From Steroidobacteraceae bacterium (GTDB lineage Bacteria; Pseudomonadota; Gammaproteobacteria; Steroidobacterales; Steroidobacteraceae), in the NCBI GenBank assembly GCA_035300345.1, contig DATGVM010000022.1, positions 27,365 to 91,364 of the forward strand: a stretch of DNA of 64,000 bases. The letters run 5' to 3'. A program made the position numbers and the translations under genes. Below are positions 1 through 64,000 of the stretch, piece after piece. Numbering within the stretch: position 1 is the first letter of the stretch; each line of letters begins with the position of its first letter. The notes beneath the pieces are model-generated. The model was given only the letters and a program-made list of their open reading frames with translations, searched no databases and had not been told where the DNA came from.

Positions 1-59
1 GAAGGCGGCCGCGCAAAGGGATCGCATTCAGCAATCCCACCGATCTCGCTTAGGAAGCG

Positions 60-467
60 TTACTGCTTCGTCGGGCACACTATAGCTGGGAGCGAACCGA
101 CCTTTTCAGAGAGAGAGCCGACGGGGAGGCGGACGATGAATGCAGTGACAACATGCGACACGCCGCAGCTCACTTCCGTACTGCCGTTGAGACCTAAAAA
201 TGAATTTATTGCCGGGTGTACATTGTCGTTTAAATAGCGGTGCACAATAATGTTGTCTATCCTGACCGTCGCACTCTTCAGAGTCGTGAAGGTCGGGTCG
301 CTCACCGAAAACTCCAGCAGGCATTGCCCTGCGCCAGGAATGAGGCTCGTTAGGTGGCAAACGCCCTCGAGGCTGAATGGGTCCGCCTGCGCAGCGGCGG
401 CTAAAGTGCAAAGCGCGAGACCAGCCGCGGCCTGTCGGACACGGCGTCCAAGTAAATTCCTACTCAT
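60..467 (-). CDS. hypothetical secreted protein
   Basis: Within ORF 60..545, the internal Met at 467 gives MSRNLLGRRVRQAAAGLALCTLAAAAQA/DP, a classic signal peptide with an AQA cleavage site. No domain recognised. Confidence 0.4.
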   Translation of the reverse strand: MSRNLLGRRVRQAAAGLALCTLAAAAQADPFSLEGVCHLTSLIPGAGQCLLEFSVSDPTFTTLKSATVRIDNIIVHRYLNDNVHPAINSFLGLNGSTEVSCGVSHVVTAFIVRLPVGSLSEKVGSLPAIVCPTKQ

Positions 468-615
468 GACATTCCTCTTGATTGTAGTTATAGGTTGAAC
501 TGAATTCTTCCCTTGGACTGTACCGATTGGACGCGGGTGCAGCAAGCGTTCAGAGCAGCGAAACGCTCGTTTCCAAGGGAATTTCCGCTACGGAGTAGGT
601 GGCAATTCCCGCCGA

Positions 616-3600
616 TTGTGGGCAATATCCCCGCCCTTAGTCGTATTATGGAAACTCGTGTCCAATAGCTTGATAGCAATCGTTGGGATGGCGTTCCGGT
701 TTCCCGGCGATTTGGCGATCGAGCGTGATCTGTGGCGGGCGCTCCGGCGCGGGGATGATCTGGTAGGCCGTATCGGACCAGAACGATGGGCGACCGAAGT
801 GATGCAGCATCCCAAGCGGGCGGAAGCGGGACGCAGCATCACCTATGCGGCGGGGGTACTGTCCCGCATAGACGAATTTGATGCCGGCTTTTTCGGTATC
901 TCTCCGCGCGAAGCCGCTTGGCTCGATCCGCAGCAGCGCCTACTGCTTGAGTTGACCTGGGAGGCCATGGAGGCCGGCGGGCAGGTGCCTTCGCGGCTTG
1001 CGCGCTCCGATTGCGCTGTATTTGTCGGCATTTCCGGCGTCGACTATGGCATGCGCGCGATGGACGATTTCGCCGCATTGACGGCCCATTCCATGACCGG
1101 CAACACGCTCAGCATTGCGGCCAATCGCCTTTCCTATGTGTTTGATCTGCATGGACCCTCGGTGGCCGTCGACACAGCTTGTTCGTCTTCCCTAGTAGCC
1201 CTGCACCAGGCCTGCAACAGCCTGCGGACAGGCGAGGCTTCGACGGCGCTGGTCGGCGGAGTCAACCTGCTGCTTCATCCATACCCCTTCATCGGTTTTA
1301 CCAAGGCTTCCATGCTCTCAGCCAGCGGTCGCTGTCGCGCGTTCGATGCCGCAGCCGATGGGTATGTACGCGCCGAGGGTGGGGCCGTCGTTGTGCTAAA
1401 GCCCCTGGACAAGGCATTGGCAGATGGCGATGCCATTCAGGCCGTCATCCTCGCCACGGGCATCAATACGGACGGTGGCAGGAAGACGAGCATCACGATC
1501 CCCAGCGGTGAAGGGCAAGTGGAGCTCTTGAAGGAGGTGCTCGGCAGGTCCGGGCTCTCCGCCGACGAGGTGGATTATGTAGAAGCCCACGGCACCGGCA
1601 CTGCGATTGGCGATCCTATAGAGGCGGCAGCCATCGGCGAGGTCTACGGTCGCCACGCTGGGCGCGTCCAGGCTCTCCCCATCGGATCGATCAAGACTAA
1701 TCTCGGACATCTCGAATCCGCATCAGGCATGGCGGGGCTAATCAAGACGATCCTGGTTCTGAAGAATCGCGCGCTACCTCCCTCCCTGCATTGGACGACG
1801 CCGAATCCGCATATCGACTTCGCCGGACTCAATCTCGAGGTCGTCACACGTCTCCGTTCCCTGGTGAAGCCGGGCCGCAGGCCTCTTGCGGCGGCGGTCA
1901 ATTCCTTTGGCTTTGGCGGAGCGAACGCACATGTGGTGCTGCAGGAATTTCGAGCCCGAAGGCGTTCGCCGCGGCGGATTAAGGCCAGCCACCCACCGCT
2001 GTTTCTGTCGGCACGTACGCCGCAGGCCTTGCGCGATTTGGCGGGACGCTACGCGAAGCTGTTGAAGCAAATGCCATCCGCGTATTACGACATCGCTCAT
2101 GGTGCCGCCCATCGCCGCGAACGGCTCGAGCGGCGCCTGGTGCTACCGTCGTGCAGTCCCTCGGAACGTGACAAGCGCCTCGGGGATTTTGCCAAGGGCG
2201 CTACGGTGCCGCAAGTCATCGTGGAGGATGCCCTTGCCCAGCCCGGCAAACTGGCATTCGTCTACTCTGGCAACGGTGCCCAGTGGCTTGGCATGGGGCA
2301 GAGACTCCTGTCTGAGTCGCCGCGCTTCGCTGCCCTGCTGGCCGAGCTCGACGAGCGCATCAATACACAGGCGGGATTCTCGATCCTTGCGGAACTGCAA
2401 GCGGATCAGAAGCACTCGCGGTTTGAGGATACGACCGTCGCGCAGCCGCTTCTCTTTGCGATCCAGGTGGCGCTGACGATACTGTTGCGCGAGCGCGGCA
2501 TCGAAGCCGACGCCGTGGCGGGCCACAGTGCAGGCGAAGTCGCTGCCGCCTGGGCGTCGGGGGCTCTGAGCCTCGATCAGGCTACGACGGTTATCTGCGC
2601 ACGCAGCGGCGCACAGGGCCGAACGCGCGGTGCCGGCCGCATGGCGGCGGTTGGACTTCCTGAGGTTGACGCGCGAGAACTGATCGCGACCGAGCAGCTG
2701 GCCGGGGTAGAGCTCAGCGGCGTTAACAGCCCGGGTAACGTCACACTGTCCGGAAATCTCGATGCCCTGCAGCGCCTCGGAGCAGTGCTCAGCCAGCGCA
2801 ATATTTTCTTTCGGCTGCTTGAATTCGACTACGCCTTTCACAGTCGCGCTATGAATCTGATCGAAGACGATCTCAAAGCGCGCCTGGCAGACCTTAGGCC
2901 GGAATCTGTGAGCGAACCAAAATTCGTATCCGGGGTGACGGGCAAAATGATGCCTGGCGCCGCGCTTGGCGCGACCTACTGGTGGCGCAATGTGCGCGAG
3001 CCAGTGCGTTTTGATCGAGCCATGTCGGCTCTGGCGGAACTCGGCTGCCGTGTTTTCGTAGAGATCGGGCCGAACGCCATTCTGCAACGCTACATGAGCG
3101 AGTGTCTTGCCTCGGCGAGCGTTAACGGCCGAGTCCTACCCACCTTGCGGAGAAGCGAAGATGGGACTGCCGGGGTTGAGGCCGTAGCGCTGAGAATACA
3201 GTTGCTTGCGGATGCGACGCGGCTCGAGTCCTATTTCACGCAGCCAGGCCGGCCGGTCCGGTTACCCAACTATCCCTGGCAGCGCGAACGTCACTGGCAT
3301 CCACGCACCAGCGAAGCCTATGCCCTGATTGAGCGAACACGGGTGCATCCGCTCTTAGGCTGGAGACTCAAGGATGCCGCCGCCGCCTGGGAGAACAGTC
3401 TCGATCCAGAGTTCTTTCCGTGGCTCGCGGACCATAAAGTGGGGGACGCCGTCGTGCTTCCCGGCGCCGCGTTTGCAGAGCTCGCATTGGCCGCGTCGCG
3501 CGCCCACTTCGGCGGGCCGCTGCATGAGTGCGAGGAACTGAATATACTTGTTCCCATCGTATTCGATGGCGAACATGCCCGCAGTGTCCGCTTCGATCTG

Positions 3601-6600
3601 TCGGTGCGCGACGGAAGTTTCCAGATCCAGAGTCGCCAACGACTCAGCGACGATGAGTGGACGCTCAATGCGGCGGGCCGGTTGCGCCTGGCGTCCGGTG
3701 GGGTAGAGCCAGCACGCGCGATCGACGATCCGCACGGCGCCAGCGATGCGGTGGTAATCGATCGTGCCACTCACTACCGGCTGACCGGCCTACTGGGCCT
3801 CAATTACGGGCCGTCCTTCCAGGGATTGCTGCGCGCCGAGGTCCGCGGCCAAGTCCTGTCGGCAAGCGTCCAGTTGCCGGCCAACGTGTCGGAAACCGCA
3901 CACCAATTCCTGATCCACCCGGCGTTGCTTGATGTGTGTTTCCAGTCGCTCGTGGATTTCTTTCACGCCGATATTGACCCACACCGCGCGGTACCGGTAC
4001 TGCCGGTCAAGTTCGGGCGCCTGCGCTATTACTCCGATGCGCCCGTGGTGCGCTTCCGTGCGGCCCTCCGGCGCCGCAATGAACGCTCTCTGCTGGCCGA
4101 CTTCGAGCTCCTCGACGCCTCCAATCGTATCGTGGCGACAGTGAGCGACTGCCGCTTCCGGGCGGCACCGATGCGCCGGAGCGATCAAGTGCAACCCGCA
4201 TGCTGGACGATCGTGCCGCACTTGCAGCCTCACGCTTCGGAGCAATCGCGTACTGATGTGGCTCCCAGCGCGCAACTGGCCGAGCGCCTGCGTGCGTGGT
4301 TCGATCGTGAAGAGCCCTTATTGCTGCGTCATGCCTACTTCAAATCGTCGTTGCCTCTTTTTGAGGCATTGGCGGTCTCGTTCGCGCGCGACGCGTTCCA
4401 GGATTTGTTCGCGAAGCGGGGAGGGTGGGTGCAGCGCTCGCTTACGCATCCCGAAAGCGTCGAGGAGGCTTGCCGTCCATTCTTCCGCTGGCTTGGCAAC
4501 ATGTTGCGCGACGAGGGCCTGCTCGTTGAGCGCTCAACCGGCACCTGGCAGCTCGTCGCGACGGATCTCCCGTCGGCTCAGAGTATCTGGCGTACCTTGC
4601 TGCGCGATTGTCCCGCCAGTCTGCCGGAACTTGTCTTTGCCGCCCGCGTCGGACGCCGTCTCGCCGCACTGCTCACCAAGGCGAGCGAAGCCGAGCGATT
4701 GACGGAGGCCTTGCAGATCAGCCACCAGGCCGAGGCGCTGTTTCAGGATTCGTCCAGTTACCTGGGTACGCGTTTGGGGGTTCAACAACTCCTGTGCAGT
4801 GTGGCCGAACAATGGCCGCAACATCGGCGATTGCGCATACTTGAAATCTCGGCAGGGGCCAGCCGTGTCGTACAGCAGGTTCTGGATTGTTTTCCCGAGG
4901 ACCGGCTTGACTACGTCATCGCGCATCCCGATGAGCCCATCCGCGCGCGTCTGCAAACCGAGTTTTCAAGGCGGCAGTGCGTGCGTATTGCAAACGTTAG
5001 CACCGACAGTCTGGAGTTGACGTCGGATGCCCGCCTGCCCGATTCCTTCGACGTTATTGTGCTGAGACACTGGCTGCATCGCACGCCCCACCCGGTGGGC
5101 GTGCTGGCTGCCGCTCGGCGAAAGCTGGCGCTCGGTGGTCTATTGGTGTTGGCCGAGCGCCATCCTGACCTCGGCGCGGACTTCGTTTGCGGGATCGATC
5201 CCCGGTGGTGGCAGGAGAGCGCACACGGGGAGCCGATCTCCCGTCTGCAGCCGCCCGCCGCTTGGGAGGCCGCGCTCGCGAAGCAGGCCTACGTCGATAT
5301 TGAGATTTGTCGCGAGCCCGCGAGCGCGAATCTGTCTGAGGGTGCCTATATCCTTCTGGCAAAGCGCCCCGCAGAGGAGGCGGTTACGGTCACTGAACCG
5401 GCCTGCGCCCGCTGGCTCCTGATGTGCGACGGAGCCGCGCCCTGGTCCCTGCTCGGCGATCGCGTACAGCGCCTGCTGGAATCACGTGGTCAACGAGTCC
5501 TGAGTGTGGGTGCCGGCGCGACCACGGAGGCGGTACTGGCGGCGGCACGCGGTACCCTGGGAACGATTGACCATGTCGTCTACATGAGTGGTCCTGTCGA
5601 CAGCAGCCTGCCTCCCGACGACGCTCCCTGGCACCCCATGGATAGCGACGGCATCGTTGGTGCGCTGCAGCTGGTTCAGGCCGTCGGCCGCAATCCATCC
5701 CCACCGCGGCTGTGGCTGGTAACCGCCGGCGGGGCACTGGTCGAACGGCTGCCCGATGGAGTTCCCGGCAATTCGACCCAGGGCGCGCTATGGGGTTTTG
5801 GCCGGGTCGTCATGAACGAATACCCGGCGCTCGAGTGCACGCTGGTCGACGTGGATATTGACCCGGCCAGTGAAGAGGCGGCCGGTCGGTTGCATTCGGA
5901 GTTGCTCCAGCCCGACGGCGAGCAGGAAATCATGCTGGGTGCTCACGGCCGCTATGTGGCGCGTATGCTCGGCGTGGCGGATCAAGCATCGGTCGAGCCC
6001 GGGAATAAGGCCACACGCTTCCGGCTCGATTTTCATACGCCCGGGCGGATACGCAACCTGCAGTGGCGGCCGCAGCCCGAGCGGCCACTCACTGATGAAG
6101 AGATCGAAATTCGTGTCGCCGCAACGGGACTGAATTTCCGCGACGTCATGTATCTGCAAGGCCTGTTGCCGGACGATGCCATTGAAGGGGGATTTGCCGG
6201 TGCCAGCCTGGGGCTTGAATTCGCCGGCGTCGTCAATCGCGTGGGGCGTGTTGGCGGTGAATTTTCAATTGGTGACTCTGTCATGGGCTTCGCGCCGGCG
6301 TGTTTCGCCAGCCACGTCATCACCACGGCCAAGGCGATCTCGCACAAGCCGGCCGACTGGTCGTTCGAGGCGGCAGCCACGGTGCCGACGGTTTTTTTCA
6401 CGGTGTATTACGCTCTCAAGCATCTAGCGGATCTGCAGGCTGGCGAGCGCATCCTGATTCACGGTGGCGCGGGCGGCGTGGGAATTGCCGCCATTCAGTT
6501 TTCGATGCATCTCGGCGCCGAGGTGTACGCGACCGCGGGAAGTGACGAGAAGCGCGATTTCGTCGCGCTGTTAGGCGCCGACCATGTGCTTGACTCGCGC

Positions 6601-8286
6601 AGTCTGGCCTTTGCCGATCAGATTATGGCGATGACAAACGGCGAAGGTGTTGACGTGGTTCTGAATTCGCTCGCCGGTGAGGCTCTGCGGCGCAGCCTCG
6701 ACGTCCTAAAACCCTTTGGCCGTTTCCTTGAACTGGGGAAACGGGATTTCTTCGAAAACACGCCCATTGGACTGCGGCCGTTTAAGAACAATATCAGCTT
6801 CTTCGGCATCGATGCCGACCAATTGCTCATCGCACGTCCGGCACTGGCCGGTCGGCTGTTTCGTGAGGTCATGGCGCTGTTTCGGGAGAAAGTGCTGTTC
6901 CCACTGCCTTATCGACTGTTCCCGGCGACTAACATTGTCGATGCCTTCCGCACCATGCAGCAGGCACAACAAATCGGCAAAGTGATCGTCGGAATTGAAG
7001 GGGTGAGCGTCGCCATTGAAGACACGTCTGCCCGCGCAATTCCGGTTCGCTTTGAATCGCGTGCCCGCTGGCTCGTCACTGGGGGAATATCCGGCTTTGG
7101 CCTGGAATCAGCCCGCTGGCTTGCCGAGCGAGGCGTTGGCGATCTGGTGCTGGTGGGCAGGCGTGGCATGCGCACACCCGGCGCTACCGAAGCCGTGCGC
7201 ACCCTGGAGGCACTGGGGGCCCAAGTCAGTGTGATCGCCTGCGACGTCAATGATCGCAGCGCCGTGCAGTCGATGCTGAAAGAGATACGCAATTCGCGCA
7301 CGCCGCTGACGGGAGTGCTCCACGCCGCAATGGTGCTGGATGACGCACTTATCGGCAACCTGGATGCGCAAAGGCTGCGCAATGTGCTCGCGCCAAAGCT
7401 CCTCGGCGCCTGGCATTTGCATGAACTGACGCTCGATATACCGATTGAACACTTCGTGCTGTACTCCTCGATCACCACGATGATCGGCAATCTGGGACAG
7501 GCGAATTATGTGGCCGCCAATGCCTCCCTCGAGAGCCTCGCACTGCTGCGCCGGGCCGTCGGGCTCCCGGTCACATGCATTGGCTGGGGTCCGATCAGCG
7601 ACGCGGGCTTGCTGACGCGAAATGAGGCCGTCAAGGACGCTCTTGCACAGCGCCTCGGCGCCAGCTCGATGAGCGCGCGCGCCGCGCTGGCGTTGCTTGA
7701 TCGCTTACTGCCGCGCAGCACCGGGACCATCGCGGTGGGCAATTTCGACTGGCCCACGCTCGCACGTTTGCTGCCTTCGGCCAGGGCAGCGCGCTTTGAG
7801 TGGCTGCGCCGCCGTGCAGGGCCGACTGCTGATACGAGCGCGGTGAGCGATGATATTCGCGTTATGATCGCGGGCAAGACACGCGGGGAGGCCCTGCGCA
7901 TCGCCCAAGAGCTGGTCGTTCAGGAGGTCGCGCAAGTGCTGTGCGTTGCTCCTGACCGCGTCGATCCGCATCGCTCGGTGCACGACCTGGGAATGGATTC
8001 GCTGATGGCCGTGGAACTGGTTATGGGGCTGGAGAAGCGCTTTGGACTTGAGTTACCGGCCATGCTGCTTAACGAAGGCATTACCGTCGAAAAGGTCGCC
8101 GCGCGCGTGATAGACCGGCTTTTGCGCACTGATGAACCAGTCAAGGCGGAGGCAGGCGATCGGCTGGATATCGTGGCCGCCACTCTTGCGACGCAACACG
8201 GCGAGACCATGGCGGCTGACGATTTGGCCAAGACCCTCGAGCAGGCGCGCAGCCTGGAGCCCGGCAAGGTGCGGTTGATTCGATGA
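616..8286 (+). CDS. type I polyketide synthase, FAS-like KS-AT-DH-(MT-like)-ER-KR-ACP (RkpA/WcbR-like capsule lipid synthase)
   Basis: 2556-aa ORF. KS motifs IAIVGMAFRFPG, DTACSSSLVALHQA, HGTGT. AT GHSAGEVAAAW. DH HPLLG and LADHKVGDAVVLPGAAF. MT-like region RILEISAGAS. ER LIHGGAGGVGIAAIQ. KR WLVTGGISGFGLESARWLAERG. ACP LGMDSLMAVEL. No TE domain. Alternative in-frame GTG start at 658. Confidence 0.93.
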   Translation: MWAISPPLVVLWKLVSNSLIAIVGMAFRFPGDLAIERDLWRALRRGDDLVGRIGPERWATEVMQHPKRAEAGRSITYAAGVLSRIDEFDAGFFGISPREAAWLDPQQRLLLELTWEAMEAGGQVPSRLARSDCAVFVGISGVDYGMRAMDDFAALTAHSMTGNTLSIAANRLSYVFDLHGPSVAVDTACSSSLVALHQACNSLRTGEASTALVGGVNLLLHPYPFIGFTKASMLSASGRCRAFDAAADGYVRAEGGAVVVLKPLDKALADGDAIQAVILATGINTDGGRKTSITIPSGEGQVELLKEVLGRSGLSADEVDYVEAHGTGTAIGDPIEAAAIGEVYGRHAGRVQALPIGSIKTNLGHLESASGMAGLIKTILVLKNRALPPSLHWTTPNPHIDFAGLNLEVVTRLRSLVKPGRRPLAAAVNSFGFGGANAHVVLQEFRARRRSPRRIKASHPPLFLSARTPQALRDLAGRYAKLLKQMPSAYYDIAHGAAHRRERLERRLVLPSCSPSERDKRLGDFAKGATVPQVIVEDALAQPGKLAFVYSGNGAQWLGMGQRLLSESPRFAALLAELDERINTQAGFSILAELQADQKHSRFEDTTVAQPLLFAIQVALTILLRERGIEADAVAGHSAGEVAAAWASGALSLDQATTVICARSGAQGRTRGAGRMAAVGLPEVDARELIATEQLAGVELSGVNSPGNVTLSGNLDALQRLGAVLSQRNIFFRLLEFDYAFHSRAMNLIEDDLKARLADLRPESVSEPKFVSGVTGKMMPGAALGATYWWRNVREPVRFDRAMSALAELGCRVFVEIGPNAILQRYMSECLASASVNGRVLPTLRRSEDGTAGVEAVALRIQLLADATRLESYFTQPGRPVRLPNYPWQRERHWHPRTSEAYALIERTRVHPLLGWRLKDAAAAWENSLDPEFFPWLADHKVGDAVVLPGAAFAELALAASRAHFGGPLHECEELNILVPIVFDGEHARSVRFDLSVRDGSFQIQSRQRLSDDEWTLNAAGRLRLASGGVEPARAIDDPHGASDAVVIDRATHYRLTGLLGLNYGPSFQGLLRAEVRGQVLSASVQLPANVSETAHQFLIHPALLDVCFQSLVDFFHADIDPHRAVPVLPVKFGRLRYYSDAPVVRFRAALRRRNERSLLADFELLDASNRIVATVSDCRFRAAPMRRSDQVQPACWTIVPHLQPHASEQSRTDVAPSAQLAERLRAWFDREEPLLLRHAYFKSSLPLFEALAVSFARDAFQDLFAKRGGWVQRSLTHPESVEEACRPFFRWLGNMLRDEGLLVERSTGTWQLVATDLPSAQSIWRTLLRDCPASLPELVFAARVGRRLAALLTKASEAERLTEALQISHQAEALFQDSSSYLGTRLGVQQLLCSVAEQWPQHRRLRILEISAGASRVVQQVLDCFPEDRLDYVIAHPDEPIRARLQTEFSRRQCVRIANVSTDSLELTSDARLPDSFDVIVLRHWLHRTPHPVGVLAAARRKLALGGLLVLAERHPDLGADFVCGIDPRWWQESAHGEPISRLQPPAAWEAALAKQAYVDIEICREPASANLSEGAYILLAKRPAEEAVTVTEPACARWLLMCDGAAPWSLLGDRVQRLLESRGQRVLSVGAGATTEAVLAAARGTLGTIDHVVYMSGPVDSSLPPDDAPWHPMDSDGIVGALQLVQAVGRNPSPPRLWLVTAGGALVERLPDGVPGNSTQGALWGFGRVVMNEYPALECTLVDVDIDPASEEAAGRLHSELLQPDGEQEIMLGAHGRYVARMLGVADQASVEPGNKATRFRLDFHTPGRIRNLQWRPQPERPLTDEEIEIRVAATGLNFRDVMYLQGLLPDDAIEGGFAGASLGLEFAGVVNRVGRVGGEFSIGDSVMGFAPACFASHVITTAKAISHKPADWSFEAAATVPTVFFTVYYALKHLADLQAGERILIHGGAGGVGIAAIQFSMHLGAEVYATAGSDEKRDFVALLGADHVLDSRSLAFADQIMAMTNGEGVDVVLNSLAGEALRRSLDVLKPFGRFLELGKRDFFENTPIGLRPFKNNISFFGIDADQLLIARPALAGRLFREVMALFREKVLFPLPYRLFPATNIVDAFRTMQQAQQIGKVIVGIEGVSVAIEDTSARAIPVRFESRARWLVTGGISGFGLESARWLAERGVGDLVLVGRRGMRTPGATEAVRTLEALGAQVSVIACDVNDRSAVQSMLKEIRNSRTPLTGVLHAAMVLDDALIGNLDAQRLRNVLAPKLLGAWHLHELTLDIPIEHFVLYSSITTMIGNLGQANYVAANASLESLALLRRAVGLPVTCIGWGPISDAGLLTRNEAVKDALAQRLGASSMSARAALALLDRLLPRSTGTIAVGNFDWPTLARLLPSARAARFEWLRRRAGPTADTSAVSDDIRVMIAGKTRGEALRIAQELVVQEVAQVLCVAPDRVDPHRSVHDLGMDSLMAVELVMGLEKRFGLELPAMLLNEGITVEKVAARVIDRLLRTDEPVKAEAGDRLDIVAATLATQHGETMAADDLAKTLEQARSLEPGKVRLIR

Positions 8287-9617
8287 GCAGCAAGCGCTAC
8301 GGCCTGGTCGACAAGGCGCGCGACGAGCTCGTGCGGCGTTTTCTCGATCGCAAGAGCGCTGACCACGCCGTACATGCGCCACCTCAAGCTGCTCAGACGG
8401 GGAGCAAGTGGCTCAATATTCCGGAGGCTTACAGCCGCTTTGATCGCTTTCCCGGATACGAGAGACTCCTCGTGCCGCGGGTGGCTGCCGACCGGCTGGG
8501 CCTGGCCAACCCCTTTTTCAAGGCGCACGACGGTGTCGCCGGCGCAACCACCCTGATCGATGGGCGAAGCTACGTAAATTTCTCCTCGTATAACTATCTG
8601 GGGCTCGCAGGCCACCCGCGCGTCAACAAAGCGGCCACCGCCGCGATTGAGCGCTATGGCACTTCAGCCTCTGCCAGCCGCCTCGTGGCCGGGGAACGGC
8701 CAATTCAACGTGAGCTCGAAAAGGCACTAGCAGCCTTCTACGAAGTCGAAGATTGCGTAGTCTTCGTCAGCGGCCACGCGACCAACGTGACCACTATTGG
8801 TTATCTGTTTGGGCCGAAGGACCTTGTCGTACACGATAGCCTCATACACAACAGCGTGCTGGAAGGGATCAAGCTTTCCGGCGCCGCGCGCCGCTCATTT
8901 CCGCACAACGATACCGCCGCTCTCGACACGATTCTGAGCGAGATCCGCGGCCTGTTTGAGCGCGTACTCATCGTTGTCGAGGGACTGTACAGCATGGACG
9001 GCGACATCGCCGAGCTGCCTCGGCTAATCGACATCAAGCAGCGCCACAAGGCCTTCCTGATGGTCGACGAGGCGCATTCGCTTGGCGTGTTGGGTGAATC
9101 CGGCCATGGCATCCGCGAGCATTACGGCATTGCCGGCAAGGCAGTGGATATCTGGATGGGCACGCTCAGCAAGGCTCTGGCCGGCTGTGGCGGCTTTATC
9201 GCCGGCGAGCACGCACTGGTGGAGCATCTCAAGTACGCCGCCCCTGGGTTTGTGTACAGTGTCGGCCTGGCGCCACCACTGGCGGCCGCTTCTCTCGAGG
9301 CGCTGAAAATTATGATTGAAGAGCCGGAACGCACAAGGCGGCTGCACGAGCGAGCAAGGCATGCTCACGAGCTGGCGCGCGTGCGCGGCATCAATATTGG
9401 ACTGTCGCAAGGGTATGCGGTCATTCCAGCGATTGTCGGCAGCTCGCTCAAGGCTGCCAAGATCTCGAATCAGCTCTTCGAACGCGGCATAAACGTGCAG
9501 CCAATAGTGTATCCGGCGGTCGATGAGCGAGTCGCAAGGCTTCGATTTTTTGTCAGCACCATGCACACTGAAAAGCAGATTGCTTCCGCCATCGATGTGC
9601 TGGCCGGTCTGCTGTGA
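8283..9617 (+). CDS. PLP-dependent alpha-oxoamine synthase family acyltransferase (BioF/KBL/Spt-like; RkpG/WcbT-like)
   Basis: 444 aa. Motifs YNYLGL, VSGHATN, DEAHSLGVLG and the PLP-lysine motif GTLSKALAGCGGF. Its ATG overlaps the PKS stop codon (ATGA at 8283-8286). Confidence 0.9.
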   Translation: MSSKRYGLVDKARDELVRRFLDRKSADHAVHAPPQAAQTGSKWLNIPEAYSRFDRFPGYERLLVPRVAADRLGLANPFFKAHDGVAGATTLIDGRSYVNFSSYNYLGLAGHPRVNKAATAAIERYGTSASASRLVAGERPIQRELEKALAAFYEVEDCVVFVSGHATNVTTIGYLFGPKDLVVHDSLIHNSVLEGIKLSGAARRSFPHNDTAALDTILSEIRGLFERVLIVVEGLYSMDGDIAELPRLIDIKQRHKAFLMVDEAHSLGVLGESGHGIREHYGIAGKAVDIWMGTLSKALAGCGGFIAGEHALVEHLKYAAPGFVYSVGLAPPLAAASLEALKIMIEEPERTRRLHERARHAHELARVRGINIGLSQGYAVIPAIVGSSLKAAKISNQLFERGINVQPIVYPAVDERVARLRFFVSTMHTEKQIASAIDVLAGLL

Positions 9618-10753
9618 CTAATTCACTGAGCGAGATGCCTCAGCGACTGAGTGGCGTTTGGCGCTGGCTGCTGGGCCACCGACTCTTCCTGTATACGGTT
9701 GCTATTCCGACGGCACTTTCAATCCTCTATTTTGGACTTATTGCGTCGGATATTTATATTTCAGAATCCCGCTATATAGTCCGTAGCTCTGAACAACAGA
9801 GCAGCTCGGCACTCGGTTTGGTATTGAAGGACACGGGGTTGTCCCGCGCTCAGGACGATTCCTACTCTGTGGAGAATTTCATTCTCTCCCGCGATGCCCT
9901 GAGAGCGCTCGACGAGCAATTGCATCTGAAAGCTGCGTTTTCGGCACCGTCAGTCGATTTCATCAAGCGCTTCGCGAGTCTGGGCAGAAATGATGGGTTG
10001 GAAGAATTTGTCCTTTATTACCAGAACATGGTGGATGTACAGATTGAGTCGGATTCTTCAATTACCACCCTAACGACCCGTGCATACACTGCCGATATGG
10101 CTCGCACTATCAATGCGAGATTGCTTGATCTGGCCGAGAATCTGGTAAATCGACTCAACGAGCGCGCCAACCGCGACATGATCCGCTACGCGGCGGGCGA
10201 GGTCGCCCAGGCGGAAGCGAAGGCCAGAGAAACCAGCAGTGCCTTGGCGCAATACCGCAACCAGAATGGAGTCATCGACCCGGAGCATCAGTCCAGCATT
10301 CCTCTGGAGCGAATAGGCAAGCTGGAGGATCAGCGGATTGCCACAAAGGCTCAACTCGAAGTCCTTGAACAGTTCGCCCGAGATAACCCACAACTTCCCG
10401 TGCTGCGCCAGCAGGCAAAGCTACTTGACCAACAAATTGCCGCGGAGACCAGCAGTGTGGCCGGTACGGGCGGTCGTTCGTTGGCAGGTAAAGCAGCCGA
10501 ATACGAACACTTGGCATTGGACAAGGCTATTGCAGATAAGATGCTGGAAAGCGCCATGGGTACGCTAGCGCTGGCGCGTGATGAAGCACTACGCCAGCAG
10601 CTTTATCTTGAGCGAATCGTCCAACCTGGTTTGCCTGATAGGGCCATGGAGCCGCGTCGATTGAGAAACATCAGCGCGACCCTCCTATTAGGGCTGATCG
10701 TGTGGGGTGTGCTGTCGCTCACCGTGGCTGCCGTCAAAGAACACCGGGACTAA
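9614..10753 (+). CDS. kpsE: capsule polysaccharide export inner-membrane protein (KpsE/RkpR-like, PCP-3)
   Basis: 379 aa with an N-terminal TM (LFLYTVAIPTALSILYFGLIA), a long coiled periplasmic region and a C-terminal TM. It sits immediately upstream of kpsM/kpsT. The GTG start overlaps the upstream stop; an alternative ATG is at 9635. Confidence 0.8.
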   Translation: MTNSLSEMPQRLSGVWRWLLGHRLFLYTVAIPTALSILYFGLIASDIYISESRYIVRSSEQQSSSALGLVLKDTGLSRAQDDSYSVENFILSRDALRALDEQLHLKAAFSAPSVDFIKRFASLGRNDGLEEFVLYYQNMVDVQIESDSSITTLTTRAYTADMARTINARLLDLAENLVNRLNERANRDMIRYAAGEVAQAEAKARETSSALAQYRNQNGVIDPEHQSSIPLERIGKLEDQRIATKAQLEVLEQFARDNPQLPVLRQQAKLLDQQIAAETSSVAGTGGRSLAGKAAEYEHLALDKAIADKMLESAMGTLALARDEALRQQLYLERIVQPGLPDRAMEPRRLRNISATLLLGLIVWGVLSLTVAAVKEHRD

Positions 10754-10759
10754 CCGAGC

Positions 10760-11548
10760 ATGTCCGACGTGGCCAGCCTGATTCCTTCCGCGAAGATCCA
10801 GGGTCGAATTATCGGGGCATTGTTAAGGCGCGAGATTCTGACCCGCTACGGGCGCCACAACATCGGTTTTATGTGGTTGTTCGTCGAGCCGATGATGTTC
10901 ACCTCTGGGGTTCTGATCTTGTGGGCATCGCTCGGGCTTCATAAGGTTAGGCTGCCTATGGTCGCCTTCGCGCTCAGCGGTTACGGTACAGTTCTCTTGT
11001 GGCGCAATACCATCAATCGTTGCGGGGACGCGTTGGAGCCAAACCGGGCGCTTTTGCACCATCGCAATGTGCGTGTCATCGATTTATTTGCAGCGCGTGT
11101 AGTTCTTGAAATCGCCGGCGCATCGATGTCCCTGTTTATTCTTGAAGCGGCACTGACGGCTACCGGTTTGGTGACGGCCCCGGACGACGTCTTCAAGATG
11201 ATTATTGCTTGGGTGCTATTGGCGTGGTTTGCCGCAGACATGGCGCTGATTATTGGTTCGATCTCAACGCTCAGCGAATCCGCGGAGCGCGTCTGGCATG
11301 TACTGAGTTATTTGTTTCTGCCGTTGTCGGGGGCGTTCTTTATGGTCGGCTGGCTGCCGAAATATGCGCAGTCTTTGGTGCTCTGGATCCCGACAGTAAG
11401 CTGCACGGAACTACTGCGCGAAGGACTTTTCGGCGTCGGCGTAATTGCCCACTACAGGATTGGTTATCTCCTTGTGGTCAATACAGCACTGATGCTGCCG
11501 GGCTTGCTTCTGATCAAGTACATCGCCGCGCGGGTGGAAGGCGAATGA
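10760..11548 (+). CDS. kpsM: capsule ABC transporter permease (ABC-2 type)
   Basis: 262 aa, multi-TM ABC-2 permease-like sequence ([18 protein letters not shown]). Its stop overlaps the kpsT start. Confidence 0.85.
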
Positions 11549-12195
11549 TCAGCCTTAGGGGGGTGAGCAAACAGTACCGCGTAAGAAGCGGTATGTACAC
11601 TGTGTTTGAGAATTTGGATTTGCGTATTGAGCCCGGAGAGAAAGTGGGAATCCTGGGCCGAAATGGCGCCGGAAAATCAACTTTGATTCGTTTGATTAGC
11701 GGCGCCGAGTTGCCTACGCGAGGGAGAGTAGAACGCGAAATGTCGGTCTCGTGGCCGTTGGCTTTCGGTGGGGCCTTTCAGGGTAGCCTGACCGGCGTAG
11801 ACAATATTCGGTTCATTTGCCGCGTTTACAACGCCGATATCGCGGTCGCCATCCCCTATGTCGAGGCATTCTCTGAATTGGGCGTCTACCTTCGGGAGCC
11901 CGTCAAGAACTATTCTTCCGGCATGCGTGCACGCCTGGCGTTTGCCATTTCTATGGCTGTGGAATTTGATTGTTTCCTTATTGATGAAGTAATTGCCGTA
12001 GGCGACCATCGTTTTCACCAAAAGTGTCAACATGAGTTGTTTGAAAAGCGCCAGGACCGGGCGATGGTTATCGTTTCCCACGACGCACGCAACATCCGCG
12101 AACATTGCAAGCGCGCCAGCGTTTTCCATCAGGGAACGCTGCGCCACTTTACTGATGTGGATGGGGCTTACAATTTTTATAACGAGAACAGTTAG
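11545..12195 (+). CDS. kpsT: capsule ABC transporter ATP-binding protein
   Basis: The start [11 protein letters not shown] at 11545 overlaps the kpsM stop. Walker [10 protein letters not shown], signature [12 protein letters not shown], Walker B FLIDE. The track ORF 11209.. is an in-frame upstream extension inside kpsM. Confidence 0.9.
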
Positions 12196-12203
12196 CAAAA
12201 CAC

Positions 12204-13766
12204 ATGGCAGAACCGGAAAAGAGAATTAGGGTCCTACTGGAGATGCGACCCGCACTGGAGGGGTTCGCCGGCATTCCCCAGGAGGTGCGCCTGTTATTCC
12301 GCGCGCTGCGTATGATCAAGTCTGTAAGCGTAGAAGGGTTTCTGCAGACATCTTTTCGCCGTCTGGCTGCGGGCACGCGAAGTACAGGAGTATTTGGTTT
12401 CGTGTGGAGAACGCTGTCGGTGGCTCGCCGATTTAAGAGGTACTCCAATGTCATCATTTCGATGACGGAGAGGCCGCATTCAAGCTTTTGGGAAGCAGTA
12501 GTAAATTACCTGATGGCGAGAGGTGACTCGATTGCGCTGCAGGCTAAGATGATGGTTGGACTCGGGAGGGTGACGCTGACGAGATTCGAATCGAAGAGTT
12601 TTGAGGATTTTACATGGCGCACGCTGTTCTCCAAGACGCTGTCCGCGGGGGATTTTGCGTTAGTGTCTTCCGCTGACCATAGAGTGTGTTCTGTTCCGTG
12701 GAACACTTTTCACAGTGTTGGGCTGTCCTCTAGAAACTGGGGGGCCACGCCTAGGTATCCAATAGTCGACACCCGCGGCTTCGATGTTTTCATCGGTCAA
12801 ACCCCTTTTCCAGGCCGGGTCGACAAGAAAACAACCATGGTCATTCGCTACCACGACGCCATACCGGTATTCATGCCGCACACGATCCCGGACAAGTCCC
12901 TGCATCAGTCCACACACTTCTTTGCTTTGATGGGCAACGTGAAAGCCGGTGCTTGGTTTGCGTGCGTGTCTGAAGCGTCGCGGCGAGACGTATTGCGAAT
13001 GTTCCCGGAGGCGGCCGACCGGGCGGTAACCATCCACAACATGGTGTCGAACCACTATTTTGTGGAAGACTCCAGAATGGAGCGTGTGCCTGGAATTATC
13101 CGAGCAAGGCTGCATGAAGGAGATGCGTCAAAGGGTATCAGCGCAGAGCCAGCCTTCTTTTCTGTCAGGGAGAAAGAGAGTTTTTATCGCCGCTCGCTTT
13201 ACGGGAGCGGACTCAGGTACCTCCTCATAGTATCGACAGTGGAGCCGCGCAAGAACCACGTGCGTCTGCTGGCGGCATGGGAGGTCATTCGGGCAGAAGT
13301 CGATCCAAACATTAAGCTGATTGTGGTCGGCGGCCTTGGGTGGGATTACGCTCAGGTACTGAGGGGATTCAGCTCCTGGATTGATCGTGGGGAGTTGTTC
13401 ATGTTGAGCTCGGTGCCCGCTCCGGATCTGCGCGTTTTGTATCGTCATGCCGCCGCGACGGTCTGTCCGAGCCTCGGTGAGGGCTTTGATTTCTCTGGAG
13501 TGGAGGCAATGCGGTCAGGCGGCATCGCCGTCGCATCCGATATACCGGTCCACCGTGAAATTTATGGGGATGCGGCCGAGTATTTTGACCCATATTCGAC
13601 GATGAGCCTTGTATCTGCGCTGCGAAAAGTGCTCTACGACCCGGACGCGGTACGTTGCCAGGAGAAGCTGCGTGAACGTGCGGAGGAGGTGTCGTCCCGC
13701 TACCTGCCGGAAAAGATGCTTCCGCAATGGGAGACCTTTCTCAAGCGTGTGACTGCTCGTAAGTAG
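12204..13766 (+). CDS. glycosyltransferase family 4 (GT-B, GT1 clan)
   Basis: 520 aa. C-terminal GT4 signature: VSTVEPRKNH, VGGLGWDY, PSLGEGFDFSGVEAMRSG. Confidence 0.8.
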   Translation: MAEPEKRIRVLLEMRPALEGFAGIPQEVRLLFRALRMIKSVSVEGFLQTSFRRLAAGTRSTGVFGFVWRTLSVARRFKRYSNVIISMTERPHSSFWEAVVNYLMARGDSIALQAKMMVGLGRVTLTRFESKSFEDFTWRTLFSKTLSAGDFALVSSADHRVCSVPWNTFHSVGLSSRNWGATPRYPIVDTRGFDVFIGQTPFPGRVDKKTTMVIRYHDAIPVFMPHTIPDKSLHQSTHFFALMGNVKAGAWFACVSEASRRDVLRMFPEAADRAVTIHNMVSNHYFVEDSRMERVPGIIRARLHEGDASKGISAEPAFFSVREKESFYRRSLYGSGLRYLLIVSTVEPRKNHVRLLAAWEVIRAEVDPNIKLIVVGGLGWDYAQVLRGFSSWIDRGELFMLSSVPAPDLRVLYRHAAATVCPSLGEGFDFSGVEAMRSGGIAVASDIPVHREIYGDAAEYFDPYSTMSLVSALRKVLYDPDAVRCQEKLRERAEEVSSRYLPEKMLPQWETFLKRVTARK

Positions 13767-13825
13767 GCGTGCATTACAGCCGTGGTTCCCAGGCTTTGTA
13801 ATTGCCAGCACTGGAAGCGCGACAA

Positions 13826-16800
13826 ATGAACTGGCGTGATGGCGTGTCGAGATTGCTTGCGAGGATATTTGCGGCGGAACTGGTCCGCCTGTCTTACCGC
13901 GGACTGTTGGCGCGAGAGCCCGATGCGGATGGTCTGGACGTCTACGCATCGAAGCTTCGAGAGTCAGGCGAGTTTGCCGACCTGCTTGGGCAATTGTGCG
14001 AGAGCGAAGAGCGCTGGTTAAAGACGTTCTCAGCTCGGGCGCCGGAACTTATTCGGGCGCTGCATCTTGGATTGCTGAGTCGTGAGCCAGATCCAGAAGC
14101 ACTGCGGGATCAAGTGCCTCGATTGGGTGCGCCGCACGATCTGGCTGCACTACTTTCGGAGATGGCGCGCTCGGACGAACACTGGAACAGGACGTTAATT
14201 GGCAGAGCCCCTGAGCTGGTGCGGGTGGTATACCAGGGACTGTTGAATCGGGAGCCGGGCACCGGGGACCTGCGTCGGCATTCGGAGCAGCTGGCTGAGA
14301 CCCATGACCTGGAACCGCTGCTGCTAGAAATTGCCCGGTCGGACGAACACTGGAAGAAAATGGTCATTGCCCGAGCCCCTGAATTGGTGCGGGCCTTATT
14401 CCAGGGACTGCTAAATCGGGAGCCATACGCCGGGGACCTGCAACGGTTTGCGGAGCAGTTGGCAGAAACATATGACTTGGCGCCGGTGCTAGAGCAAATG
14501 GCGCGCTCAGACGAGCAGTGGCAGAGAACGCTGGAAATGCGGGCCAATGACTTGGTGCGGGCGCTATATCGGGGTCTGCTGCAACGGGAGCCTGAAGCTG
14601 ACGCTTTGCAGGCCTATGCCGCCAGGCTCATTCAGACGCACGATCTGGTGCCGCTACTGTCAGAGATTGTGCGCTCTGACGAGCGGTGGCATAAGTCGCT
14701 GGAGGTACGGGCCCCCGACCTAGTGCAAGCATTGTATCGAGGGCTACTGCAGCGCGACGCTGAACCCGAAGCGTTGGAAGCGTATGCCGCCAAGCTAATG
14801 CAGACACACGACCTAACGCCGCTACTGGCAGGGATTTCGCGCTCGGACGAAAGGTGGCAGAGGGCACTTGAGGCTCGAGCCCCCGAGCTGGTAAGCGCCC
14901 TTTATCGAGGGTTGTTGCAGCGTGAGCCAGAGTCCAAGGCGCTGGATGACTGTGTCGCCAAACTCCACGCGACACACGATCTGACGCCGTTGCTGGCATC
15001 CCTCGCCCGCTCAGACGAGTTGTGGGGGCAGCTCTTCTCAGCCCGTGCGCCGGAGCTTGTGGAGACCATTTACAAATCCCTCCTTGAGCGTGATCCCGAC
15101 GCATCGGGCTTTCAGTATTACACGGGTGTAATTGTTGAATCGAATGGTGTCAGCAAGGTCTTGACAAGGATCATCACTTCCCCAGAGTTCAATAAATTGC
15201 AGCAGCGGGTGGCTGTGGTGTTCCTGCACATCCAGAAGACGGCGGGCACTTCAATGCAGGGAATGCTCAAGGAGGCTTTTGGTGCGAACGCGTACGTCGA
15301 GCACGCCGATTCACTTGCCACATATGAGCGCAAGGACTTATCGGCGTTTTCCGTATTTGCCGGACATTTCAACCATGACAGCCTCGTGCACATACCTTGC
15401 AGACGTCTCTCAACGTATACATTCGTCAGGGAACCGAAAGAGCGACTGACCTCGCTCTACTATTTTTGGCGCGCTCACGAGCCAACGGCTCCCACCTGGT
15501 CCGAGGGGATGAAGATTGCCAATGAATTACTAATCGAAGAGTTTTTCGGGAGAGATGAATCTACGACGAATTCGCTTTTGTGGAATCACATGACCTGGGC
15601 CATTATGGGGCACCAGCAATGGGCCACGTGGCGCTTGACTTTGAATGGGGTCACAGAATCAGAAGCTTTGGAGCTATTGTCTGGCCAAATCCGACCTGCG
15701 ATTCGCAAGCGATTGCGCGAGTTCGTCTTTGTTGGGCTGCAGGAAGATTACGAACGATCCGTCGTCATGCTTTGTGAGGTTCTTGGGTGGCCTAGATTCA
15801 AAAGCGTGAGGTCTGACCAGAGCCTCGATCGCCTTACCAAAAAAAATCCTCATTTCAAAAAAACCTTAGAGAAGCAGCCGAGGTCCGAGCATCTGGATAC
15901 GTTGCTTGACAGGTTTGTCCAACTCGACAATATCGTTTACGAGGAGTCCAAGCTGCTCTATGTGGAGCAGGTGGCGCTGTACGGTGACGGCGCAATGTCA
16001 CGCCTTGGAGCGCACCTTCGCGGTGGAGACGCAGGCTTCTCGACGACGGATCTGGATGAGCGAAAGGTAGTATTTCTTCACGTGCCCAGGACCGGTGGGA
16101 CTGCGCTGCGCAGTCTTTTGCTTCCGCATTTCGCAAAGGACTCAGTGTGCCCTGAGCGGTTTAACGACTTGCGTCATTATGCGTGCGGGGAACTAGTGCG
16201 ATACCGTTTGTTTTCCGGCCATTTCGATCTTCCCTCCATCAAGTTGATTCCCGGCCGAAGGATAGTGGTTACGCTGTTACGAGAGCCTGTTGCACGGCTC
16301 GTTTCGCTATACCATTTTCTTCGGACACCTGGGTCAGGGGCCGCCGAACGGCAGAATCGCGAACTCGCGAGGTTGGCGAGTGCGTGTTCACTTGTCGAGT
16401 TCTTTAAGACTGAAGAGGTTCGTTCTCACCACCGAATCAACAATTCAATGACGAGGGTACTTACACAAGTTGTGGATGGCAGGAAGAGGGAGACAAGCGC
16501 GGTTGCGGCGGTTGCTGCCGGCGATGCAGTACCGGATGTCGCTCAGGCGCTGCGGGAGCTCAATGCACTGGACGCGTTCGGGATAATGGAGCGATATGAG
16601 GAGTCGACACGACTGATATTGTCAGCAATTGGCTTGCCCACTCCTCAGGAGACGGAAGAAAGCCAGGCACAGGGGGTGCTTGCAGCGCGGGAACGCGCAA
16701 ATCGGCGGATCGAGCACGAACCATTGCCCGTGGACATCAGAGATGTAGTTGGGGAGCTTGTGGTGGCGGATTTGCAGCTCTACCAACACGCCACACGGAT

Positions 16801-16900
16801 ATTTGAGAATCGCCTTCAATCCCGGAGCGCACCGGTGCCGAAGCGTAGGAGAGGATCCCCGAGTCGGCGAATGGCGTTCAAGGCAAGCCGGGAGACCTAA
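13826..16900 (+). CDS. multidomain protein: 8 tandem DUF4214-like repeats plus two PAPS-type sulfotransferase domains
   Basis: ORF 13802..16900 opens with TTG; the ATG at 13826 is preceded by GGAAG. Eight 56-aa repeats match (A-P-E/D-L-V-x-A-L-Y-x-G-L-L-x-R-E-P-x..-H-D-L-x-P-L-L-..-R-S-D-E-x-W). Two domains follow, each with a PAPS 5'-phosphosulfate loop (VVFLHIQKTAGTS; VVFLHVPRTGGTA) and a 3'-phosphate motif (VREPKERLTSLYYFW; LREPVARLVSLYHF). Confidence 0.8.
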   Translation: MNWRDGVSRLLARIFAAELVRLSYRGLLAREPDADGLDVYASKLRESGEFADLLGQLCESEERWLKTFSARAPELIRALHLGLLSREPDPEALRDQVPRLGAPHDLAALLSEMARSDEHWNRTLIGRAPELVRVVYQGLLNREPGTGDLRRHSEQLAETHDLEPLLLEIARSDEHWKKMVIARAPELVRALFQGLLNREPYAGDLQRFAEQLAETYDLAPVLEQMARSDEQWQRTLEMRANDLVRALYRGLLQREPEADALQAYAARLIQTHDLVPLLSEIVRSDERWHKSLEVRAPDLVQALYRGLLQRDAEPEALEAYAAKLMQTHDLTPLLAGISRSDERWQRALEARAPELVSALYRGLLQREPESKALDDCVAKLHATHDLTPLLASLARSDELWGQLFSARAPELVETIYKSLLERDPDASGFQYYTGVIVESNGVSKVLTRIITSPEFNKLQQRVAVVFLHIQKTAGTSMQGMLKEAFGANAYVEHADSLATYERKDLSAFSVFAGHFNHDSLVHIPCRRLSTYTFVREPKERLTSLYYFWRAHEPTAPTWSEGMKIANELLIEEFFGRDESTTNSLLWNHMTWAIMGHQQWATWRLTLNGVTESEALELLSGQIRPAIRKRLREFVFVGLQEDYERSVVMLCEVLGWPRFKSVRSDQSLDRLTKKNPHFKKTLEKQPRSEHLDTLLDRFVQLDNIVYEESKLLYVEQVALYGDGAMSRLGAHLRGGDAGFSTTDLDERKVVFLHVPRTGGTALRSLLLPHFAKDSVCPERFNDLRHYACGELVRYRLFSGHFDLPSIKLIPGRRIVVTLLREPVARLVSLYHFLRTPGSGAAERQNRELARLASACSLVEFFKTEEVRSHHRINNSMTRVLTQVVDGRKRETSAVAAVAAGDAVPDVAQALRELNALDAFGIMERYEESTRLILSAIGLPTPQETEESQAQGVLAARERANRRIEHEPLPVDIRDVVGELVVADLQLYQHATRIFENRLQSRSAPVPKRRRGSPSRRMAFKASRET
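13871..15206 (+). repeat. in-frame tandem coding repeat, 8 units of 168 nt (56 aa), DUF4214-like
   Basis: Unit boundaries read directly: 13871, 14039, 14207, 14375, 14543, 14711, 14879, 15047. Units are diverged at nucleotide level but clearly alignable, e.g. gcccctgagctggtgcggg at 14207 and gcccctgaattggtgcggg at 14375. Confidence 0.85.
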
Positions 16901-17093
16901 GGTTTGCACTGGATAGAGAATGCTTTGAGCGGCGGCCATCGAGGGATTCGGGCCGGATTACATTTAAGTGACGCACGCTGGAATTGACTAGGGAATAGGC
17001 GTTAAGTCTCTCTGTACTGCGAGATTCACTCGTCAGGTGAAGGGAATCTGTCTCGGCAGCTGCCGTGGTGTCCAGATAGGGAAGAGGTTGTGA

Positions 17094-18338
17094 TTGAAGG
17101 TGCGGCTTAAAAAGTGGCTTGCTGACATCGCATTTAGGGTCCTTGTACGGCTCTGCGCGACGAAAGTCGTGCGCGCATCGTATTGCGGTGTGCTGTCGCG
17201 AGAGGCTGATGCTGCTGGACTGGCCGCGTCCGCGAATGCCCTACGAGGTACGATGGACATTGCCGCGTTGCTCCGGACATTGAGCCTATCGGACGAGCAC
17301 TGGGGTAAGGTATTCGATTCCCGGTCTTTTGAGATCGTAAGAAGTGCTTACCGAGGACTACTCGCGAGGGATGCCGACCCTGAGGGATTGCAGAGCTATT
17401 CCGCTCTGCTGAGGTTAAATGGGAACCTTGAAGAAATGCTGGACAGGATGGTCCATTCACAGGAGTTCATGCGCATTCAGTCGGCCCGCGTGGCAACCTT
17501 GGCGGCAGAGAGTCGGAGTAGCTCCAACCCTAAACATACCTTTGATAGCGAGACCATTGCGTTCTTGCACATTCAGAAGACCGCTGGCAGCACAGTCAAT
17601 CGGGCACTCGCCATCGCATATGGGAGAGGAAACATCTGCTTTCCACCCGACAATGGAAGCAGTATGTTCAAGTTGTCGGCCAGTGAATTGTCACAATATA
17701 AGGGCTACGCCGGCCACTTTAATTTCGACGAACTCGCTTATATACCGCGCAAGAGAGTGTCTGTTTTGTGCTTCGTACGGAACCCAAAGGACCGGTTGCT
17801 GTCCCTCTACTACTACTGGAAGGCACATCAACCTGGGCACCCAGACTTCAGCATGGGTGCAATGATTGCAAATGCGCTGCCTCTTGGAGAATTTGTGCGC
17901 GATAGGCGAGTGACAAAAATGCCCGAAGTGTGGAATCACATGACGTGGGCGATTATGGGCGAGAGAATGTGGTCTAGGTGGCAGGCGGAACTGGCTGAGG
18001 CCCCTAATCGTGCGGCGTCACTGGCGTCGATGCGCGACGCAATTCGCGGACGATTGCAAGAACTTGCCTTTGTGGGCTTGCAGGAAGACTTCGATAAGTC
18101 ACTTGACGTGCTATTTCGAATTCTCCGAAAGCAAAGGCCAGTGATTGGAGGAAGATTCAATTCCCTCGAATCTCGTATGCTAACGGACCCGCACTTCAAG
18201 AAGCACATTGCAAGAGAGGAGGTAACAGAAGAATGTGCCGATGACTTGGAGCGATTGCTCGAGTTGGATACGATGCTCTACGAGGAGGCAAGGCTAATCA
18301 ATGCGAGTCAATGCGCGGAATATGCACCCGCCAATTGA
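17094..18338 (+). CDS. DUF4214-like (2 repeats) plus sulfotransferase domain protein
   Basis: 414 aa. Two N-terminal repeats (VVRASYCGVLSREADAAGL...SDEHWGKV; IVRSAYRGLLARDADPEGL...HSQEFMRI). They are followed by IAFLHIQKTAGSTV and VRNPKDRLLSLYYYW, and WNHMTWAIMG is shared with the first domain of the upstream protein. TTG start preceded by GGGAAGAGG. Confidence 0.8.
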   Translation: MKVRLKKWLADIAFRVLVRLCATKVVRASYCGVLSREADAAGLAASANALRGTMDIAALLRTLSLSDEHWGKVFDSRSFEIVRSAYRGLLARDADPEGLQSYSALLRLNGNLEEMLDRMVHSQEFMRIQSARVATLAAESRSSSNPKHTFDSETIAFLHIQKTAGSTVNRALAIAYGRGNICFPPDNGSSMFKLSASELSQYKGYAGHFNFDELAYIPRKRVSVLCFVRNPKDRLLSLYYYWKAHQPGHPDFSMGAMIANALPLGEFVRDRRVTKMPEVWNHMTWAIMGERMWSRWQAELAEAPNRAASLASMRDAIRGRLQELAFVGLQEDFDKSLDVLFRILRKQRPVIGGRFNSLESRMLTDPHFKKHIAREEVTEECADDLERLLELDTMLYEEARLINASQCAEYAPAN

Positions 18339-18353
18339 ATGGAGGAGGACTCA

Positions 18354-19685
18354 ATGAATCATTACCCCGTTAGGCTATTGGCGGCTCGCAAAGCGCCCGC
18401 GCCCTTGGTCTGTTGTGTAATGGGGTGGTTTGCCATTTTGATATGCTGCGCTACGCCTTTGGAGGCGTCAGATGGTCTCGACGGTAAACTCGTTGTGGGA
18501 TACCAAGGATGGTTCGGGTGTCCGAATGATTTCGAGGCGAACAAGGCGTGGCAGCATTGGTTCCTTAGAGGTGTTCGTTCGGAGTTTATGACGGTGGATT
18601 TATTGCCTTCGGTCGGTCAAATTGATTCAAAGGATCTGTGCGAGACGGGAATACCACGTGCAGACGGGCAGGGGACAATTAAGCTGTTTTCGTCCCAAAA
18701 CCCCAAGATCGTTTTCGCCCATTTTCGCTGGATGCGAGACGCCGAGATTGATGGTGCTGCGACGCAACGCTTTGTGAGCGAAATCGGGGACCCAGTAAAA
18801 AGGCGGCGCAGCGATCACGTCCTAACCAACGTTCGCGCCGCCGCAGAAGGCAACAATAGGGTATTTTTTGTAGTCTTTGACGTCTCTGGTGAGAAAGCTG
18901 AGTCTGTGGTCAGTGACGTCCGACAGGACTGGCGGCATCTTGTAAACGATCTCAAGCTGACTGATAGCCCAGCATACATGCGTGATCACGGGAAACCCGT
19001 TCTGGAGCTATGGGGGTTCGGGTTTAGGACTCGAGTGGGTGCGCCAGAGGAAGTTGGTGCGTTAATTCGCGACTTGAAGACTGGGCAAGACGGGCTTGCG
19101 GCGGTAACACTCATCGGCGGTGTGCCCGCCCGCTGGCGAACCCTTGAGGTAGACGCCAAGCCAGAGGCTGGTTGGGCCAAGGTCTATCGAAGTTACGATG
19201 TAATCAGTCCTTGGTGGGTTGGGCGGTTTAATGATGAGGTTAGCGCGACCGCGTTTACGCGCGATGTCGTTGTGCCGGATCTCGCAGAAGCACGACGCGC
19301 GGGCGTGCGTTATATGCCGGTAATCTTCCCGGGGTTTTCTGCCTATAACCAACAATTAAATCATGGCAATCTTCACGATGCAGTCCTTGATCGAATTCCA
19401 CGCCGCTGCGGAAAGTTTCTTTGGTGGCAGGTATCAAGTCTGCTTTCCCAGCACGTCGACATGCTTTATGCGGCGATGTTTGATGAGGCCGACGAGGGTA
19501 CCGCTCTCTTCCCGATGGAAACTCAGCCGGACAAACTCCCAGCGGGCTCACATATGGTTTACTTAAACCAGGATGGGTGCTCACTACCAGAAGATTGGTA
19601 TTTGCGCGTCGTAGGAAGAGCTGCGCAGTATATTCATCGGGGAGAAACGCCCCCCGTAAAGCTCAGCGACGTAGTGTCTCCGTGA
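18354..19685 (+). CDS. secreted or membrane-anchored glycoside-hydrolase-like protein (family not confidently recognised)
   Basis: The ATG at 18354 follows GGAGGAGG; the track start is 18339. Hydrophobic N-terminus (VMGWFAILICCATPLEA). Motifs VVGYQGWFGCPND, ISPWWVGRF, YMPVIFPGFS and AMFDEADEGTALFP recall GH99-like TIM-barrel enzymes, but I cannot assign a family without a search. Confidence 0.6.
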   Translation: MNHYPVRLLAARKAPAPLVCCVMGWFAILICCATPLEASDGLDGKLVVGYQGWFGCPNDFEANKAWQHWFLRGVRSEFMTVDLLPSVGQIDSKDLCETGIPRADGQGTIKLFSSQNPKIVFAHFRWMRDAEIDGAATQRFVSEIGDPVKRRRSDHVLTNVRAAAEGNNRVFFVVFDVSGEKAESVVSDVRQDWRHLVNDLKLTDSPAYMRDHGKPVLELWGFGFRTRVGAPEEVGALIRDLKTGQDGLAAVTLIGGVPARWRTLEVDAKPEAGWAKVYRSYDVISPWWVGRFNDEVSATAFTRDVVVPDLAEARRAGVRYMPVIFPGFSAYNQQLNHGNLHDAVLDRIPRRCGKFLWWQVSSLLSQHVDMLYAAMFDEADEGTALFPMETQPDKLPAGSHMVYLNQDGCSLPEDWYLRVVGRAAQYIHRGETPPVKLSDVVSP

Positions 19686-19896
19686 CTGCCCGTCGCGAAT
19701 CGGAAAGCAAGCCGTGCACGCATGGGCGTCCGCTTGCCAACACGTTTTTCCTGTGACGCCCGCCGCGCTATTCAAGGCGCTTCGTTTGTTGTGGGACACC
19801 TTGGATTCGTAGAGTAACCGGCGAGAGAATCTTCTTGGGTCAACAAAGGTCCGCAGATCAGGTCGCAGTGCAATTGCGAGCATCGGCGTGGGTGAC

Positions 19897-20967
19897 ATGA
19901 TGTTAACGGAAGATGATGTTATCTGGTGCTATCGCGCGATACTTGGCAGGCCCCCAGAGTCCGCGGCAGTCGTTCAATCGCATGTGTCGTCGGGCAAGAC
20001 CTTTCGCACACTGGTCTGGACGTTTCTCAAATCTCAAGAGTATCGGAGCAAGACGTCAGTCCCGGCATTTGTGCCGCTAGACCGGGAAGAAATGGATATG
20101 GACATCACGGCGTCCTCGACTGATATGCGGTTGCTCATTGATCGCGTCCGCAATGCGTGGACGCATCTGGGCCAAGTACGCCCTCATTATTCTGTCCTGA
20201 CCAATCGGAAATACCTTCCGGAGTCCTTAGACGCCGCATCAATTGAGGATTTCTATTCGAGCGGAGTGGGCGAGGTGTCGGCAATCGCCGCGATATTGAG
20301 GCGATTTGGAAAACCCGAAGTGGGATCTCAAGTCTGCGTTGAATATGGCTGCGGGCTCGGCCGTGTAACAGTTCCTTTGGCGAAGAAATTCAAGAGCGTG
20401 CATGCGTACGACATATCGGGGAACCACCTCGCTCTGGCTAGAAAACGTGCCTTTGATGCCGGTGTGCACAATATAGAATTCCACTTGTGCTCCGCTAAAG
20501 TCGTTATTGAGAATCTCGAGCGTTGCGATGTCCTTTACTCGCGGATCGTATATCAGCATAACCCTCCGCCAATTATTCGCGAATTGATCGGAGCAGCTTT
20601 AAGATCATTGCGTCCAGGTGGTATCGCAATCTTTCAAGTGCCAACTTACTGGGGAGGATACTCGTTTCGAATCAAGGAATATTTAGCGCAGCCGGCAGCG
20701 CTCGACTTGGAAATGCATTGCATTCCACAGGGTGTTGTTCTCTCTATCATTGCTGAATCGCACTGCAAGTTACTGGAGATCCGGGAGGACGGTTCAACCG
20801 GGCACAGCCAAGCGATTTCAAACACCTTTGTCGTCCAGCGACTTGCCGGAAGATCGCGGCCGTGGCGATGGGCTTCCGACGTGGCTGTAGCGGCTCATCG
20901 AATTTATCAGCACTTCCGGAGGACGGTCTTTACGCGTAGGAGGAAAAACGCGGCTATATCTTCCTAG
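19897..20967 (+). CDS. class I SAM-dependent methyltransferase with DUF4214-like N-terminal segment
   Basis: N-terminus DDVIWCYRAILGRPPESAAVVQSHVSSGKTFRTLVWTFLKSQEY. SAM motif I VCVEYGCGLGRVTVPLA; post-I HAYDIS. The track start is GTG at 19888. Confidence 0.75.
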   Translation: MMLTEDDVIWCYRAILGRPPESAAVVQSHVSSGKTFRTLVWTFLKSQEYRSKTSVPAFVPLDREEMDMDITASSTDMRLLIDRVRNAWTHLGQVRPHYSVLTNRKYLPESLDAASIEDFYSSGVGEVSAIAAILRRFGKPEVGSQVCVEYGCGLGRVTVPLAKKFKSVHAYDISGNHLALARKRAFDAGVHNIEFHLCSAKVVIENLERCDVLYSRIVYQHNPPPIIRELIGAALRSLRPGGIAIFQVPTYWGGYSFRIKEYLAQPAALDLEMHCIPQGVVLSIIAESHCKLLEIREDGSTGHSQAISNTFVVQRLAGRSRPWRWASDVAVAAHRIYQHFRRTVFTRRRKNAAISS

Positions 20968-21175
20968 AGACAAGAAGTTACCTAAGAGCCTGAGTGTCTT
21001 GGTTTCCTACCAGCAAGGGACGCGCGGGAGGTAAGCCAAGTTCCCTGCGAGTGGAGGAACCGGGCTACGGCGTCGAGGGGTGGAGGAACGTCCTACGCTC
21101 TCGTATATATGGGTCGGCAACTTGGAAGGAGGTCGACGTTTGGCCTTCGTGAGTCGAAAGGGAAGGACGTAACCA

Positions 21176-22243
21176 ATGGCTACAAATCCATACTCCGCCC
21201 TAGCCGATAGCGCATATTGGTCCCGAGCGGTAGCGCGTGTATTACCTATCGATGTCGATCCTGTAGGAACCCCGCCCTTCAGCATATCCAAATCGGATCG
21301 AATAGCCACGGTTGGCAGTTGTTTTGCGCAACATATTTCCAAGGCTCTTATGGCGGACGGGTACGCGTTCTTGATTACGGAAAAGGGAGAGTTTGAAAGG
21401 AACTACGAGGTCTACCCGGCACGCTTCGGAAATATCTATAGCACTCGACAACTATTGCAGCTTTTTAGTCGTGCTTACGGCCTCTTTCTACCACAGGACG
21501 AAACATGGGTTCGCCCCGACGGCGCTCTTGTTGATCCCTTTAGACCCCAGATAGAGCCCGTTGGCTTCCCTTCGATCGACGCCCTCGTGGCGGACCGCCG
21601 TGATCACTTGGCAGCTGTGCGTCGGATGTTCGAACTTTGTGACGTACTAATTTTCACACTGGGCCTGACAGAGGTGTGGCGGTCCGTCGTGGACGGGGCG
21701 GTGGTTCCACTCGCTCCAGGCGTTGTCGCTGAGTCGACCACAGCCGCTGAATACGAATTTGCAAACCTTGAAGTCTCCGACATGGTTGGCGATCTTTGTA
21801 CAACGATTGATAAGTTACGGACTGTAAACACCAGCGCGCGTGTAGTCCTAACGGTGTCCCCTGTTCCACTTGTTGCGACCTATGAGAACCGCCACGTGCT
21901 ACTGTCGACCATTTACAGCAAGTCAGCTCTAAGGGTCGTCGCAGAAATGGTCTGCCGGCGTGTCCAGGGAGTTTCCTACTTCCCGTCATACGAAATTATT
22001 ACAGGCCACCATAACCGGTACGCCTATTTCGAGCCCGACTTGCGCAGCGTTTCAAGCGAAGGCGTGGCTCAAGTTATGCGTTTGTTTAAGAGGCACTACC
22101 TAAGAGACGATGTCCAAACGCAGACAGGTCTTCCAAAGGAGCACGGTCCAGATACCACGGCCCAAGAAATGGCCATCGAGCAACGTTTGCGACAAGCGAA
22201 AGACATCCTATGTGATGAAGAGGAACTTGACCCAAGGAATTAG
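21176..22243 (+). CDS. GSCFA family protein
   Basis: 355 aa. Contains the eponymous motif IATVGSCFAQHI near the N-terminus. RBS-like GGAAGGA upstream. Confidence 0.75.
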   Translation: MATNPYSALADSAYWSRAVARVLPIDVDPVGTPPFSISKSDRIATVGSCFAQHISKALMADGYAFLITEKGEFERNYEVYPARFGNIYSTRQLLQLFSRAYGLFLPQDETWVRPDGALVDPFRPQIEPVGFPSIDALVADRRDHLAAVRRMFELCDVLIFTLGLTEVWRSVVDGAVVPLAPGVVAESTTAAEYEFANLEVSDMVGDLCTTIDKLRTVNTSARVVLTVSPVPLVATYENRHVLLSTIYSKSALRVVAEMVCRRVQGVSYFPSYEIITGHHNRYAYFEPDLRSVSSEGVAQVMRLFKRHYLRDDVQTQTGLPKEHGPDTTAQEMAIEQRLRQAKDILCDEEELDPRN

Positions 22244-22257
22244 CGCAGGCGTCACAA

Positions 22258-23154
22258 GTGAATGTCGCGATCGTTGGTAATTGTCAGGTCCATGGCTTTG
22301 GCGCTGCGCTGTCGGGGATGTGCCCGGGCGTGAGCGTGGAGATTCATGAAATTGTGCAGGTCACGCGAACCGGGACAGCGAGTGCAGTCGCCGCGAAATT
22401 GAAGACGGCCGACGTGGTGTTTACTAACGCGGCCGAGGAGATGCGGAGTCTTGTGCCACTTGAGAGGTTGAGTGGAGCAGGAGTACGAACGATATCTTTC
22501 CCTGCGATAGAATTTACGGGGTTTCAGCCGGATATGGCTCGTCTAATTGATTCCTCTGCAAAGCCAACAGCCGGTCCGTTGTGCCCCTGCCACTCTCTAA
22601 TCATTGCCGCTTCCTATTCTCTCGGCTTTTCTCCACAGCGAACTGCGCTGCTTTTCAACTCGTACGTTTATGCCTCGTTGGGTTACTTTGCGGAATTTGG
22701 ACCGGCCCGCAGAGCCCTACTCTCAAAGGCATCAAGTCTCGGATATGACCTTTCTGAGAGCTTCGCGCAATGGCTTCGCGAAGGATCATTCATGCATACG
22801 ATCAACCATCCACACATTCGAGTTCTAGGAACACTAGCCGCCATGGCCGCCCAAAAAGCGGGCTTCCAGGCCGATGTGGCGCTTTGTGAGTCGCCCGGAG
22901 ACAGCTTAGCTCTGTCGTTTTGTTGGCCTGTGTATCCCGAGCTGGCGGAACGTCTTTCCGTTGACGGTGGGCTCTCGTTTGAGAGAAATGCTTTTCTGGC
23001 TCGCCAGCTAAATGTTTCAAGACGATTGTCGCTCGAAGAGTTTATTACGCAGTCGTTTGCGGCGTATGCAGTGGGCGGCCAGGACCTAGTCGCGCTGTCA
23101 ACGCGCGTCGCACACACTGCCTCGGTATTACGGGTCATTTGTGCCCGTTCGTAG
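22258..23154 (+). CDS. WcbI-like capsule biosynthesis protein (tentative)
   Basis: 298 aa with a GTG start. The N-terminal MNVAIVGNCQVHG resembles the GNCQ start of WcbI-type domains as I recall them. Assignment rests on that motif and capsule context only. Confidence 0.5.
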   Translation: MNVAIVGNCQVHGFGAALSGMCPGVSVEIHEIVQVTRTGTASAVAAKLKTADVVFTNAAEEMRSLVPLERLSGAGVRTISFPAIEFTGFQPDMARLIDSSAKPTAGPLCPCHSLIIAASYSLGFSPQRTALLFNSYVYASLGYFAEFGPARRALLSKASSLGYDLSESFAQWLREGSFMHTINHPHIRVLGTLAAMAAQKAGFQADVALCESPGDSLALSFCWPVYPELAERLSVDGGLSFERNAFLARQLNVSRRLSLEEFITQSFAAYAVGGQDLVALSTRVAHTASVLRVICARS

Positions 23155-23394
23155 GTTTCATATATCGACGCGCGTCTCGCTGCGGTCGCATTTCTCGTGC
23201 CCCGCATAAGCACCGCCACGTGATTCTTACGGGCCAGTGTTTTGATGATCAGGATCAAGTTAAAATGCTCCAGCCTGTTCTGATGAGCGGAAAATGACAT
23301 GTTTGGCGGCGATAGCAGGCTATTCGGGCGGTCTACATCGGCGACCGCCGCGTTCCTGGTAGCCTTAGCGTCCCGCAATCCTACGCGGCAGAGA

Positions 23395-24344
23395 GTCTCT
23401 CAGGGAGGCTCATAGTCGGATACCAGGACTGGTTCGGGTGCCCGGATGATTTGAAGGCAACAAGGATTGGCAGCATTGGATTATAAGAGGTATGGGGCAC
23501 ATCACACGAGGGTCGATCTGTTGGCGTCGGCTCGGTGGCCTGTGGCCCAGGATCTGTGCGAGACGGGGCTGCAGCGTGCGGAAAACCGAGCACTTGTAGC
23601 TCTGGTCATCGGACAATCCCGATGTCTTTGAGGCCCATTTTGCTTGATGCAAGAGGCCGGGATTGATGGCGCTGTGCTGCAGCGCTTTATGTTTACATTG
23701 CGGCACCCGGCGAAGTGGCGGCACTGATCAGGATTTGAAGGGGGCGCGACGGGCTTGCGACGACAGCACTGATTGACGGTGTACCGACCCACTGGCGAAC
23801 GATGGACGGCGACTCTAAACCGGAAGCTGGCTGATTAAATAAGTGTCGTAGTCACGACGTAATCAGGCCATGGTTCGTAGGGCGGTTCGGGGATGAATTC
23901 AGTGAAGCCGCGTTTGTACGCATTGAGGTAAATCCGGATCAAGTTGAGACTCGGCGACTGGGCGTGCGCTATCTACCGGTCATCTTCCCTGGCTTTTCCT
24001 GTTGTATCCTGCAGACCACGCAAATTAGGTCAGAACGGGCTGTACACAACGAGATTCCGCGACGCCGCGGTCGATTTGTCTGGGGCCAGGAATCCAGACT
24101 GCTCGCCCGACACCTCGAAATGCTGAACGCGGCTATGTTCGAGGAGGCGGACGAGGGCAGGGCACTGTTTCCGGACGAGACCCGAGAGGATATGCTGCCG
24201 GCCGGTTCGCATATGGTTTACCTTAACCAAGATGGCTGTTTCCTACCCGACCACTGGTATTTGCGCGTCACGGGAAAGGCGGCTCAATATCTACACCGGC
24301 GCAATGTGCCGCCCGGGAAATTTAGGGATGTCGTTACTCCCTAA
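23395..24344 (+). pseudogene. decayed duplicate of the 18354..19685 glycosidase-like gene
   Basis: Translated fragments align in order with the intact gene: IVGYQDWFGCPDD (23410) vs VVGYQGWFGCPND; DLCETGLQRA vs DLCETGIPRA; GIDGAVLQRF vs EIDGAATQRF; VIRPWFVGRF vs VISPWWVGRF. The 126-aa ORF 23964..24344 (RYLPVIFPGFS...AMFEEADEGRALFP...GSHMVYLNQDGC) matches the C-terminus. Several stops and frame changes occur (e.g. tga/taa near 23833), plus an internal deletion of roughly 90 codons. Confidence 0.85.
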
Positions 24345-24535
24345 GGAATGCAGTGCTCGTTGCCCCAATGCTGCAGCTGCCGCGGTGCGGATCGCCCGAG
24401 CAGATGAGTTTCATCTGATCGCATCAAACGGAGCCATCGATGCGCCAAGCCGTGAACCTTGATAATGCCGTTGACGCCAACTGGCGGAAAACGGCAATGT
24501 CCGCTTTAATGTGAATGGGATCAGGGGAGAACTAA

Positions 24536-25282
24536 GTGGGAGCGACCAGGAAAAATCTATTGGATCCCCTCATTGCCAACGACGTGGGCGTGTTGAAGTG
24601 TTGCGTTTCCTATAACAGGCATGGCGGGTTTTGTGTCCCAACGTCTTCAGAAAATCGGCCGGCTGCGCGAAAAATACTGTCCGGAGACGTTTGGGAGCCG
24701 GATACCCTTGAGTTCATGGTCGCCCATTGCGGCGATGGCGACATCGTCCATGCGGGTACTTATTTTGGGGACTTTATCCCAGCATTATCTCGAGCGTGCC
24801 ATCCCCTGGCCAAGTTGTGGGCATTTGAGCCAAATCCGGAAAATTACCGTTGTGCAATCGTCACAATCGAAATTAACGGCTTGAAAAACGTTGATTTAAG
24901 AAACGTCGGACTGGGATCGCGGAATGGTGTTCTCTCCATGAAGGTTGTTGATGACAATGGCCGAGCATTAGGAGGAGGAAGTCGATTGGTATCAGGCAGC
25001 CGCAAGAGTAATGGCGATCAATTCAAAGAAGTCGATATTGTAGAGTTAGACAGCGTGATTCCTCCAGAAAGAGCGGTGTCAATTATTCAGCTAGATGTAG
25101 AGGGATTTGAACAACATGTGCTAGCAGGCGCGATGCAGACGATTATACGCTGCAAGCCCATTCTGATTTTAGAAACGCTACCCGAATCGAATTCGTTGTC
25201 CGAGATGTTATCCAGCCTCGGGTACGGGGTCTCCGGTAAATTGCACGAGAACACTGTCCTTACGCAGACGGGGCAAGGCTAA
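24536..25282 (+). CDS. FkbM family methyltransferase
   Basis: 248 aa with a GTG start after AGGGGAG. Motifs VHAGTYFGDF, LWAFEPNPENY, LGSRNG and IIQLDVEGFEQHVLAGA are typical of FkbM-type methyltransferases. Confidence 0.8.
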   Translation: MGATRKNLLDPLIANDVGVLKCCVSYNRHGGFCVPTSSENRPAARKILSGDVWEPDTLEFMVAHCGDGDIVHAGTYFGDFIPALSRACHPLAKLWAFEPNPENYRCAIVTIEINGLKNVDLRNVGLGSRNGVLSMKVVDDNGRALGGGSRLVSGSRKSNGDQFKEVDIVELDSVIPPERAVSIIQLDVEGFEQHVLAGAMQTIIRCKPILILETLPESNSLSEMLSSLGYGVSGKLHENTVLTQTGQG

Positions 25283-25328
25283 CGTGCCGGGTATTTCTGG
25301 AAGGGGCAAGGAATCTGGGCGAACTCGC

Positions 25329-26522
25329 ATGCAGAAAGTAACCGGATTATATTTTCGACGGCTTTTCCGCTTTGCCCCGGGCATGGTCGCAATTGTCGCC
25401 GTGCTGAGCGGCTGCGTAAGCAATCCAGGCTGGCTCGCCGCTTCTGGCCCGACGCGGGCAAAGGTCAGCAGCGGCGTATCGAACATCCAAGCCTCGATCC
25501 AGGTCGTCACGATTTCCGACGCCGTGGCGCGGCGGGTCGTGGATGCCGGGGATCACGACCAGTTTTCGACGGCCTTTGGCGACAAGGCGCCTGTCGGTTT
25601 CATTGTCGGCGCGGGCGATGTGCTGGAAGTGTCCGTGTGGGAGGCGCCGCCAGCCGTGCTGTTTGGCACCCTGGCGATTGATGCCGGCGGCACGCTTGGA
25701 ACATCGCGGCAAACCACTATCCCCGAGCAGATGGTTGCGCAGGATGGGACGATCAGTGTGCCGTTTTGCGGGTCCGTGCCGGTCGCCGGCCGTTCTTCGC
25801 AGCAGATTCAAGCGGATATCGTGACTTGCCTGCAGGGCAAGGCCAATCAGCCGCAGGTCCTGGTACGGGTGACGCACAACGCAACTTCGAACGTTACGGT
25901 GGTCGGAGAAGTGGGCCAGAGCTTACGCATGCCGCTTACGGCCAAGGGCGAGCGCGTGCTCGACGCCCTAGCCGCCGCCGGTGGTACGCGCAATCCAGTT
26001 GACAAGACTTCGATCCAACTTACCCGTGGCGGCGACGTTCTGGGAATGCCGCTTGCCAGGGTGATCCGCGATCCAAAGCAGAATGTAGTACTGCAGCCCG
26101 GCGATGTGATGACTGCACTGTTCCAGTCGAACAGCTTCACCGCGCTGGGCGCGAGCGGGAGGAATGATGAGATCAATTTTGAGGCCCAGGGCATCAGTCT
26201 GGCGCAGGCCATGGGTCGCATGGGTGGCCTCGTTGATACACGCGCCGATGCGCGGGGCGTGTTCATTTTCCGTTTTGAGAACCCAGCGGCCTTGCCTGAT
26301 GGAGGCAAAGGCTTGCCACGCACGCCCGAGGGCAGGGTGCCGGTTGTCTATCAGGCTGACCTGAAGGACCCCGCGACCTTTCTGGTGGCGCAGGATTTCC
26401 CGGTGCGCGACAAGGACGTCATTTATGTGGCCAACGCCGGGGCGGCGGACCTGTTCAAATTCCTGAATGTCCTGACCTCCTCGGTGTACACCATCGCTGT
26501 ATTTAAGAACCTCCAATTCTGA
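25329..26522 (+). CDS. outer-membrane polysaccharide export lipoprotein (OPX; Wza/KpsD-like)
   Basis: Lipobox AVLSGC. Poly_export-like GAGDVLEVSVWE followed by SLBB-like repeats (LQPGDVM, VRDKDVIYV). The track start is 25284; the ATG at 25329 gives a proper signal peptide. Confidence 0.85.
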   Translation: MQKVTGLYFRRLFRFAPGMVAIVAVLSGCVSNPGWLAASGPTRAKVSSGVSNIQASIQVVTISDAVARRVVDAGDHDQFSTAFGDKAPVGFIVGAGDVLEVSVWEAPPAVLFGTLAIDAGGTLGTSRQTTIPEQMVAQDGTISVPFCGSVPVAGRSSQQIQADIVTCLQGKANQPQVLVRVTHNATSNVTVVGEVGQSLRMPLTAKGERVLDALAAAGGTRNPVDKTSIQLTRGGDVLGMPLARVIRDPKQNVVLQPGDVMTALFQSNSFTALGASGRNDEINFEAQGISLAQAMGRMGGLVDTRADARGVFIFRFENPAALPDGGKGLPRTPEGRVPVVYQADLKDPATFLVAQDFPVRDKDVIYVANAGAADLFKFLNVLTSSVYTIAVFKNLQF

Positions 26523-26556
26523 CCGCATCTGACAGAATAAATGCCTCGTAAGTCAT

Positions 26557-26898
26557 ATGGTTAAGTCACATACCTCACTACAAGGTCCATTGGACGACCA
26601 GCATCTTTACCAAGAAAGACCAGGGGCGACGTCAGTGGGGATCTTTTCCCGGTGTTTCAGGGCATTGCTCATCGGCGCGGTGATGTATTTCTCGCTCCGC
26701 TCACGGGGAGTGCCCATCAGTCAGTCCGTTGCCGTCACGCTCATTCCACTCCTGTTGGGTGTCCTCGACTTGTTAACCGCCTTCGCCTACTCGTTGAGCG
26801 GCGTTGTTCTGATCTTTGCCTGCGGGTACAACTTTCTGGCGGGGTATCATCTCCATCCCGATGACCTGCACAACATCGTAGCTGCCTGGCGTAAATAG
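26557..26898 (+). CDS. small hypothetical membrane protein
   Basis: 113 aa with about 3 predicted hydrophobic helices. No RBS and no recognisable domain. Confidence 0.35.
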   Translation: MVKSHTSLQGPLDDQHLYQERPGATSVGIFSRCFRALLIGAVMYFSLRSRGVPISQSVAVTLIPLLLGVLDLLTAFAYSLSGVVLIFACGYNFLAGYHLHPDDLHNIVAAWRK

Positions 26899-26905
26899 AA
26901 AGATC

Positions 26906-28054
26906 GTGCCCCTGATAGATGTGACCCGGCTCTGCGGGCGCCTGCTCGCTGGTCGATTGCCTACGGGCGTAGACCGGGTGAGCCTGGAGTACGTGAGGCA
27001 TTTCCGCCGCGCCCGCGCGCTGGTGCGCTACGGCGGGCGCTGGGTCGTCCTTGGGGCGTCCGATTCCGCACGCATGTTCGATACGCTGCTCGATCCTGGC
27101 AAGGAATCTGGCCGCGTGATCCGCTGGTCCGTGGGCAGCGGCTTTGCGCTCAACTGGCGCCCCACCGATGCGCGAGTGCTGCTGAATACCGGGCACAGCG
27201 GGCTGGAGCGAGCCGACTACGCTGTGCGCATCCGCCATCGTCAGCTGCGGGCGGTGTTTTTCCTCCACGATCTGATCCCCATCACTCATCCCGAGTACAG
27301 CCGCCCCGGGGAGGCCGACAGCCACCATCGGCGCCTGCACACCATGCTGTCCGCCGGCTCCGCGATCATCGTCAATTCACGCTCAACGCTTCGGGCACTG
27401 GAAGCCCACGCTGCGGCCCACGCGTTGCGCTTGCCGCGCTGCGAGGTGGTGCCGCTCGCGCCAATGCGATTGCCGTTGCCCGCAAGCGAGCGACCCCTGG
27501 AGGCCCGGTACTTCGTCGTCCTCGGCACCATCGAGCCGCGCAAGAATCACTGGATGCTGCTGCATCTGTGGCGGCAGCTGGCGGATGAACTGGGGCAGGC
27601 GGCACCACGCCTGGTGCTCATCGGCCAGCGTGGCTGGGAGTGCGAGCAGGTCACCGATCTGTTGGAGCGCTGCGAGTCCTTGCGTGGGCTGGTGATCGAA
27701 GAGCCCAAGTGCAGCGACGCCAGGCTGGCGACCTGGCTGCACCATGCGCAGGCGCTGCTCTTTCCTTCTTTTGTCGAGGGCTACGGGATGCCGCTGCCGG
27801 AGGCGCTGACGGCCGGCGTGCCGGTGATTGCGAGCGATCTGGCCGTGTTTCGGGAAATTGCCGATGAAATCCCGGACTATCTAGATCCGCTCGACGGTGC
27901 TGGCTGGAAGGCGGCGGTGCTGGACTATGCCAGGCCGGACAGTCGGCGGCGCCGGGCGCAGGTGGAGCGCCTGGGCCGGTTCCAGGCTCCGAGCTGGGAG
28001 AGTCATTTTTCGGTGGTGGAAGACTTGATCGAGCACATCGGTGGGCATGACTGA
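26906..28054 (+). CDS. glycosyltransferase family 4
   Basis: 382 aa. Motifs LGTIEPRKNH, IGQRGWECE, FPSFVEGYGMPLPEALTAGVPVIASD. Confidence 0.8.
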   Translation: MPLIDVTRLCGRLLAGRLPTGVDRVSLEYVRHFRRARALVRYGGRWVVLGASDSARMFDTLLDPGKESGRVIRWSVGSGFALNWRPTDARVLLNTGHSGLERADYAVRIRHRQLRAVFFLHDLIPITHPEYSRPGEADSHHRRLHTMLSAGSAIIVNSRSTLRALEAHAAAHALRLPRCEVVPLAPMRLPLPASERPLEARYFVVLGTIEPRKNHWMLLHLWRQLADELGQAAPRLVLIGQRGWECEQVTDLLERCESLRGLVIEEPKCSDARLATWLHHAQALLFPSFVEGYGMPLPEALTAGVPVIASDLAVFREIADEIPDYLDPLDGAGWKAAVLDYARPDSRRRRAQVERLGRFQAPSWESHFSVVEDLIEHIGGHD

Positions 28055-29108
28055 CACGGTGGCGAGCGCGGAGCGCTACGGCGATTTGCCCGCTGTGCTG
28101 CACGCCTGTGGATTTCCGCGCTGGAAGCGCCCGATTATCCGGCAGTGTTTCCCCGGAAGGAGCATCGTCTTTGTGCCGAAGGGTCGGGCGGCGCCACCCG
28201 GTGCCGCACTGCTCCTGTGGGGCACCTCACCGCTCCCGCCGGCGGCCGCGCCAGACAGCACGGTGATTCGGCTGGAGGACGGGTTTCTCCGTTCGGTGGG
28301 TCTGGGCGCGGATATTGTCCGGCCGCTGTCCTGGGTCACCGATCGCACCGGTATCTATTACGATGCCACGCGGCCGAGCGAACTCGAGACTCTGCTGGCC
28401 ACGCATCGGTTTACGCGCGAGGAGCGCGAGCGCGCCGCGGCATTGCGGGCGCGCATCGTCGCGGGCGGTCTCACCAAGTACAACGTGGGCCAGCGGCGCT
28501 GGCAGCGGCCGCACAACAATCGGCGTGTGATTCTGGTGGCGGGGCAGGTGGAGACTGACGCCTCGATCGCCTTTGGCTGTCCCGGTGAAAAGAGCAATAT
28601 GGGCCTGCTGCGCGCGGTGCGCGAGCGGCACCGGGATGCCTACCTGGTCTACAAGCCCCATCCGGATGTGGTGGCACGCTTGCGCCTGCCGGGTAAGGGC
28701 GAGGATCAGGCGACGCGCTGGTGCAATGAAATTGTCGTTGATGCGGTCATGGCGGACCTGATCGCGGAAGTCGACGAAGTGCATGTGCTGACATCCCTCG
28801 CCGGCTTTGAGGCGCTGCTCCGCGGCAAGCCCGTGAGCTGCTATGGGCAGCCCTTTTATGCCGGCTGGGGACTGACGCACGAATTCCTGCCCCACACGCG
28901 GCGCGGTCGCCACCTGAAACTGGATGATTTGGTGGCCGGAGTCTTGATCGCCTATCCGCTTTACCTGAGCCGCGATGGTTCCCGCCTGATCAGCCCGGAG
29001 GAGGCGGTCGAATCACTGCTCGCCTGGCGGCGCAGCACTGGCGGGCGCGAGCCGTGGTGGTGGGGGATCTACCGTGTATTCGTGCGCTGGATCGCCGGAG
29101 TGCGCTGA
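28041..29108 (+). CDS. single-module KpsC-like capsule biosynthesis protein (Capsule_synth domain; RkpZ-like)
   Basis: 355 aa. VIRLEDGFLRSVGLGADIVRPLSWVTDRTGIYYDATRPSELETLL and LTKYNVG closely follow the repeated module of E. coli KpsC as I recall it. Only one module is present. Confidence 0.8.
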   Translation: MGMTDTVASAERYGDLPAVLHACGFPRWKRPIIRQCFPGRSIVFVPKGRAAPPGAALLLWGTSPLPPAAAPDSTVIRLEDGFLRSVGLGADIVRPLSWVTDRTGIYYDATRPSELETLLATHRFTREERERAAALRARIVAGGLTKYNVGQRRWQRPHNNRRVILVAGQVETDASIAFGCPGEKSNMGLLRAVRERHRDAYLVYKPHPDVVARLRLPGKGEDQATRWCNEIVVDAVMADLIAEVDEVHVLTSLAGFEALLRGKPVSCYGQPFYAGWGLTHEFLPHTRRGRHLKLDDLVAGVLIAYPLYLSRDGSRLISPEEAVESLLAWRRSTGGREPWWWGIYRVFVRWIAGVR

Positions 29109-29133
29109 GCTGGCTATCGGTCCTGAATCGGGA

Positions 29134-29784
29134 ATGGCAGATTCAATTACCACCGCTTTCGTTCCCGAATCGAAGTGCCTGTACTTCATTTTCGGAGGCA
29201 TTCAAGGCGGCGTTGGAATGCCGCCATACGAATTTTACCGGTCCGCGAGCGTCCTGGACGCCAATAAAGTCTTTCTGCGTGATCTTGCGCAAGCCTGGTA
29301 CCAGCATGGTATTCCGGAGCTTGGCCAAAGCCTTTCAGATATTGACGCATATCTCGTTTCCGTTATTAAACGAGTGCAGGCCACGAAGGTTCGCTTTGTT
29401 GGAAACTCAATGGGGGGGTTCGCGGCCTTGCTATTTTGCGCACGCACTCGTCACGGGAGCGCAATCGCTTTCGCGCCGCAGACCTTTATCAGCCCTGAAC
29501 TGAGAGCCACACATGGCGACAATCGCTGGCCCGTGCAAATGAACCAACTACATCGGAGTTTGACCGGCAAAGAGACTTTGGATCTAAGACAAATAGTTCT
29601 CGGTTCGCACCCTACTTTGGCAGCACGCATCTACGTCGCGCGAGACGACAGACTGGATATGATTCATGCTCACTATCTGGCCGATTGCCCTAATGTGTGT
29701 GTCCATGAAGTTGATGTCGGTGGTCATGCCTTGGTTACGGCGTTGCGCGATTCCGGGAAGCTCATCGAGATACTAAATGCGTGA
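29134..29784 (+). CDS. alpha/beta-hydrolase-like protein
   Basis: The ATG at 29134 lies just after the upstream stop (29108). It has a nucleophile-elbow motif VGNSMGGFAALLF. Composition is AT-richer than its neighbours. Confidence 0.55.
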   Translation: MADSITTAFVPESKCLYFIFGGIQGGVGMPPYEFYRSASVLDANKVFLRDLAQAWYQHGIPELGQSLSDIDAYLVSVIKRVQATKVRFVGNSMGGFAALLFCARTRHGSAIAFAPQTFISPELRATHGDNRWPVQMNQLHRSLTGKETLDLRQIVLGSHPTLAARIYVARDDRLDMIHAHYLADCPNVCVHEVDVGGHALVTALRDSGKLIEILNA

Positions 29785-29940
29785 AACATGGTTCCAACAA
29801 TTGACTGTGGGAAATATGCGCTTGGCGAAGTCACCCATGTAGCGAAGTGTTAAGCCGACTGCTTCCTGCCATGAGTGGACGCATGACCCGGCACCGCTAG
29901 GTATGGAGCGATGATCGCACGAAGGTGTTTTATACTGTGG

Positions 29941-31071
29941 TTAGGATAAGGCTTTGAAAATGCGCTTATTGCGCATGCGCGGTGTACGGTTGAGTAGCCT
30001 GTAGACGGTTCCAACGAACAGATGGATGAATCGCGAGGGCGAGCGCAGCGCCAGCTGGATCGGCGCCAGTCGCGCGCCAAGATCCTGCTTGATCGGGTAG
30101 GTCGTCAGGCCCATTTCCAGGCGTTTGACGCGCAGGCGGATCGCGGTGTCGATGACCGCGTTCCCCGCGTAGAGGTACAGGCCGTCGTTGGCCGCCTGGT
30201 TACGGCCAAAATACAGCCAGCGCAGCAGGTCCCCGTCGTGCAATAGCAGGGCGTGGCCGATCAGCTGATCACCACTATAGAAGAGCAGCACCTTGGAGCG
30301 CTTGCCCATGCGTTCGGCCAATTCGCGGTAGAAGCCGGGCGTGAGTACTTCGCGCTGGAATTCAACGGCACTCTCGTGCACCACCAGCCATTGGCGGAAC
30401 AGCGTGTCCGCCAGCCCCGCGAATTCCTCCACCAGTTCATGGCGCATCCGCGCTTCTTCGGCGGTGCGCAGGCGCTTGAGCAGTTTGCTGCGATAATAAC
30501 TCTGCATCGAGGCGAGATAGTCTTCCCAGGTGGACCAGGCGATATCGAGATAGGCGTTGGGCAGACCTCCAGCCGTGTGGTAGCCCAGCGCCACGAAGTG
30601 GGCGAGGAGCGGTGCGGCATCGGGTTCGAAGTCGCGTACGACGATGACCCAATGCCCCTCGGTTCGCGCCGTGGCGTGCAGCCATTGGTGCAACGCTGCG
30701 ATGACCTCGTGAGTGTCGGCGCCCTCGGCCACTACGAAGGGCGGGCTGTTGAGCGTGACCGGCGTGCCGCATTCGAGCATGCGGAGCTTGAGGAAATGGG
30801 GGAATATGCGGCGGATGGACACCAGCAGCCCGCGCAGCCACGGCGGGGCGAAAATGGCGATATCGGTGGTGGTGGAGTAGACCGTCGCCAGGGCGCAGGC
30901 CTGGCCGGAATCATGACTGAGCAATACATGGCGGCAGCGGAAATTGTCCATCCCGGATCGCTCGAGGAGCTCCCAGAAGGCGTGCGAAAAGGTCAGGGAG
31001 CGGCCTTCCAGCAGCGCGTCCCAGCGCTCCTGCGGGACCTCGCCGATGCGGTCATAAACTTCTATCTTCAA
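29941..31071 (-). CDS. FemAB-like / BioF2-like GNAT acyltransferase family protein
   Basis: 376 aa with a TTG start. The N-terminus (IGEVPQERWDALLEGRSLTFSHAFWELLERSG) and overall length fit the DUF482/FemAB_like family. Confidence 0.65.
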   Translation of the reverse strand: MKIEVYDRIGEVPQERWDALLEGRSLTFSHAFWELLERSGMDNFRCRHVLLSHDSGQACALATVYSTTTDIAIFAPPWLRGLLVSIRRIFPHFLKLRMLECGTPVTLNSPPFVVAEGADTHEVIAALHQWLHATARTEGHWVIVVRDFEPDAAPLLAHFVALGYHTAGGLPNAYLDIAWSTWEDYLASMQSYYRSKLLKRLRTAEEARMRHELVEEFAGLADTLFRQWLVVHESAVEFQREVLTPGFYRELAERMGKRSKVLLFYSGDQLIGHALLLHDGDLLRWLYFGRNQAANDGLYLYAGNAVIDTAIRLRVKRLEMGLTTYPIKQDLGARLAPIQLALRSPSRFIHLFVGTVYRLLNRTPRMRNKRIFKALS

Positions 31072-31079
31072 GCCCGCGC

Positions 31080-32084
31080 ATGTTAGCCCATGGCAGGGCG
31101 CTGGTGACGGGCGCGGCCGGATTCATCGGCGGGCATCTGGCGCAGCGCCTGCTGGCTGAGGGCTGGCAAGTCAGGCTGCTGGTGAAAAACAATCAGCCCC
31201 TGCCGCCCGCGCTGCATCAGGGCTGCGAGGTCGTCACGGCAGATCTGAGTGTGGCTGCCGGAGTCGGTGAAGCGGTGCGCGGTGTGGATGTGATCTTCCA
31301 CTGTGCCGCCAACGTGCGCACCTGGGACACGTGGGACGCCTACCAACGCGACAACGTGACCGGCGTGGCCCATCTGCTCGACGCCATCGCCCGCGAGAAT
31401 CCACGACTGCCGCGCCTGGTGCATTTCTCCAGCGTGGATGTCTATGGTTTCCCGCTCCAGCCCTGCGACGAAGCGGCACGGCCCGATGGCGGGGAGTTTG
31501 GCTACGGGCGCAGCAAGTGGCAGGGAGAACAGCTGGTCGCCGAGCGCTGCGCAGAGGCATCGATCCCCTATACGATCCTGCGGCCCGCCAATGTCTTCGG
31601 TCCCGGCGGGCAGTTCGTGTCGCGCATCGGCGAGGCCCTGGCCTCCGGTCTGATGCTGACGGTGGACGGCGGGCAGGTGAACGCAGGGATGATCTACATC
31701 GACAATCTGCTCGACTATGTGCTGTGGGCGGCGGGCGCCGAGCAGGCCGTCGGCCGTGTCTACAACGTCCGCGACGCTTACGATCTGAGCTGGGCCGAAT
31801 TTGTCCGCGCGCTGCGCCGGGGAATCAACGGTCGCGGCCGGGTGCTGGACCTGCCCTTCGGCGCCGCTGAGTTCTTCGCACGCCTTTGCGAGGCCTTCTA
31901 CCGTATTGTCCTGCCGAGGCGCGAGCCGCTCCTGCACCGGCTGCTGGTGCGCCAGTTCGGGCGCAGCTGCGGACACAGCGCGGTGCGGATCCGCGCGGAC
32001 AGCGGCCTCGTCGGCCGCATCGGCTTCGAGGAGGGGATGGAGCGCTCGGCACGCAGTTTTCTGGCCGCCCGGGCGAGCCGCTGA
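31080..32084 (+). CDS. NAD-dependent epimerase/dehydratase (SDR; RkpH/WcbP-like position)
   Basis: 334 aa. Rossmann motif VTGAAGFIGGHL at residues 9-20 and catalytic YGRSK. Confidence 0.85.
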   Translation: MLAHGRALVTGAAGFIGGHLAQRLLAEGWQVRLLVKNNQPLPPALHQGCEVVTADLSVAAGVGEAVRGVDVIFHCAANVRTWDTWDAYQRDNVTGVAHLLDAIARENPRLPRLVHFSSVDVYGFPLQPCDEAARPDGGEFGYGRSKWQGEQLVAERCAEASIPYTILRPANVFGPGGQFVSRIGEALASGLMLTVDGGQVNAGMIYIDNLLDYVLWAAGAEQAVGRVYNVRDAYDLSWAEFVRALRRGINGRGRVLDLPFGAAEFFARLCEAFYRIVLPRREPLLHRLLVRQFGRSCGHSAVRIRADSGLVGRIGFEEGMERSARSFLAARASR

Positions 32085-33359
32085 GTGAGCGGGGCCGCTG
32101 TGCGCGCCTTGCATTTTCTTTTCCTGCAGGGCATGCCCTCACCGTTTTTCAGGCGGATTGCCGCCGGACTTGAGGCGCACGGCTGCCGCACGACCGGCGT
32201 CAATTTCTGCATGGGCGATCGGCTGTTCTGGGGCGGGCGCCGGGCCGTGAACTACCGCGGGAGCCTCGCCGACTGGCCGGCGTACATCGACGCGTTTCTG
32301 ATGCGGGAAGGTGTGACCGATCTCGTGCTGCTCGGCGAGCAGCGGCGTTACCACCAGGAGGCCATCGCCGCCGCACAGGCGCGCGGCATTCGCGTCACGG
32401 TCACGGACTTCGGTTATCTGCGGCCGGACTGGATCACGCTTGAGCGCGACGGCATGAGTGGCAACTCGCGCTTTCCCCGCCGGATGGACGAGGTGCGCCG
32501 GCTTGCCGCCCTGGCGCCAAAGTCCGATCTGGCCCCGCGCTATTCGGATAGTGCGGTGGGGATGGCGCTCGGTGACCTGCGTTACAGTTTCAGCACCGTG
32601 CTGTTTTGGTGGCTGTACCCGAACTATCAGCGGAGCGATCGGCGCCCGCACCCGATCCTCTATTTTCCGGCCATCGGCGGGCGATTGCTGGCGGCCCGTT
32701 TAACGGCTCACCGGGCGCGGCGGCAGATGGCCGCGCTGCTTGGCGGTGAGGCGAAGTATTTCGTGCTGCCGTTGCAGCTGGAACACGATTTCCAGATCAT
32801 TTCCTATTCGCCCTTTGCGAGCCTGCTCGAGCCACTCCAGGCCGTCATCCGCTCCTTTGCCGCCCACAGCACGCCGGGCATGCGCCTGGTGGTGAAGGCC
32901 CATCCCTGGGATCCGGGCTTGCGGCGCTGGCCAGCCATCGTCCGCAGGCTGGCGGCCGCGTCCGGCGTGGGCGAGCGGGTGGACTACCTCGATGGGGGCG
33001 ATCTGGATGAGATGCTGCGCGCGGCTGAGGGCATGGTGACGGTGAACAGCAGCGCGGGGCTGCAGGCCCTTAAGCTGGGTTGCCCGGTGAAAACACTGGG
33101 CCAGGCGATCTACGACATCCCCGGATTGAGCTACCAGGAGTCCCTGGATGAGTTCTGGCGCCACGCCACGCCGCCGGATCCTGAGGCGGTGGCGGCCTTC
33201 ATCGACGCCCTGGCGGGCTCCATCCAGATCCGCGGGGTCTTCTTCCGCGAGCCGGGCCTGAGCGCCGCGGTGGAGCAGGCGGTGGAGCGGCTGCACACGG
33301 GGACGGTAGGAACTGGCCCCATCGCATCTGCCCGCCCCGCGGGCAGCCCTCCGCTATAA
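32085..33359 (+). CDS. kpsS: KpsS-like capsule biosynthesis protein (Capsule_synth; RkpJ-like)
   Basis: 424 aa. FLFLQGMPSPFF...GDRLFW...LLGEQRRYHQEA...FGYLRPDWITLE parallels the E. coli KpsS N-terminus (LLLQGPMGPFF...GDRFY...FEEGYLRP) as I recall it. Confidence 0.8.
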   Translation: MSGAAVRALHFLFLQGMPSPFFRRIAAGLEAHGCRTTGVNFCMGDRLFWGGRRAVNYRGSLADWPAYIDAFLMREGVTDLVLLGEQRRYHQEAIAAAQARGIRVTVTDFGYLRPDWITLERDGMSGNSRFPRRMDEVRRLAALAPKSDLAPRYSDSAVGMALGDLRYSFSTVLFWWLYPNYQRSDRRPHPILYFPAIGGRLLAARLTAHRARRQMAALLGGEAKYFVLPLQLEHDFQIISYSPFASLLEPLQAVIRSFAAHSTPGMRLVVKAHPWDPGLRRWPAIVRRLAAASGVGERVDYLDGGDLDEMLRAAEGMVTVNSSAGLQALKLGCPVKTLGQAIYDIPGLSYQESLDEFWRHATPPDPEAVAAFIDALAGSIQIRGVFFREPGLSAAVEQAVERLHTGTVGTGPIASARPAGSPPL

Positions 33360-33401
33360 TCACGAGTTGGCCCGGCTTGTCGGTGTCTGGTCTGCCGCGG
33401 G

Positions 33402-33486
<85 letters not shown>

Positions 33487-33508
33487 GCTTTCGAGGTTTG
33501 TCTTGAAC

Positions 33509-34828
33509 ATGCAGGTTTCCCTAGTTGCATCAAATGGCCTGGAGCGGCGCCTGGAGGTGACCGTGCCGGGCGAGCTGGTCACGCACCGGGTGGAGCAGCG
33601 CCTCAAGGACCTGGCCCGCACCGCGCGCCTGAAAGGGTTCCGGCCGGGGAAGGTGCCGCTGCCGGTGGTGCGCAAGCAGTACGGCGGCCAGGTGCATCAC
33701 GAGGCCGTGACCGATCTGATGCAGAAGAGCTTTGCCGAGGCGGTCAACCAGGAAAAGCTCCGCCCCGCCGGCGACCCGCGCATCGAGCCCCTGCAAGTCG
33801 CCCCGGGTGCGGCCCTGCGCTACGCGGCGGTGTTCGAAGTGCTGCCCGAGATCGTGCTCCAGCCCTTTGAGGGGCTGTCTATCGAGCGCCCGGTGGTCGA
33901 GGTCAGCGAGTCGGACGTCGATGCCATGCTCGAGAGCCTGCGCCGCCAGAAGCCCATCTTCACCGTGGTGGAGCGTGCGGCCGAGGCCAACGATCGGGTG
34001 ACCGTGGCCCTGGAAGGGCGCATCGACGGGGAGATTTTTCCGGGCGGTGAGATCGATGAGCTGAAGGTGGTGCTTGGCGCGGGCACCGTTTTACCTGAGC
34101 TCGACGCGGCGCTGCGCGGGATGCAGCCTGGCGAGGAAAAAGAAGTGCCGGCGCGTTTTCCGGACGACTACGGCGCCAAGGCTGTCGCGGGCAAGAACGC
34201 GCTCTTCAAGCTCTGGCCCAAGCGCGTCGAATCGCAGAGCCTGCCGGAGCTGGATGAAGCCTTCCTGCGCGACTTTGGCGTGGCGGAGGGCGGCGTCCCC
34301 GAGTTTCGGGCCCAGGTGCGCACCAGCATGGAACGCGAAGTGACGCAGGTCGCCCAGCAGCGCATGCGCGATCAGCTGCTTGACGCGCTCCACAAGGGCA
34401 ATCCGCTCCCGCTCCCCCGGGTGCTCGTCGAGGAGCAGATCCGCGATCTGCAGGTTCAGGTGCTGCGCCGCATGGGGGTGCAGAAGGTCGAGCAGTTGCC
34501 GCCACGCGAGCCCTATGAGGAGCCGGCGCGCAAGCGCGTGGCCCTCGGCCTGATCATCGGGGAGATCGTGCGGGCCAACGGGATCCGCGTCGATCGGGGC
34601 CGGGTGGAGCAGCGCCTCGATGCGGTGGTCGCCTCGCACCCCGACCCGGCCGCCCTGCGCCGCCAGTACCTGCAGAGCCGCGAGGCCATGGCGCAACTTG
34701 AGACGGCCGTTCTGGAAGACCAGGCCCTGGATTGGATACAGTCCAAGGCGCAGTCGGTCGATAAGACCTACAGCTTTTCGGACCTGACCGGCTTCAAGGC
34801 CGGTCCCAACGAGGAAACACGCGGATGA
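33509..34828 (+). CDS. tig: trigger factor
   Basis: [20 protein letters not shown] start, KGFRPGKVP motif, and position upstream of clpP-clpX-lon. Confidence 0.95.
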
Positions 34829-35448
34829 AAGAGCGAGCCTTGGGCCTGGTGCCGATCGTCGTGGAGCAGACGGCGCGCGGTGAGCGTTCCTACGACATCT
34901 ATTCGCGCCTGCTCAAGGAGCGGGTGGTGTTCATCGTCGGGCCGGTCGAGGACTACATGGCCAATCTGGTCGTCGCCCAGCTCCTGTTCCTCGAATCCGA
35001 CAATCCGGACAAGGACATTGCGCTGTACATCAATTCACCCGGCGGCTCGGTGAGCGCGGGACTCGCCATCTACGACACCATGCAGTTCGTCAAGCCCGAC
35101 GTCAGCACCATCTGTGTCGGACTGGCCGCCTCCATGGGCGCGGTGCTGCTCGCGGGTGGCGCCGCCGGCAAGCGCCATTCGCTGCCGAACTCCAAGATCA
35201 TGATTCACCAGCCCTCCGCGGGCTTCCAGGGCCAGGCGAGCGATATCGACATCCACGCCCGCGATGTCATGGACACCAAGGAGCGCCTGAACCGCATCCT
35301 GGCGCTCCACACGGGCCAGACCATCGAGCGCGTCAAGACCGACAGCGACCGGGACAACTTCATGAACGCCGAGGCGGCCAAGGCCTATGGGCTGGTCGAC
35401 AAGGTGCTCGAGAAGCGCCCCGATGGCGCGCCTGCGGCCACGGCCTGA
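34825..35448 (+). CDS. clpP: ATP-dependent Clp protease proteolytic subunit
   Basis: Motifs [36 protein letters not shown]. Confidence 0.97.
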
Positions 35449-35597
35449 GCCGGGCGGAGCCCCAAAAATCATGCATTACAAGGCCTTAGGTAAGACGCAG
35501 TTCTTTGCGCCCGCGGCTTTGGGCGTGTTATATAAAGGCCCGAGCGGTGGATTTTCAGCCCCCTTTGCCTGTCCAATAGGCTTGAGGTGATCCCAAG

Positions 35598-36914
35598 GTG
35601 AGCGATGACGCCCGAAGCCGGACAGACGATGGGAAGCTGCTGTACTGCTCTTTCTGCGGCAAGAGCCAGCACGAGGTCCGCAAGCTTATCGCCGGCCCCT
35701 CGGTGTTCGTCTGCGACGAATGCGTCGAACTGTGCAATGACATAATCCGGGAAGAGCTCGAGGATCGCGCCGACAAGGCCCGCGACAAGCTCCCCAAGCC
35801 CCACGAGATCAAGAAAGTCCTCGATGAGTACGTCATCGGGCAGGAGCGCGCCAAGAAGGTGCTCTCGGTAGCGGTCTACAACCACTACAAGCGCCTGCAG
35901 ACCCGCAGCGCGACCAAGACCAAGGACGACGTCGAGCTGGCCAAGAGCAACATCCTGCTGATCGGCCCGACCGGCTGCGGCAAGACGCTGCTGGCCGAGA
36001 CCCTGGCGCGGCTCCTCAACGTGCCCTTCACCATCGCCGATGCCACCACCCTGACCGAGGCCGGCTACGTGGGCGAGGACGTCGAGAACATCATCCAAAA
36101 GCTCCTGCAGAAGTGCGATTACGACGTCGAGAAGGCGCAGACCGGTATCGTCTACATCGATGAGATCGACAAGATTTCGCGCAAGAGCGACAACCCCTCG
36201 ATCACCCGCGATGTGTCGGGGGAGGGCGTGCAGCAGGCGCTGCTGAAGCTGATCGAGGGCACGATCGCTTCCGTCCCGCCCCAGGGCGGGCGCAAGCATC
36301 CCCAGCAGGAGTTCCTGCAGGTCGACACTTCGAACATCCTGTTCGTCTGCGGCGGGGCCTTCGCGGGCCTGGAAAAGATCATCCTGAACCGGACGCAGAA
36401 GAGCGGCATCGGCTTCACTTCCGAGGTGCGCAGCATCCACCAGAAACCGCACGGCTCGGACCTGTTCCACGAGGTCGAGCCCGAGGACCTGATCAAGTAC
36501 GGCCTGATCCCCGAGTTCGTCGGGCGGCTCCCGGTGGTGGCGACCCTCGATGAGCTGGATGAAGCCGCGCTGATGATCATCCTCACCGAGCCGCGCAATG
36601 CGCTCACCAAGCAGTACCGCAAGCTCTTCGATATGGAGGGCTCGGAACTCGAGTTCCGCGAGGAGGCCCTGCGCGCGGTGTCGCACCGGGCCATGCAGCG
36701 CAAGACCGGCGCGCGCGGCCTGCGCACGATCCTGGAGAACGTGCTGCTCGACACCATGTACGAGCTGCCCTCGCTCCGCAACGTCGTCAAGGTCGTGGTC
36801 GACGAGGCCGTGATCGAGGGCACGACCAAACCCTACATCGTCTATCGCACCGAGGAAGGGCGTCCGGCGCCCGTCGAGGAGCCCCGCAGGGCCGGCGGCG
36901 GTGGCCACGCCTGA
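35598..36914 (+). CDS. clpX: ATP-dependent Clp protease ATP-binding subunit ClpX
   Basis: Zinc module CSFCGK...CDEC, Walker [21 protein letters not shown] start. Confidence 0.97.
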
Positions 36915-37031
36915 GGCGGTGCAGGTCGGGCGGCCGTGGCGGCACGGAGCCATTGCAATCGTCAGGGCCTGCCCCAACTGTAGCGCAAGGGCCGCGCTCC
37001 CCACCGCGAGCCGCGATGTAAAGGGTATACC

Positions 37032-39497
37032 GTGAGCCAAGAAGCCGAATCCACCTCGCTCCTCCCCGTCACCCAGATTCCCGTGCTGCCGCTGCGCGAC
37101 GTGGTCGTGTATCCGCACATGGTGATCCCGCTGTTCGTGGGCCGCGAGAAGTCCATCCAGGCCCTCGAGGCCGCGGTGCGCGCCGACAAGCGCATCATGC
37201 TGGTGGCGCAGAAGCAGGCGGACATCGACGACCCGAAGATCGAGGACCTGCACGCCTTCGGCACCGTGGCGACGATCCTGCAGCTGCTGAAGCTCCCCGA
37301 TGGCACCGTCAAGGTGCTGGTCGAGGGCGTCGATCGGGCCCGGGTGCTGCACGTGGCCCTCATCACCGGCGCTCCGGGGGCGGAGGGCCCGCAGAATTAC
37401 TACGCCGCCACCATCTCGATCGAAGAGGACGCCGATCAGTACGACGAGCGCGAAATGGACGTGCTGGTGCGCTCGGTGGTCTCGCAGTTCGAGCAGTACG
37501 TCAAGCTCAACAAGAAGGTGCCGCCCGAGGTCCTCACGGCCCTCGCTGGCATCGAGCAGCCCGGGCGCCTGGCCGACACAGTCGCGGCGCACATGGCCCT
37601 CAAGCTGGGCGAGAAGCAGAAGGTGCTGGAGATCCTCGATGTGCGCCGGCGCCTCGAGCATGTGCTGGTCGCCATCGAAGGGGAGATGGATGTCCTGCAG
37701 ATCGAGAAGCGGATCCGCGGGCGCGTCAAGTCGCAGATGGAGAAGAGCCAGCGCGAGTACTACCTGAATGAGCAGATGAAGGCCATCCAGAAAGAACTCG
37801 GCGACATGGAAGACGGCACCAATGAGATCGCGGAACTCGAGCAGAAGGTCGCCAAGGCCGGGATGAGCAAGGAGGCGCGCGAGAAGGCCACCGCCGAGAT
37901 CAACAAGCTCAAGATGATGTCGCCGATGTCGGCGGAAGCCACCGTAGTGCGCAACTACGTCGACTGGCTCATCAAGGTGCCGTGGAAGAAGCGCACGCGC
38001 CTGCTCAAGGATATCGCCAACGCCCAGAAGGTCCTGGACGAGGATCACTACGGGCTGGACAAGGTCAAGGAACGCATCGTCGAGTATTTGGCGGTGCTGC
38101 AGCGGGTCGAGAAGATCAAGGGACCGATCCTCTGCCTCGTCGGCCCGCCGGGTGTGGGCAAGACCTCGCTGGGCCAGTCCCTGGCGCGCGCCACCAACCG
38201 CAAGTTCGTGCGCATGTCCTTGGGCGGGGTGCGCGATGAGGCGGAAATCCGCGGACACCGGCGCACCTACATCGGTTCGATGCCCGGCAAGATCGTGCAG
38301 AACATGGCCAAGGCGGGGGTCCACAATCCGCTGTTCCTGCTCGACGAAGTGGACAAGATGGCCATGGATTTCCGCGGCGATCCTTCCTCGGCGCTGCTTG
38401 AGGTGCTCGATCCGGAGCAGAACGTCGCCTTTTCCGATCATTACCTCGAGGTCGATTTCGACCTGTCGGAAGTGATGTTCGTGTGCACGGCCAATTCGCT
38501 GAACATTCCGCCCCCGCTCCTCGATCGCATGGAAGTGATCCGGCTGCCCGGCTACACCGAGGATGAAAAACTCAACATCGGCCGGCGCTACCTGGTGCCC
38601 AAGCAGGTCAAGCAGAACGGGCTCAAGGCCGGGGAGCTGAAGATTTCCGATCCGGCGCTGCTCGATATCGTGCGCTACTACACCCGCGAGGCGGGGGTCC
38701 GCAATCTCGAGCGCGAGATCGCCAAGATCAGCCGCAAGGCGGTCAAGCAGCTGCTATTGGCCAAGGGCGATGAAAAGCGCGTGGCCATTACGCCGCGCAA
38801 CCTCGACAAGTTCCTGGGTGTGCGCCGCCACCGCTACGGCAAGGCCGAGGACCAGAACCGCATCGGTCAGGTTACGGGACTGGCCTGGACCGAGGTCGGC
38901 GGGGAACTGCTGACGATCGAGGCGGCCGTGGTGTCCGGCAAGGGCAAGCTCATGCACACCGGCCAGCTGGGCGAAGTGATGCAGGAGTCGATCCAGGCCG
39001 CGATGTCGGTGGTGCGTTCCCGCGCCGAAGTGCTCGGCCTCGACCCGGATTTCTACCAGAAGATCGACGTGCACTTGCACATGCCCGAAGGCGCGACGCC
39101 CAAGGACGGGCCCAGTGCCGGCATCGGCATGTGCACCGCCCTGGTCTCCGCTCTGACGCGCATCCCGGTGCGCTCGGATGTCGCCATGACGGGCGAAATC
39201 ACGCTGCGCGGGGAGGTGCTCCCGATCGGCGGCCTGAAGGAGAAGCTCCTTGCGGCACAGCGCGGCGGCATCGCCCTGGTGATGATTCCGGAGGAAAACC
39301 GCAAGGATTTGGTGGAGATCCCCGATAACATCAAGGGCAAGCTCGATATCCGCCCGGTGCGCTGGATCGATGAAGTGCTGGAAGTGGCGCTCACCGCGCG
39401 GCCCGTACCGCGCGTCGCCCCGCCGGTGGAAGCGGTGGTCGTCAAGCCGGGGCGTCGCGGCAAGGGGCGTGGGCCCAAGACGGTGCAGGCGCACTGA
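37032..39497 (+). CDS. lon: Lon protease
   Basis: 821 aa. [26 protein letters not shown], Walker [10 protein letters not shown], catalytic serine motif DGPSAGI. Confidence 0.97.
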
Positions 39498-39523
39498 GGG
39501 CGCCTCGTGTGAGGTCCTAAGGC

Positions 39524-39724
39524 ATGGAGATCAATCTTTCGGTCGATCCTGGGCTCGTGGATCAAGCTGTGAAAGTCGGCGGCGAGCGCACCAGGAAGGC
39601 GGCCGTGACCCGCGCACTCCAGGAATACATCGCGCGCCACAGGCAGAAAGATCTCTCGGAACTCATGGGCAAGCTCGATTGGGAGGAGTCGTTCGACGTC
39701 AAGGTTGAACGTTCCCGAGAGTGA
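39524..39724 (+). CDS. VapB-type type II antitoxin-like protein (no cognate toxin adjacent)
   Basis: 66 aa. [36 protein letters not shown] fits the short VapB antitoxin family pattern. No PIN-domain ORF lies downstream before the tRNA genes. Confidence 0.6.
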
Positions 39725-39844
39725 CCCTGCCAGCCGATAGGCATTCGTGCCAGGCTTTATGGCCGCTGGCGTAAGACGGATCAATCCCTTAGAATGCGGC
39801 GCCTTTTTGGAGAGGGGCTGGGCCCTCTTGACGCGCTAAAATAC

Positions 39845-39920
39845 GGGTGCTTAGCTCAGCTGGTAGAGCGTCGCCCTTACAAGGCGAATGTCGTGGGTTC
39901 GATCCCCTCAGCACCCACCA
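39845..39920 (+). tRNA. tRNA-Val (anticodon TAC)
   Basis: GGGTGCTTAGCTCAGCTGGTAGAGC..., anticodon loop CTTACAA, T-loop TTCGATC, acceptor AGCACCC + A + CCA. There is one U-U mismatch in the T stem. Confidence 0.9.
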
Positions 39921-39928
39921 CTCACTGC

Positions 39929-40005
39929 GGAGCGGTAGTTCAGTTGGTTAGAATACCGGCCTGTCACGCCGGGGGTCGCGGGTTCGAGTCCCGTCCGCTC
40001 CGCCA
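39929..40005 (+). tRNA. tRNA-Asp (anticodon GTC)
   Basis: GGAGCGGTAGTTCAGTTGGTTAGAATACCGGCCTGTCACGCCGGGGGTCGCGGGTTCGAGTCCCGTCCGCTCCGCCA is nearly identical to the canonical bacterial tRNA-Asp. Confidence 0.95.
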
Positions 40006-40015
40006 TTCGTGAAAT

Positions 40016-41935
40016 ATGCTGCAAAACATCGGTGACACACTGAAAGGCCAGCGATGGCTGGCGTTCCTGCTGCTGGGGCTCCTGATCCTGGTCTTTGCCC
40101 TATGGGGCGCCTACGGCATCGTGGACCTGAGCTTCGGCACGCCCAGCTATGCGCTCAAGGTCAACGGCGAGGAGGTGCCCGCCAACCAGGTGCAGAACGC
40201 CTGGCAGGAGCAGCAGTCCAAGTACCAGCAACAGCTCAAGGCCGACATTCCGCCGGCCATGCGCACCAAGCTCCAGGAGCAGCTGCTCGATCAGTACGTG
40301 CGCGAGACGCTGGTGCGCCAGCGCGCCACCGAGCGCGGCTTCCGCGTGGATGACCAGGCGGTCGTGATGGCTTACCAGCGCGAGTCGGCCTTCCAGGTCG
40401 GCGGCAAGTTCGATGCGACGGCGGCCAAGGGCATGCTGGCGCAGATCGGCATGACGCCCGCGGGCTATGAGAAGCAGCTGCGCAACTCGCTGCAGGTGGG
40501 GCAGCTCGAGCAGAGCCTGCAGATCGGCGATTTCATGACCCAGGCGGAGATCGCCCGTGCCTTTGCGCTCGAGAATGAGCAGCGCGAAGTGCGCTACGCG
40601 ATCCTGCCGCTGGCCAGCTATAGCGCCGCCGTGAAAATCGACGACGCGCGCGCCAAGGCCTGGTATGAGGCGCACGCCGAGGACTACCTGACCCCGGAGT
40701 CGGTGCACCTGCAGTACGCCGAGCTGCGGCTGGATACGATCGCGGCGGCGCTCACGGTCGATCCGGCGGAGCTCACGGCCTGGTACCAGCAGAACCAGAG
40801 CCGCTACGTCCAGGCGGAAAAGCGCCACGCGCGCCATATTCTCATCACGGTGGGCGGCGCGAAGGATGCCGCGGCCGACGCCGCCGCGCTCGCCAAGGCG
40901 CAGCAGGTGCTGAAGGAGGCGCGCGCCGGCGGTGACTTTGGGGCGCTGGCAAAGAAGCTTTCCCAGGACCCGGGCTCCGCCCGCGAAGGCGGCGATCTGG
41001 GCTGGGCCCTGCGCGGCGCCTACGTGCAGGCCTTCTCGGACAAGCTGTTCGCGATGAAGGCCGGGGAGATCAGCGAGCCGGTGAAGACGCAGTTCGGCTA
41101 CCACATCATCAAGCTCGAGGAAGTGCAGCCCGAGCGTGCCCGGACCTTAAGCGACGCACGCAGCCAGATCGAGGGCGATTACCGGCGCGAGCGGGCCTCG
41201 GATGTCTTTGGCGACCGGCAGGAGCGGGTGCAGCAGAAGCTCGAGTCCTCCGTTGGCGCGGACCTCAGTGCGCTGGCCCAGGAGTTTGGCCTCACCGTCG
41301 GTGAAGTGCCGGAATACACGCATGCGGGCGGCGGTGCGCTGGGCTCCAATGCCGAGCTGACCAGCCTGGTGTTCAGCGACACGGTGCTCAAGGACCAGCG
41401 CATCGGTGGCCCGGTGGCGCTCGCCGACGATCGCATGGTGATCGTCAAGGTGCTCGAGCACCACAAGCCGCAGGCGCGGGCGCTCGCCACGGTGCGCGCC
41501 GACGTCGAGGCGGCGGTGCGCAAGGAAGAGGGCACGCGCGACGCGCGCGCCGCGGCGGAATCGGCCGTGAAGGAGCTGATCGCCGGTGCCAGCCTGGATG
41601 AGGTGGCGAAGCAGCTCAAGATTACGGCAACCCCGGCGGCGTTCCTGGGGCGCGGCGACCCGCAGCCGCCGGCGCAGGTCCGCGACGCGGCCTTCGCCCT
41701 CGCCGCACCAGCGGCGGGCAAGAGCACTTACGAGGCCATCGCCATGGATGCCGGCGGTGCGGCGATACTCGCGGTCCTGTCCGTCAAGCCGGGCGCTCCC
41801 GGCGCCAATGCCGTCAGCGACCAGCAGCTGATGGGCAGCTTCAACCAGCATCACCGCGAGGCGGAATTCGCGGCCTACCTGGCCGAGATGCAGCGCAACG
41901 CGAAGATCAGGAAGAACCTCGCGATTTTCAACTGA
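40016..41935 (+). CDS. ppiD: periplasmic chaperone / peptidyl-prolyl isomerase PpiD
   Basis: 639 aa with an N-terminal TM (WLAFLLLGLLILVFALWG) and a parvulin domain (RHARHILI...GGDLGW...FGYHIIKLEE). It holds the conserved position after lon and the tRNAs. Confidence 0.9.
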   Translation: MLQNIGDTLKGQRWLAFLLLGLLILVFALWGAYGIVDLSFGTPSYALKVNGEEVPANQVQNAWQEQQSKYQQQLKADIPPAMRTKLQEQLLDQYVRETLVRQRATERGFRVDDQAVVMAYQRESAFQVGGKFDATAAKGMLAQIGMTPAGYEKQLRNSLQVGQLEQSLQIGDFMTQAEIARAFALENEQREVRYAILPLASYSAAVKIDDARAKAWYEAHAEDYLTPESVHLQYAELRLDTIAAALTVDPAELTAWYQQNQSRYVQAEKRHARHILITVGGAKDAAADAAALAKAQQVLKEARAGGDFGALAKKLSQDPGSAREGGDLGWALRGAYVQAFSDKLFAMKAGEISEPVKTQFGYHIIKLEEVQPERARTLSDARSQIEGDYRRERASDVFGDRQERVQQKLESSVGADLSALAQEFGLTVGEVPEYTHAGGGALGSNAELTSLVFSDTVLKDQRIGGPVALADDRMVIVKVLEHHKPQARALATVRADVEAAVRKEEGTRDARAAAESAVKELIAGASLDEVAKQLKITATPAAFLGRGDPQPPAQVRDAAFALAAPAAGKSTYEAIAMDAGGAAILAVLSVKPGAPGANAVSDQQLMGSFNQHHREAEFAAYLAEMQRNAKIRKNLAIFN

Positions 41936-41946
41936 GCGGTGCCCGC

Positions 41947-42277
41947 TTAGCCGCGAAGAAGTCGGTGCGCCAAAAGAGACTGCATGTCGCGCCGTCCATC
42001 GGAAATGATGGTAGAGGGCCCCTTGCCGCCCTATTACGCGATAGATCAGGCGATACGGTTTGAAAAAGATCTGCCGATAGTCTCTGTCTCCCAGGGTCCT
42101 GAGCTCCTTGGGTTGTGAGCCCCGGTCCGGTGCCGTCGCCAGACCGCCTGCGATCTCAACTATACGGGTGAGGACGTATTGCGCATTGCTCCGTGAATCG
42201 TGCGTCGCAATGTAGGTGAACAGTTCATCAAGGTCGCGCTCTGCGTCTTCGGTCAGAACGACTTCGAATGCCATCAA
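41947..42277 (-). pseudogene. parE: ParE/RelE-family toxin gene with an apparent +1 frameshift
   Basis: The N-terminal 96 codons (FEVVLTEDAERDLDELFTYI...YRQIFFKPYRLIYRVI) are ParE-like. After the ggg run near 42028 the ParE C-terminus GGKGPSTIISDGRRDMQSLLAHRLLRG-stop (taa at 41947-41949) lies in the +1 frame. The uninterrupted frame instead reads through antisense to ppiD as the 376-aa track ORF 41147..42277. Confidence 0.75.
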
Positions 42278-42549
42278 TCTTCCGACGCTTGATTTCGCAA
42301 CTTCTTTACGACTTCGGCTAGGGGCTTAACTCGACCTTGTGCGACCTGTTGGTTGCCCAGCGCCAGAATCTTGAGAAACGCCAGTGTCTCCTGGGTCTCC
42401 TCGTAGGAGGCCACGTCCTGGATTACCGCTTTGGCTTCGCCATTCTGCGTAATGACCAGCGGCTCGCGCTGTGCCGCCAATTCCTGAAGAACCTCGGCGG
42501 CATTGGCCTTCAGGTAACTAATCGGCTTGATACGAACGGAATAACGCAC
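42274..42549 (-). CDS. Phd/YefM family type II antitoxin
   Basis: 91 aa. ISYLKANAAEVLQELAAQREPLVITQNGEAKAVIQDVASYEETQETLAFLKIL. There is a 4-nt overlap with the parE-like start. Confidence 0.85.
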   Translation of the reverse strand: MRYSVRIKPISYLKANAAEVLQELAAQREPLVITQNGEAKAVIQDVASYEETQETLAFLKILALGNQQVAQGRVKPLAEVVKKLRNQASED

Positions 42550-42570
42550 GATTGCTCCGACTATGCGCTG

Positions 42571-42588
42571 AGGACTAAATATAGTCCT
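42571..42588. promoter_or_regulatory. inverted repeat AGGACTA-N4-TAGTCCT, candidate operator of the phd/parE operon
   Basis: A perfect 7-bp arm palindrome lies 22 bp upstream of the antitoxin start codon. Type II TA operons are commonly autoregulated at such sites. Confidence 0.4.
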
Positions 42589-42684
42589 TTACAGTCGTTA
42601 GGCAATTTGTAGCAATGGCCCCTGCGCCGGTCAATCGCGCGAGGATCGGGGAGCACCCGGCGTGCAGAGCGCGCCTCCCGGGCG

Positions 42685-43995
42685 CTACGGTGTGTTATTG
42701 CTCACGGTCGCCGCGGTCGGCACACAATCGGCGCCGCGCCCGAGACTGGCCACGGCCCGGCAGGCATTGACCGAGCGCGTTTCGCCGGCAGGTGTGGCGC
42801 GCGTTTCACTGGCAGCCTCGAGGATGCGGTGCATCTGGCTGGCATCGAGGCCGGAATTACGCGCCAGCAGCAGGGCCGCGATGCCGGTGATCTCACCAGT
42901 GGCGATCGAGCTGCCCGAAAAGAAATCGTAGCCGCCGCCCGGAGCCAGCGACAGCACTTCGCGCCCCGGAGCCTGCAGCACGCCGGCGGGGACCGAGGTG
43001 TCCTCTGAGCGCGCCACGCCCAGCACATTGCGCAGGCTCCCCGGGAAGGAGGGCGAGGCGCTGCCCGGTCCGACGATGATGATGCCGGCGCGCATGGCCT
43101 CGAGCGCGAGGGCTTCGAGCAGTGGGTCCGGCGGTCCGGTCAGGCTGAGGTTGATGATCCTCGCCTTGAGCTCCACGGCGCTGGCCAGCGCCTTGGCGAG
43201 TGTGAAGGAATTGCAGCGCGCTGCATCGGCGCCCTCCTGCAGCTGCCAGCAGGCCTTGAGCGCGAGCAGCCGCGATTCGGGGGCGATGCCGCTGATGCCC
43301 TGGCCGTTGCCGGCATTGGCCGCAATCACGCCCGCGATCGCGGTCCCGTGACGGTCGTGCTGAAAGCGCCGGGTGTCGTCGTCGACAAAATTGCGCTGCG
43401 CTTCGACGCGTCCACGCAGCTCCGGATGATCGCTCGCGAGTCCGGTGTCGATGAGCGCGATGCGCACGCCGCGGCCGCGGGAAATCAGATGCGCCTGCTC
43501 CACGGCCATGCGCTGGTTGCTGGTCTGTACGGCGGCATAGGAGTCGCTGGTCGTCAGCACGTCGTAGTCGTGCAGGGCCTCGGCCAGGGCCACGCGTTTG
43601 TCTTTCTGCAGCTGCACCAGCAGCTCCTCGCGCGTGGTCCCGTCGGGGAGCGCGAAGATGGCGCAATGCAGGTGCAGCAGGTCGATCGGCCAGGACTGCG
43701 CGAATTGCAGGTGGTAGCGCGACGCGATCGAGCGCATGGCGCGCCGGGCGCCGTCACTCACCCCATAGGCCTGTTGAGCTCCGTACTCGAAGGAGGTGCT
43801 GCCCATGTGCAGGCGCACCGGTGCGACATCATTGGGTACGGCGATGAGTATGAACCGTGACGTGTCCAGCCGCGCTGTTTCGCGCAGGCTCTCGGGGCGC
43901 GAGGTCGTGGCGGCGCAGCCGGTCAGCCACGTGAGTGCGCTCAAGGCCAGGGAGCCGATCAGGGCCGCGCGGCAAGCTGCAGTCCCGGGCCGCAT
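42685..43995 (-). CDS. S8 family (subtilisin-like) serine peptidase lipoprotein
   Basis: Lipobox WLTGCA. Catalytic triad motifs IALIDTGLASDHPEL (Asp), HGTAIAGVIAAN (His), GSSIATGEITGIAALL (Ser). Confidence 0.9.
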   Translation of the reverse strand: MRPGTAACRAALIGSLALSALTWLTGCAATTSRPESLRETARLDTSRFILIAVPNDVAPVRLHMGSTSFEYGAQQAYGVSDGARRAMRSIASRYHLQFAQSWPIDLLHLHCAIFALPDGTTREELLVQLQKDKRVALAEALHDYDVLTTSDSYAAVQTSNQRMAVEQAHLISRGRGVRIALIDTGLASDHPELRGRVEAQRNFVDDDTRRFQHDRHGTAIAGVIAANAGNGQGISGIAPESRLLALKACWQLQEGADAARCNSFTLAKALASAVELKARIINLSLTGPPDPLLEALALEAMRAGIIIVGPGSASPSFPGSLRNVLGVARSEDTSVPAGVLQAPGREVLSLAPGGGYDFFSGSSIATGEITGIAALLLARNSGLDASQMHRILEAASETRATPAGETRSVNACRAVASLGRGADCVPTAATVSNNTP

Positions 43996-43997
43996 GG

Positions 43998-44657
43998 TTA
44001 GCGCGCGCCGGCTTCGGCGAAGCGCACCCGTGGATCGGCACGCAGGCGCGCGATCGTCGAGGGCGTGAGGGGCGCGGCTTTCCCGTCCACGGCCACCAGG
44101 GTGTAGACGCCCGCGGCGGAAGGGCCCGAAGCCACGGCCAGGCCGGCACCGGCCAGGATGTCCTGGACGTCGCCGAGTCGTACCCGATCGTCAAAGATCG
44201 CCTTGATGACCGGTTGTCCGGCCGGCACGCCCGGCGCCTCATCGGTCACCGTGCGGTAGTCCGGGGCCCGGCTCTCTGGCGCGCCGCGCCACAGCGCGCC
44301 TCCGAGCAGGGCGATTAGCACGGCCTGTGCGGCCAGCGCCGCACGCGTCCACCGGCCTGCCGCCCAGTGCCTGCGGCGCCCGCGCCTGGCGGCAACCGTG
44401 GGGGCCAGCGCCGGCGGCAGGGCCTCGCGGCTGTCCTGTTCGATGCGCGCCCACAGGCGGTTAAAGGAGGCCTGCGGGGCGAATTCGACCGTGGGCTCCC
44501 GGGCGATGGCGTCCCGGATGGCCCGCTGTGCCGCCAGTTCGCGCCGGCAGTCGCTGCAGCCTTCCAGGTGCGCCTCGAGCCAGTCGACCTCGGCGCCGGC
44601 CAGGCGCCCGTTGACCTTCCAGGTGAGCAACTCCACAGCGCGCGCGTGTTCATTCAT
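43998..44657 (-). CDS. zf-HC2 anti-sigma factor
   Basis: Motif HLEGCSDCRRELAAQ and a single TM (ALAAQAVLIALLGGALW). It lies directly downstream of the ECF sigma gene. Confidence 0.8.
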   Translation of the reverse strand: MNEHARAVELLTWKVNGRLAGAEVDWLEAHLEGCSDCRRELAAQRAIRDAIAREPTVEFAPQASFNRLWARIEQDSREALPPALAPTVAARRGRRRHWAAGRWTRAALAAQAVLIALLGGALWRGAPESRAPDYRTVTDEAPGVPAGQPVIKAIFDDRVRLGDVQDILAGAGLAVASGPSAAGVYTLVAVDGKAAPLTPSTIARLRADPRVRFAEAGAR

Positions 44658-44660
44658 GGC

Positions 44661-45257
44661 TCAGGGCTCCAGGCCTGCGAGTTGGGGCAACAGGGCGCGT
44701 AGCTTGGCGCGCGCGTGGAACAGCCGCGTTTTGACGGTGTTGGCGGGGCAATCCATGATCTTCGCGATCTCCTCGCAGGAATGGCCATAGCCATAGGCGT
44801 ATTCCAGCGACAGTCGCTGCTCCAGCGGCAGCTGTTGCATCGCCGAGAGGATCCACTCACCGGTTTCGGCATCCGCCATCTCATCGGGCGCGACCAGCGT
44901 CTCGTTCTCGATGGGCACCGCCTCGTACAGCTGGTGGCCGCGGGCGCGCAGGGTCTTGAGCGCGCGCCGGTAGGCAATGCCCATGATCCAGGTCGAGATG
45001 CGCGATTCGCCCCGGAAATCACCGGCCTTGCGCCACACCACCCAGAGCGTGTCATTGATGATTTCCTCGGCCACCTCGTAGCGCCGTGTCAGGCGCACCA
45101 GGAAGCGGGCCAGGCGCCGGTGATAGACAACGTACAGCTCGCGGAACGCTTCCCGATCACCCGCGGCCACCAGCTGCAGCAATCGCCGATCGCTGTCTTC
45201 ACGACTTTGTTGCTGCTGGCTGGAGGGGGCGACCATCGGGCATGTCCTCTGTTTCAC
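44661..45257 (-). CDS. ECF-type RNA polymerase sigma factor
   Basis: Region 2 (FRELYVVYHRRLARFLVRLT...AEEIINDTLWVVWRKA) and region 4 HTH (SCEEIAKIMDCPANTVKTRLFHARAKL). An alternative start is at 45236. Confidence 0.9.
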   Translation of the reverse strand: MKQRTCPMVAPSSQQQQSREDSDRRLLQLVAAGDREAFRELYVVYHRRLARFLVRLTRRYEVAEEIINDTLWVVWRKAGDFRGESRISTWIMGIAYRRALKTLRARGHQLYEAVPIENETLVAPDEMADAETGEWILSAMQQLPLEQRLSLEYAYGYGHSCEEIAKIMDCPANTVKTRLFHARAKLRALLPQLAGLEP

Positions 45258-45290
45258 CGGTAGGTGCCCCGGACAGGCCGATCCGGTTCA

Positions 45291-46004
45291 CTAGAACGCC
45301 CAGGCAATCGAGGCTGCCAGCGGTCCGCCCGCGGGTCCGGGCGTGTACTGGCGATGGTCGGCATTCTGCACCCAGATCCAGGCCAGGCTGGCGCGCCAGT
45401 GACCATAATGCCACGCGAGCTGCGCATTTCCGTAGGCGTAGGCGGCATATTCCAGCCCCGGCGGGTCGTAGTAGCCCGCGCCGGCACTGAGATCGAAGTG
45501 TGAGCGCAGGCTCCGGTGCACAGAGGCTTCATAGCTGAGCACGCCGTGGTCCCGGGCGAGCCCATCGGTGTAGGAGTAGAGGTTCAGCGCCGGTGTCCAG
45601 CTGGCGGCGAGGATGAGCGCATCGCGCCACGACAGGGACAGGCCCAGCTCGTCGTAGGCGTAGCCGATGGGTCGCGGATCGCCCGGATAGCTGTAGTGCG
45701 TGGCGGTCGCGCTCAGGTCGAAGCTCTCGCTCAGCGTGGCGCGCCATTGCAGGTAGGCATCGAGCTCCGCCGTGACGTGCCCGGGGCGCAGTCGAACCTG
45801 CGATGCCCACAGGCCCGCCGACCAGCCGGGTGCGAAGCGGTAATGCGCTTCGCCCTGCGCCGCCGGGTCGCCATCGCTTTGCGAGACCCCACGCAGGACG
45901 TAATCGCTCGTCACGCCGAGCAGGCCGCCCACTGCGGCATCCGCTGCGGTGGCGCTGCCCCAGAGGAGCAGGATGGACAGGACAATGCCGCATTGCGATG
46001 CCAT
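45291..46004 (-). CDS. TorF-family putative outer-membrane porin (TIGR02001/Gcw_chp-like)
   Basis: Signal peptide MASQCGIVLSILLLWGSATAADA, motif GVTSDYVLRGVSQSD, and alternating beta-strand pattern ending in an aromatic residue (AWAF). Confidence 0.7.
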   Translation of the reverse strand: MASQCGIVLSILLLWGSATAADAAVGGLLGVTSDYVLRGVSQSDGDPAAQGEAHYRFAPGWSAGLWASQVRLRPGHVTAELDAYLQWRATLSESFDLSATATHYSYPGDPRPIGYAYDELGLSLSWRDALILAASWTPALNLYSYTDGLARDHGVLSYEASVHRSLRSHFDLSAGAGYYDPPGLEYAAYAYGNAQLAWHYGHWRASLAWIWVQNADHRQYTPGPAGGPLAASIAWAF

Positions 46005-46102
46005 GGCTCCGGGATTGTATACAACCGCCTCCCGTGAACCATCACGGACAGCGACGGTACCTACCTCGCGAACACGTTTTACACTGGCCGAGGAATGCAC
46101 CC

Positions 46103-47230
46103 ATGATCTTCACGCGACGACTCCGGCAATTGACTCCCTGGACGGTAGCGCTGTGCGCCACGCTGCTGGCGGCCTGTGGCGGCGGCTACGGCGGCGGGGG
46201 CGGCGGGGGTGGTGGTTGCGGCGCGTATGGCTCCTGCGCACCGACGGTGACGATGACGACCACCGCGGGCACAGTGAGCGGCACGGTCGCGCTCGCGGCG
46301 ACGGCCATGGCGGCCGGTACCTATACCGTGACGAGTGTGCAATTCAAGGTCGACGGCACCGCTGTCGGCGCCGCCGATACCACCGCGCCCTACGGCTACA
46401 GTTGGGATTCGAGCTCGGTGGCCGATGGTGCCCACATGATCAGTGCCACGGTCATGGATTCGGTGGGCCAGACGGCCACCTCAGCCAGCGTGACTCTCAC
46501 GGTCAACAACGCCGGGACCTATCCAGTGACGCTGACTTCCGGCCTGCTGTTCCCGGCCGTGACGACGGCCGCGACCGGTAGCGGCAGCTTTACGGTCAAC
46601 TATGCCAACGGCAGCACCACCGGGAGCGTGACGCTCGCCGGCATCACGCCCACGGCCGTGGAGTTCGGCGATGCCTACGCCGGCTCCAGCAGCGCCGCGG
46701 TGTTCGCCTTGACTGCGGATGGCACCGTCGCAAATCAGTGGGACGTGCCCGCATCCACCACCCTCGATGCCGGCCAGCGCGCCGATCTCGCCGCCGGGAA
46801 ACTTTACGTGCTGGTGCGCTCGGCCGCCAACCCGAACGGCGAGCTGCGCGCGCAGCTCCTGCCCACGGGATTCAGCATCAAGGTCGCGGCGCTGACGGGT
46901 GCGGAGGAAGTGCCCGCGGTGGTGAGCGCCGCCAGCGGGATGGTCGCGGTCACGGTGAACAGCACCGGGATGATGGCATCCGTGCATGTCAATGTGAGCG
47001 GCATCAGCGCCACGATGGCCGAGCTGGATACCGGCGCTGTGGGGGCGATCGGCGTGCAGCTGGCGCCCCTGGTGGTGGATGGGCTGGATCCCAATCACTA
47101 CTTTGCAAACGGCGTGACGCTCATGGCCCAGAACGTCACCGACTACAACAATGGGATGTGGTACGCAAACGTGATTTCGGCTGCGCACGTCACGGGTGAG
47201 TTGCGCGGCCAGATCGTCAATGCCCCCTGA
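46103..47230 (+). CDS. lipoprotein with glycine-rich linker, Ig-like domain and two CHRD domains
   Basis: The start MIFTRRLRQLTPWTVALCATLLAACGG contains a lipobox. The Ig-like segment is YTVTSVQFKVDGTAVGAADTTAPYGYSWDSS. The CHRD-like segments end in GELRAQL and GELRGQI. The track ORF begins upstream at 45803, inside the convergent gene. Confidence 0.75.
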   Translation: MIFTRRLRQLTPWTVALCATLLAACGGGYGGGGGGGGGCGAYGSCAPTVTMTTTAGTVSGTVALAATAMAAGTYTVTSVQFKVDGTAVGAADTTAPYGYSWDSSSVADGAHMISATVMDSVGQTATSASVTLTVNNAGTYPVTLTSGLLFPAVTTAATGSGSFTVNYANGSTTGSVTLAGITPTAVEFGDAYAGSSSAAVFALTADGTVANQWDVPASTTLDAGQRADLAAGKLYVLVRSAANPNGELRAQLLPTGFSIKVAALTGAEEVPAVVSAASGMVAVTVNSTGMMASVHVNVSGISATMAELDTGAVGAIGVQLAPLVVDGLDPNHYFANGVTLMAQNVTDYNNGMWYANVISAAHVTGELRGQIVNAP

Positions 47231-47236
47231 GGCGCT

Positions 47237-48538
47237 TCAGGCGGGCGCGAAGGGCCAGAAGTAGACCAGGGCCGCGAGCGCGAGGCAGGCGAGGGCGGCC
47301 AGCAGCAGGCTGGAGACGACCGCCGCGCGGAAGCGGCCGCGGCCGACGACGGCGACTATCGCGGTCTTGACCAGCGTATTCACCGCGACCCCGGCGCTGA
47401 CCGCGGCGGCCGGATCGCGCCAGCCGCCCACGGTTGGCCCACCGCGACTGATGGCGATGGTCATGGCATCGACGTCCACCAGGGAGGCGATGCTCGCTAC
47501 GGCAAAGCTTCCGGCCGCGCCCAACCAGGCGCGCGCGGCCGGCACGAGCAGCAGCACGAGGGCAAACAGCAGCGCGAAGCTGAGCGCGGCCCACAGGCTG
47601 AATGGATTGCTGGCGACGGCGGGCCTGAGCGCGCCGCTCTCAGCGTCGCGCCGCCGCCCGATCGCCCAGGCGGCCAGCAGGCTGATCACCGCCATCGCCC
47701 CGACGGCGGGCAGGAGTCGCGGCAGAATGCCGGCGCCGGCGGCCGCGGCCAGTACCGTGACACGCAAGGCCATGACGGCCGAGGCGAGTGCGGCAGCCAT
47801 GGCGGCACTGCGCTCGAGTGCCGGTTCGGCGCGGCTCCGCTGCGCCATCGCCACCGTCACGGCCGTGCTCGATACCAGCGCGCCGCCCAGCCCGGCGACC
47901 AGCAGGCCACGCCGCTCCCCGAGCAGGCGCGAGGCGATGAACCCGACAAAGGAGAAGGCCGAGACCAGGATGACCACGAGCCAGATGTCGAACGGATTCC
48001 AGGCGCCCCACGGACCATAGCCGCGGTCGGGCAGGAGCGGCAGCACGATGCAGGTGATCACGCCGAGTTCCAGCACCGCGTTCAGTTCCTGAGCACTCAG
48101 CGCTCGCGAAAAGCGCTCGAGCTGTGCCTTGGCGGTCAGCAGCGTGGTGACGGCAATCCCGGCGCAGGCCGCGAGCAGCGGTTGTCCGGAACCGGCCAGC
48201 GCGCCGAGCAGGAAGGTCACCAGGGCGGCCATTTCCGTCGTCGAGCCCGGCGCACCGGCCGCGGAGCCGCGCCAGTAGGCGATGAGGGCGAGCGAGGCGA
48301 CGGCCAGGAAGCTGACGATCAGGGGTACGATCCCCCAGGGTGCGAGCATCAGCGCCGGGACCGCTCCGGCGAGTGCCAGCAGCGAAAAGGTGCGCACGCC
48401 GGCGAACCGCCGGGGCGGCTGGAGCGAATCGCTCCGTTCGCGTTCCAGGCCGATCAGGAAGCCGACCAGCAGCGCCACCAGCAGATCCAGGGCCGCGCCG
48501 CCACGATGCGATTCCAATGCGGTCGCGAGCGCATTCAT
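47237..48538 (-). CDS. MgtC/SapB family membrane protein with DUF4010-like C-terminal region
   Basis: 433 aa, about 10 TM segments. N-terminal LLVGFLIGLERE motif typical of MgtC/SapB. Confidence 0.7.
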   Translation of the reverse strand: MNALATALESHRGGAALDLLVALLVGFLIGLERERSDSLQPPRRFAGVRTFSLLALAGAVPALMLAPWGIVPLIVSFLAVASLALIAYWRGSAAGAPGSTTEMAALVTFLLGALAGSGQPLLAACAGIAVTTLLTAKAQLERFSRALSAQELNAVLELGVITCIVLPLLPDRGYGPWGAWNPFDIWLVVILVSAFSFVGFIASRLLGERRGLLVAGLGGALVSSTAVTVAMAQRSRAEPALERSAAMAAALASAVMALRVTVLAAAAGAGILPRLLPAVGAMAVISLLAAWAIGRRRDAESGALRPAVASNPFSLWAALSFALLFALVLLLVPAARAWLGAAGSFAVASIASLVDVDAMTIAISRGGPTVGGWRDPAAAVSAGVAVNTLVKTAIVAVVGRGRFRAAVVSSLLLAALACLALAALVYFWPFAPA

Positions 48539-48556
48539 GCGCGCAGGCTCGCCCGA

Positions 48557-49270
48557 TCAGTTCTTCCCCGCGCCGGCGCCCGCGCGGGTGATGGCACCTG
48601 TGTCCTGGTTGACGAGACCCTGACGGATCGCATACACGGTGACTCCCGCCGTGTTGTGCAGGCCCAGCTTGCGCATCAGGTTGGAGCGGTGCTTTTCCAC
48701 CGTCTTCACGGACAGGCGCAAGGCATTGGCGATGACCTTGTTGGTCTGCCCCTGGCCGATTCGCGCCAGCACTTCGCGCTGGCGCGGGGTGATGAGCGCG
48801 GCGCTCTTGGAGAAGCGCACCGCGCATCGTTCCGCATATTGGCGCAGGATGGTCGATTCCACCGTGTCGCTGAAGAATCGCCGCCCGGAATGGACGACCC
48901 GCAGGGCCTCGAGCAATTCCGAGTAGCCGTCTTCCTTCAGCAGATAGGCGTGGGCGCCGGCCGACATGGCGAGGCGCAGGTGTGCCTCGCTCGTCTCGCT
49001 CGTGAGCACCAGCAGGCGCGCCCTCGATCCGGCCTTGCGCAGCGCGGCCAGCAGGTCCATCGCGGAGCGTCCGCCGAGCTGCAACTCGGTCACCACGAGC
49101 CCTGGATCGGCCTGCGCGGCGAACACCAGCGCTTCCTCCACGTTGTCGGTCGCGCCGACGACCTCGATGCCCGGCTCGGAGGAGAGGGCGGCCTGCAGGC
49201 CGCTGCGCACCATGGCGTGGTGGTCCACGATCAGCACGCGAATTCGGGCCGGGGCCGCCTCATCGTTCAT
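48557..49270 (-). CDS. LuxR/NarL-family response regulator with atypical (Glu-for-Asp) receiver
   Basis: Start MNDEAAPARIRVLIVDHH at 49270. The receiver aligns to NarL but has VVTELQLGG where DLxMPG is expected (E62 codon at 49085-49087), and VD instead of DD in the acidic pocket. The C-terminal HTH is LTPRQREVLARIGQGQTNKVIANALRLSVKTVEKHRSNLMRKLG. Confidence 0.85.
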   Translation of the reverse strand: MNDEAAPARIRVLIVDHHAMVRSGLQAALSSEPGIEVVGATDNVEEALVFAAQADPGLVVTELQLGGRSAMDLLAALRKAGSRARLLVLTSETSEAHLRLAMSAGAHAYLLKEDGYSELLEALRVVHSGRRFFSDTVESTILRQYAERCAVRFSKSAALITPRQREVLARIGQGQTNKVIANALRLSVKTVEKHRSNLMRKLGLHNTAGVTVYAIRQGLVNQDTGAITRAGAGAGKN

Positions 49271-49286
49271 GCAGCGCTCTGCAGCT

Positions 49287-49706
49287 TCAGTGCCGCGCGC
49301 CCGGCGCCAGCCCGTCGAGCAGCGGCCGGATGACGGCCTCGAGGTCCGCGGTGTCGAAGGGCTTGGCCAGCGAGGCGTCCGCTCCGGCCTTGGTGGCGGC
49401 GGCCAGGTAGGCACGCGTCGATACCGCTTCGGGCCGGTAGCCGGCGAGCTCAAAATTGCCACCACCGGAGATGGCGACGATGCGCACCGAGGGGTATTCG
49501 GCCCGGAGCCTCCGGATCAGTTCCACGCCGTCGGTGCCGGGCATGATGACATCGACGATCACCAGATCCGTGGGCTGGCTGCGCAGCTGGATGAGCGCCG
49601 CGTCCGCGTCGGGGGCGGTGTTTACGATCACCGCGTCACTCTCGAGCACGCGTTTAAGCGCATCGCGGACGAAGGGTTCATCGTCGATGATCAGCAGATG
49701 CTTCAT
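49287..49706 (-). CDS. single-domain CheY-like response regulator
   Basis: MKHLLIIDDEPFVRDAL..., DLVIVDVIMPGTDG, ...KPF. About 140 aa. The track ORF is extended upstream in frame. Confidence 0.85.
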   Translation of the reverse strand: MKHLLIIDDEPFVRDALKRVLESDAVIVNTAPDADAALIQLRSQPTDLVIVDVIMPGTDGVELIRRLRAEYPSVRIVAISGGGNFELAGYRPEAVSTRAYLAAATKAGADASLAKPFDTADLEAVIRPLLDGLAPGARH

Positions 49707-50545
49707 GCCTCGCGTACCTCCAGCATGTGATCCAACTCCAGGCTGCTTACCAGGCGATGCTCCACCGCAAAGCGCGTGACCGCCGCGGCGCTCCTCAGTC
49801 CCAGGCGGCGCATCAGCGTGGTGCGGTACTTCTCCACCGCCTTCAGACCTCGTCCAGCGTCCTGCGCGATGCGCCAGGTGGGCACGCCGAGGGCAATATA
49901 GCGCAGCACGCGGCAGGCTTCGCTGTCCAGATCGGGATTCACCATCGCCTCCGGAGGCGTGCAGTGCTCGAGCCAGTCGCCGATCACCGCCTCCCAGACA
50001 TTGCCACAGACGGTGCGCCGTCCGGCCGCCGCCCGGCGCACGGCCCGCAGCAACTCGGAACGCGGTGAGTCCTTGCACACATAGCCGATGGCGCCTCCGA
50101 TGAAGGCGGCGCGCACATATTCAAGCGAGTCGTGCCCGGAAAGCACCAGGAGGGTGGCATCGGGCGCCCCCTTGCGGATGGCCTGCACGGCCTGGCTGCC
50201 GGAGATGCCCGGCAGATTCAGGTCGCAGATCACGAGGGCAGGCTTGACCGAGCGCACCAGGGCGAGGGCCGCGCCCACATCTCCGGCGCTGCCCACGATC
50301 TCGAGGTCAGGCTCCAGCGCGAGCAGCGCGCCGATCCCGTCGCGCACCACGACGTGGTCGTCCACCAGCACGATGCGGCAGCGTGCGGCCCCATGGTGGC
50401 CGCGCCGGTCGGGCCACAGCTGCGGCCGGGCATTGCGGCGCAACTTGCGCCGCTCGCGCGATGCCACCGTGCGCCCTTGCAACTTTACGGCCACGATCGC
50501 TGCCTGAGTGAGGTCCACGTTTGCTGTGTTAGCGAGTGGGCCCAT
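49703..50545 (-). CDS. LuxR/NarL-family response regulator
   Basis: Receiver IVLVDDHVVVRDG, VICDLNLPGISG, YVCKD. HTH RVLRYIALGVPTWRIAQDAGRGLKAVEKYRTTLMRRLG. The start codon is uncertain; 50545 is the most upstream ATG. Confidence 0.8.
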   Translation of the reverse strand: MGPLANTANVDLTQAAIVAVKLQGRTVASRERRKLRRNARPQLWPDRRGHHGAARCRIVLVDDHVVVRDGIGALLALEPDLEIVGSAGDVGAALALVRSVKPALVICDLNLPGISGSQAVQAIRKGAPDATLLVLSGHDSLEYVRAAFIGGAIGYVCKDSPRSELLRAVRRAAAGRRTVCGNVWEAVIGDWLEHCTPPEAMVNPDLDSEACRVLRYIALGVPTWRIAQDAGRGLKAVEKYRTTLMRRLGLRSAAAVTRFAVEHRLVSSLELDHMLEVREA

Positions 50546-50882
50546 TGTAGCGTGGCGCGGCCGCGGCGGTAGGCGCCGTGACGATCGGCTGCGGCGTCGT
50601 GAAGCGCGAGTCCTCGATGGGGTGATTCACGGTAAAGGTGTCAAAGAACATCTTGTGGGACTGCGTGCCGTTGTCCACGGGCGTCTCGTACACGAAGGGA
50701 ACCATCAGGCCCTGCACGGGGCGGAAGTCACGCTCAGTTACCCACGCATTGCGCATGCGACCGTCCATGCGCCGCGGTCGCTTCATTTCAAGGGTATGAG
50801 GCAGCAGCGCCCGTTCGTCTGCCGCGCTCTCGTCCGTGGCCGTAGTGGCGGCAAGGCGCAACTGCGTGACGGACGCGGTCAA
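50529..50882 (-). CDS. hypothetical protein (possibly a gene fragment)
   Basis: A 117-aa ORF between the kinase and regulator genes. It has no signal peptide and no domain I can name, and it overlaps the putative regulator start by 17 nt. Confidence 0.3.
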   Translation of the reverse strand: MTASVTQLRLAATTATDESAADERALLPHTLEMKRPRRMDGRMRNAWVTERDFRPVQGLMVPFVYETPVDNGTQSHKMFFDTFTVNHPIEDSRFTTPQPIVTAPTAAAAPRYNGPTR

Positions 50883-50957
50883 GCCGGTATTGGCAATGCT
50901 GGCGCTGCGAGCGGCCGGGTCGGCGGTCCCGCGCTTAGGCCGGCAAGACGTCTTGTG

Positions 50958-52439
50958 TTATGTCAGCGCGGGCAGGGCCGGAAAGAAAACGCTGAAGGTG
51001 CTGCCGCTGCCGATGGCACTCTCGACGAAGATGCGGGCACCCAGGCTCTCGGTGATGCCCTGGACCACGGACAGACCCAGTCCCGTGCCCTCTCCGACCG
51101 GGCGGGTCGTAAAAAACGGCTCGAAGATGCGTGCCGCGGTGGCCGGATCCATGCCTGTGCCGGTATCGCGAACGGCGAGCATCACGTAGCGCCCGGGCGC
51201 AAGGCCCGCGCGTTCGGCGTCCCGCAGCTCGACATCCGCGACGCTCACGGTGATCGCGCCCGGGGCTGCGCCAATCGACTGATACGCGTTCTTGCACAGG
51301 TTCATGACCAGCTGCAGCACCAGTCCGCGATCGGCCTGGACCGCGGAGCCGCCGGGTTCATAGCGTCCATCAATCTTGCAATTGGGGGAGATTAGGGGGC
51401 GCAGCAGGCGCAGCGCCTCTTCGGCCACCGACCGCAAATCAACGCGCTCCATCGCCAGGTCGCTGATGTCGCGGCTGAAGGCGAGAATCTGCTTGACCAG
51501 GGCGCGGGCGCGGCGCGCGGCGGTGAGTATGGTCGTCACATCGGCGCGGGATTCATCTCCTTCGGGCAGGCGCTTGAGGACCAGCTCGCTCAGGAGCGTG
51601 ATCGGCACCAGCACGTTGTTGAACTCGTGGGCGATGCCACCGGCCAGGGTGCCCACGATCTCCACGCGCTGCTGGTGCCGCAGCTGGCGCTCCAGGCCGA
51701 CCCGTCGTTCCTCGATCAGCTCTTTTTCCCGGATCTGCGTGCGCAGCTGCTCGTTCGCGCCGACCAGCTCGGCGCGCATGCGGTCCAGCCCGACCGACAG
51801 CTCGTGCACTTCGCGCACCGGGGTCGGCAGGCGCAGTTCGCTGGCATAGTCCCCGCTCGTGATGCGTCGCGCCGCCGCCTGCAGGCGACGCAGCGAGCGC
51901 GCCAGCAGGTACCCGGATATCGACGCGGCGAATGCCGAGAGGCCCAGGCCGGTGGACAGGATCCACAGCATCTGGCGTTTCGCCTTGCCGAACGTGGCCT
52001 CGGTCAGCCGCTCGTCGAACCCCAGGCGCAGCTGCAGCGTGCCCCCAGGCCGGACGACCGATCTTCTGGTGAAGAAGATGCCGTCGTCATTTTGCGCAAA
52101 GACCACGTCTTCGACTTCGGGAAAGCGGATTCCGCTCGGACCCAGTGCGCTGCGCAGCTGTACGCCCGGCCCGATCAGCTCGGCGTAGACGCCGTCGCCA
52201 TTCAGAATGACCGTATCAAGCAGTTCGAGTTCGAGTGTGCGTGACTCGGCGACTCGCGCCACCTCAAGCTGCTCGGCGATCAGGCGCGCAAAGGTGTGCA
52301 CCTTTTCCAGGAAAAGCGTCTCGTGGCTTTTCTGGACGACGGCCCCGAGGCTGATGTACAGCACCGAGAGGAGTGAAGCGAGACCCACGAGCACCAGCGC
52401 CGCCATGCCGGTTGCCAGCCCCACTCTTACTGTGGCCAT
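50958..52439 (-). CDS. membrane sensor histidine kinase (TM-sensor-TM-HAMP-HisKA-HATPase)
   Basis: H-box GGIAHEFNNVLVPI, N-box NLCKNAYQS, G-boxes DTGTGMD and GTGLGLS. It has an N-terminal TM and a second TM before the HAMP-like segment. Confidence 0.9.
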   Translation of the reverse strand: MATVRVGLATGMAALVLVGLASLLSVLYISLGAVVQKSHETLFLEKVHTFARLIAEQLEVARVAESRTLELELLDTVILNGDGVYAELIGPGVQLRSALGPSGIRFPEVEDVVFAQNDDGIFFTRRSVVRPGGTLQLRLGFDERLTEATFGKAKRQMLWILSTGLGLSAFAASISGYLLARSLRRLQAAARRITSGDYASELRLPTPVREVHELSVGLDRMRAELVGANEQLRTQIREKELIEERRVGLERQLRHQQRVEIVGTLAGGIAHEFNNVLVPITLLSELVLKRLPEGDESRADVTTILTAARRARALVKQILAFSRDISDLAMERVDLRSVAEEALRLLRPLISPNCKIDGRYEPGGSAVQADRGLVLQLVMNLCKNAYQSIGAAPGAITVSVADVELRDAERAGLAPGRYVMLAVRDTGTGMDPATAARIFEPFFTTRPVGEGTGLGLSVVQGITESLGARIFVESAIGSGSTFSVFFPALPALT

Positions 52440-52457
52440 GCTGCCCGCCGTGCCGTG

Positions 52458-53258
52458 CTATTCGGTCCCGGCCTCGTCGGCGAAGCTCATGCCCACCGTG
52501 CTGAACCCGCTGTCGACGTAGAGGATCTCGCCGGTGACACCGGCGGCCATGCCGGAGCACAGGAACGTGGCGGCATTGCCAACGTCCTCGATGGAGACGT
52601 TGCGGCGCAGCGGCGCGACCCGGGCGACATAGCCGAGCATCTTGCGAAATCCACCGACGCCGGCGCCCGAGAGCGTCTTGATCGGCCCGGCCGAGATGCC
52701 ATTGACGCGGATGTCCCGGGGGCCCAGGTCGGCGGCGAGAAAGCGCACGTTGGCCTCGAGGCTCGCCTTGGCCAGTCCCATGACGTTGTAGTTCGGAATC
52801 GAGCGCACGGCGCCGAGGTAGGAGAGCGTCAGCATAGCGCCGGGGCGGCCCGCCATCAGCGGGGCGGTCGCGCGGGCCAGGGCCGTGAAGCTGTAGCTGG
52901 AAATATCGTGGGCGATGCGGAACGCCTCGCGCGAGGTGTTGGCGGTGAAGCTCCCGTCGATGGCCTCGCGCGGTGCAAAGGCGACGGCGTGCACGAGAAT
53001 GTCGAGCTGCCCCCATTCCTGTGTGAGCCGCGCGGCCATCGCCTCGATCTGCTCATCGACCGTGACGTCGAGGGGCATGGTGAGGCGTTCGCCCAGCGAT
53101 TGCGCCAGCGGCTCGACCCGCTCGCGAAACCGGTCGTTGGCGTAGGTGAAGGCCAGCTGTGCGCCGTGGGCGTGCATGGCCTGGGCAATGCCCCAGGCGA
53201 TCGAACGGTCGGTTGCGACGCCGACGATCAGCGCCCGCTTCCCCTCCAGGATCCCCAT
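52458..53258 (-). CDS. fabI: enoyl-[acyl-carrier-protein] reductase (NADH)
   Basis: [26 protein letters not shown]..., [32 protein letters not shown]. Confidence 0.95.
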
Positions 53259-53261
53259 CCG

Positions 53262-54950
53262 TCAGCCGCGCCCGTTGACGAAGGCCACCAGTTTTTGCCC
53301 GGGGCGGATCGCCCCATTCGTGGAGATGCCGTTCCAGCCCAGCAGGTCGCGCACCGTGACCTGCAGCAGGCGTGCGATGCTATAGAGGGTGTCGCCCCGG
53401 CGCACCGTGTAGGTGACCTGGCGGGCCCCTGGGCTGGCGCTGTTGGCGTTGCTGCGCGATCCGGCCGCTTCGGCACGCGGTGCCCGGCTCGAGACCACGA
53501 GACGCTGGCCGGCACGGATCGGATCGCCGACATCCAAGTTGTTCAGGCGCGCGAGCGTCGCGACATCGGTCCCCAGGCGGTGAGCGATGCCGTAGAGCGT
53601 ATCGCCGCGACGCACGACGTGCAGGCCGTGGCGTGAGCCGCGACGCCCGCCCATCCGGCCCGGACGATCGACCAGCGCCGCGGCGCGCATGGCCTTCTCC
53701 GGCAGCTCGATCGTGGCCGATGGAACCAGCAGCTCGGAGCCGATGACCAGCTTTTCCTTGCTGTCCATGTTGTTCAGATGCCGCAGCAATTCCGGGGTGG
53801 TCGAGTATTGCGTGGCGATCGAGGCGATCGTGTCGCCGTGGTTCACCTGGTAGCGGGCGACGCGCATGCGCTGCTCGGGCGTGAGGCTGAGCAGCGTCTG
53901 CTCCAGGCCATCGGCGGCCTCGACCGGGACCAGCAGGCTGTAAGGCCCGGTCGGATCAGTCGCCCAGCGATGGAAGGCCGGATTGAGCGCGTAGAGATCG
54001 TCCTTGCTGATGCCGGCGATCTCGGCGACCACCTGCAGATCGATCTGTCCGCCGGTGGCCACCTGCGCGAAATAGGGCTCGTCCGAGATCTGGCTGAACT
54101 CCAGGCCATAAGCGGCCGGGTCGGCCACGATGCGGCGCATCGCCAGGAGCTTGGGCACGTAGGAGCGCGTCTCGTGCGGCAGTTTAAGATGCCAGAAATC
54201 CGTGGGGCGGCCTGCGCGCAGATTCCGGTTCACCGCCCGCTGCACATTGCCTTCGCCGCAGTTGTAGGCCGCGATGGCCAGCAGCCAGTCGCCATCGAGG
54301 TCATCGTGCAGGGCCTGCAGGTAATCGAGCGCGGCGCGCGTCGAAGCCGCCACGTCGCGGCGGCCGTCATACCACCAGTCCTGCTTCAGGCCGTAGAGGG
54401 AGCCGGTGCCGGGGATGAATTGCCACAGGCCCGAGGCGCGCGCCCGCGAGTAGGCATAGGGTTCGAAGGCGCTCTCGACCACCGGCAGCAGGGCCAGCTC
54501 CAGCGGCATCGAGCGGGCGTTGAGCTGCTCGACGATATAGTGCAGGTATGGCTCGGAGCGGGTCCAGGTGCGCTCCAGGTAATCCGGGTGGTTGGCGTAC
54601 CAGTTGAGTTCGCGATCGACGATGGTCTCGTCGGCATCCTCGAGCTTGAACCCGGCCCGCAACCGCACGAACAGGTCGGGAGGCGGCGGCGCCACCAGCG
54701 AGTGATCACTGATGGTCGGCGGGTCGACCGGCTGCACCGCCGCGGCCGCTTCTTCAGGCAGAGGGGGAAGGGTTGCCTCAGGGGTCAGATCGGGCGGGGC
54801 CGCTTCTTCGAGCGGCGGGCTGGGCAGCACCGTGACCGTGACCGGGAATCGCTCTTCGGGCGCGCGAGGCTGATGGGCACAGCCGCCCAGTGCCAGGAGC
54901 GCGAGCACAGCAGCCAGCGCAGTATCGAGGGGTCGAATCGGCTTAGACAA
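53262..54950 (-). CDS. mltD: membrane-bound lytic murein transglycosylase D with three LysM domains
   Basis: Lipobox LALGGC. SLT motif VVESAFEPYAYSRARASGLWQF...AYNCGEG. LysM repeats YQVNHGDTIASIA, HVVRRGDTLYGIA, YTVRRGDTLYSIA. Confidence 0.9.
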   Translation of the reverse strand: MSKPIRPLDTALAAVLALLALGGCAHQPRAPEERFPVTVTVLPSPPLEEAAPPDLTPEATLPPLPEEAAAAVQPVDPPTISDHSLVAPPPPDLFVRLRAGFKLEDADETIVDRELNWYANHPDYLERTWTRSEPYLHYIVEQLNARSMPLELALLPVVESAFEPYAYSRARASGLWQFIPGTGSLYGLKQDWWYDGRRDVAASTRAALDYLQALHDDLDGDWLLAIAAYNCGEGNVQRAVNRNLRAGRPTDFWHLKLPHETRSYVPKLLAMRRIVADPAAYGLEFSQISDEPYFAQVATGGQIDLQVVAEIAGISKDDLYALNPAFHRWATDPTGPYSLLVPVEAADGLEQTLLSLTPEQRMRVARYQVNHGDTIASIATQYSTTPELLRHLNNMDSKEKLVIGSELLVPSATIELPEKAMRAAALVDRPGRMGGRRGSRHGLHVVRRGDTLYGIAHRLGTDVATLARLNNLDVGDPIRAGQRLVVSSRAPRAEAAGSRSNANSASPGARQVTYTVRRGDTLYSIARLLQVTVRDLLGWNGISTNGAIRPGQKLVAFVNGRG

Positions 54951-55083
54951 ATTGTTCCATCCCAGTGCCGGGCCGATAACATGTTACGGTATGGGCGCCG
55001 GATACTAATGTGATCCGGCTGACCTATTTAACCCGTAAGTTCACATAATTGCTAGCGTTTTTGGGCAGGGGATCACAGTCTCG

Positions 55084-55806
55084 ATGCGCACGGCCGAATA
55101 CTCCCCGGGATTGGCCAACTGGCAGGCGGGGGCGCTCGGGCGGGCCGTTGCGCTCGTCGAAGCGCAGCTGCTGGCCAACGCGATGGATGACGTGTTCGGC
55201 CTCGAGCTGCTGCAGTTGGGCGCATGGGGCCGGGGACGGGAACTGCTGCGCGCGAGCCGCACCCGACACCATTGCCTCATCGGACCGGAAGGCCATGGCG
55301 GGGAAGGGCCCGATATCATTGCGCGACCGGCATCGCTCCCGATCGCCAGTGGCACGATCGATGCCATCCTCCTGCCGCATTGCCTGGAGATCGAAGCGGA
55401 CCCTCAGGCGGTGTTGCGGGAGGCGGACCGTGTGCTGCTGGGCGAGGGGCACCTGATCGTGCTCGGTTTTAATCCCTGGAGCCTGTGGGGATTGCGCGCC
55501 GCGGCGAGCCGGACCGGATTTCCGCCGGGCTTTAGCCGCCTGCTCTCGGAAGGGCGCCTGCGCGACTGGCTGGTGCTGCTCGGTTACGAAGTGAGCGCCG
55601 CGCACCGCTACCTGTATGCCCTGCCGTTCGAGCCGCGCGCCCGGGCCCGCGTCCCCGGCATGTTGCGCCGTGGGCTCATCAATCCCCTGCCTGCGGGCGG
55701 GTACCTGCTCAAGGCGCGCAAGCGCGTCTACGCGCTGACGCCGATCCGCCCGCGCCGGCGCGATACGCGGGCCCTGCTCGGTGGCCTGGTGAACCCGACC
55801 ACATGA
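55084..55806 (+). CDS. class I SAM-dependent methyltransferase (YafS-like)
   Basis: [28 protein letters not shown] parallels E. coli YafS. It holds the conserved position upstream of rnhA. Confidence 0.7.
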
Positions 55807-56264
55807 GCGCCGTGCCGCAACAGCTCGATATTTATACCGACGGTGCCTGCCGCGGCAACCCCGGCCCGGGCGGCTGGGGTGCGCTGCTGATCAGCGGTTC
55901 GCATGAGCGGGAACTGTCGGGTGCGCAGCCCTTGACCACCAACAATCGCATGGAACTGCTCGCGGTGATCGAGGGCTTGCGCGCGCTCAAGCGCCATGTG
56001 CGTGCGCGCCTCTACACGGATTCGCAGTACGTGCAGCTCGGCATCACCACCTGGCTGCCGGATTGGAAGGCGCGCGGCTGGCGCACGGCCGCGCGCAAGC
56101 CGGTGAAGAACCAGGATCTGTGGGAGGAGCTGGATGCGCTCGCCGCCGGTCACGAGATCGAATGGCATTGGGTGAAGGGCCACTCGGGCAATCGCGGCAA
56201 CGAGCGCTGCGACCAGCTCGCCAACGCCGCGATCGACGCACTCCTTGGGGTAGAATCGCGCTGA
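55803..56264 (+). CDS. rnhA: ribonuclease HI
   Basis: [51 protein letters not shown]. Confidence 0.95.
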
Positions 56265-56986
56265 TGCGACAGGTTGTACTGGACACCGAAACCACCGGTC
56301 TCGAAGTCACGCGCGGGCACCGTGTCATCGAAATCGGTTGCGTCGAGCTGCTCAACCGGCGCGCCAGCGAACGCCACTTCCACCGCTACCTCAATCCCGA
56401 GCGCGAGGTGGACGAAGGGGCCCGCGCGATCCACGGCATTTCGCTCCAGGATCTCGCCGACAAACCGCGTTTTGCCGAGATCGCCGCGGAGTTCACCGAG
56501 TTCGTCGCCGGTGCGGAACTGATCATCCACAATGCCAGCTTCGACCTGGGCTTTCTCGACGCCGAATTCGCCCGCCTCGGCGCCTCCGCACCGGTGCGCC
56601 TCGCTGAACTGTGTCCGGTGCTTGATACCCTGGCGCTCGCGCGCCAGATGCACCCGGGACAGCGCAACAACCTCGACTCCCTGTGCAAGCGCTACGGCAT
56701 CGACAATTCGCACCGCGAGCTGCACGGCGCGCTGCTCGATGCGCGCATCCTGGCCGACGTCTATCTGGCGATGACCGGCGGCCAGAGCGCCCTGGCCCTC
56801 GATGAAGGCGCGCGCCAGGGCGCCGGCCGCGCCGCCGCGGGGCCCCGAGGAGGGGACAGTGAGGCGGCCGATCGCGTGCCGCTGCTGGTACGCGCCGCGA
56901 GCGCGCAGGAGCGGGCGGCGCACGAGCAGCTCCAGGATCTGCTGCACAAGGAAAGCCACGGTCAGTGCCTCTGGCGCCGGCCATGA
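56264..56986 (+). CDS. dnaQ: DNA polymerase III subunit epsilon
   Basis: The start [14 protein letters not shown] overlaps the rnhA stop. Exo motifs VLDTETTG, IHNASFDLGFL, HGALLDARILADVY. The track ORF 56063.. is an upstream in-frame extension. Confidence 0.93.
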   Translation: MRQVVLDTETTGLEVTRGHRVIEIGCVELLNRRASERHFHRYLNPEREVDEGARAIHGISLQDLADKPRFAEIAAEFTEFVAGAELIIHNASFDLGFLDAEFARLGASAPVRLAELCPVLDTLALARQMHPGQRNNLDSLCKRYGIDNSHRELHGALLDARILADVYLAMTGGQSALALDEGARQGAGRAAAGPRGGDSEAADRVPLLVRAASAQERAAHEQLQDLLHKESHGQCLWRRP

Positions 56987-57996
56987 AGCTGCTGGTCACC
57001 GGTGCCGCGGGCTTCATCGGTTACTTCACTTCCCAGCGCCTGCTCGCGCGCGGTGACGAGGTCATCGGCCTCGACAATCTCAACGACTACTATGACGTCA
57101 ACCTGAAGCGTGCGCGGCTGGCGCAGCTCGATACCCAGCGCGGTTTTAGCTTCGTGAAGCTCGACCTGGCCAACCAGGCGGGCGTGGCCCAGCTGTTCGC
57201 GCGCGAGAAATTCCAGCGGGTGGTGCACCTGGGTGCGCAGGCCGGCGTGCGCCATTCACTTAAAGACCCGCACAGTTATATTTCCAGCAACGTGCAGGGC
57301 ACGCTCAACGTCCTGGAGGGTTGCCGTCTGCACCGTGTTGAACATCTGGTGTACGCCTCCAGCAGTGCGGTCTACGGCGCCAGCACCAAATTGCCGTCCT
57401 CCGTGCACGATGGGGCCTCCCACCCCCTGTCGCTCTACGCCGCGAGCAAGCGCTCCACCGAGCTCATGGCGCACAGTTACGCGGCGGTATACGGCCTGCC
57501 CACGACGGGACTGCGCTTCTTCACGGTCTACGGGCCCTGGGGCCGTCCCGATATGGCCTTGTTCCGCTTCGCACGCGCGATCGTCGATGGCAAGCCGATC
57601 GAGATCTACAACCAGGGTCATCATCAGCGCGACTTCACTTACGTGGATGACATCGTCGAGGGTCTGGTGCGGATCGTCGACAAGATCGCCGCACCCGAGG
57701 ATCGCTGGAACAGCCTGGCGCCAGACCCCGCCTGGAGTTTCGCGCCTTACCGGCTCTACAACATCGGCAGCCACCGGCCCATCGAGCTGCTGCGCTACAT
57801 CGAACTGCTCGAAGCGAGCCTGGGCCGCAAGGCCGAACGCATCCTCAGGCCCCTGCAGCCCGGTGATGTGACGAACACCTTCGCCGATATCAGCGAACTC
57901 GCCGACGCCATCGGTTACCGTCCGGAGACGCCGATCGAAGTGGGCGTGCGCCGCTTCGTCGACTGGTTTCGCGATTACTACCGCATAAGCAGCTGA
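56983..57996 (+). CDS. NAD-dependent epimerase (UDP-glucuronate 4-epimerase-like)
   Basis: MKLLVTGAAGFIGYFTSQRLLARGDEVIGLDNLNDYYDVNLK, catalytic YAASK, DFTYVDDIV. Confidence 0.85.
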   Translation: MKLLVTGAAGFIGYFTSQRLLARGDEVIGLDNLNDYYDVNLKRARLAQLDTQRGFSFVKLDLANQAGVAQLFAREKFQRVVHLGAQAGVRHSLKDPHSYISSNVQGTLNVLEGCRLHRVEHLVYASSSAVYGASTKLPSSVHDGASHPLSLYAASKRSTELMAHSYAAVYGLPTTGLRFFTVYGPWGRPDMALFRFARAIVDGKPIEIYNQGHHQRDFTYVDDIVEGLVRIVDKIAAPEDRWNSLAPDPAWSFAPYRLYNIGSHRPIELLRYIELLEASLGRKAERILRPLQPGDVTNTFADISELADAIGYRPETPIEVGVRRFVDWFRDYYRISS

Positions 57997-58015
57997 AGGC
58001 GGATTTGCCTGTCGG

Positions 58016-58033
58016 GTATAACTTGAGTTATAC
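58016..58033. promoter_or_regulatory. inverted repeat GTATAAC-N4-GTTATAC, candidate promoter/operator of the RHH-mazF operon
   Basis: A perfect 7-bp palindrome arm pair ends 8 bp before the GTG start of the antitoxin. It contains a TATACT -10-like hexamer. Confidence 0.4.
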
Positions 58034-58041
58034 TGCAGGGG

Positions 58042-58284
58042 GTGAAGACCGCCATTTCCATTCCAGACTCAATATTCGAGGACGCCGAGCGTCTAGCGAA
58101 GCGCCGCGGCTGGTCGCGCAGCGAACTGTATGCAAATGCCGTCTCGGATTTCGTCAAAGCCGAGAGATTCATCGGCGTACGCGAGCGACTGGACGCTATT
58201 TATGGCAAGGACTCCGAAGACTCCGCGCTCGACCCGCTCCTTGAGCAGCTGCAGTTACAGTCACTGCCCAAGGAAAAGTGGTAA
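58042..58284 (+). CDS. ribbon-helix-helix (CopG/MazE-type) antitoxin
   Basis: 80 aa. KTAISIPDSIFEDAERLAKRRGWSRSELYANAVSDFV is an RHH fold pattern. Its stop overlaps the toxin start. Confidence 0.8.
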   Translation: MKTAISIPDSIFEDAERLAKRRGWSRSELYANAVSDFVKAERFIGVRERLDAIYGKDSEDSALDPLLEQLQLQSLPKEKW

Positions 58285-58622
58285 TGCGCCGTGGCGAGAT
58301 CTGGTGGGCCTCGCTCGCCGATCCTGCTGGCTCGGCTCCCGGATTTCGCCGCCCTGTCCTCATTGTCCAGTCCAACGATTTCAATGAGAGTGCGATCCGT
58401 ACGACAATCTGCGCCGTCATTACCGCCAATCTGCGTCTGGCCGATGCACCCGGAAACATCCGCCTGGCGCGCAAGGCCAGCGGTCTGGCGCGCGATTCCG
58501 TGGTAAACGCTTCGCAGCTCATCGCGGTGGACAAGCGGTTCCTGACGCAGCGCGTAGGTCGCCTGCCGCCTGAGGCGCTGCGCAACGTCGAGGCCGGCAT
58601 GCGGCTGGTGCTGGCACTATAG
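58284..58622 (+). CDS. mazF: PemK/MazF family toxin (mRNA interferase)
   Basis: MRRGEIWWASLADPAGSAPGFRRPVLIVQSNDFN...VVNASQLIAVDKRFL is the typical MazF/PemK pattern. Confidence 0.88.
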   Translation: MRRGEIWWASLADPAGSAPGFRRPVLIVQSNDFNESAIRTTICAVITANLRLADAPGNIRLARKASGLARDSVVNASQLIAVDKRFLTQRVGRLPPEALRNVEAGMRLVLAL

Positions 58623-58706
58623 TAGTAGCTATTCGCGTCAGGGGCCCTTGAGTGCCTATGCAGCGGGGCCTCTCTAGGCCAGATCGGCAGTGAAAACAGG
58701 GCAAAC

Positions 58707-58736
58707 AGGCCGTCGCGAGACGGCCTTTTTCTTTTC
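58707..58736 (+). terminator. rho-independent terminator
   Basis: Stem AGGCCGTC / GACGGCCT with loop GCGA, followed by TTTTTCTTTTC. Confidence 0.7.
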
Positions 58737-58859
58737 TGGAGGGTCCGCGAGCGGACAGAACTACTCGCTACGAGAGCAGATAGTCGCGGCTCCTGCACTT
58801 CCAGTGCCACAACTTTAAACCCTCCTCAATTCACTTATAGAAAACGGACATCAATTATC

Positions 58860-59618
58860 ATGATCAATCGTCAAAAATATCTCTTCACGTCAGTACTGGC
58901 GACAGCCGCGCTACTCGTTGGCGGCGTCTCGTCAGTATCGGCGCAGGTGCCTGCAGGGGCGCTTACCAATTTCGCAGCCCTGGGCGGCACGGCTGTAACC
59001 TGCACCGGCGGCTCCATCGTCGGCGACGTCGGTATCTCCCCCGGCATCACGGCGGCTTACACGAACACCGGCTGTTTGGTTACAGGCGGCACGCCTCCGG
59101 CGACAAACCAGGCCGCAGTCCAGGCGCGCGCTGATCTGACTGGTGCCTACGCGGCGTTCCAGTCCATGTCCGCGGGTTGCACCGCAATCACGGGAAGCCT
59201 CGCGGCCAGCAATCTGGCACCTGGCGTCTACTGTGTCGACGCGGTAGCCAAGACGGGCTTGTTGACCCTTACCGGTCCCTCCAGTGGGGTCTGGGTTCTC
59301 CTGATCGATGGCGCCCTTACCGGCACCAATTTCTCAGTGGAAATGGCCGGCGGCGCAGTGCCGTGTAACGTGTTCTGGGTGCCCGGTCTCGCGGCGACCA
59401 TGACCAATTCGGCCCTTAAGGGAAGCATCGTTGCAGGCAACGAAGTCTCCGGATCCATTACCCTGACGGGCGGATCCTTGGCCGGTCAGGCCCTAGCGAG
59501 TGTTGCCCTGACGACGACTGGCACCAGTGTCGTCGGCTGCCAGGCGCTCGCGACTCCCCTCGACACTACGACTCCCGTCATTACGCCGAGCACGCCCAGA
59601 TACGGGCACGTCGACTGA
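58860..59618 (+). CDS. secreted DUF3494 (ice-binding-like, beta-solenoid) family protein
   Basis: Signal peptide ...VSSVSAQV. Family-typical FAALGGTAVTCTGGSIVGDVGISPG, ARADLTGAYAA, LAPGVYCV, VWVLLIDGALT, NVFWVPG, GSIVAG...ITLTGGSLAGQALA. Confidence 0.8.
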   Translation: MINRQKYLFTSVLATAALLVGGVSSVSAQVPAGALTNFAALGGTAVTCTGGSIVGDVGISPGITAAYTNTGCLVTGGTPPATNQAAVQARADLTGAYAAFQSMSAGCTAITGSLAASNLAPGVYCVDAVAKTGLLTLTGPSSGVWVLLIDGALTGTNFSVEMAGGAVPCNVFWVPGLAATMTNSALKGSIVAGNEVSGSITLTGGSLAGQALASVALTTTGTSVVGCQALATPLDTTTPVITPSTPRYGHVD

Positions 59619-59646
59619 GCCATGAGGCATTGCTGGATGAAGCAGT

Positions 59647-59678
59647 AAGAGAAGGCCGTCACGAGACGGCCTTCTCTT
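59647..59678. terminator. bidirectional hairpin terminator between convergent genes
   Basis: A 14-bp perfect stem AAGAGAAGGCCGTC / GACGGCCTTCTCTT with loop ACGA. It overlaps the stop codon of the minus-strand gene. Confidence 0.65.
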
Positions 59679-60504
59679 ATGTGCGCATCCGCTTGGTCAC
59701 GTCCATGCCAATTCCACGGTATCCCGCGTAACAACCCGACGCATCGACGATGGGCTCCCCGCTCACCTGAAAATATTGCCGTGAGCCATCGACATTGATC
59801 CTGCTGTAGAGGAAATCCAGGAACGGGCGCCTGCCGACGATGTTTGCCTCGAGTTCAGCCCGCTCGGCCTCAATCCAGCGCGGGCCCTGCACATCGATTG
59901 CTTTGTCCGGGGCATCGTTGCCGCGAATTCCGAGCATCTCCAGAGCGGGCCCGGAAACCTGGGTGAAGCGCCCGTTCACATCCTGTTCCCAGTACCAGTC
60001 GGACGAGAGCTCGGTCAGGCGGTGAAAGCGCTCCTCGCTGGCGCGCAATTCGGCGGTCCGCTCCAGCACCGTCCGTTCCAGCAGCACGTTGTGATGCTCA
60101 ATCTGCTGGTACAGCAGGCGTACTTCCAGCATGTTGCGGATGCGGGTCTGGACTTCAACCAGATCAAACGGCTTGCTGATGAAGTCTTTGGCGCCAGCCT
60201 GCAAGGCACGCAGCTTGTGGCCCGATTGGGCGCTGATCACCAGTATCGGCAGGTAGCCGCCGGCCTCGATGCCCTTGAGGTCCTCCATGACCTGAAACCC
60301 GTCCATGCCGGGCATCAACAAGTCGAGCAGGATCAGGTCGTAGCGGTTCTTGCGGTGCAACGCGCAGACTTCATTCGGGTCCCGCGTGGATGCGATGCAG
60401 GTATGGCCAGCGCCGCTCAGCATTCTCTCCAGCAGCCGGACATTGGCTTCCAGATCATCAACGATCAGAATCTTGGCGTTAAGGATGTCGGAGTTGCTGA
60501 TCAT
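59677..60504 (-). CDS. response regulator with C-terminal PAS domain (REC-PAS)
   Basis: Start MISNSDILNAKILIVDD at 60504. DLILLDLLMPGMDG, ISKPF, then RFHRLTELSSDWYWEQDVNGRFT (PAS). The track ORF is extended upstream in frame. Confidence 0.85.
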   Translation of the reverse strand: MISNSDILNAKILIVDDLEANVRLLERMLSGAGHTCIASTRDPNEVCALHRKNRYDLILLDLLMPGMDGFQVMEDLKGIEAGGYLPILVISAQSGHKLRALQAGAKDFISKPFDLVEVQTRIRNMLEVRLLYQQIEHHNVLLERTVLERTAELRASEERFHRLTELSSDWYWEQDVNGRFTQVSGPALEMLGIRGNDAPDKAIDVQGPRWIEAERAELEANIVGRRPFLDFLYSRINVDGSRQYFQVSGEPIVDASGCYAGYRGIGMDVTKRMRT

Positions 60505-62458
60505 CGCGCGGCTCCTTGGCATATGCACTGCTACGGTCTGCATTGGACGAAGCTGATTTGGACGCCTGCAGTGCCACGTCCACCGCAGCCATGAACTCGA
60601 CGACCTTGATGGGTTTGGTGAGATAGCGAAAGAATCCGGCCTCGTAGCCCCTGTTAATGTCGTGGGGCATGGCATTGGCACTAATGGCAACGACGGGTAT
60701 GTGTCTTGTCAGCGGATCCGCGCGCAGGATTTTCAGGGCGCCGATACCGCTGATTCCCGGCAGATTGATGTCCATCAGAATCACCTCCGGCTGATACTCG
60801 CGCGCCAGCTTGATCCCGAGCGTCGCGTCGCGTGCGCTCAGCAGGCGCATATTCGGGCGGCGCGCGATGAGGTGTTCGACCAGCCTCAGATTGGCCGGGT
60901 TGTCCTCGACATAGAGCAAAGTGCGCAGTGCGGCGTCATTGTGCAGCTGCGCTGGCTGCAGCGCCGCAGCGTCGGTGACGCCGAGCTCAAGCTGTGGTGC
61001 GTCCGCCTGGAGCAGCTCGACTCGGAACTCGCTGCCAACTCCTCTGACGCTCGTCACGCTAATGACACCACCCATCAGTTCAACCAGTCGCTTGGTCATC
61101 ACCAAGCCGATGCCGGTGCCCTCTTCGCCACCGGCCTCCTGACCGAGACGATTGAACGGCTGGAAAAGCTGCGCCAGCTTTTCCGGAGATAGTCCCGGGC
61201 CGGTGTCTGCAACGCTAATGCGGATTCGTCCCGGGGACGCCACGGCGTATTTCACGGCGACCGTTCCTCCCGCATGGTTGTACTTGATCGCGTTGGACAG
61301 TAGGTTGATGAGAATCTGCTTCACCCGTGTCCGATCGGCAAGCACATAGCAGGGGTTCTCCAATTGGCAGAAACTCATGGTGACGCCGTACTTCTGCGCC
61401 TGCGGTTCGATCATGGTCTGGCAATCGAGCATGACCTCGCCCAGCGACATGGGCTCCAGCGACAGCGACAGCTTGCCCGACTCGACCAAGGCGAGATCGA
61501 GAATCTCGTTGATGAGATTCAGCAGGTACCACCCTGCCTGGAGAATCTGCCCGGTGCTTTCCTTCTGGGTGAGCGTTTGCGGCGTGGCGTCGGACTCCAG
61601 CAACTGCGCGAAACCAAGGATTGCATTGAGCGGCGAGCGCAGCTCATGGCTCATGTTGGACAGGAAATCCGTTTTCGCCAGGTTGGCCTTTTCCGCAACT
61701 GCCATGGCGTTGTGCAGTTCCAATTCGAACTGCTTGCGCGCGGAATTGTCGGTGCCAATCAACAGATACCCGATGATGGCGTCGCGGGTGTCGCGCAGCG
61801 CTGTAACCGACACCACGGCCGGAAACCGGCTGCCGTCCTTGCGGAAATAGGTCAGCTCGTAAATGTCCTCGATCCCGCGCGAGGCCTTGAAGACCAGCGC
61901 TTCGAAGCCGGGGGTGATCTGGGTGCCGAGTTCGGCGCTGAGCTCTTTGGCGCGCACGATCACTTCCTGCGGATCATGAATGTCACTGGGGTTGATCTTG
62001 TTGACGACCTCAACAGCCGAATAACCCAGCATGCGTTCGGCACCAACATTGAATAACTGAATGATGCCTTTCTCGTCGGTGGCGATAATCGAGAAAGTGG
62101 CACTGGTGAGTATCGCGTTCTGCAAGGCTCCCGCCTTTAACAGCGCTTCTTCCGCCCGCTTGCGCGCTGTGTTGTCGGTGCCAATCAACAGATAGCCGAT
62201 GATGGCGTCGTGCACGTCACGGAGCGCTGTGACCGACACCACGGCCGGGAACCGGCTGCCGTCCTTGCGGAAGTAGGTCAGCTCGTAGATATCCTCGATC
62301 CCACGCGAGGCCTTGAAGACCAGGGCCTCGAATCCGGGTGTGATCGGGGTGCCGCGCTCGAGACTCAGCGCCTTGGCGCGCGCAATCACCTCCTGCGGAT
62401 CAGAAATGTCGGCCGGCGTGATCCTGTTGAGCACTTCGGCGGCCGAATAGCCCAGCAT
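60479..62458 (-). CDS. soluble hybrid histidine kinase (PAS-PAS-HisKA-HATPase-REC); 5' end unresolved
   Basis: H-box MSHELRSPLNAILGFAQLL, G-boxes DTGPGLS and GTGIGLV, receiver ILMDINLPGISG...TKP. Two near-identical PAS units are present. PAS-homologous in-frame sequence continues upstream of the first ATG (62458) to about 62590. Confidence 0.85.
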   Translation of the reverse strand: MLGYSAAEVLNRITPADISDPQEVIARAKALSLERGTPITPGFEALVFKASRGIEDIYELTYFRKDGSRFPAVVSVTALRDVHDAIIGYLLIGTDNTARKRAEEALLKAGALQNAILTSATFSIIATDEKGIIQLFNVGAERMLGYSAVEVVNKINPSDIHDPQEVIVRAKELSAELGTQITPGFEALVFKASRGIEDIYELTYFRKDGSRFPAVVSVTALRDTRDAIIGYLLIGTDNSARKQFELELHNAMAVAEKANLAKTDFLSNMSHELRSPLNAILGFAQLLESDATPQTLTQKESTGQILQAGWYLLNLINEILDLALVESGKLSLSLEPMSLGEVMLDCQTMIEPQAQKYGVTMSFCQLENPCYVLADRTRVKQILINLLSNAIKYNHAGGTVAVKYAVASPGRIRISVADTGPGLSPEKLAQLFQPFNRLGQEAGGEEGTGIGLVMTKRLVELMGGVISVTSVRGVGSEFRVELLQADAPQLELGVTDAAALQPAQLHNDAALRTLLYVEDNPANLRLVEHLIARRPNMRLLSARDATLGIKLAREYQPEVILMDINLPGISGIGALKILRADPLTRHIPVVAISANAMPHDINRGYEAGFFRYLTKPIKVVEFMAAVDVALQASKSASSNADRSSAYAKEPRDDQQLRHP

Positions 62459-62590
62459 GCGCTCGGCACCGACATTGAAGATCTGGATGACGCCCTTTGC
62501 GTCGGTGGCGATAATCGAGAAATTGGCACTGTTGAAGATCGCGTTCTGCAGGGCCCCCGTCTTGAGCAGGGCCTCCTGGCGCCGGACGTC
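61735..62590 (-). repeat. tandem duplication of a 426-nt (142-codon) PAS-encoding unit
   Basis: GGTGCCAATCAACAGATA occurs at 61751 and 62177 (offset 426 nt). The protein segments ERMLGYSA.EV.N.I.P.DI.DPQEVI.RAK.LS...GT.ITPGFEALVFKASRGIEDIYELTYFRKDGSRFPAVVSVTALRD are almost identical in both units. Confidence 0.85.
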
Positions 62591-62643
62591 GGTGATGGAA
62601 TCTGGCGTGCGAGTGTGGGTGTTGATAGCGCCTCCGGCGTTCT

Positions 62644-63399
62644 CTATTTGATTTCTGCGAGCGGAACCGTGGCCGCGCTTTGGCGGTGCTGCACATCGCT
62701 GAGCAGGCGGGCGAATTCACGCTTGACCACCTGGTAGCACTCGCAGACCTGGACACTCAACAGCGAACGGTCCAGCACCGTGATGTGGCCGCGGCGATAA
62801 CTGATGGCGCCCAGATCCTTCAATGCTCCGGCCGATTCGGTGACGCCCACGCGACGCACTCCCAGCATGCTGGCGATCAATTCCTGGGTCATGATCAATT
62901 CGTTCGTTGGCGACCGGTCAACAGTCAACAGCAGCCAGCGGCACAGCTGCTGCAACAGCGAATGGTGGCGATTACAGGCGGCCGTTTGTGCCATCTGGGT
63001 GAGCAGCGCCTGGGTATAACGCAGCAATAGACGCAGCAGCAGCCCGTAGCGATCAAATTCTTCCATCAGCAGCCGTGACTGTATCTTGTAGCCATGGCCC
63101 GCCGTCTGCACGATCGCCCGGGTAAGCGTGGTTTGGCCGCCCATGAACAGTGACACGGCGAGCATGCCTTCATCGCCCACCCCGGCGACCTCAGCTGACG
63201 CGCCGCTTTCCATGACGCAATGCAAGGACACGATGGCGGTCGTGGGGAAATAGGCATGCGGCATCCGGACACCGGATTCACAGAGGAGTTCGCCAAGTTG
63301 CATCGGCACCAGCTCCAACTTGGGCAACAAGCGCTCGAATTCGGCCGTGGGAAGCGCGGCGAGCAGGTGGTTTTGACTGGGATTATGCGGGCTGGACAT
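62644..63399 (-). CDS. Crp/Fnr family transcriptional regulator
   Basis: The start MSSPHNPSQNHLLAALP at 63399 gives about 251 aa. It has a cNMP-binding-like fold and a C-terminal HTH (QELIASMLGVRRVGVTESAGALKDLGAISYRRGHITV). The track start at 63522 adds a low-complexity extension. Confidence 0.8.
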   Translation of the reverse strand: MSSPHNPSQNHLLAALPTAEFERLLPKLELVPMQLGELLCESGVRMPHAYFPTTAIVSLHCVMESGASAEVAGVGDEGMLAVSLFMGGQTTLTRAIVQTAGHGYKIQSRLLMEEFDRYGLLLRLLLRYTQALLTQMAQTAACNRHHSLLQQLCRWLLLTVDRSPTNELIMTQELIASMLGVRRVGVTESAGALKDLGAISYRRGHITVLDRSLLSVQVCECYQVVKREFARLLSDVQHRQSAATVPLAEIK

Positions 63400-63598
63400 G
63401 GTCGCAAGCTTGGTCTGACCGGGGATGGCCTCCAGCTCAGGCGTCTGTCGCCCTGGCTGGTCGTCATCGCACGCCTGCCGGTCGGGGTCGAGTGTAACTG
63501 AGCGGCTTGGGTGCAATGACATTTACTCGGGCGACGGTGACCGGGGCGCGCCCGGGTCAATATAGAATTGCTGCGCACCCCTGTTTCCGGAGCGCAGC

Positions 63599-64000
63599 AT
63601 GAGCACCAATCTTCCTGCCGGTCCTGATTGCGCTGCCTGGGCGCAGCTGACCGCGGCGGCGCCCCTGATGGCCTCGACGCGTGCACTGTTCGCCACCGAC
63701 GCCGCCCGCTACTCGCACTGCTCGGTGCAGGCGGCCGGATTGTTGTTCGATTATTCCCGCCAGCGCGTGGATGCGCCGGTGCTGGCGGCATTCGGTGTCC
63801 TTGCCGACCAGCTGCGGCTGCGCGAGCGCATCGAGGCGATGTTCCGCGGCGATGCCATCAATCTGACCGAGGGCAGGGCGGTGCTGCACACGGCGCTGCG
63901 CCGGAGTGGTGCGCCCAGCGCCCTCATGGTGGGGGGTGTGGATGTCGACGCGCTGGTGCGCACCGAGCGCGCGCGCATGCTGGATTTTGCCGAGCGCGTG
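63599..64000 (+). CDS. pgi: glucose-6-phosphate isomerase, 5' partial (runs off window)
   Basis: The frame is open from the ATG at 63599 to the window end. FATDAARYSHCSVQAAGLLFDYSRQRV and INLTEGRAVLHTALR are Pgi N-terminal motifs. Confidence 0.85.
   Translation, partial: MSTNLPAGPDCAAWAQLTAAAPLMASTRALFATDAARYSHCSVQAAGLLFDYSRQRVDAPVLAAFGVLADQLRLRERIEAMFRGDAINLTEGRAVLHTALRRSGAPSALMVGGVDVDALVRTERARMLDFAERV

What the first reader, a model, noticed from the sequence alone, without database searches (positions are those of the whole stretch)
616..9617. FAS-like type I PKS translationally coupled to an alpha-oxoamine synthase at the head of a capsule-export operon
Seen in sequence: a single 2556-aa KS-AT-DH-(MT-like)-ER-KR-ACP synthase has no thioesterase domain. 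Its stop overlaps (ATGA) the start of a PLP-dependent BioF/Spt-type enzyme that retains the lysine motif SKALAGCGG. That gene in turn overlaps kpsE, and kpsM overlaps kpsT, so this reads as one tightly coupled operon. Established knowledge (from memory): the same PKS-plus-oxoamine-synthase pairing occurs as RkpA/RkpG in the Sinorhizobium meliloti rkp-1 region and as WcbR/WcbT in the Burkholderia pseudomallei capsule locus. To my knowledge the lipid product has never been structurally defined. Inference: the ACP-bound fully reduced acyl chain is released by decarboxylative Claisen condensation with an amino acid. That would give a sphingoid-like amino-ketone lipid serving as capsule anchor or primer.
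Basis: partly seen in the sequence, partly recalled or inferred. Interest (0 to 1): 0.65.

Follow-up and report, generated by a model that had tools for sequence, protein, structure and literature searches.

The report
PKS-made sphingolipid genes heading capsule locus
A giant fatty-acid-synthase-like enzyme and its partner enzyme at the head of a capsule gene cluster belong to a known gene pair (rkpA/rkpG, wcbR/wcbT, sgaA/sgaB) shown in 2025 to make very-long-chain sphingolipids; it is an ordinary new member, and whether that lipid anchors the capsule is still untested.

Summary
ORF 616..8286 encodes a 2556-aa KS-AT-DH-(pseudo-MT)-ER-KR-ACP synthase with no thioesterase. Its stop overlaps (ATGA) the start of a 444-aa PLP alpha-oxoamine synthase (AOS). 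That gene overlaps kpsE, and kpsM overlaps kpsT.

The AOS is not BioF. It scores below every NCBIfam cut-off, a genuine bioF lies on another contig, and in a tree it sits in a separate clade with S. meliloti RkpG and Burkholderiaceae and Pseudomonas homologues.

It is about 58% identical over its full length to PfSgaB of Pseudomonas fluorescens MYb115. Peters et al. 2025 (PMC12134224) showed that PfSgaB is an L-serine-specific serine palmitoyltransferase. With the iterative PKS PfSgaA it yields C24-C28 sphinganines and phosphoglycerol sphingolipids.

The capsule-anchor role remains an inference. New support comes from KpsS: sequences from PKS-AOS genomes form one clade, apart from all other KpsS sampled.

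This genome lacks the usual KDSR-type reductase and LtaS-like gene. Beside kpsS it carries a CerR-like reductase and a FemAB-like acyltransferase instead.

The scan has met this gene pair before, in at least nine other genomes. Verdict: new member of a known kind.

The parts
616..8286 (+). Iterative, fully reducing type I PKS of RkpA/WcbR/SgaA type, with no thioesterase. Domain coordinates in nt: KS+linker 673-2121, AT 2257-3177, DH 3346-4170, pseudo-MT 4840-5172, ER 6094-6990, KR 7066-7599, ACP 7912-8109. The likely true start is GTG 658.
   Evidence: Pfam; motifs. RkpA, the Caballeronia PKS and the Pseudomonas plasmid PKS have the same architecture and a similar length of 2497-2541 aa. It is the only type I PKS in the genome.
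8283..9617 (+). PLP-dependent alpha-oxoamine synthase of the RkpG/WcbT/PfSgaB clade. Predicted serine acyltransferase that off-loads the ACP-bound chain as a 3-keto-sphinganine.
   Evidence: ATGA overlap. Below all NCBIfam cut-offs. In a clade with RkpG and others at SH-aLRT 100, apart from BioF, KBL, ALAS and SPT. About 58% identical to PfSgaB. H189, D262, H265, K297 and R418 are conserved.
9614..10753 (+). KpsE-family (PCP-3) inner-membrane export protein.
   Evidence: TIGR01010, 1e-99. GTGA overlap with the AOS stop.
10760..11548 (+). KpsM-type ABC-2 permease.
   Evidence: PF01061; NF050053, 4.8e-20, below its cut-off.
11545..12195 (+). KpsT-type ABC ATPase. The true start is ATG 11545, overlapping the kpsM stop.
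   Evidence: ABC_tran hit begins at residue 113 of the longer ORF. ATGA junction.
25284..26522 (+). KpsD/Wza-like outer-membrane polysaccharide export (OPX) protein.
   Evidence: Poly_export + SLBB; NF011658.
28041..29108 (+). Single-module KpsC-like beta-Kdo transferase homologue.
   Evidence: PF05159, 4.4e-35. Only two PF05159 genes exist in the genome.
29941..31071 (-). FemAB_like / Acetyltransf_6 acyltransferase, a candidate N-acyltransferase for the amino-lipid. The + strand ORF 30253..31086 is its antisense shadow.
   Evidence: Pfam PF04339 4e-13 and PF13480 1.6e-6. A 55%-identical orthologue sits in the same GT-KpsC-like-GNAT-SDR-KpsS block of a Rhodocyclaceae MAG. Not related to the spt-linked ceramide synthase.
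31080..32084 (+). Extended SDR (epimerase family), a candidate 3-keto reductase of the lipid (CerR-like or OleD-like).
   Evidence: Best NCBIfam hit is OleD 2-alkyl-3-oxoalkanoate reductase at 120 bits, below its cut-off. Reciprocal best hits with the SDR genes that lie next to spt in five sphingolipid loci, 24-41% identity, two of them over only 51-75 residues.
32085..33359 (+). KpsS (RkpJ-type) first beta-Kdo transferase.
   Evidence: PF05159, 3.7e-69. 47% identical to S. meliloti RkpJ. Falls in the KpsS clade restricted to PKS-AOS genomes.

Best explanation
This is an SgaA/SgaB (= RkpA/RkpG = WcbR/WcbT) type lipid module. The single-module PKS works iteratively. It uses malonyl units with full KR/DH/ER reduction and builds a very long saturated acyl chain that stays on its own ACP, because there is no thioesterase. 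The translationally coupled AOS then acts as a serine palmitoyltransferase. The PLP-bound L-serine attacks the acyl-ACP thioester and CO2 is lost. The chain leaves as a very-long-chain 3-keto-dihydrosphingosine (inferred from the 58%-identical PfSgaB; not shown for this protein). The ketone is then reduced, here probably by the CerR-like extended SDR beside kpsS. The amine is possibly N-acylated by the FemAB-like acyltransferase. The resulting sphingolipid most likely serves as the membrane lipid on which RkpJ-type KpsS and the KpsC-like enzyme start the Kdo linker of the sulfated capsule, which KpsMT-KpsE-KpsD export. My odds are about 0.8 for sphingoid-base synthesis and about 0.5 for the lipid being the covalent capsule terminus.
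For: Architecture and junctions. The AOS forms a distinct clade with RkpG, apart from BioF, KBL, ALAS and SPT, and its PLP residues are conserved. It is about 58% identical over its full length, including the N-terminal extension, to PfSgaB. [quoted passage not shown] Deleting sgaA or sgaB abolishes the C24-C28 sphinganines, and the strain also makes lipids 154 Da heavier that the authors propose are phosphoglycerol sphingolipids (PMC12134224). That paper's homologue list includes Burkholderia, Sinorhizobium, Nitrosomonas, Caballeronia and Methylovulum, genera whose AOS sequences cluster with the window's. The residue before the conserved Arg is Ser, as in SPT and BioF, not Val or Thr as in the glycine-specific KBL and ALAS (the rule itself is from memory). 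Link to the capsule: the PKS-AOS pair is followed by kpsE/M/T/D or kpsS in most related loci. PF05159 is found in 12 of 17 PKS-AOS genomes against about 36 of 383 others. All 24 KpsS from PKS-AOS genomes fall on one side of a single branch (UFBoot 85, SH-aLRT 80; one change in 88% of bootstrap trees). An LtaS-family gene sits beside kpsS in 14 of 22 such genomes; this could explain the phosphoglycerol head group, the same head-group chemistry as the phosphatidylglycerol terminus that carries the E. coli Kdo linker (PMC13721041). Published: rkp-1 makes 'a specific lipid carrier' and is required for KPS secretion (PMC4881576; title cited).
Against: Nothing was measured for this organism, which is an uncultured MAG. 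PfSgaB identity is 58%, and that sequence was machine-read from a PDF with a few dropped letters. The MYb115 paper treats the lipids as free secondary metabolites and does not connect them to a capsule. Five of 17 PKS-AOS genomes in the sample show no PF05159 gene; one of these is only 71% complete. The lipid therefore cannot be tied strictly to the Kdo linker. This genome lacks the KDSR-type SDR and the LtaS-like gene of the characterised system. The substitute reductase and acyltransferase occur in only 2 of 23 PKS-AOS genomes. The reductase assignment rests on 24-41% reciprocal hits, some of them short. The branch that defines the KpsS clade has only moderate support, and kpsS and the lipid genes could simply travel together by transfer. 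From memory and unverified here: the S. meliloti 1021 poly-Kdo anchor was reported as a phosphoglycerol carrying a hydroxy-C28 fatty acid, not a sphingoid base.
Confidence: 0.5

Rival explanations
1. The pair makes very-long-chain sphingolipids that remain free outer-membrane lipids or secondary metabolites. They sit beside capsule genes only for co-regulation or co-transfer, and the capsule itself is built on ordinary (lyso)phosphatidylglycerol.
For: Peters et al. detected free sphinganines and PG-sphingolipids and described them as secondary metabolites with effects on a host. Five of 17 PKS-AOS genomes show no PF05159 gene. From memory, the S. meliloti anchor was reported as a glycerophospholipid.
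Against: The operon fuses the AOS stop to the kpsE start. A KpsS subtype is confined to PKS-AOS genomes. rkp-1 is reported as required for KPS secretion. wcbQ, wcbS and wcbT score like other capsule genes in a Tn-seq screen (PMC4631991).
Confidence: 0.27
2. The lipid is a transient carrier or export cofactor. It would be needed by KpsMT/KpsE to start or release chains but would not be retained on the mature polymer.
For: The older literature uses the term 'lipid carrier'. From memory, rkp-1 mutants accumulate intracellular polymer. The genes are tightly coupled to kpsE/M/T rather than to the glycosyltransferases.
Against: No enzyme that would cleave such a carrier is evident. The ABC-dependent capsules studied so far keep their lipid terminus (PMC13721041).
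Confidence: 0.1
3. The AOS uses an amino acid other than serine (alanine, glycine or threonine). The product would be a 1-deoxy or otherwise different amino-lipid rather than a true sphingoid base.
For: Specificity cannot be read with certainty from sequence, and identity to PfSgaB is only 58%. The AOS scores about equally against KBL, SPT and BioF structures.
Against: Active-site blocks are nearly identical to those of the serine-specific PfSgaB. The position that is Val or Thr in the glycine-specific enzymes is Ser.
Confidence: 0.1
4. The AOS is a BioF paralogue serving biotin synthesis, and the PKS supplies a pimeloyl-like precursor.
For: The best NCBIfam name is bioF (350 bits), and public annotations call relatives '8-amino-7-oxononanoate synthase'.
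Against: The score is below the bioF cut-off of 426. A genuine bioF (472 bits) lies on contig C25. The tree separates the clades with full support. The PKS has full reducing domains and sits in a capsule context.
Confidence: 0.01

Closest known systems
PfSgaA / PfSgaB / PfSgaC of Pseudomonas fluorescens MYb115 (Peters et al., Nat Commun 2025, PMC12134224)
   Same: An iterative single-module PKS without TE is followed by an AOS. The window AOS is about 58% identical over its full length and belongs to the same clade as a 77%-identical Pseudomonas plasmid copy. That copy sits in a kps-type locus (PKS, AOS, dioxygenase, KpsC, GNAT, LtaS, SDR, KpsS).
   Different: No KDSR-type SDR (SgaC) and no LtaS-family gene exist in this genome. 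An extended SDR and a FemAB-like acyltransferase lie beside kpsS instead. Products are unknown here.
rkp-1 region of Sinorhizobium meliloti (rkpU, rkpA, rkpG, rkpH, rkpI, rkpJ)
   Same: RkpA has the same domain order and a similar length. The rkpA stop and rkpG start overlap by 4 nt. RkpG is 50% and RkpJ (KpsS) 47% identical to the window proteins. The region is required for K-antigen export.
   Different: RkpH (a classical SDR) and RkpI (LtaS-like) have no orthologues here. Here the pair is fused to kpsE-M-T in one operon. The polysaccharide genes (sulfotransferases, methyltransferases) also differ.
wcbP-Q-R-S-T of the Burkholderia capsule locus (seen here through a Caballeronia insecticola plasmid)
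   Same: The PKS is 37-57% and the AOS 56% identical, and they are followed by kpsD-M-T-E homologues.
   Different: An LpxC-like gene is inserted between the PKS and the AOS, and SDR and LtaS genes lie upstream. No KpsS or KpsC lies within 16 kb in that plasmid.
Canonical bacterial sphingolipid pathway (Spt, ACP, bCerS, CerR of Caulobacter and Sphingomonas)
   Same: The chemistry is the same: serine plus acyl thioester gives 3-KDS, followed by acylation and reduction. The window SDR is the reciprocal best hit of the SDR genes next to spt.
   Different: The AOS lies outside the SPT clade (28-36% identity). The acyl donor is a PKS-borne chain rather than acyl-ACP or acyl-CoA. The FemAB-like acyltransferase is not the spt-linked ceramide synthase.
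E. coli / Neisseria group 2 capsule terminus (phosphatidylglycerol-type lipid plus beta-Kdo linker made by KpsS and KpsC)
   Same: KpsS, a KpsC-like protein, KpsM, KpsT, KpsE and KpsD are all present.
   Different: KpsS belongs to a separate clade found only with the PKS-AOS module. KpsC has one module instead of two. The lipid acceptor is predicted to differ, but this is untested.
Fungal PKS plus AOS pairs (fumonisin Fum1/Fum8, sphingofungin)
   Same: The logic is the same: a highly reducing PKS chain is released by an AOS to give a sphingoid-like amino-lipid, followed by a KDSR-like reductase (cited in PMC12134224).
   Different: These are eukaryotic toxin pathways that use other amino acids. 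No sequence comparison was made here.

Membership tests
SgaAB / RkpAG / WcbRT-type PKS-AOS sphingolipid module | Single-module KS-AT-DH-ER-KR-ACP synthase of about 2500 aa without a release domain | tested here: met
   Pfam domains. RkpA, the Caballeronia PKS and the Pseudomonas plasmid PKS have the same order and similar lengths. 58 residues follow the ACP.
SgaAB / RkpAG / WcbRT-type PKS-AOS sphingolipid module | AOS gene immediately downstream of the PKS on the same strand | tested here: met
   ATGA overlap at 8283-8286. Same adjacency in 18 of 19 and 18 of 21 related loci.
SgaAB / RkpAG / WcbRT-type PKS-AOS sphingolipid module | AOS belongs to the clade of PfSgaB and RkpG, not BioF, KBL, ALAS or SPT | tested here: met
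   Tree of 68 sequences, clade support SH-aLRT 100. About 58% identical to PfSgaB and 50% to RkpG.
SgaAB / RkpAG / WcbRT-type PKS-AOS sphingolipid module | L-serine-specific condensation giving 3-KDS, with very-long-chain sphinganine products | not testable with these tools
   Shown only for PfSgaB and MYb115. Here only motif conservation could be checked.
SgaAB / RkpAG / WcbRT-type PKS-AOS sphingolipid module | KDSR-type classical SDR (SgaC/RkpH/WcbP) in the locus | tested here: not met
   tblastn with RkpH and the Caballeronia SDR finds only weak generic SDR hits elsewhere in the genome. An extended SDR sits beside kpsS instead.
SgaAB / RkpAG / WcbRT-type PKS-AOS sphingolipid module | LtaS-family membrane protein (RkpI/WcbQ) beside kpsS | tested here: not met
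   Only one weak hit on another contig (28%, 79 bits). The gene is present in 14 of 22 other PKS-AOS genomes.
BioF (8-amino-7-oxononanoate synthase, TIGR00858) | Score above the curated cut-off, and the sole bioF-like gene of the genome | tested here: not met
   350 bits against a cut-off of 426. A genuine bioF at C25 scores 472 bits. The two form separate clades.
Canonical serine palmitoyltransferase (NF047599/047600/047603) | Score above the curated cut-offs; membership of the SPT clade | tested here: not met
   304, 272 and 203 bits against cut-offs of 640, 500 and 670. Separated from 14 SPT or SPT-like sequences in the tree. Function may still be SPT-like, as in PfSgaB.
ABC-transporter-dependent (group 2-like) capsule system | KpsM, KpsT, KpsE and KpsD plus the KpsS and KpsC Kdo-linker enzymes | tested here: met
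   One reservation: KpsC has a single module (355 aa), and the KpsM and KpsS hits are below the equivalog cut-offs.
Bacterial ceramide pathway (Spt, bCerS, CerR) | CerR-type reductase and bCerS-type acyltransferase | tested here: inconclusive
   The SDR gives reciprocal best hits with SDRs next to spt, at 24-41% identity and over only 51-75 residues for two of the five. The FemAB-like protein has no match within 10 kb of spt, and only E 4e-8 to 7e-5 hits far from spt in 3 of 5 genomes.

The most novel reading that the evidence does not exclude
RkpJ-type KpsS enzymes start the capsule on a PKS-made very-long-chain sphingolipid instead of phosphatidylglycerol. This would tie the 30-year-old 'rkp-1 lipid carrier' puzzle to the sphingolipids found in 2025. 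In the LtaS-containing majority the acceptor would be the phosphoglycerol sphingolipid. This window would represent a second, undescribed branch. In it a FemAB-like acyltransferase and a CerR-like reductase replace the KDSR and LtaS genes, giving a ceramide-like anchor that receives Kdo directly.
Probability: 0.3. Interest if true: 0.75.

Novelty: new member of a known kind. Interest (0 to 1): 0.4.

Why it matters
The gene pair occurred in about 4% of the 400 Pseudomonadota genomes sampled here, and a published search found 6101 clusters, more than half of them in Burkholderia. Its genetics have been known since the 1990s and the chemistry of one homologue since 2025, but the two literatures have not been joined. 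If the sphingolipid is the capsule's lipid end, the standard model of ABC-dependent capsules (Kdo linker on phosphatidylglycerol) needs a second branch. That branch would cover plant symbionts, nitrifiers, methanotrophs and Burkholderia. Bacterial sphingolipid producers would also be far commoner than spt-based surveys suggest. This particular window adds one more member and an accessory-gene variant. It is not itself a tractable system.

Tried and rejected
- BioF identity is rejected.
- Homology of the FemAB-like gene to the spt-linked bacterial ceramide synthase is not supported. There is no hit within 10 kb of spt in 10 loci, and only E 4e-8 to 7e-5 hits elsewhere in 3 of 5 genomes.
- The + strand ORF 30253..31086, which I first took for a gene, is rejected as an antisense shadow of the minus-strand FemAB-like gene.
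- The idea that the window's SDR and FemAB-like genes are part of the conserved core is rejected. They occur in only 1 of 22 other PKS-AOS genomes.
- An active C-methyltransferase is rejected, because SAM motif I is degenerate across the family.
- The promoter and terminator scan gave counts no higher than shuffled sequence and says nothing about the operon.
- The primary rkp papers (PMC178947, PMC2772494) are not held, so details of the S. meliloti mutant phenotype and anchor chemistry rest on reviews or on memory.
- Full-text searches for wcbR/wcbT, rkpA/rkpG, KpsS + PKS, and oxoamine synthase + capsule found no paper that defines the capsule-linked lipid.
- No structure prediction was run. 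It would not decide substrate or acceptor.

Full report
OBSERVATION

The + strand ORF 616..8286 encodes 2556 aa counted from TTG 616. Homologues align from 'SLIAIVGM', so GTG 658 is the likelier start.

Pfam finds KS (20-393) with its linker, AT (548-854), DH (911-1185), a weak methyltransferase-like stretch (1409-1510, 31.5 bits), ER (1827-2125), KR (2151-2328) and ACP (2433-2498). Nothing follows but a 58-residue tail, so there is no thioesterase.

The catalytic motifs of KS, AT (GHSAG / YAFH, closest to the malonyl type), DH, ER, KR and ACP are intact. SAM-binding motif I is degenerate ('LEISAGAS') here and in every homologue examined, so this is a structural pseudo-methyltransferase as in animal FAS.

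- The PKS stop overlaps the ATG of a 444-aa class I/II aminotransferase-fold protein (ATGA at 8283-8286).
- That gene's stop overlaps GTG 9614 of a KpsE-family gene.
- kpsM ends in an ATGA overlap with the true kpsT start at 11545.

WHAT THE OXOAMINE SYNTHASE IS

The protein scores best against the bioF model but below its cut-off (350 against 426 bits). It is also below the cut-offs for KBL, three SPT models, ALAS and CqsA. The genome has a genuine bioF on another contig (472 bits). Solved structures of KBL, SPT and BioF/KBL-type enzymes match about equally well, at E about 1e-63 to 1e-62.

I built a tree of 68 sequences. The labelled references were E. coli BioF and Kbl, the genome's own BioF, SPTs above the NCBIfam cut-off and ALAS. 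All PKS-linked AOS fall in one clade with SH-aLRT 100, separated by a long branch from BioF, KBL, ALAS and SPT. That clade includes the window protein, S. meliloti RkpG, and Caballeronia and Pseudomonas plasmid copies.

The PLP residues H189, D262, H265, K297 and R418 are conserved, and the clade has its own signatures (S.SASR, WMGTLSK, CGG).

HOMOLOGY TO THE KNOWN SYSTEMS

A tblastn search of annotated replicons found the S. meliloti rkp-1 region. Its gene order is rkpU, a 2502-aa RkpA, RkpG (overlapping RkpA by 4 nt), RkpH (SDR), an unannotated LtaS-like RkpI, RkpJ (KpsS) and kpsF. Identity to the window proteins is 34-41% for RkpA, 50% for RkpG and 47% for RkpJ.

A Caballeronia (Burkholderiaceae) plasmid shows the order SDR, LtaS, PKS, LpxC-like, AOS, which matches the wcbP-Q-R-S-T gene order as I recall it, followed by kpsD-M-T-E. 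A Pseudomonas plasmid carries PKS, AOS, dioxygenase, KpsC, GNAT, LtaS, SDR and KpsS, plus kpsF and kdsAB. All three PKSs have the same architecture as the window's.

A PKS lies directly upstream of the AOS in two surveys:
- 18 of 19 named loci from Steroidobacteraceae, Aromatoleum, Nitrosomonas europaea, Ferrovum, Rhodocyclaceae, Methylococcaceae and others;
- 18 of 21 strong hits in a 400-genome sample of the phylum, that is 17 genomes or about 4%.

THE DECISIVE LITERATURE

A note from an earlier agent of this scan pointed to Peters et al. 2025, which I read myself. Their main findings in Pseudomonas fluorescens MYb115 are these:
- The iterative PKS PfSgaA and the AOS PfSgaB are required for C24, C26 and C28 sphinganines, which are lost in the sgaA and sgaB deletion mutants.
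- The strain also makes compounds 154 Da heavier, proposed to be phosphoglycerol sphingolipids.
- Purified PfSgaB condenses acyl-CoAs with L-serine, with a virtually exclusive preference over alanine and glycine.
- Labelled serine is incorporated in vivo.
- A KDSR-like SDR (PfSgaC) five locus tags away is proposed as the reductase.

Their cblaster survey lists 6101 homologous clusters, among them Burkholderia 3452, Sinorhizobium 241, Nitrosomonas 10, Caballeronia 8 and Methylovulum 7. These are the rkp and wcb loci and the relatives I had collected.

The PfSgaB sequence printed in their Figure S6 aligns with the window AOS at about 58% identity from residue 7 to 443, and at 77% with the Pseudomonas plasmid copy. 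The text was machine-read, and a few letters are missing.

The statement that the product was never defined no longer holds.

The paper contains no mention of capsule, Kdo, Kps, rkp or wcb. Among the papers that cite it or use its terms, none by its title or abstract links these lipids to a capsule.

IS THE LIPID THE CAPSULE'S ANCHOR?

This remains an inference. Four lines of evidence favour it:
- Operon fusion to kpsE-M-T here, and adjacency to kps genes in most relatives.
- PF05159 (KpsS/KpsC) is found in 12 of 17 PKS-AOS genomes against about 36 of 383 others in the same sample.
- In a KpsS tree, all 24 sequences from PKS-AOS genomes (alpha-, beta- and gammaproteobacteria) lie on one side of one branch, and all 20 from other genomes lie on the other. 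Support is UFBoot 85 and SH-aLRT 80. One change is needed in 88% of bootstrap trees, against a shuffled mean of 15.
- An LtaS-family gene sits next to kpsS in 14 of 22 PKS-AOS genomes. Such an enzyme could add the phosphoglycerol head group seen in MYb115. That would mimic the phosphatidylglycerol terminus to which the Kdo linker is joined in E. coli (PMC13721041).

For the KpsS tree I left out ten redundant sequences of one family, six partial hits, and one very long branch in the careful run. Nine positive rows were added from named loci chosen because kpsS lay near the module.

Reviews state that rkp-1 makes a specific lipid carrier and is required for KPS secretion.

Evidence against:
- Five of the 17 genomes show no PF05159 gene; one of them is only 71% complete.
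- The KpsS clade could reflect block transfer rather than acceptor specificity.
- From memory, the S. meliloti 1021 anchor was described as a glycerophospholipid.

I put the anchor role at about 0.5.

WHAT IS PARTICULAR TO THIS WINDOW

The genome has no orthologue of the KDSR-type SDR or of the LtaS-like protein. Beside kpsS (32085..33359) lie two other genes.

The first is an extended SDR (31080..32084). Its best family hit is the lipid 3-oxo reductase OleD, below the cut-off. It is also the reciprocal best hit of the SDR genes that flank spt in canonical sphingolipid loci, at 24-41% identity and, for two of the five, over only 51-75 residues.

The second is a FemAB-like / Acetyltransf_6 gene on the opposite strand (29941..31071). 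It is not related to the spt-linked ceramide synthase.

The same block (GT, KpsC-like, FemAB-like, SDR, KpsS) recurs at 54-61% identity in one Rhodocyclaceae MAG. That MAG is one of the eight among the 22 other PKS-AOS genomes in which no LtaS-like gene was found. An earlier agent of the scan described this 'GNAT/SDR variant' on other DNA, and my tests agree with that description.

VERDICT

The feature is real and correctly described. It is a new member of a known gene family whose product class is now known from one homologue. The scan has reported the same pair in at least nine other genomes. The open and interesting question is whether these sphingolipids are the lipid end of ABC-dependent capsules. 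That question is general to the family and is best tested in S. meliloti or P. fluorescens, not in this uncultured organism.

Noticed in passing
window 29941-31086: The + strand ORF 30253..31086 (277 aa, no family hit) is an antisense shadow. The real gene is the minus-strand FemAB_like/Acetyltransf_6 ORF 29941..31071. Its start lies only 8 bp from the divergent SDR start at 31080.
   Followed up: yes
window 28041-29108: The only KpsC-like gene in the genome has a single Capsule_synth module (355 aa). Genome-wide there are just two PF05159 genes, this one and kpsS.
   Followed up: partly
L029 (Caballeronia plasmid p2) and G075, G020, G054, G072, G202: Some PKS-AOS loci sit next to kpsD-M-T-E with no detectable KpsS or KpsC in the genome (5 of 17 in the sample, one of them only 71% complete). 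The Burkholderiaceae type has an LpxC-like gene inserted between the PKS and the AOS. These could be capsules that use the PKS lipid without a Kdo linker.
   Followed up: partly
L014 / L015 (Ferrovum MAG contig JAAGNR010000049): The same PKS-AOS-kpsEMT stretch is returned twice from one 49-kb contig, in opposite orientation and with identical match statistics. This is either an inverted duplication or a palindromic assembly artefact.
   Followed up: no
L093 (Streptomyces plasmid), H13 (Planktothrix plasmid), L092 (Bacillus mycoides plasmid): Members of the same AOS clade occur outside Pseudomonadota. One is fused into a 1612-aa protein in Streptomyces. One lies under a gene annotated as a type I PKS in Planktothrix. 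In Bacillus one sits next to a glycosyltransferase, an ABC transporter, a KS and a PPTase. None of these has kps genes in view.
   Followed up: no
G020 (L074, L080): One alphaproteobacterial genome in the sample carries two separate PKS-AOS pairs on different contigs and no PF05159 gene.
   Followed up: no
window 33503-39497: The capsule locus ends at kpsS. Trigger factor, ClpP and Lon follow. The 990-aa minus-strand ORF 35469..38441 has no family hit and overlaps the lon gene on the + strand, so it is probably spurious.
   Followed up: no
L091 (Pseudomonas sp. TMW 2.1634 plasmid pL21564-1): A complete sga/rkp-type module with KpsS, KpsC, kpsF, kdsA and kdsB is carried on a 100-kb mobilizable plasmid from a meat isolate. 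The whole lipid-plus-Kdo-linker unit can therefore move horizontally.
   Followed up: partly

Follow-up and report, generated by a model that had tools for sequence, protein, structure and literature searches.

Array gene and its capsule locus

The window analysed here, a 64,000-nucleotide stretch of contig DATGVM010000022.1 from a Steroidobacteraceae bacterium (assembly GCA_035300345.1), contains a forward-strand gene (start codon ATG at 13826) whose product carries an array of eight DUF4214 repeats (residues 16 to 463 of 1024, the N-terminal 45%) and then two sulfotransferase domains. The product was exactly identical to NCBI HLQ12670.1 ("DUF4214 domain-containing protein" of a Steroidobacteraceae MAG; P0040), and the identical eight-unit protein was encoded on 11 independently assembled contigs. 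A chance or artefactual open reading frame was ruled out by HMM E values, purifying selection and conserved homologues. The features of the gene are the following.

13826..16900, + strand: open reading frame of the DUF4214x8/double sulfotransferase gene; product of 1024 aa
13826..13870, + strand: N-terminal cap helix MNWRDGVSRLLARIF (AF2 helix, residues 3-14)
13871..14038, + strand: unit 1 (divergent)
14039..14206, + strand: unit 2
14207..14374, + strand: unit 3 (71% nucleotide identity with unit 4)
14375..14542, + strand: unit 4
14543..14710, + strand: unit 5 (72% nucleotide identity with unit 6)
14711..14878, + strand: unit 6
14879..15046, + strand: unit 7
15047..15214, + strand: unit 8, canonical DUF4214 (SPEF, no Trp), divergent; best Pfam stretch
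15215..15991, + strand: sulfotransferase domain 1 (5'-PSB loop FLHIQKTAGTS; Pfam Sulfotransfer_2)
15992..16036, + strand: low-confidence linker between the catalytic domains (pLDDT <50, residues 724-738)
16058..16825, + strand: sulfotransferase domain 2 (loop FLHVPRTGGT)
16826..16897, + strand: basic C-terminal tail (net +7)

In-frame translation of 13871-15214 yielded eight gap-free 56-aa (168-nt) units without indels, with starts exactly where the original prediction had placed eight phased 168-nt units. All eight were recovered by the unit HMM (E 1e-24 to 1e-30), and eight columns were invariant across them (A1, L4, L12, L13, R15, L39, S45, and E47). The motif claimed for the unit did recur, but with spacers of x(15) and x(7) rather than x(13-14) and x(6). 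Units 1 to 7 have the signature LLxREP...(R/E)S(D/E)ExW, and unit 8 has LLERDPD...SPEF. The internal units belong to a DUF4214 sub-type marked by THDL...RSDExW, their period is strictly 56 aa, and each has conserved His, Arg, and Trp residues. The Trp of SDExW is found in units 1 to 7 and is absent from the last unit, exactly where no next unit follows, a pattern which would be expected of an inter-unit packing residue and suggests packing rather than ligand contact. The 15-aa helix ahead of unit 1 resembles the last (fourth) helix of a unit and is conserved in the family (consensus MxxxxxxxRLxxRxCAA).

Net charge (-15) and pI (5.4) mark the array as acidic, and many family members have C-terminal tails comparable to the basic tail found here (+5 to +8). 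No transmembrane segment was detected in the 1024-aa protein (maximum KD19 = 1.14); a membrane or secreted protein was ruled out, since the protein has no hydrophobic segment and PAPS-dependent chemistry is cytoplasmic.

The predicted fusion of the array to catalytic domains was borne out by Pfam and Foldseek, the two sulfotransferase domains lying C-terminal to it. PF03567 matched two stretches (40.7 bits; threshold, 22), and Foldseek retrieved heparan sulfate 2-O/6-O sulfotransferases (E 9e-5 to the 2-O enzyme 4ndz). Both C-terminal domains resemble these enzymes in fold and PAPS-binding loop, but identity is only ~17%, and the animal enzymes are Golgi resident and lack a DUF4214 array. Domain 1 is 45 to 59% identical across the family and has the catalytic-Lys loop (xKTxGT/S), whereas domain 2 deviates, its Arg standing in for the Lys that five orthologues have at this position.

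The surrounding genes are as follows.

9635-10753, + strand: KpsE-like (TIGR01010, E 1e-99)
10760-11548, + strand: KpsM (E 4.8e-20)
11545-12195, + strand: KpsT, 216 aa
12204-13766, + strand: GT4 glycosyltransferase, 520 aa
17100..18338, + strand: paralogous enzyme with two DUF4214 units (~17157-17489) and one ST1-like domain; start at 17100 or 17253
18339-19685, + strand: GH99-like protein, hydrophobic N-terminus
19888-20967, + strand: methyltransferase
21176-22243, + strand: GSCFA
22258-23154, + strand: WcbI
24536-25282, + strand: FkbM methyltransferase
25329-26522, + strand: KpsD-like exporter
26906-28054, + strand: GT4
28041-29108, + strand: Capsule_synth
29074-29784, + strand: hydrolase
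31080-32084, + strand: epimerase
32085-33359, + strand: KpsS (E 1.4e-58)

The array gene thus lies, as had been proposed, in a capsule locus of the KpsMTED/KpsS type, and the presence of KpsM/KpsT, KpsE, KpsD and KpsS/KpsC-type proteins identifies the locus as ABC-transporter-dependent (group 2-like, Kps-type). The locus also contains a match to a polysaccharide export protein (NF011658, E 5.8e-38) and two Capsule_synth proteins. The KpsE, KpsM, KpsS, and export scores fall short of the equivalog cut-offs of NCBIfam; the proteins are accordingly assigned to families and not identified as exact orthologues.

Family, predicted fold and copy number

The repeats were assigned to DUF4214 (PF13946) by Pfam with 128.5 bits (cut-off, 23.2; E 9.6e-38; 7 stretches), in agreement with the original prediction, and the HMM check did not place the array in an unrelated, characterised repeat class. 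TPR and Sel1 repeats were ruled out, as neither was among the Pfam matches at E<=1, and so was a coiled coil, the AF2 secondary structure containing no long one. AF2 predicted four loop-separated helices of 8 to 24 residues per unit (pLDDT 85), with helix 4 continuing into helix 1 of the next unit at three of seven junctions; the pTM of the model was 0.36, and such a low pTM combined with a high pLDDT is consistent with an elongated repeat protein.

Phycobilisome linker domains were the only candidate structural relatives of the array that Foldseek found in the PDB. The match to 8imk_1 had a probability of 0.99 but an E of only 6.6e-3 and low TM-scores, and those to 3nph, 7sc8_BK, and 7ext had probabilities of 0.5 to 0.75 over ~110 to 120 columns, also with low TM-scores. 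When the PDB was searched by sequence for the array, no solved relative was found. The linker domain PF00427 scored below the Pfam cut-off on the window array (20.5 versus 28.7 bits) and matched 38 of 66 related multi-unit proteins (best E 2.7e-54). Two units of the window array align to approximately one linker domain. In phycobilisome linkers (PF00427; ApcE, CpcC/CpcG, and Gloeobacterales multi-REP linkers such as 8imk_1), stacked protein discs are held together through tandem domains; the multi-REP linker ApcE is reported to organise cores of 2 to 5 allophycocyanin cylinders (10.1101/2025.04.28.650843). By contrast, the present array belongs to a nonphotosynthetic gammaproteobacterium and is fused to enzymes; no phycobiliprotein genes were seen in the 64-kb window.

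DUF4214 modules had been thought to occur once or twice per protein, which would have made an 8-mer exceptional. This view did not hold, as more than 100 representative proteins have 3 to 13 units. A unit-profile search returned 1370 representative proteins at E<=1e-10 (121 at E<=1e-30), the best 150 of which contained 2 to 13 units. The arrays of 3 to 13 units had a median of 4 units and a modal spacing of 56 aa, and family-wide 292 of 568 unit spacings were 55 to 57 aa. The window protein is therefore nothing unusual within its family, which is already described though uncharacterised, and the combination of array and enzyme recurs widely. Compared across orthologues and relatives, as had been suggested, copy number was not invariant (1 to 13 units); orthologues with the two-sulfotransferase body have 1, 2, 4, or 8, and those with 1 or 2 units (P0007 and P0010) are complete. 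In a scan of genome contigs by ST1 alignment, the unit sub-type was found in only 4 of 79 loci, and the window genome was not among the matches.

Two sequences suggest seven-unit variants. Of the 968 aa of P0001, 964 match the window protein, but exactly 56 aa are lacking, which leaves a hybrid unit 3/4; P0041 lacks unit 3, with a junction unlike that of P0001. Both carry "SRC" read-set accessions, which we take to denote protein-level (Plass) assemblies, in which chimeras within repeats are possible. No contigs encoding P0001 were found, versus the 11 nucleotide assemblies for the eight-unit protein. A scan of metagenome contigs for the seven-unit junction DNA gave no match, but neither did the positive-control pattern from the window, so the absence of a match carries no information. 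Units 3 and 4 share no exact in-register run of more than 12 nt, which argues against nucleotide-assembly collapse but not against a protein-level chimera. Strain-level copy-number polymorphism was set aside, the seven-unit variants being putative and coming from protein-level assemblies only.

Nearly all of the more than 100 arrays of 3 to 13 units are N-terminal to polysaccharide-decorating domains (sulfo-, pyruvyl-, glycerophospho-, methyl-, or acetyl-transferases). All 66 related multi-unit proteins matched DUF4214, and a census of the 66 counted sulfotransferase (13 proteins), pyruvyl transferase (11 proteins), and glycerophosphotransferase (6 proteins) domains, besides WcbI, FkbM, GDSL, and hexapeptide domains. 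The block upstream of the array gene (9635..13766) has the same order in loci L086-L088 and L091-L093, and the recurring layout is KpsE-KpsM-KpsT-GT4-[MT]-array::enzyme-(~420-448 aa protein)-KpsD-GT4-KpsS/C. Sulfotransferases fill its enzyme slot in the window, L086-L088, and L093; in L091 the catalytic domain is that of a glycerophosphotransferase and in L092 that of a pyruvyl transferase. Together with the census, this shows that the array is constant and the chemistry variable. A single locus can encode several DUF4214-bearing enzymes (2 in the window, 3 in L007, 2 in L008, and 2 in L086).

Age and selection of the units

Nucleotide identity between adjacent units ranged from 40 to 72%, with pairs 3/4 and 5/6 at the top, and only the 5/6 pair was detected by TRF. 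Third-codon-position identity was 0.62 (3/4) and 0.50 (5/6), compared with 0.30 to 0.46 in the other adjacent pairs, so the residual nucleotide homology is real. Amplification in situ, as originally predicted, was supported by the internal units being 54% identical within a protein versus 40% between proteins. With dS between units at 0.85 to 2.8, the duplications are old, not recent. A hypermutable contingency repeat was ruled out, as the units are only 40 to 72% identical with dS of at least 0.85. Their dN/dS was 0.14 to 0.30, and the internal units are lineage-specific expansions under purifying selection. Unit 8 shared 52% identity with its counterpart at the end of the P0003 array versus 32% with any unit of the window protein; the last unit is positionally conserved and orthologous to the last unit of relatives, while the internal units turn over.

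What the array may do

The originally suggested scaffold, ruler, or multivalent-binding role is plausible, and a spacing of the sulfotransferases along the polymer is speculative. We tentatively favour, as possible rather than probable, the reading in which the eight units form a rigid acidic solenoid that serves as adaptor and spacer, docking the decorating enzymes to an assembly line that is itself conserved. The array would be one continuous alpha-helical solenoid of eight four-helix units without linkers and without a catalytic role, an arm by which the two sulfotransferase domains, cytoplasmic and PAPS dependent, would dock onto the Kps-type line (GT4 polymerase, KpsMT/E/D, and KpsS/C). 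The last unit would be the fixed joint to the catalytic domain, and the internal units would be a lineage-specific expandable spacer whose number sets the reach and/or the count of docking contacts. This adaptor reading draws on the strict 56-aa period without linkers or indels, in the window and family-wide, on the AF2 four-helix units, the run-through of helix 4 into helix 1 and the Trp pattern, on the same gene order with an exchanged catalytic domain, on several DUF4214-bearing enzymes within one locus, on units kept by selection (dN/dS 0.14 to 0.30), and on phycobilisome linker domains, which are protein-protein assembly modules, as the only apparent structural and sequence relatives. Since relatives carry it in 1 to 13 copies, attached to sugar-decorating enzymes that are interchangeable, the array resembles an adaptor arm that can be adjusted. 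The anatomy, the family membership, the range of copy numbers, the purifying selection, and the retention of the array beside swapped catalytic domains are observed; rigidity, docking, the partner, and the geometry and length of the rod are inferred. Also in favour of this reading, the acidity of the array speaks against electrostatic attachment to an anionic polymer or membrane. Against it, the complete orthologues with one or two units indicate that a long arm is dispensable for basic function. A helical repeat fused to a capsule-building enzyme is also known from TagF-like group 2 capsule polymerases, the TPR domains of which reportedly mediate oligomerisation and scaffolding. Some array relatives are fused to a TagF-like PF04464 domain, but the TPR is a different repeat family (34 aa and two helices versus 56 aa and four helices).

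A conserved polymer backbone as ligand would explain the conserved layout equally well as docking. Under this alternative, which we consider unlikely, each unit would bind one repeat of the growing backbone that the conserved GT4 synthesises and that is still neutral, and the array would hold the chain for processive sulfotransferases, with copy number tuning avidity or the minimum chain length recognised. A conserved backbone, implied by the conserved layout, would account for a conserved module on interchangeable decorating domains; the strict unit period suits a periodic ligand, and His, Arg, and Trp are conserved in every internal unit. Against such a clamp are the absence of Trp exactly where no next unit follows, which suggests packing, the acidity of the array, and the homologous phycobilisome linker, which binds proteins; all-helical glycan-binding modules are, to our knowledge, uncommon. 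DUF4214 is also found on secreted RTX/S-layer-type proteins, and our literature search agreed with the original prediction that no function is established for the domain, yielding only one 2026 preprint, which proposes O-antigen binding by Psh of Pseudomonas putida, a secreted RTX-DUF4214 protein (bioRxiv 10.64898/2026.09.02.748959). Psh shares with the window array the Pfam family, a helical module of ~56 to 70 aa, the LLxRxPD...SxEF signature, and an association with surface glycans; it is secreted, whereas here eight N-terminal units sit on a cytoplasmic enzyme. The preprint favours glycan binding by DUF4214 and counts against the adaptor reading, but it attributes the binding to the DUF4214 part on the basis of modelling.

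We consider it improbable that the array is a molecular ruler, in which the length of the solenoid would fix the distance from anchor to active site, with sulfate added as a cap or at set spacing, and would thereby determine how long the chain grows or how it is sulfated. Coiled coils have such a role in WbdD (Escherichia coli O9a) and WbbB (Klebsiella O12) during ABC-transporter-dependent O-antigen assembly (PMC3482155, PMC11231755). Those proteins likewise place a noncatalytic elongated helical element on a glycan-modifying enzyme of an ABC-transporter-dependent pathway, with length in discrete steps. The present array comes in whole, indel-free units, which are probably rigid and number from 1 to 13 in orthologues; the system is ABC transporter dependent, the array enzyme has a GT4 polymerase and a separate methyltransferase as neighbours, which recalls WbdA/WbdD, and the ApcE cores of 2 to 5 cylinders mentioned above offer a parallel. 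Nevertheless, KpsT (216 aa) lacks a cap-binding C-terminal domain, the array is predicted to be an N-terminal four-helix repeat solenoid and not a coiled coil, and one-unit orthologues would have no ruler.

Equally doubtful is a largely neutral expansion, in which only the last unit would matter, for folding or as a lid, and the internal units would be tolerated duplications from unequal recombination, their number having no specific function. Conservation of the last unit with turnover of the internal ones, functional-looking orthologues with only one or two units, and the lack of a visible correlation of copy number with locus content would fit this account; clear purifying selection on internal units (dN/dS as above) at near-saturated synonymous divergence, a period and unit boundaries kept without indels across hundreds of proteins, and the persistence of arrays across many lineages, attached to several classes of enzyme, speak against it.

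A bolder reading, to which we give little weight, is that the solenoid may represent a new, non-coiled-coil class of copy-number-tunable ruler or spacer, an evolutionary cousin of phycobilisome linkers, in which unit number (1 to 13) would govern how long the capsule chain becomes or how far apart sulfate, pyruvate, or glycerol phosphate decorations are placed in a widespread Kps-type line of soil Proteobacteria. DUF4214 is a large family without a demonstrated function, found here in a clean comparative setting. Because the layout keeps the array while the chemistry is swapped and the length varies by whole units, its function, be it docking, glycan binding, or length measurement, is directly testable. 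The question bears on how bacteria control the patterns of sulfation, pyruvylation, and comparable decorations on polysaccharides exported by ABC transporters, which is poorly understood.

An eight-unit DUF4214 array in a Kps-type capsule locus

The array enzyme is a 1024-aa protein in which eight tandem 56-residue units precede two sulfotransferase domains (ST1 and ST2). Translation of 13871-15214 gave these eight units with no insertions or deletions, starting at exactly the positions originally predicted (13871 through 15047), a repeat far beyond chance level. Aligning the eight units gave the consensus APELVRALYRGLLxREPxAxALxxYAxxLxETHDLxPLLxxIARSDExWxxxLxAR, in which eight columns are invariant; the motif of the original prediction was recovered, but its spacers are x(15) and x(7) rather than x(13-14) and x(6). 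Adjacent units are 40 to 72% identical in DNA and 23 to 70% identical in protein, units 3/4 and 5/6 being the closest pairs (5/6 was the sole pair detected by TRF) and units 1 and, above all, 8 the divergent ones. In Pfam searches the array region matched DUF4214 (PF13946) in seven stretches (128.5 bits versus a cut-off of 23.2), and not an unrelated, characterized repeat class, and the remainder of the protein matched Sulfotransfer_2 in two stretches. The protein is identical to NCBI HLQ12670.1, a "DUF4214 domain-containing protein" from a Steroidobacteraceae metagenome-assembled genome, and 11 soil-metagenome contigs, each assembled independently, encode exactly this protein; the eight-unit array is therefore not an assembly artifact.

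The neighborhood is an ABC-transporter-dependent, Kps-type capsule locus with the following features.

Features of the capsule locus and its downstream border
616-9617: 2556-aa type I polyketide synthase (PKS; KS-AT-DH-MT-ER-KR-ACP) and BioF/serine-palmitoyltransferase-like acyltransferase, head of the locus
Before the array enzyme: KpsE, KpsM, KpsT, then a 520-aa GT4 glycosyltransferase
13826-16900, + strand: array enzyme, 1024 aa (start likely ATG 13826; stop ends at 16900)
17100-18338: paralogue with two units and one ST1-like sulfotransferase domain
18339-19685: GH99-like 448-aa protein (GH99, endo-alpha-mannosidase-like, match weak and below the Pfam cut-off)
Also in the locus: methyltransferases, GSCFA, WcbI and FkbM
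Also in the locus: KpsD-like exporter, a further GT4, two Capsule_synth proteins (one KpsS-like) and an epimerase
33402-33483: tRNA gene, 43 bp past the last capsule gene (KpsS-like) and just before tig and clpP
39845-40002: two further tRNAs

The PKS and BioF-like pair, which also heads the syntenic locus L087, resembles WcbR/WcbT of Burkholderia and RkpA/RkpG of Sinorhizobium; its product may therefore be a lipid anchor of an unusual type. Gene callers were split on the start of the paralogue (17100 versus 17253, the latter of which would cut its first unit), and the N terminus of the GH99-like protein includes a hydrophobic stretch, which would be either a signal peptide or an anchor. The G+C content of the central locus (approximately 10 to 26 kb) is 53 to 56%, versus 65 to 69% downstream in the window, consistent with horizontal exchange of a serotype-specific block, and the locus ends at a tRNA gene, a common island boundary. 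Inside the locus, 23155-24535 (approximately 1.4 kb) holds only short overlapping ORFs, including a 126-aa ORF called in one assembly; no convincing ORF and no Rfam match were found there, and the region could be the remains of a gene or else a junction, regulatory or recombinational.

Distribution and copy number of the units

Scoring 1.84 billion representative proteins with a profile built from the eight units gave 8551 matches at an E value of 1e-3, 1370 at 1e-10 and 121 at 1e-30; such a search favors multicopy proteins, so that these counts should not be read as the copy-number distribution of DUF4214 proteins in general. The best 150 matches carried 2 to 13 units each (median, 4) at a modal spacing of exactly 56 aa, and the array was N-terminal in 72 of 100 long multiunit proteins. 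The premise that DUF4214 modules usually occur once or twice per protein, which had made an 8-mer seem exceptional, thus has to be abandoned: the architecture is common, and eight units is near the top of its range. Among 66 multiunit proteins, the main fused domains were Sulfotransfer_2 (13 proteins), polysaccharide pyruvyl transferase (11) and CDP-glycerol glycerophosphotransferase (6), with one case each of GT90, WcbI, FkbM methyltransferase, GDSL and hexapeptide transferase domains, all of them polysaccharide-building or -decorating activities; a few singletons carried unrelated domains (e.g., NlpC/P60, VgrG3-like, LRR and SH3).

Orthologues with an identical ST1 and ST2 layout differ in unit number (ST1 identity across the family, 45 to 59%): one unit in P0007, the N terminus of which is complete, two in P0010, four in P0003, the locus of which is syntenic with the window, at least four in the N-terminally truncated P0004, and eight in the window protein. 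Relatives with a single sulfotransferase domain have 4 to 13. The repeat is therefore real, belongs to DUF4214 and varies in copy number between orthologues. Internal units are 54% identical within a protein versus 40% between proteins, and the last unit of the window protein is 52% identical to the last units of its orthologues versus 32% to its own neighbors; the array therefore expanded and contracted in place while its last unit stayed fixed, which bears out the amplification in situ proposed earlier. With a dN/dS of 0.14 to 0.30 and a dS of 0.85 to 2.8 between units, the duplications are old and the copies are maintained by selection. In P0002 (1694 aa; locus L008/L093), one to three DUF4214 units stand before each of the four sulfotransferase domains, which suggests that the last unit and the sulfotransferase duplicate together as one module.

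Two proteins, P0001 and P0041, are near-identical to the window protein but have seven units, the difference lying in region 14207-14542. Their junctions are not the same: P0001 has units 3 and 4 merged into a hybrid, and unit 3 is cleanly missing from P0041. Both are presumably products of protein-level read assemblies, and no nucleotide contig encoding P0001 was found; they represent either a real population polymorphism or assembly chimeras.

Predicted structure and physical character

AlphaFold2, run with a homologue alignment, gave a mean pLDDT of 78.5 over the full length and 84.8 for the array by itself, with four helices per unit (approximately 13, 14, 8 and 10 residues). At three of seven junctions, the fourth helix of one unit continues without a break into the first of its successor. 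The pTM was low (0.36 to 0.40) although the pLDDT was high, as is typical of elongated repeat proteins; from these predictions we infer the rod shape and rod length of the array. The Trp of SDExW is present in units 1 to 7 and absent from the last unit, in the window protein and in relatives, a pattern that fits packing on the following unit. Foldseek matched the array to phycobilisome linker domains only (8imk_1; probability, 0.99; E value, 6.6e-3), one PF00427 domain corresponding to about two units; for the catalytic domains, its matches were heparan sulfate 2-O and 6-O sulfotransferases. A sequence search of the PDB found no DUF4214 structure.

The array is acidic (net charge, -15; pI 5.4), and the low-confidence last 24 residues of the protein (16826-16897; KRRRGSPSRRMAFKASRET) carry a net charge of +7. 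Arg/Lys-rich tails (+5 to +8) close many family members, but not the nearest orthologues with two sulfotransferase domains; the tail could contact the membrane or a polyanion. No hydrophobic segment was found in the window protein, which is expected to be cytoplasmic because sulfotransferases need PAPS. The 5'-phosphosulfate-binding (PAPS) loop of ST2 reads FLHVPRTGGT, with R755 (16088-16090) replaced by Lys in five orthologues (P0003, P0004, P0007, P0010 and P0015; PKTGGT or PKSGGT); judged from this residue, ST2 activity may be reduced or altered in the window lineage.

A constant array with exchangeable chemistry

In all loci examined, gene order was constant: KpsE-like, KpsM, KpsT, a 518- to 580-aa GT4, often a methyltransferase, the array enzyme, a protein of approximately 420 to 448 aa that fits no clear family, KpsD, another GT4 and Capsule_synth proteins. 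The P0003 locus, for example, reads PKS, BioF-like, KpsE/M/T, GT4, methyltransferase, array enzyme, approximately 438-aa protein, KpsD, GT4, Capsule_synth, epimerase and Capsule_synth. In L087, L090, L091, L092 and L093, the gene immediately after that of the array enzyme encodes a protein of 417 to 443 aa that belongs to no clear family and is similar in size to the GH99-like protein of the window. The domain after the array is a sulfotransferase in the window, L086, L087, L088 and L093, a glycerophosphotransferase in L091 and a pyruvyl transferase in L092, and several loci have two or three DUF4214-bearing enzymes. This is the strongest functional clue: the array stays the same while the chemistry attached to it is exchanged, and it couples that chemistry to a machine that is itself constant, or to the equally constant product of the machine.

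We tentatively read the array as a rigid solenoid adaptor or spacer arm that would dock the decorating domains on the assembly line through protein-protein contacts, because of its strict period without linkers, helix continuity, Trp pattern, apparent homology to a protein-assembly module and acidic surface, and because several DUF4214 enzymes occur per locus and the array is retained through catalytic swaps. Multivalent binding of the array to a conserved nascent backbone, the main rival, is rather unlikely, yet it would explain the conserved layout equally well; it is favored by the occurrence of DUF4214 on secreted surface proteins and by a 2026 preprint (bioRxiv 10.64898/2026.09.02.748959), which proposes that an RTX-DUF4214 protein binds O-antigen. 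A true ruler, like the coiled coils of WbdD and WbbB, which act as molecular rulers (PMC3482155, PMC11231755), is improbable: no sign that chains are terminated was seen, and a cap-binding domain is absent from KpsT. Neutral expansion of the units, with which the one-unit orthologues would agree, is doubtful to a similar degree in view of the purifying selection and the strict integrity of the units.

The window protein itself, which already carries an annotation, is typical of its architecture, and that architecture is widespread but uncharacterized. What is new is the comparison across loci, in which the array and the locus layout stay constant while unit number and chemistry vary; this opens the function of DUF4214 to experiment.

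Follow-up and report, generated by a model that had tools for sequence, protein, structure and literature searches.

Two sulfotransferase (ST) domains, D1 and D2, are fused behind an array of eight DUF4214 repeats in a single polypeptide encoded in the window (the whole 64,000-nt stretch of DNA analysed here), inside a kps/wcb-type ABC-transporter capsule locus of a soil bacterium represented by a Steroidobacteraceae metagenome-assembled genome. The reading that we favour, and consider fairly likely to be correct, is that the product is a soluble cytoplasmic capsule-tailoring enzyme with two PAPS-dependent, HS2ST/HS6ST-like O-sulfotransferase domains, probably acting on distinct positions. Such an arrangement is uncommon, but the enzyme type itself is known, and the system as a whole is not of a new kind.

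Gene organization and recurrence of the fusion

The gene occupies a single uninterrupted ORF (13802..16900, +; 1032 codons in the ORF list) that is open from TTG 13802, and the parts of its product follow one another in this order:

13826..16900 (+), DUF4214(x8)-ST-ST gene; 1024 aa from the likely ATG at 13826, with GGAAG just 5' of it
13838..15196 (+), array of eight 56-aa DUF4214 repeats (Pfam PF13946, E 1.7e-39)
15209..16018 (+), ST domain D1, D1-type subfamily, ORF residues ~470-739 (Pfam PF03567)
15215..15253 (+), D1 5'-phosphosulfate-binding loop VVFLHIQKTAGTS, residues 472-484 (motif position in translation)
15359..15379 (+), D1 AGHFNHD; His522 (15365..15367), aligned to the GH of HS2ST, is the putative catalytic base
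15425..15454 (+), D1 3'-phosphate-binding motif VREPKERLTS (PxxRxxS); R, P, R and S invariant
16019..16063 (+), short inter-domain linker without a DUF4214 repeat; pLDDT <50 at model residues 271-274
16064..16828 (+), ST domain D2, divergent D2-type member, residues ~755-1009 (BLASTP to D1; PF03567 sub-threshold)
16067..16105 (+), D2 5'-phosphosulfate-binding loop VVFLHVPRTGGTA, residues 756-768 (motif position in translation)
16214..16234 (+), D2 SGHFDLP; His807 (16220..16222), aligned with AGHF of D1, is the putative catalytic base
16277..16306 (+), D2 3'-phosphate-binding motif LREPVARLVS (PxxRxxS); R94, P96, R99 and S102 invariant

The 1024-aa product is identical to P0092 (HLQ12670.1 at NCBI), likewise from a Steroidobacteraceae metagenome-assembled genome. 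Although the metagenomic source, and the fact that D1-type and D2-type STs mostly occur as single proteins encoded by separate genes, might raise the suspicion that two adjacent genes were merged during assembly or gene calling, such an artefact is very hard to credit: the frame is continuous, with neither stop nor frameshift, gene calling on separate read sets gave a protein that is 100% identical, and six further fused homologues come from samples and sources that are unrelated (JGI, ENA and Logan). The D1-then-D2 fusion is found in seven 90%-identity protein clusters, at 47-56% identity, three of which share KpsEMT-GT4-MT-ST surroundings. The linker is the region that varies in length across the fused homologues, and the mutual placement of D1 and D2 in the two-domain structure model is of moderate confidence (pTM 0.64).

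Two HS2ST/HS6ST-like sulfotransferase domains

The preliminary description of this DNA had recognized two PAPS-type ST domains in one polypeptide. This is indeed the case, as indicated by the PF03567 matches, the relationship between D1 and D2, which are clear paralogues (25% identity over 252 residues, E 2e-20 by BLASTP), the HS2ST/HS6ST-like folds and the D2-family profile, a resemblance well in excess of chance. In the HMM check that it had proposed, D1 passes and D2 is narrowly below the cut-off. On its own, D1 scores 30.3 bits against Pfam Sulfotransfer_2 (PF03567; cut-off 22), and the match in the full protein reaches 40.7 bits, whereas D2 alone falls short (18.9 bits, E 0.0018). PF03567 is matched at E<=1e-3 by 25 of the 28 sequences of the D2 alignment, and six of these 25 also carry D1.

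The D1 part of the two-domain model (pLDDT ~95) has HS2ST (4ndz_A) as its best Foldseek match (E 5.7e-6), and HS2ST is also matched by the D1 sequence in a search against the PDB (E 0.009). For the AlphaFold (AF2) model of D2 (pLDDT 82.4, pTM 0.80), the top seven PDB matches in Foldseek are all HS6ST or HS2ST, each with a probability of 1.00 (E 5e-6 for HS6ST 5t05/5t03 and 2.7e-5 for HS2ST 4ndz), and the D2-family profile matches HS6ST with an E-value of 5.8e-10. The best matches of the D1 model likewise have a probability of 1.00. Beyond HS6ST and HS2ST, nearly all Foldseek matches listed for the two models are sulfotransferases.

The two binding loops and two PxxRxxS motifs quoted in the preliminary description lie where it had placed them (see the list above), the latter motif being the PF03567 consensus (PMC11625862). 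Across 94 family sequences, the F, H and G of the loop, the G-H pair and R-x-P-x-x-R-x-x-S are invariant, and all are kept in both D1 and D2; G73 and H74 are also invariant in the D2 family. The lysine column of the loop is nearly invariant across the two subfamilies and is represented in D1 by the putative catalytic Lys479 (codon AAG, 15236..15238). The GH histidine of D1 lines up with HS2ST chain position 444, which corresponds to His142 (by offset from Lys83), the catalytic base of HS2ST (PMC6094399).

Divergence of D2

Within its clade, D2 of this protein diverges most. Arg763 (AGG, 16088..16090) stands where the loop lysine is usual; the lysine is kept in 26 of 28 D2-type sequences, with arginine found only here and in the distant P0114. 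The preliminary description had transcribed this arginine without flagging the replacement, and the divergence of D2 had escaped it. Furthermore, D2 departs from 12 columns conserved at >=85%, the clade maximum (0-8 in near relatives), and its identity to the other fused D2s averages 51%, compared to 57-58% among those others. It is also less conserved than D1 (51 vs 56%), whereas D2 is the better conserved domain in all other fusions. Together with a Pfam score below the threshold, unlike most of the D2 alignment, these features would be compatible with D1 alone being catalytic and D2 decaying or repurposed for PAP(S) or polysaccharide binding or for scaffolding, its role having been lost or taken over. 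We consider this scenario unlikely, albeit one to be taken seriously. The other invariant positions of D2 (GGT, CPERFN, GH, RxPxxRxxS) are intact, its structure model is confident, and K to R (AAG to AGG) is the most conservative change possible. Moreover, arginine occupies this position in the genuine sulfotransferases Stf0 (PMC11625862) and TPST2 (Arg78; PMC10951654), where it is functional, and recurs in the otherwise intact domain 3 of the four-domain relative P0115. From these sequence comparisons, we infer that D2 is active despite the replacement, with less certainty than for D1 because of the arginine and the greatest divergence in the clade.

Two subfamilies and the positions of sulfation

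The D1-type and D2-type domains form two well-separated subfamilies, corresponding to two deep clades, with different acceptor-side motifs (WNHMTWAIMG versus CPERFN / INNxMTR). Given this long separation and the difference in motifs, two different positions or residues are most likely sulfated; the separation of the subfamilies is consistent with different acceptor positions without proving them. Conceivably, both domains could be active on the same position, with the fusion only lifting local dosage or processivity, as might be surmised from same-subtype copies in relatives (P0115 has four D1-type domains, L007 has two genes of the D2 type and L001 two of the D1 type); a higher copy number need not bring new positions. 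Such redundancy is improbable in view of the low identity between D1 and D2, their subfamily-specific acceptor-side motifs and the conservation of the D1-then-D2 pairing. With distinct regiospecificities, as we favour, sulfate is probably added at more than one site of the capsule chain, and this multiple modification, as the preliminary description had anticipated, would be O- rather than N-sulfation.

The DUF4214 array and cellular location

The repeat array seen earlier ahead of the ST domains consists of DUF4214 repeats with a period of exactly 56 aa or 168 nt, the latter also reported by TRF, and the repeat motif lies at ORF residues 35, 91, 147, 203, 259, 315, 371 and 427. DUF4214 is all-helical and related to the REP domains of phycobilisome linkers; in the A2 profile, the portion covering DUF4214 gives a match to ApcE linker domains (E 9e-16). 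Three tailoring enzymes of the locus carry DUF4214, including all of its ST proteins, and O-antigen binding has been reported for one different DUF4214 protein (preprint, bioRxiv 10.64898/2026.09.02.748959). By analogy, the array probably docks tailoring enzymes to the polymer or to an assembly complex. Neither a signal peptide nor a transmembrane-like segment was found in the 1024-aa protein (maximum Kyte-Doolittle 19-residue window, 1.14), suggesting that it is cytoplasmic.

The capsule locus

As the preliminary description had surmised, the gene resides in a capsule locus, which encodes KpsE, KpsM, KpsT, KpsD and two Capsule_synth proteins of the KpsS/KpsC type:

616..9617 (+), type I PKS (WcbR/RkpA-like, 2556 aa) and BioF-like acyltransferase (WcbT/RkpG-like), lipid-carrier genes typical of wcb/rkp loci
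9614..10753 (+), KpsE-like (TIGR01010 BexC/CtrB/KpsE, E 1e-99; 334 bits, below the 437.5 cut-off)
10760..11548 (+), KpsM-like (KpsM NF050053, E 5e-20, below cut-off; ABC2_membrane)
11545..12195 (+), KpsT-like (ABC_tran), a bare 216-aa ATPase
12204..13766 (+), GT4 glycosyltransferase, 520 aa (Pfam Glycos_transf_1, E 1.6e-18)
17100..18338 (+), next gene, DUF4214 and a third ST domain, D1-type (PF03567, 28.4 bits)
18339..23154 (+), other tailoring/accessory genes, including a 448-aa exported protein with a weak GH99-like match
19888..20967 (+), DUF4214-methyltransferase
21176..22243 (+), GSCFA
22258..23154 (+), WcbI-like
24536..25282 (+), FkbM methyltransferase
25284..26522 (+), KpsD-like exporter
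26906..28054 (+), second GT4
28041..29108 (+), Capsule_synth, KpsS-like
32085..33359 (+), second Capsule_synth, KpsC-like (PF05159, E 3.7e-69)

The wcb operon has a role in lipid-carrier synthesis (PMC11766843), and the PKS and BioF-like pair also heads the syntenic locus L004. The first GT4 gene is directly upstream of methyltransferase/ST genes in all syntenic loci (L004, L005, L009, L010 and L011), and the 18339..23154 gene set is kept in L004, L005 and L011. The KpsC-like gene closes the locus and is followed by tig-clpP-lon. The third ST domain, unmentioned in the preliminary description, is 40% identical to D1 (E 7e-63, BLASTP), and the protein carrying it is 99% identical to P0071, named 'sulfotransferase family 2 domain-containing protein' at NCBI.

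The large PKS and the BioF-like enzyme raise the question of whether the acceptor is another product of the locus, namely, a PKS-derived lipid, the Kdo linker or a length-controlling terminal cap, rather than the capsule repeat unit. In some ABC-transporter-dependent O-antigen systems (WbdD), multi-domain enzymes that possess extended spacers control chain length by modifying the terminus, and the DUF4214 array could serve as a WbdD-like spacer. An acceptor of this kind is nonetheless distinctly improbable: the nearest folds are those of polysaccharide O-sulfotransferases; the ST genes stay linked to the GT4/methyltransferase block, including in L010 and L007, where the examined stretch lacks a PKS gene; KpsT is without a terminal-cap-binding domain; and up to five ST domains per locus are hard to square with a single terminal cap. 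Apart from sulfation itself, nothing supports the glycosaminoglycan-like decoration suggested in the preliminary description: the GT genes identified in the locus are all GT4, and a GAG synthase of GT2/GT45 type is not among them.

The look-up of PAPS-synthesis genes that it had advised detected genes for neither APS kinase nor ATP sulfurylase in the window or in the 10 kb past its right end. In the related loci L005-L008, an APS kinase gene is directly downstream of the D2-type ST genes, which supports PAPS-dependent sulfation.

Proposed mechanism

In each domain, PAPS would be held by the P-loop-like 5'-phosphosulfate loop (Lys479 in D1, Arg763 in D2) and the PxxRxxS helix, and the conserved histidine (His522 or His807) would deprotonate a sugar hydroxyl for in-line attack on the sulfate. 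The targets would most likely be two distinct positions or residues of the nascent capsule chain, modified at the cytoplasmic face once the GT4 enzymes have built the chain and before KpsMT/KpsE/KpsD export it. The neighbouring stand-alone D1-type ST and two or three methyltransferases may act at the same step, with the DUF4214 arrays as probable docking modules, and the fusion would tether two activities found elsewhere as separate proteins.

Comparison with known systems

HS2ST (PDB 3F5F/4NDZ) and HS6ST (PDB 5T03/5T05), the best structural matches of both domains, share with them the fold, the phosphosulfate-binding loop, the PxxRxxS motif and the position of the catalytic histidine, and PAPS-dependent polysaccharide O-sulfation is the expected common chemistry, although identity is only 15-19%. 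The animal enzymes reside in the Golgi lumen as type II membrane proteins, have a single ST domain and act on heparan sulfate, whereas the protein described here is bacterial, apparently cytoplasmic, and combines two ST domains with an N-terminal DUF4214 array; its D2 also differs from them by the loop arginine.

Precedents are not confined to the rhizobial ones named in the preliminary description, given that the capsules of Cobetia marina KMM 1449 and Vibrio sp. KMM 8419 are chemically proven to be sulfated (PMC11766843, PMC11641403). Judging from the locus descriptions, both have gammaproteobacterial kps-type ABC-transporter capsule loci with sulfotransferase genes, as here; the Cobetia locus includes kpsSC and a wcb lipid-carrier operon, and that of Vibrio contains kpsS and lacks kpsC. 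Unlike the window, these loci contain their own PAPS genes (cysDNC/cysQ), and their ST genes are described without mention of a fused form, whereas here two ST domains are fused and DUF4214 is present on all STs. The polysaccharide sulfotransferases KpsS of Mesorhizobium loti and LpsS of Sinorhizobium (Townsend & Keating 2008, as cited in PMC11625862) likewise represent bacterial PAPS-dependent sulfation of surface polysaccharides but are single-domain enzymes, in contrast to the two-domain protein.

Further close counterparts are the stand-alone D1- and D2-type DUF4214-STs of uncultured Proteobacteria (e.g. P0009, P0010, P0107 and P0071), which display the same motifs, 40-58% identity to the matching domain and the same KpsEMT-GT4-(MT)-ST-...-KpsD-GT4-KpsS neighbourhood, but have one ST domain per protein. 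P0115 (1694 aa, (DUF4214-ST)x4), from the syntenic kps locus L011/L012, is, like the fused protein described here, a multi-ST polypeptide, with motifs intact in all four domains and the loop arginine in one. Whereas each of its D1-type domains has its own DUF4214 spacer, the protein described here has one long array, behind which D1 and D2 are joined to each other directly.

Two sulfotransferase domains in one uninterrupted frame

A single reading frame of 1032 codons runs without interruption over positions 13802..16900 of the forward strand (ORF listing). The probable start is the ATG at 13826, with GGAAG 8 nt upstream, which yields a protein of 1024 aa, hereafter the double sulfotransferase (ST), in which a DUF4214 repeat array is followed by two ST domains, D1 and D2. 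The public-data counterpart of this protein is HLQ12670.1, 'DUF4214 domain-containing protein [Steroidobacteraceae bacterium]'. Because this NCBI name refers to DUF4214 only, the ST content is invisible in the current annotation; neither ST protein of the locus is covered by an NCBIfam model. All four motifs on which the preliminary description had based its claim of two fused PAPS-type ST domains were recovered in place within this frame:

15215..15253, forward strand: phosphosulfate loop of D1, VVFLHIQKTAGTS, which contains HIQKTAGTS
15425..15454, forward strand: 3'-phosphate motif of D1, VREPKERLTS
16067..16105, forward strand: phosphosulfate loop of D2, VVFLHVPRTGGTA, which contains HVPRTGGTA
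16277..16306, forward strand: 3'-phosphate motif of D2, LREPVARLVS

The C-terminal tail of the protein (16829..16897; PVPKRRRGSPSRRMAFKASRET) is strongly basic, predicted to be disordered and missing in the other fused homologues.

Family assignment of D1 and D2

In the HMM search of ST families that had been proposed as a check, D1 (residues ~470-739) matched Pfam Sulfotransfer_2 (PF03567; cut-off 22 bits) at 30.3 bits as an isolated domain and 40.7 bits within the complete protein, whereas D2 alone (residues ~755-1009) reached 18.9 bits (E 0.0018) and stayed below the cut-off. Four independent lines of evidence nonetheless assign D2 to the Sulfotransfer_2 family. First, D1 and D2 share 25% identity across 252 residues (E 2e-20). 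Second, PF03567 is matched at E<=1e-3 by 25 of the 28 sequences aligned for D2, six of these 25 being fused proteins that contain D1 too. Third, a D2-family profile retrieves HS6ST from the PDB at E 5.8e-10. Fourth, the seven best PDB matches (Foldseek) of an AlphaFold2 model of D2, built from 28 sequences (pLDDT 82.4, pTM 0.80), are HS6ST (5T05, 5T03) and HS2ST (4NDZ, 3F5F) structures, with E values of 5e-6 to 5e-5, probability 1.00 and query-normalised TM scores of 0.44-0.54, and the rest of the list consists nearly entirely of sulfotransferases. A model of D1 and D2 together (pLDDT 88.2, with D1 blocks at ~95) returned the same top seven HS6ST/HS2ST matches at probability 1.00, HS2ST leading; D1 in this model rests on only 7 sequences, as MAFFT set the D1-type single-domain proteins on D2 columns in the underlying alignment (A3), and the relative geometry of the two domains (pTM 0.64) is not to be over-read. 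Given the Pfam match of D1, the homology between D1 and D2 and the profile and model matches, the label 'Sulfotransfer_2/HS6ST-like' assigned from the sequence holds for both domains, and both are modelled with the alpha/beta fold of sulfotransferases.

Catalytic residues and the irregularity of D2

The 94 sequences compared, drawn from both subfamilies, agree without exception on three loop residues (F, H and G), on a Gly-His pair and on the R-x-P-x-x-R-x-x-S motif, and almost without exception on the loop Lys. The corresponding residues are K479, H522 and P545-R548-S551 in D1, and R763, H807 and P829-R832-S835 in D2. The loop Lys (Arg in Stf0) and PxxRxxS are the defining features of PF03567 (PMC11625862), and the latter, a 3'-phosphate-binding motif carried on a strand-turn-helix, is present in both domains (PKERLTS in D1, PVARLVS in D2). 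Both loops likewise show the 5'-phosphosulfate-binding strand-loop-helix pattern, in which Lys or Arg precedes G-x-T/S. In a phmmer alignment, the Gly-His of D1 pairs with HS2ST chain residue 444, which corresponds to His142 via the Lys83 offset, and the GH of D2 aligns with that of D1. His142 is the catalytic base of HS2ST, with <1% of the activity left in H142A (PMC6094399). A reading of the domains as N-sulfotransferases was dropped, since the putative base is a His, as in the O-sulfotransferases HS2ST and HS6ST, whereas that of NST/3-OST is a Glu (PMC11625862).

At the loop-Lys position D2 carries Arg763 (AGG, 16088..16090), where 26 of 28 D2-type sequences have Lys. Among columns conserved at >=85%, D2 departs from 12, compared to 0-8 for its near relatives, and it shares on average 51% identity with the D2 domains of the other fused proteins, against 55-58% among those others, a lag that D1 does not display. 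TPST2, with Arg78 at the loop-Lys position, is functional (PMC10951654), and Arg also occupies this position in domain 3 of a four-domain homologue (P0115), a domain otherwise intact. As Arg works in Stf0 and TPST2 and recurs in P0115, D2 is, by analogy, probably active, but its activity is clearly less certain than that of D1.

Subfamilies, fusions and relatives

Approximately 110 homologues split cleanly into a D1-type and a D2-type clade, both by BLAST classing and in a neighbour-joining tree. The majority have a single ST domain, and DUF4214 repeats may be present or absent. Both domains are combined in seven 90%-identity clusters (P0001-P0007), which are 47-56% identical to the window protein and in which the order is always D1 followed by D2. 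When 1.84 billion representatives were searched exhaustively with HMMER, 4478 relatives passed E<=1e-3, 156 of them even E<=1e-30; the best 150 include two D1-D2 representatives, one four-domain protein (P0115) and one with two D2-like domains (P0205). P0115 (1694 aa) comprises four complete D1-type ST domains, each preceded by DUF4214, that is, (DUF4214-ST)x4. A scan of species-representative genomes yielded three single-domain relatives only, in Desulfarculales, gammaproteobacterial and deltaproteobacterial MAGs.

The D1-D2 fusion is thus real, recurrent and uncommon, and represents one of several ways in which this family strings ST domains together. The unbroken frame, together with six fused homologues of independent origin, rules out fusion by an assembly artefact. 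A text search of the literature found no description of tandem or dual ST-domain proteins. The novelty lies in the architecture: a single polypeptide in which an extended DUF4214 array precedes two ST domains from different subfamilies.

Within a syntenic kps locus, the gene for P0115 (10001..15085 of L011, a stretch around this relative) has a fifth ST gene as its neighbour; the protein was found on four contigs.

The surrounding capsule locus

The double ST gene lies in a kps/wcb-type capsule locus that spans 616..33359 of the window and encodes, in addition:

616..9617: type I PKS of 2556 aa (KS-AT-DH-MT-ER-KR-ACP) and BioF-like PLP enzyme/acyltransferase, WcbR/WcbT- or RkpA/RkpG-like; first in the locus
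after the BioF-like gene: KpsE (TIGR01010, E 1e-99, under the equivalog cut-off), KpsM (ABC2_membrane) and KpsT (ABC_tran)
12204..13766: GT4 of 520 aa, just before the double ST
17100..18338: second ST gene, DUF4214 plus a D1-type domain 40% identical to D1
18339..19685: exported protein of 448 aa with an N-terminal hydrophobic segment and a weak, sub-threshold GH99-like match
19888..20967: DUF4214-methyltransferase (class I)
21176..23154: GSCFA protein (355 aa) and WcbI-like protein (298 aa), adjacent separate genes
after WcbI: FkbM methyltransferase
after the FkbM methyltransferase: KpsD (Poly_export and SLBB)
26906..28054: second GT4
28041..29108: KpsS-like (Capsule_synth PF05159, E 4.4e-35)
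between the KpsS-like and KpsC-like genes: hydrolase, FemAB-like gene and epimerase
32085..33359: KpsC-like (PF05159, E 3.7e-69); last in the locus

This gene complement is that of a group-2-like (kps, ABC-transporter-dependent) system, with KpsM/KpsT, KpsE (PCP-3) and KpsD (OPX) accompanied by the beta-Kdo transferases KpsS and KpsC, whose role is in the Kdo linker (PMC11766843). Among the annotated ORFs of 616..33359, general annotation gave no family match for kpsF/kpsU (CMP-Kdo supply). The PKS and BioF-like pair heads the locus as do wcbR/wcbT in Burkholderia and rkpA/rkpG in rhizobia, and likewise in L004, one of the stretches around relatives (L004-L012). The second ST gene is a 414-aa ORF with the annotated start 2 codons further in, and its product is 99% identical to P0071, a family-2 sulfotransferase according to NCBI. 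The G+C content is 53-56% over 10-26 kb, which covers the transporter and tailoring genes, versus 60-69% in the flanks, as would fit a serotype-specific region that is exchanged horizontally. A blastn of a flanking stretch against a plasmid collection yielded nothing informative. The core KpsEMT-GT4-(MT)-ST(s)-~440-aa protein-WcbI/GSCFA-KpsD-GT4-KpsS recurs, whole or in part, in L004, L005, L009, L010 and L011/L012, around fused and unfused relatives alike, with one to five ST domains per locus.

The 448-aa protein may be a periplasmic glycanase and, as such, could hint at the type of backbone. Proteins of similar size without Pfam annotation occupy its position in L004, L005 and L011, the likeness being one of size and place. 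PDB sequence searches with this protein and the 520-aa GT4 returned nothing useful on the backbone sugar. In L005, L007 and L011, WcbI and GSCFA are fused in this order into a protein of ~755 aa, a second fusion/fission polymorphism in this family of loci. The ~1.4 kb at 23155..24535 hold no convincing gene, the sole sizeable forward ORF (23964..24344, 126 aa) being without a Pfam match, and may be the remnant of a lost gene.

The product had been described as glycosaminoglycan-like. Capsule_synth proteins apart, the glycosyltransferases identified in the locus are the two GT4 enzymes, and no GAG synthase of the GT2/GT45 type (KfiA/KfiC, KfoC or HAS-like) was found there; a GAG-type capsule (heparosan, chondroitin or hyaluronan) was therefore dropped. 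Overall, the observation of two fused domains is confirmed and their identity as STs stands, but the glycosaminoglycan-like character of the product is not supported.

The DUF4214 array

The eight DUF4214 repeats of the double ST (13838..15196; Pfam E 1.7e-39) follow an exact 56-aa (168-nt) period; homologues have between 0 and 8 such repeats. With a DUF4214-containing profile, phycobilisome ApcE was hit in its REP/linker domains (E 9e-16), so that DUF4214 is related to the linker domain of phycobilisomes. In the locus, DUF4214 is found on three tailoring enzymes, namely, the double ST, the single ST (17100..18338) and the methyltransferase (19888..20967), which suggests a shared docking function. 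Given that a DUF4214 protein reportedly binds O-antigen (2026 preprint, bioRxiv 10.64898/2026.09.02.748959), it is reasonable to infer by analogy a role in docking or polysaccharide binding.

PAPS supply

In four stretches around relatives (L005-L008), an APS kinase gene (PF01583) is located directly downstream of a D2-type ST gene; for instance:

L005, 11578..12144: APS kinase, immediately 3' of a stand-alone D2-type ST gene
L007, 11965..12552: APS kinase, immediately 3' of a stand-alone D2-type ST gene

This adjacency is the best contextual evidence for the use of PAPS by these enzymes. PMC11641403 defines a sulfated-capsule gene cluster by PAPS-synthesis genes (cysC/cysDN) alongside ST genes; no such PAPS genes were found inside the window locus. 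For the window and the 10 kb past its right end, the look-up of cysDN/cysC envisaged in the preliminary description came back negative: the APS kinase of L005, used as a tblastn query, gave no match in the window (best E 1.3), and the 10 kb (L013/L014) have no cys genes. PAPS would thus have to come from elsewhere in this genome.

A proposed model of sulfation before export

PAPS is cytoplasmic, and in group 2 ABC-transporter-dependent capsules the chain is completed at the cytoplasmic face and then exported. Since, furthermore, the ST proteins of the locus contain no hydrophobic segment, we propose that sulfation takes place in the cytoplasm before export. The two GT4 enzymes would build the chain, D1, D2 and the neighbouring ST would sulfate hydroxyls on it as it grows, methylation and probably acylation would proceed alongside, and the decorated polymer would then be exported by KpsMT-KpsE-KpsD. 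The acceptor-side region reads WNHMTWAIMG in D1-type domains versus CPERFN and INNxMTR in D2-type domains; because these motifs differ, the most economical reading is that D1 and D2 act on different positions or residues. The fusion itself might do nothing but co-localise the two.

A more ambitious reading, which we consider unlikely, is that the window represents an unrecognised but widespread family of kps-type loci in uncultured soil and sediment Proteobacteria, with modular 'sulfation assembly lines' for heavily and combinatorially sulfated (and methylated or acylated) capsules. One to five ST domains of two specificities, free or fused (D1-D2, D1x4, D2x2), would each be tethered by DUF4214 arrays of variable length, serving in polysaccharide binding or spacing, and the order and spacing of the domains would write a defined sulfation pattern. 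If true, bacteria would have an equivalent of the glycosaminoglycan sulfation code.

Significance and comparison with known systems

Bacterial polysaccharide STs are wanted for the enzymatic making of heparin-like and other sulfated glycans. The window protein brings together, on a single polypeptide, two ST domains from different subfamilies, both apparently soluble and cytoplasmic; among its relatives the number of ST domains reaches four. Should both D1 and D2 be active, as favoured here, they would represent a ready-made pair of regiospecific tools and a test case for the coupling of sulfation to ABC-transporter capsule assembly. The DUF4214 arrays, in turn, gain a testable function, and the locus suggests that sulfated polyanionic capsules extend beyond marine bacteria and rhizobia to soil Gammaproteobacteria (Steroidobacteraceae).

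The bacterial polysaccharide STs described to date are few and poorly characterised (PMC11625862). Sulfated capsules from kps-type loci are already known. Cobetia marina KMM 1449 has a chemically proven sulfated capsule and carries kpsETMD, kpsSC, wcbPQRT, PAPS genes and ST genes (PMC11766843), and a chemically proven sulfated capsule with a kps-type locus is also found in Vibrio sp. KMM 8419 (PMC11641403), rhizobial KpsS/LpsS being older examples. As for the enzymes themselves, D1 and D2 match the fold and the expected chemistry of HS2ST and HS6ST at only 15-19% identity.
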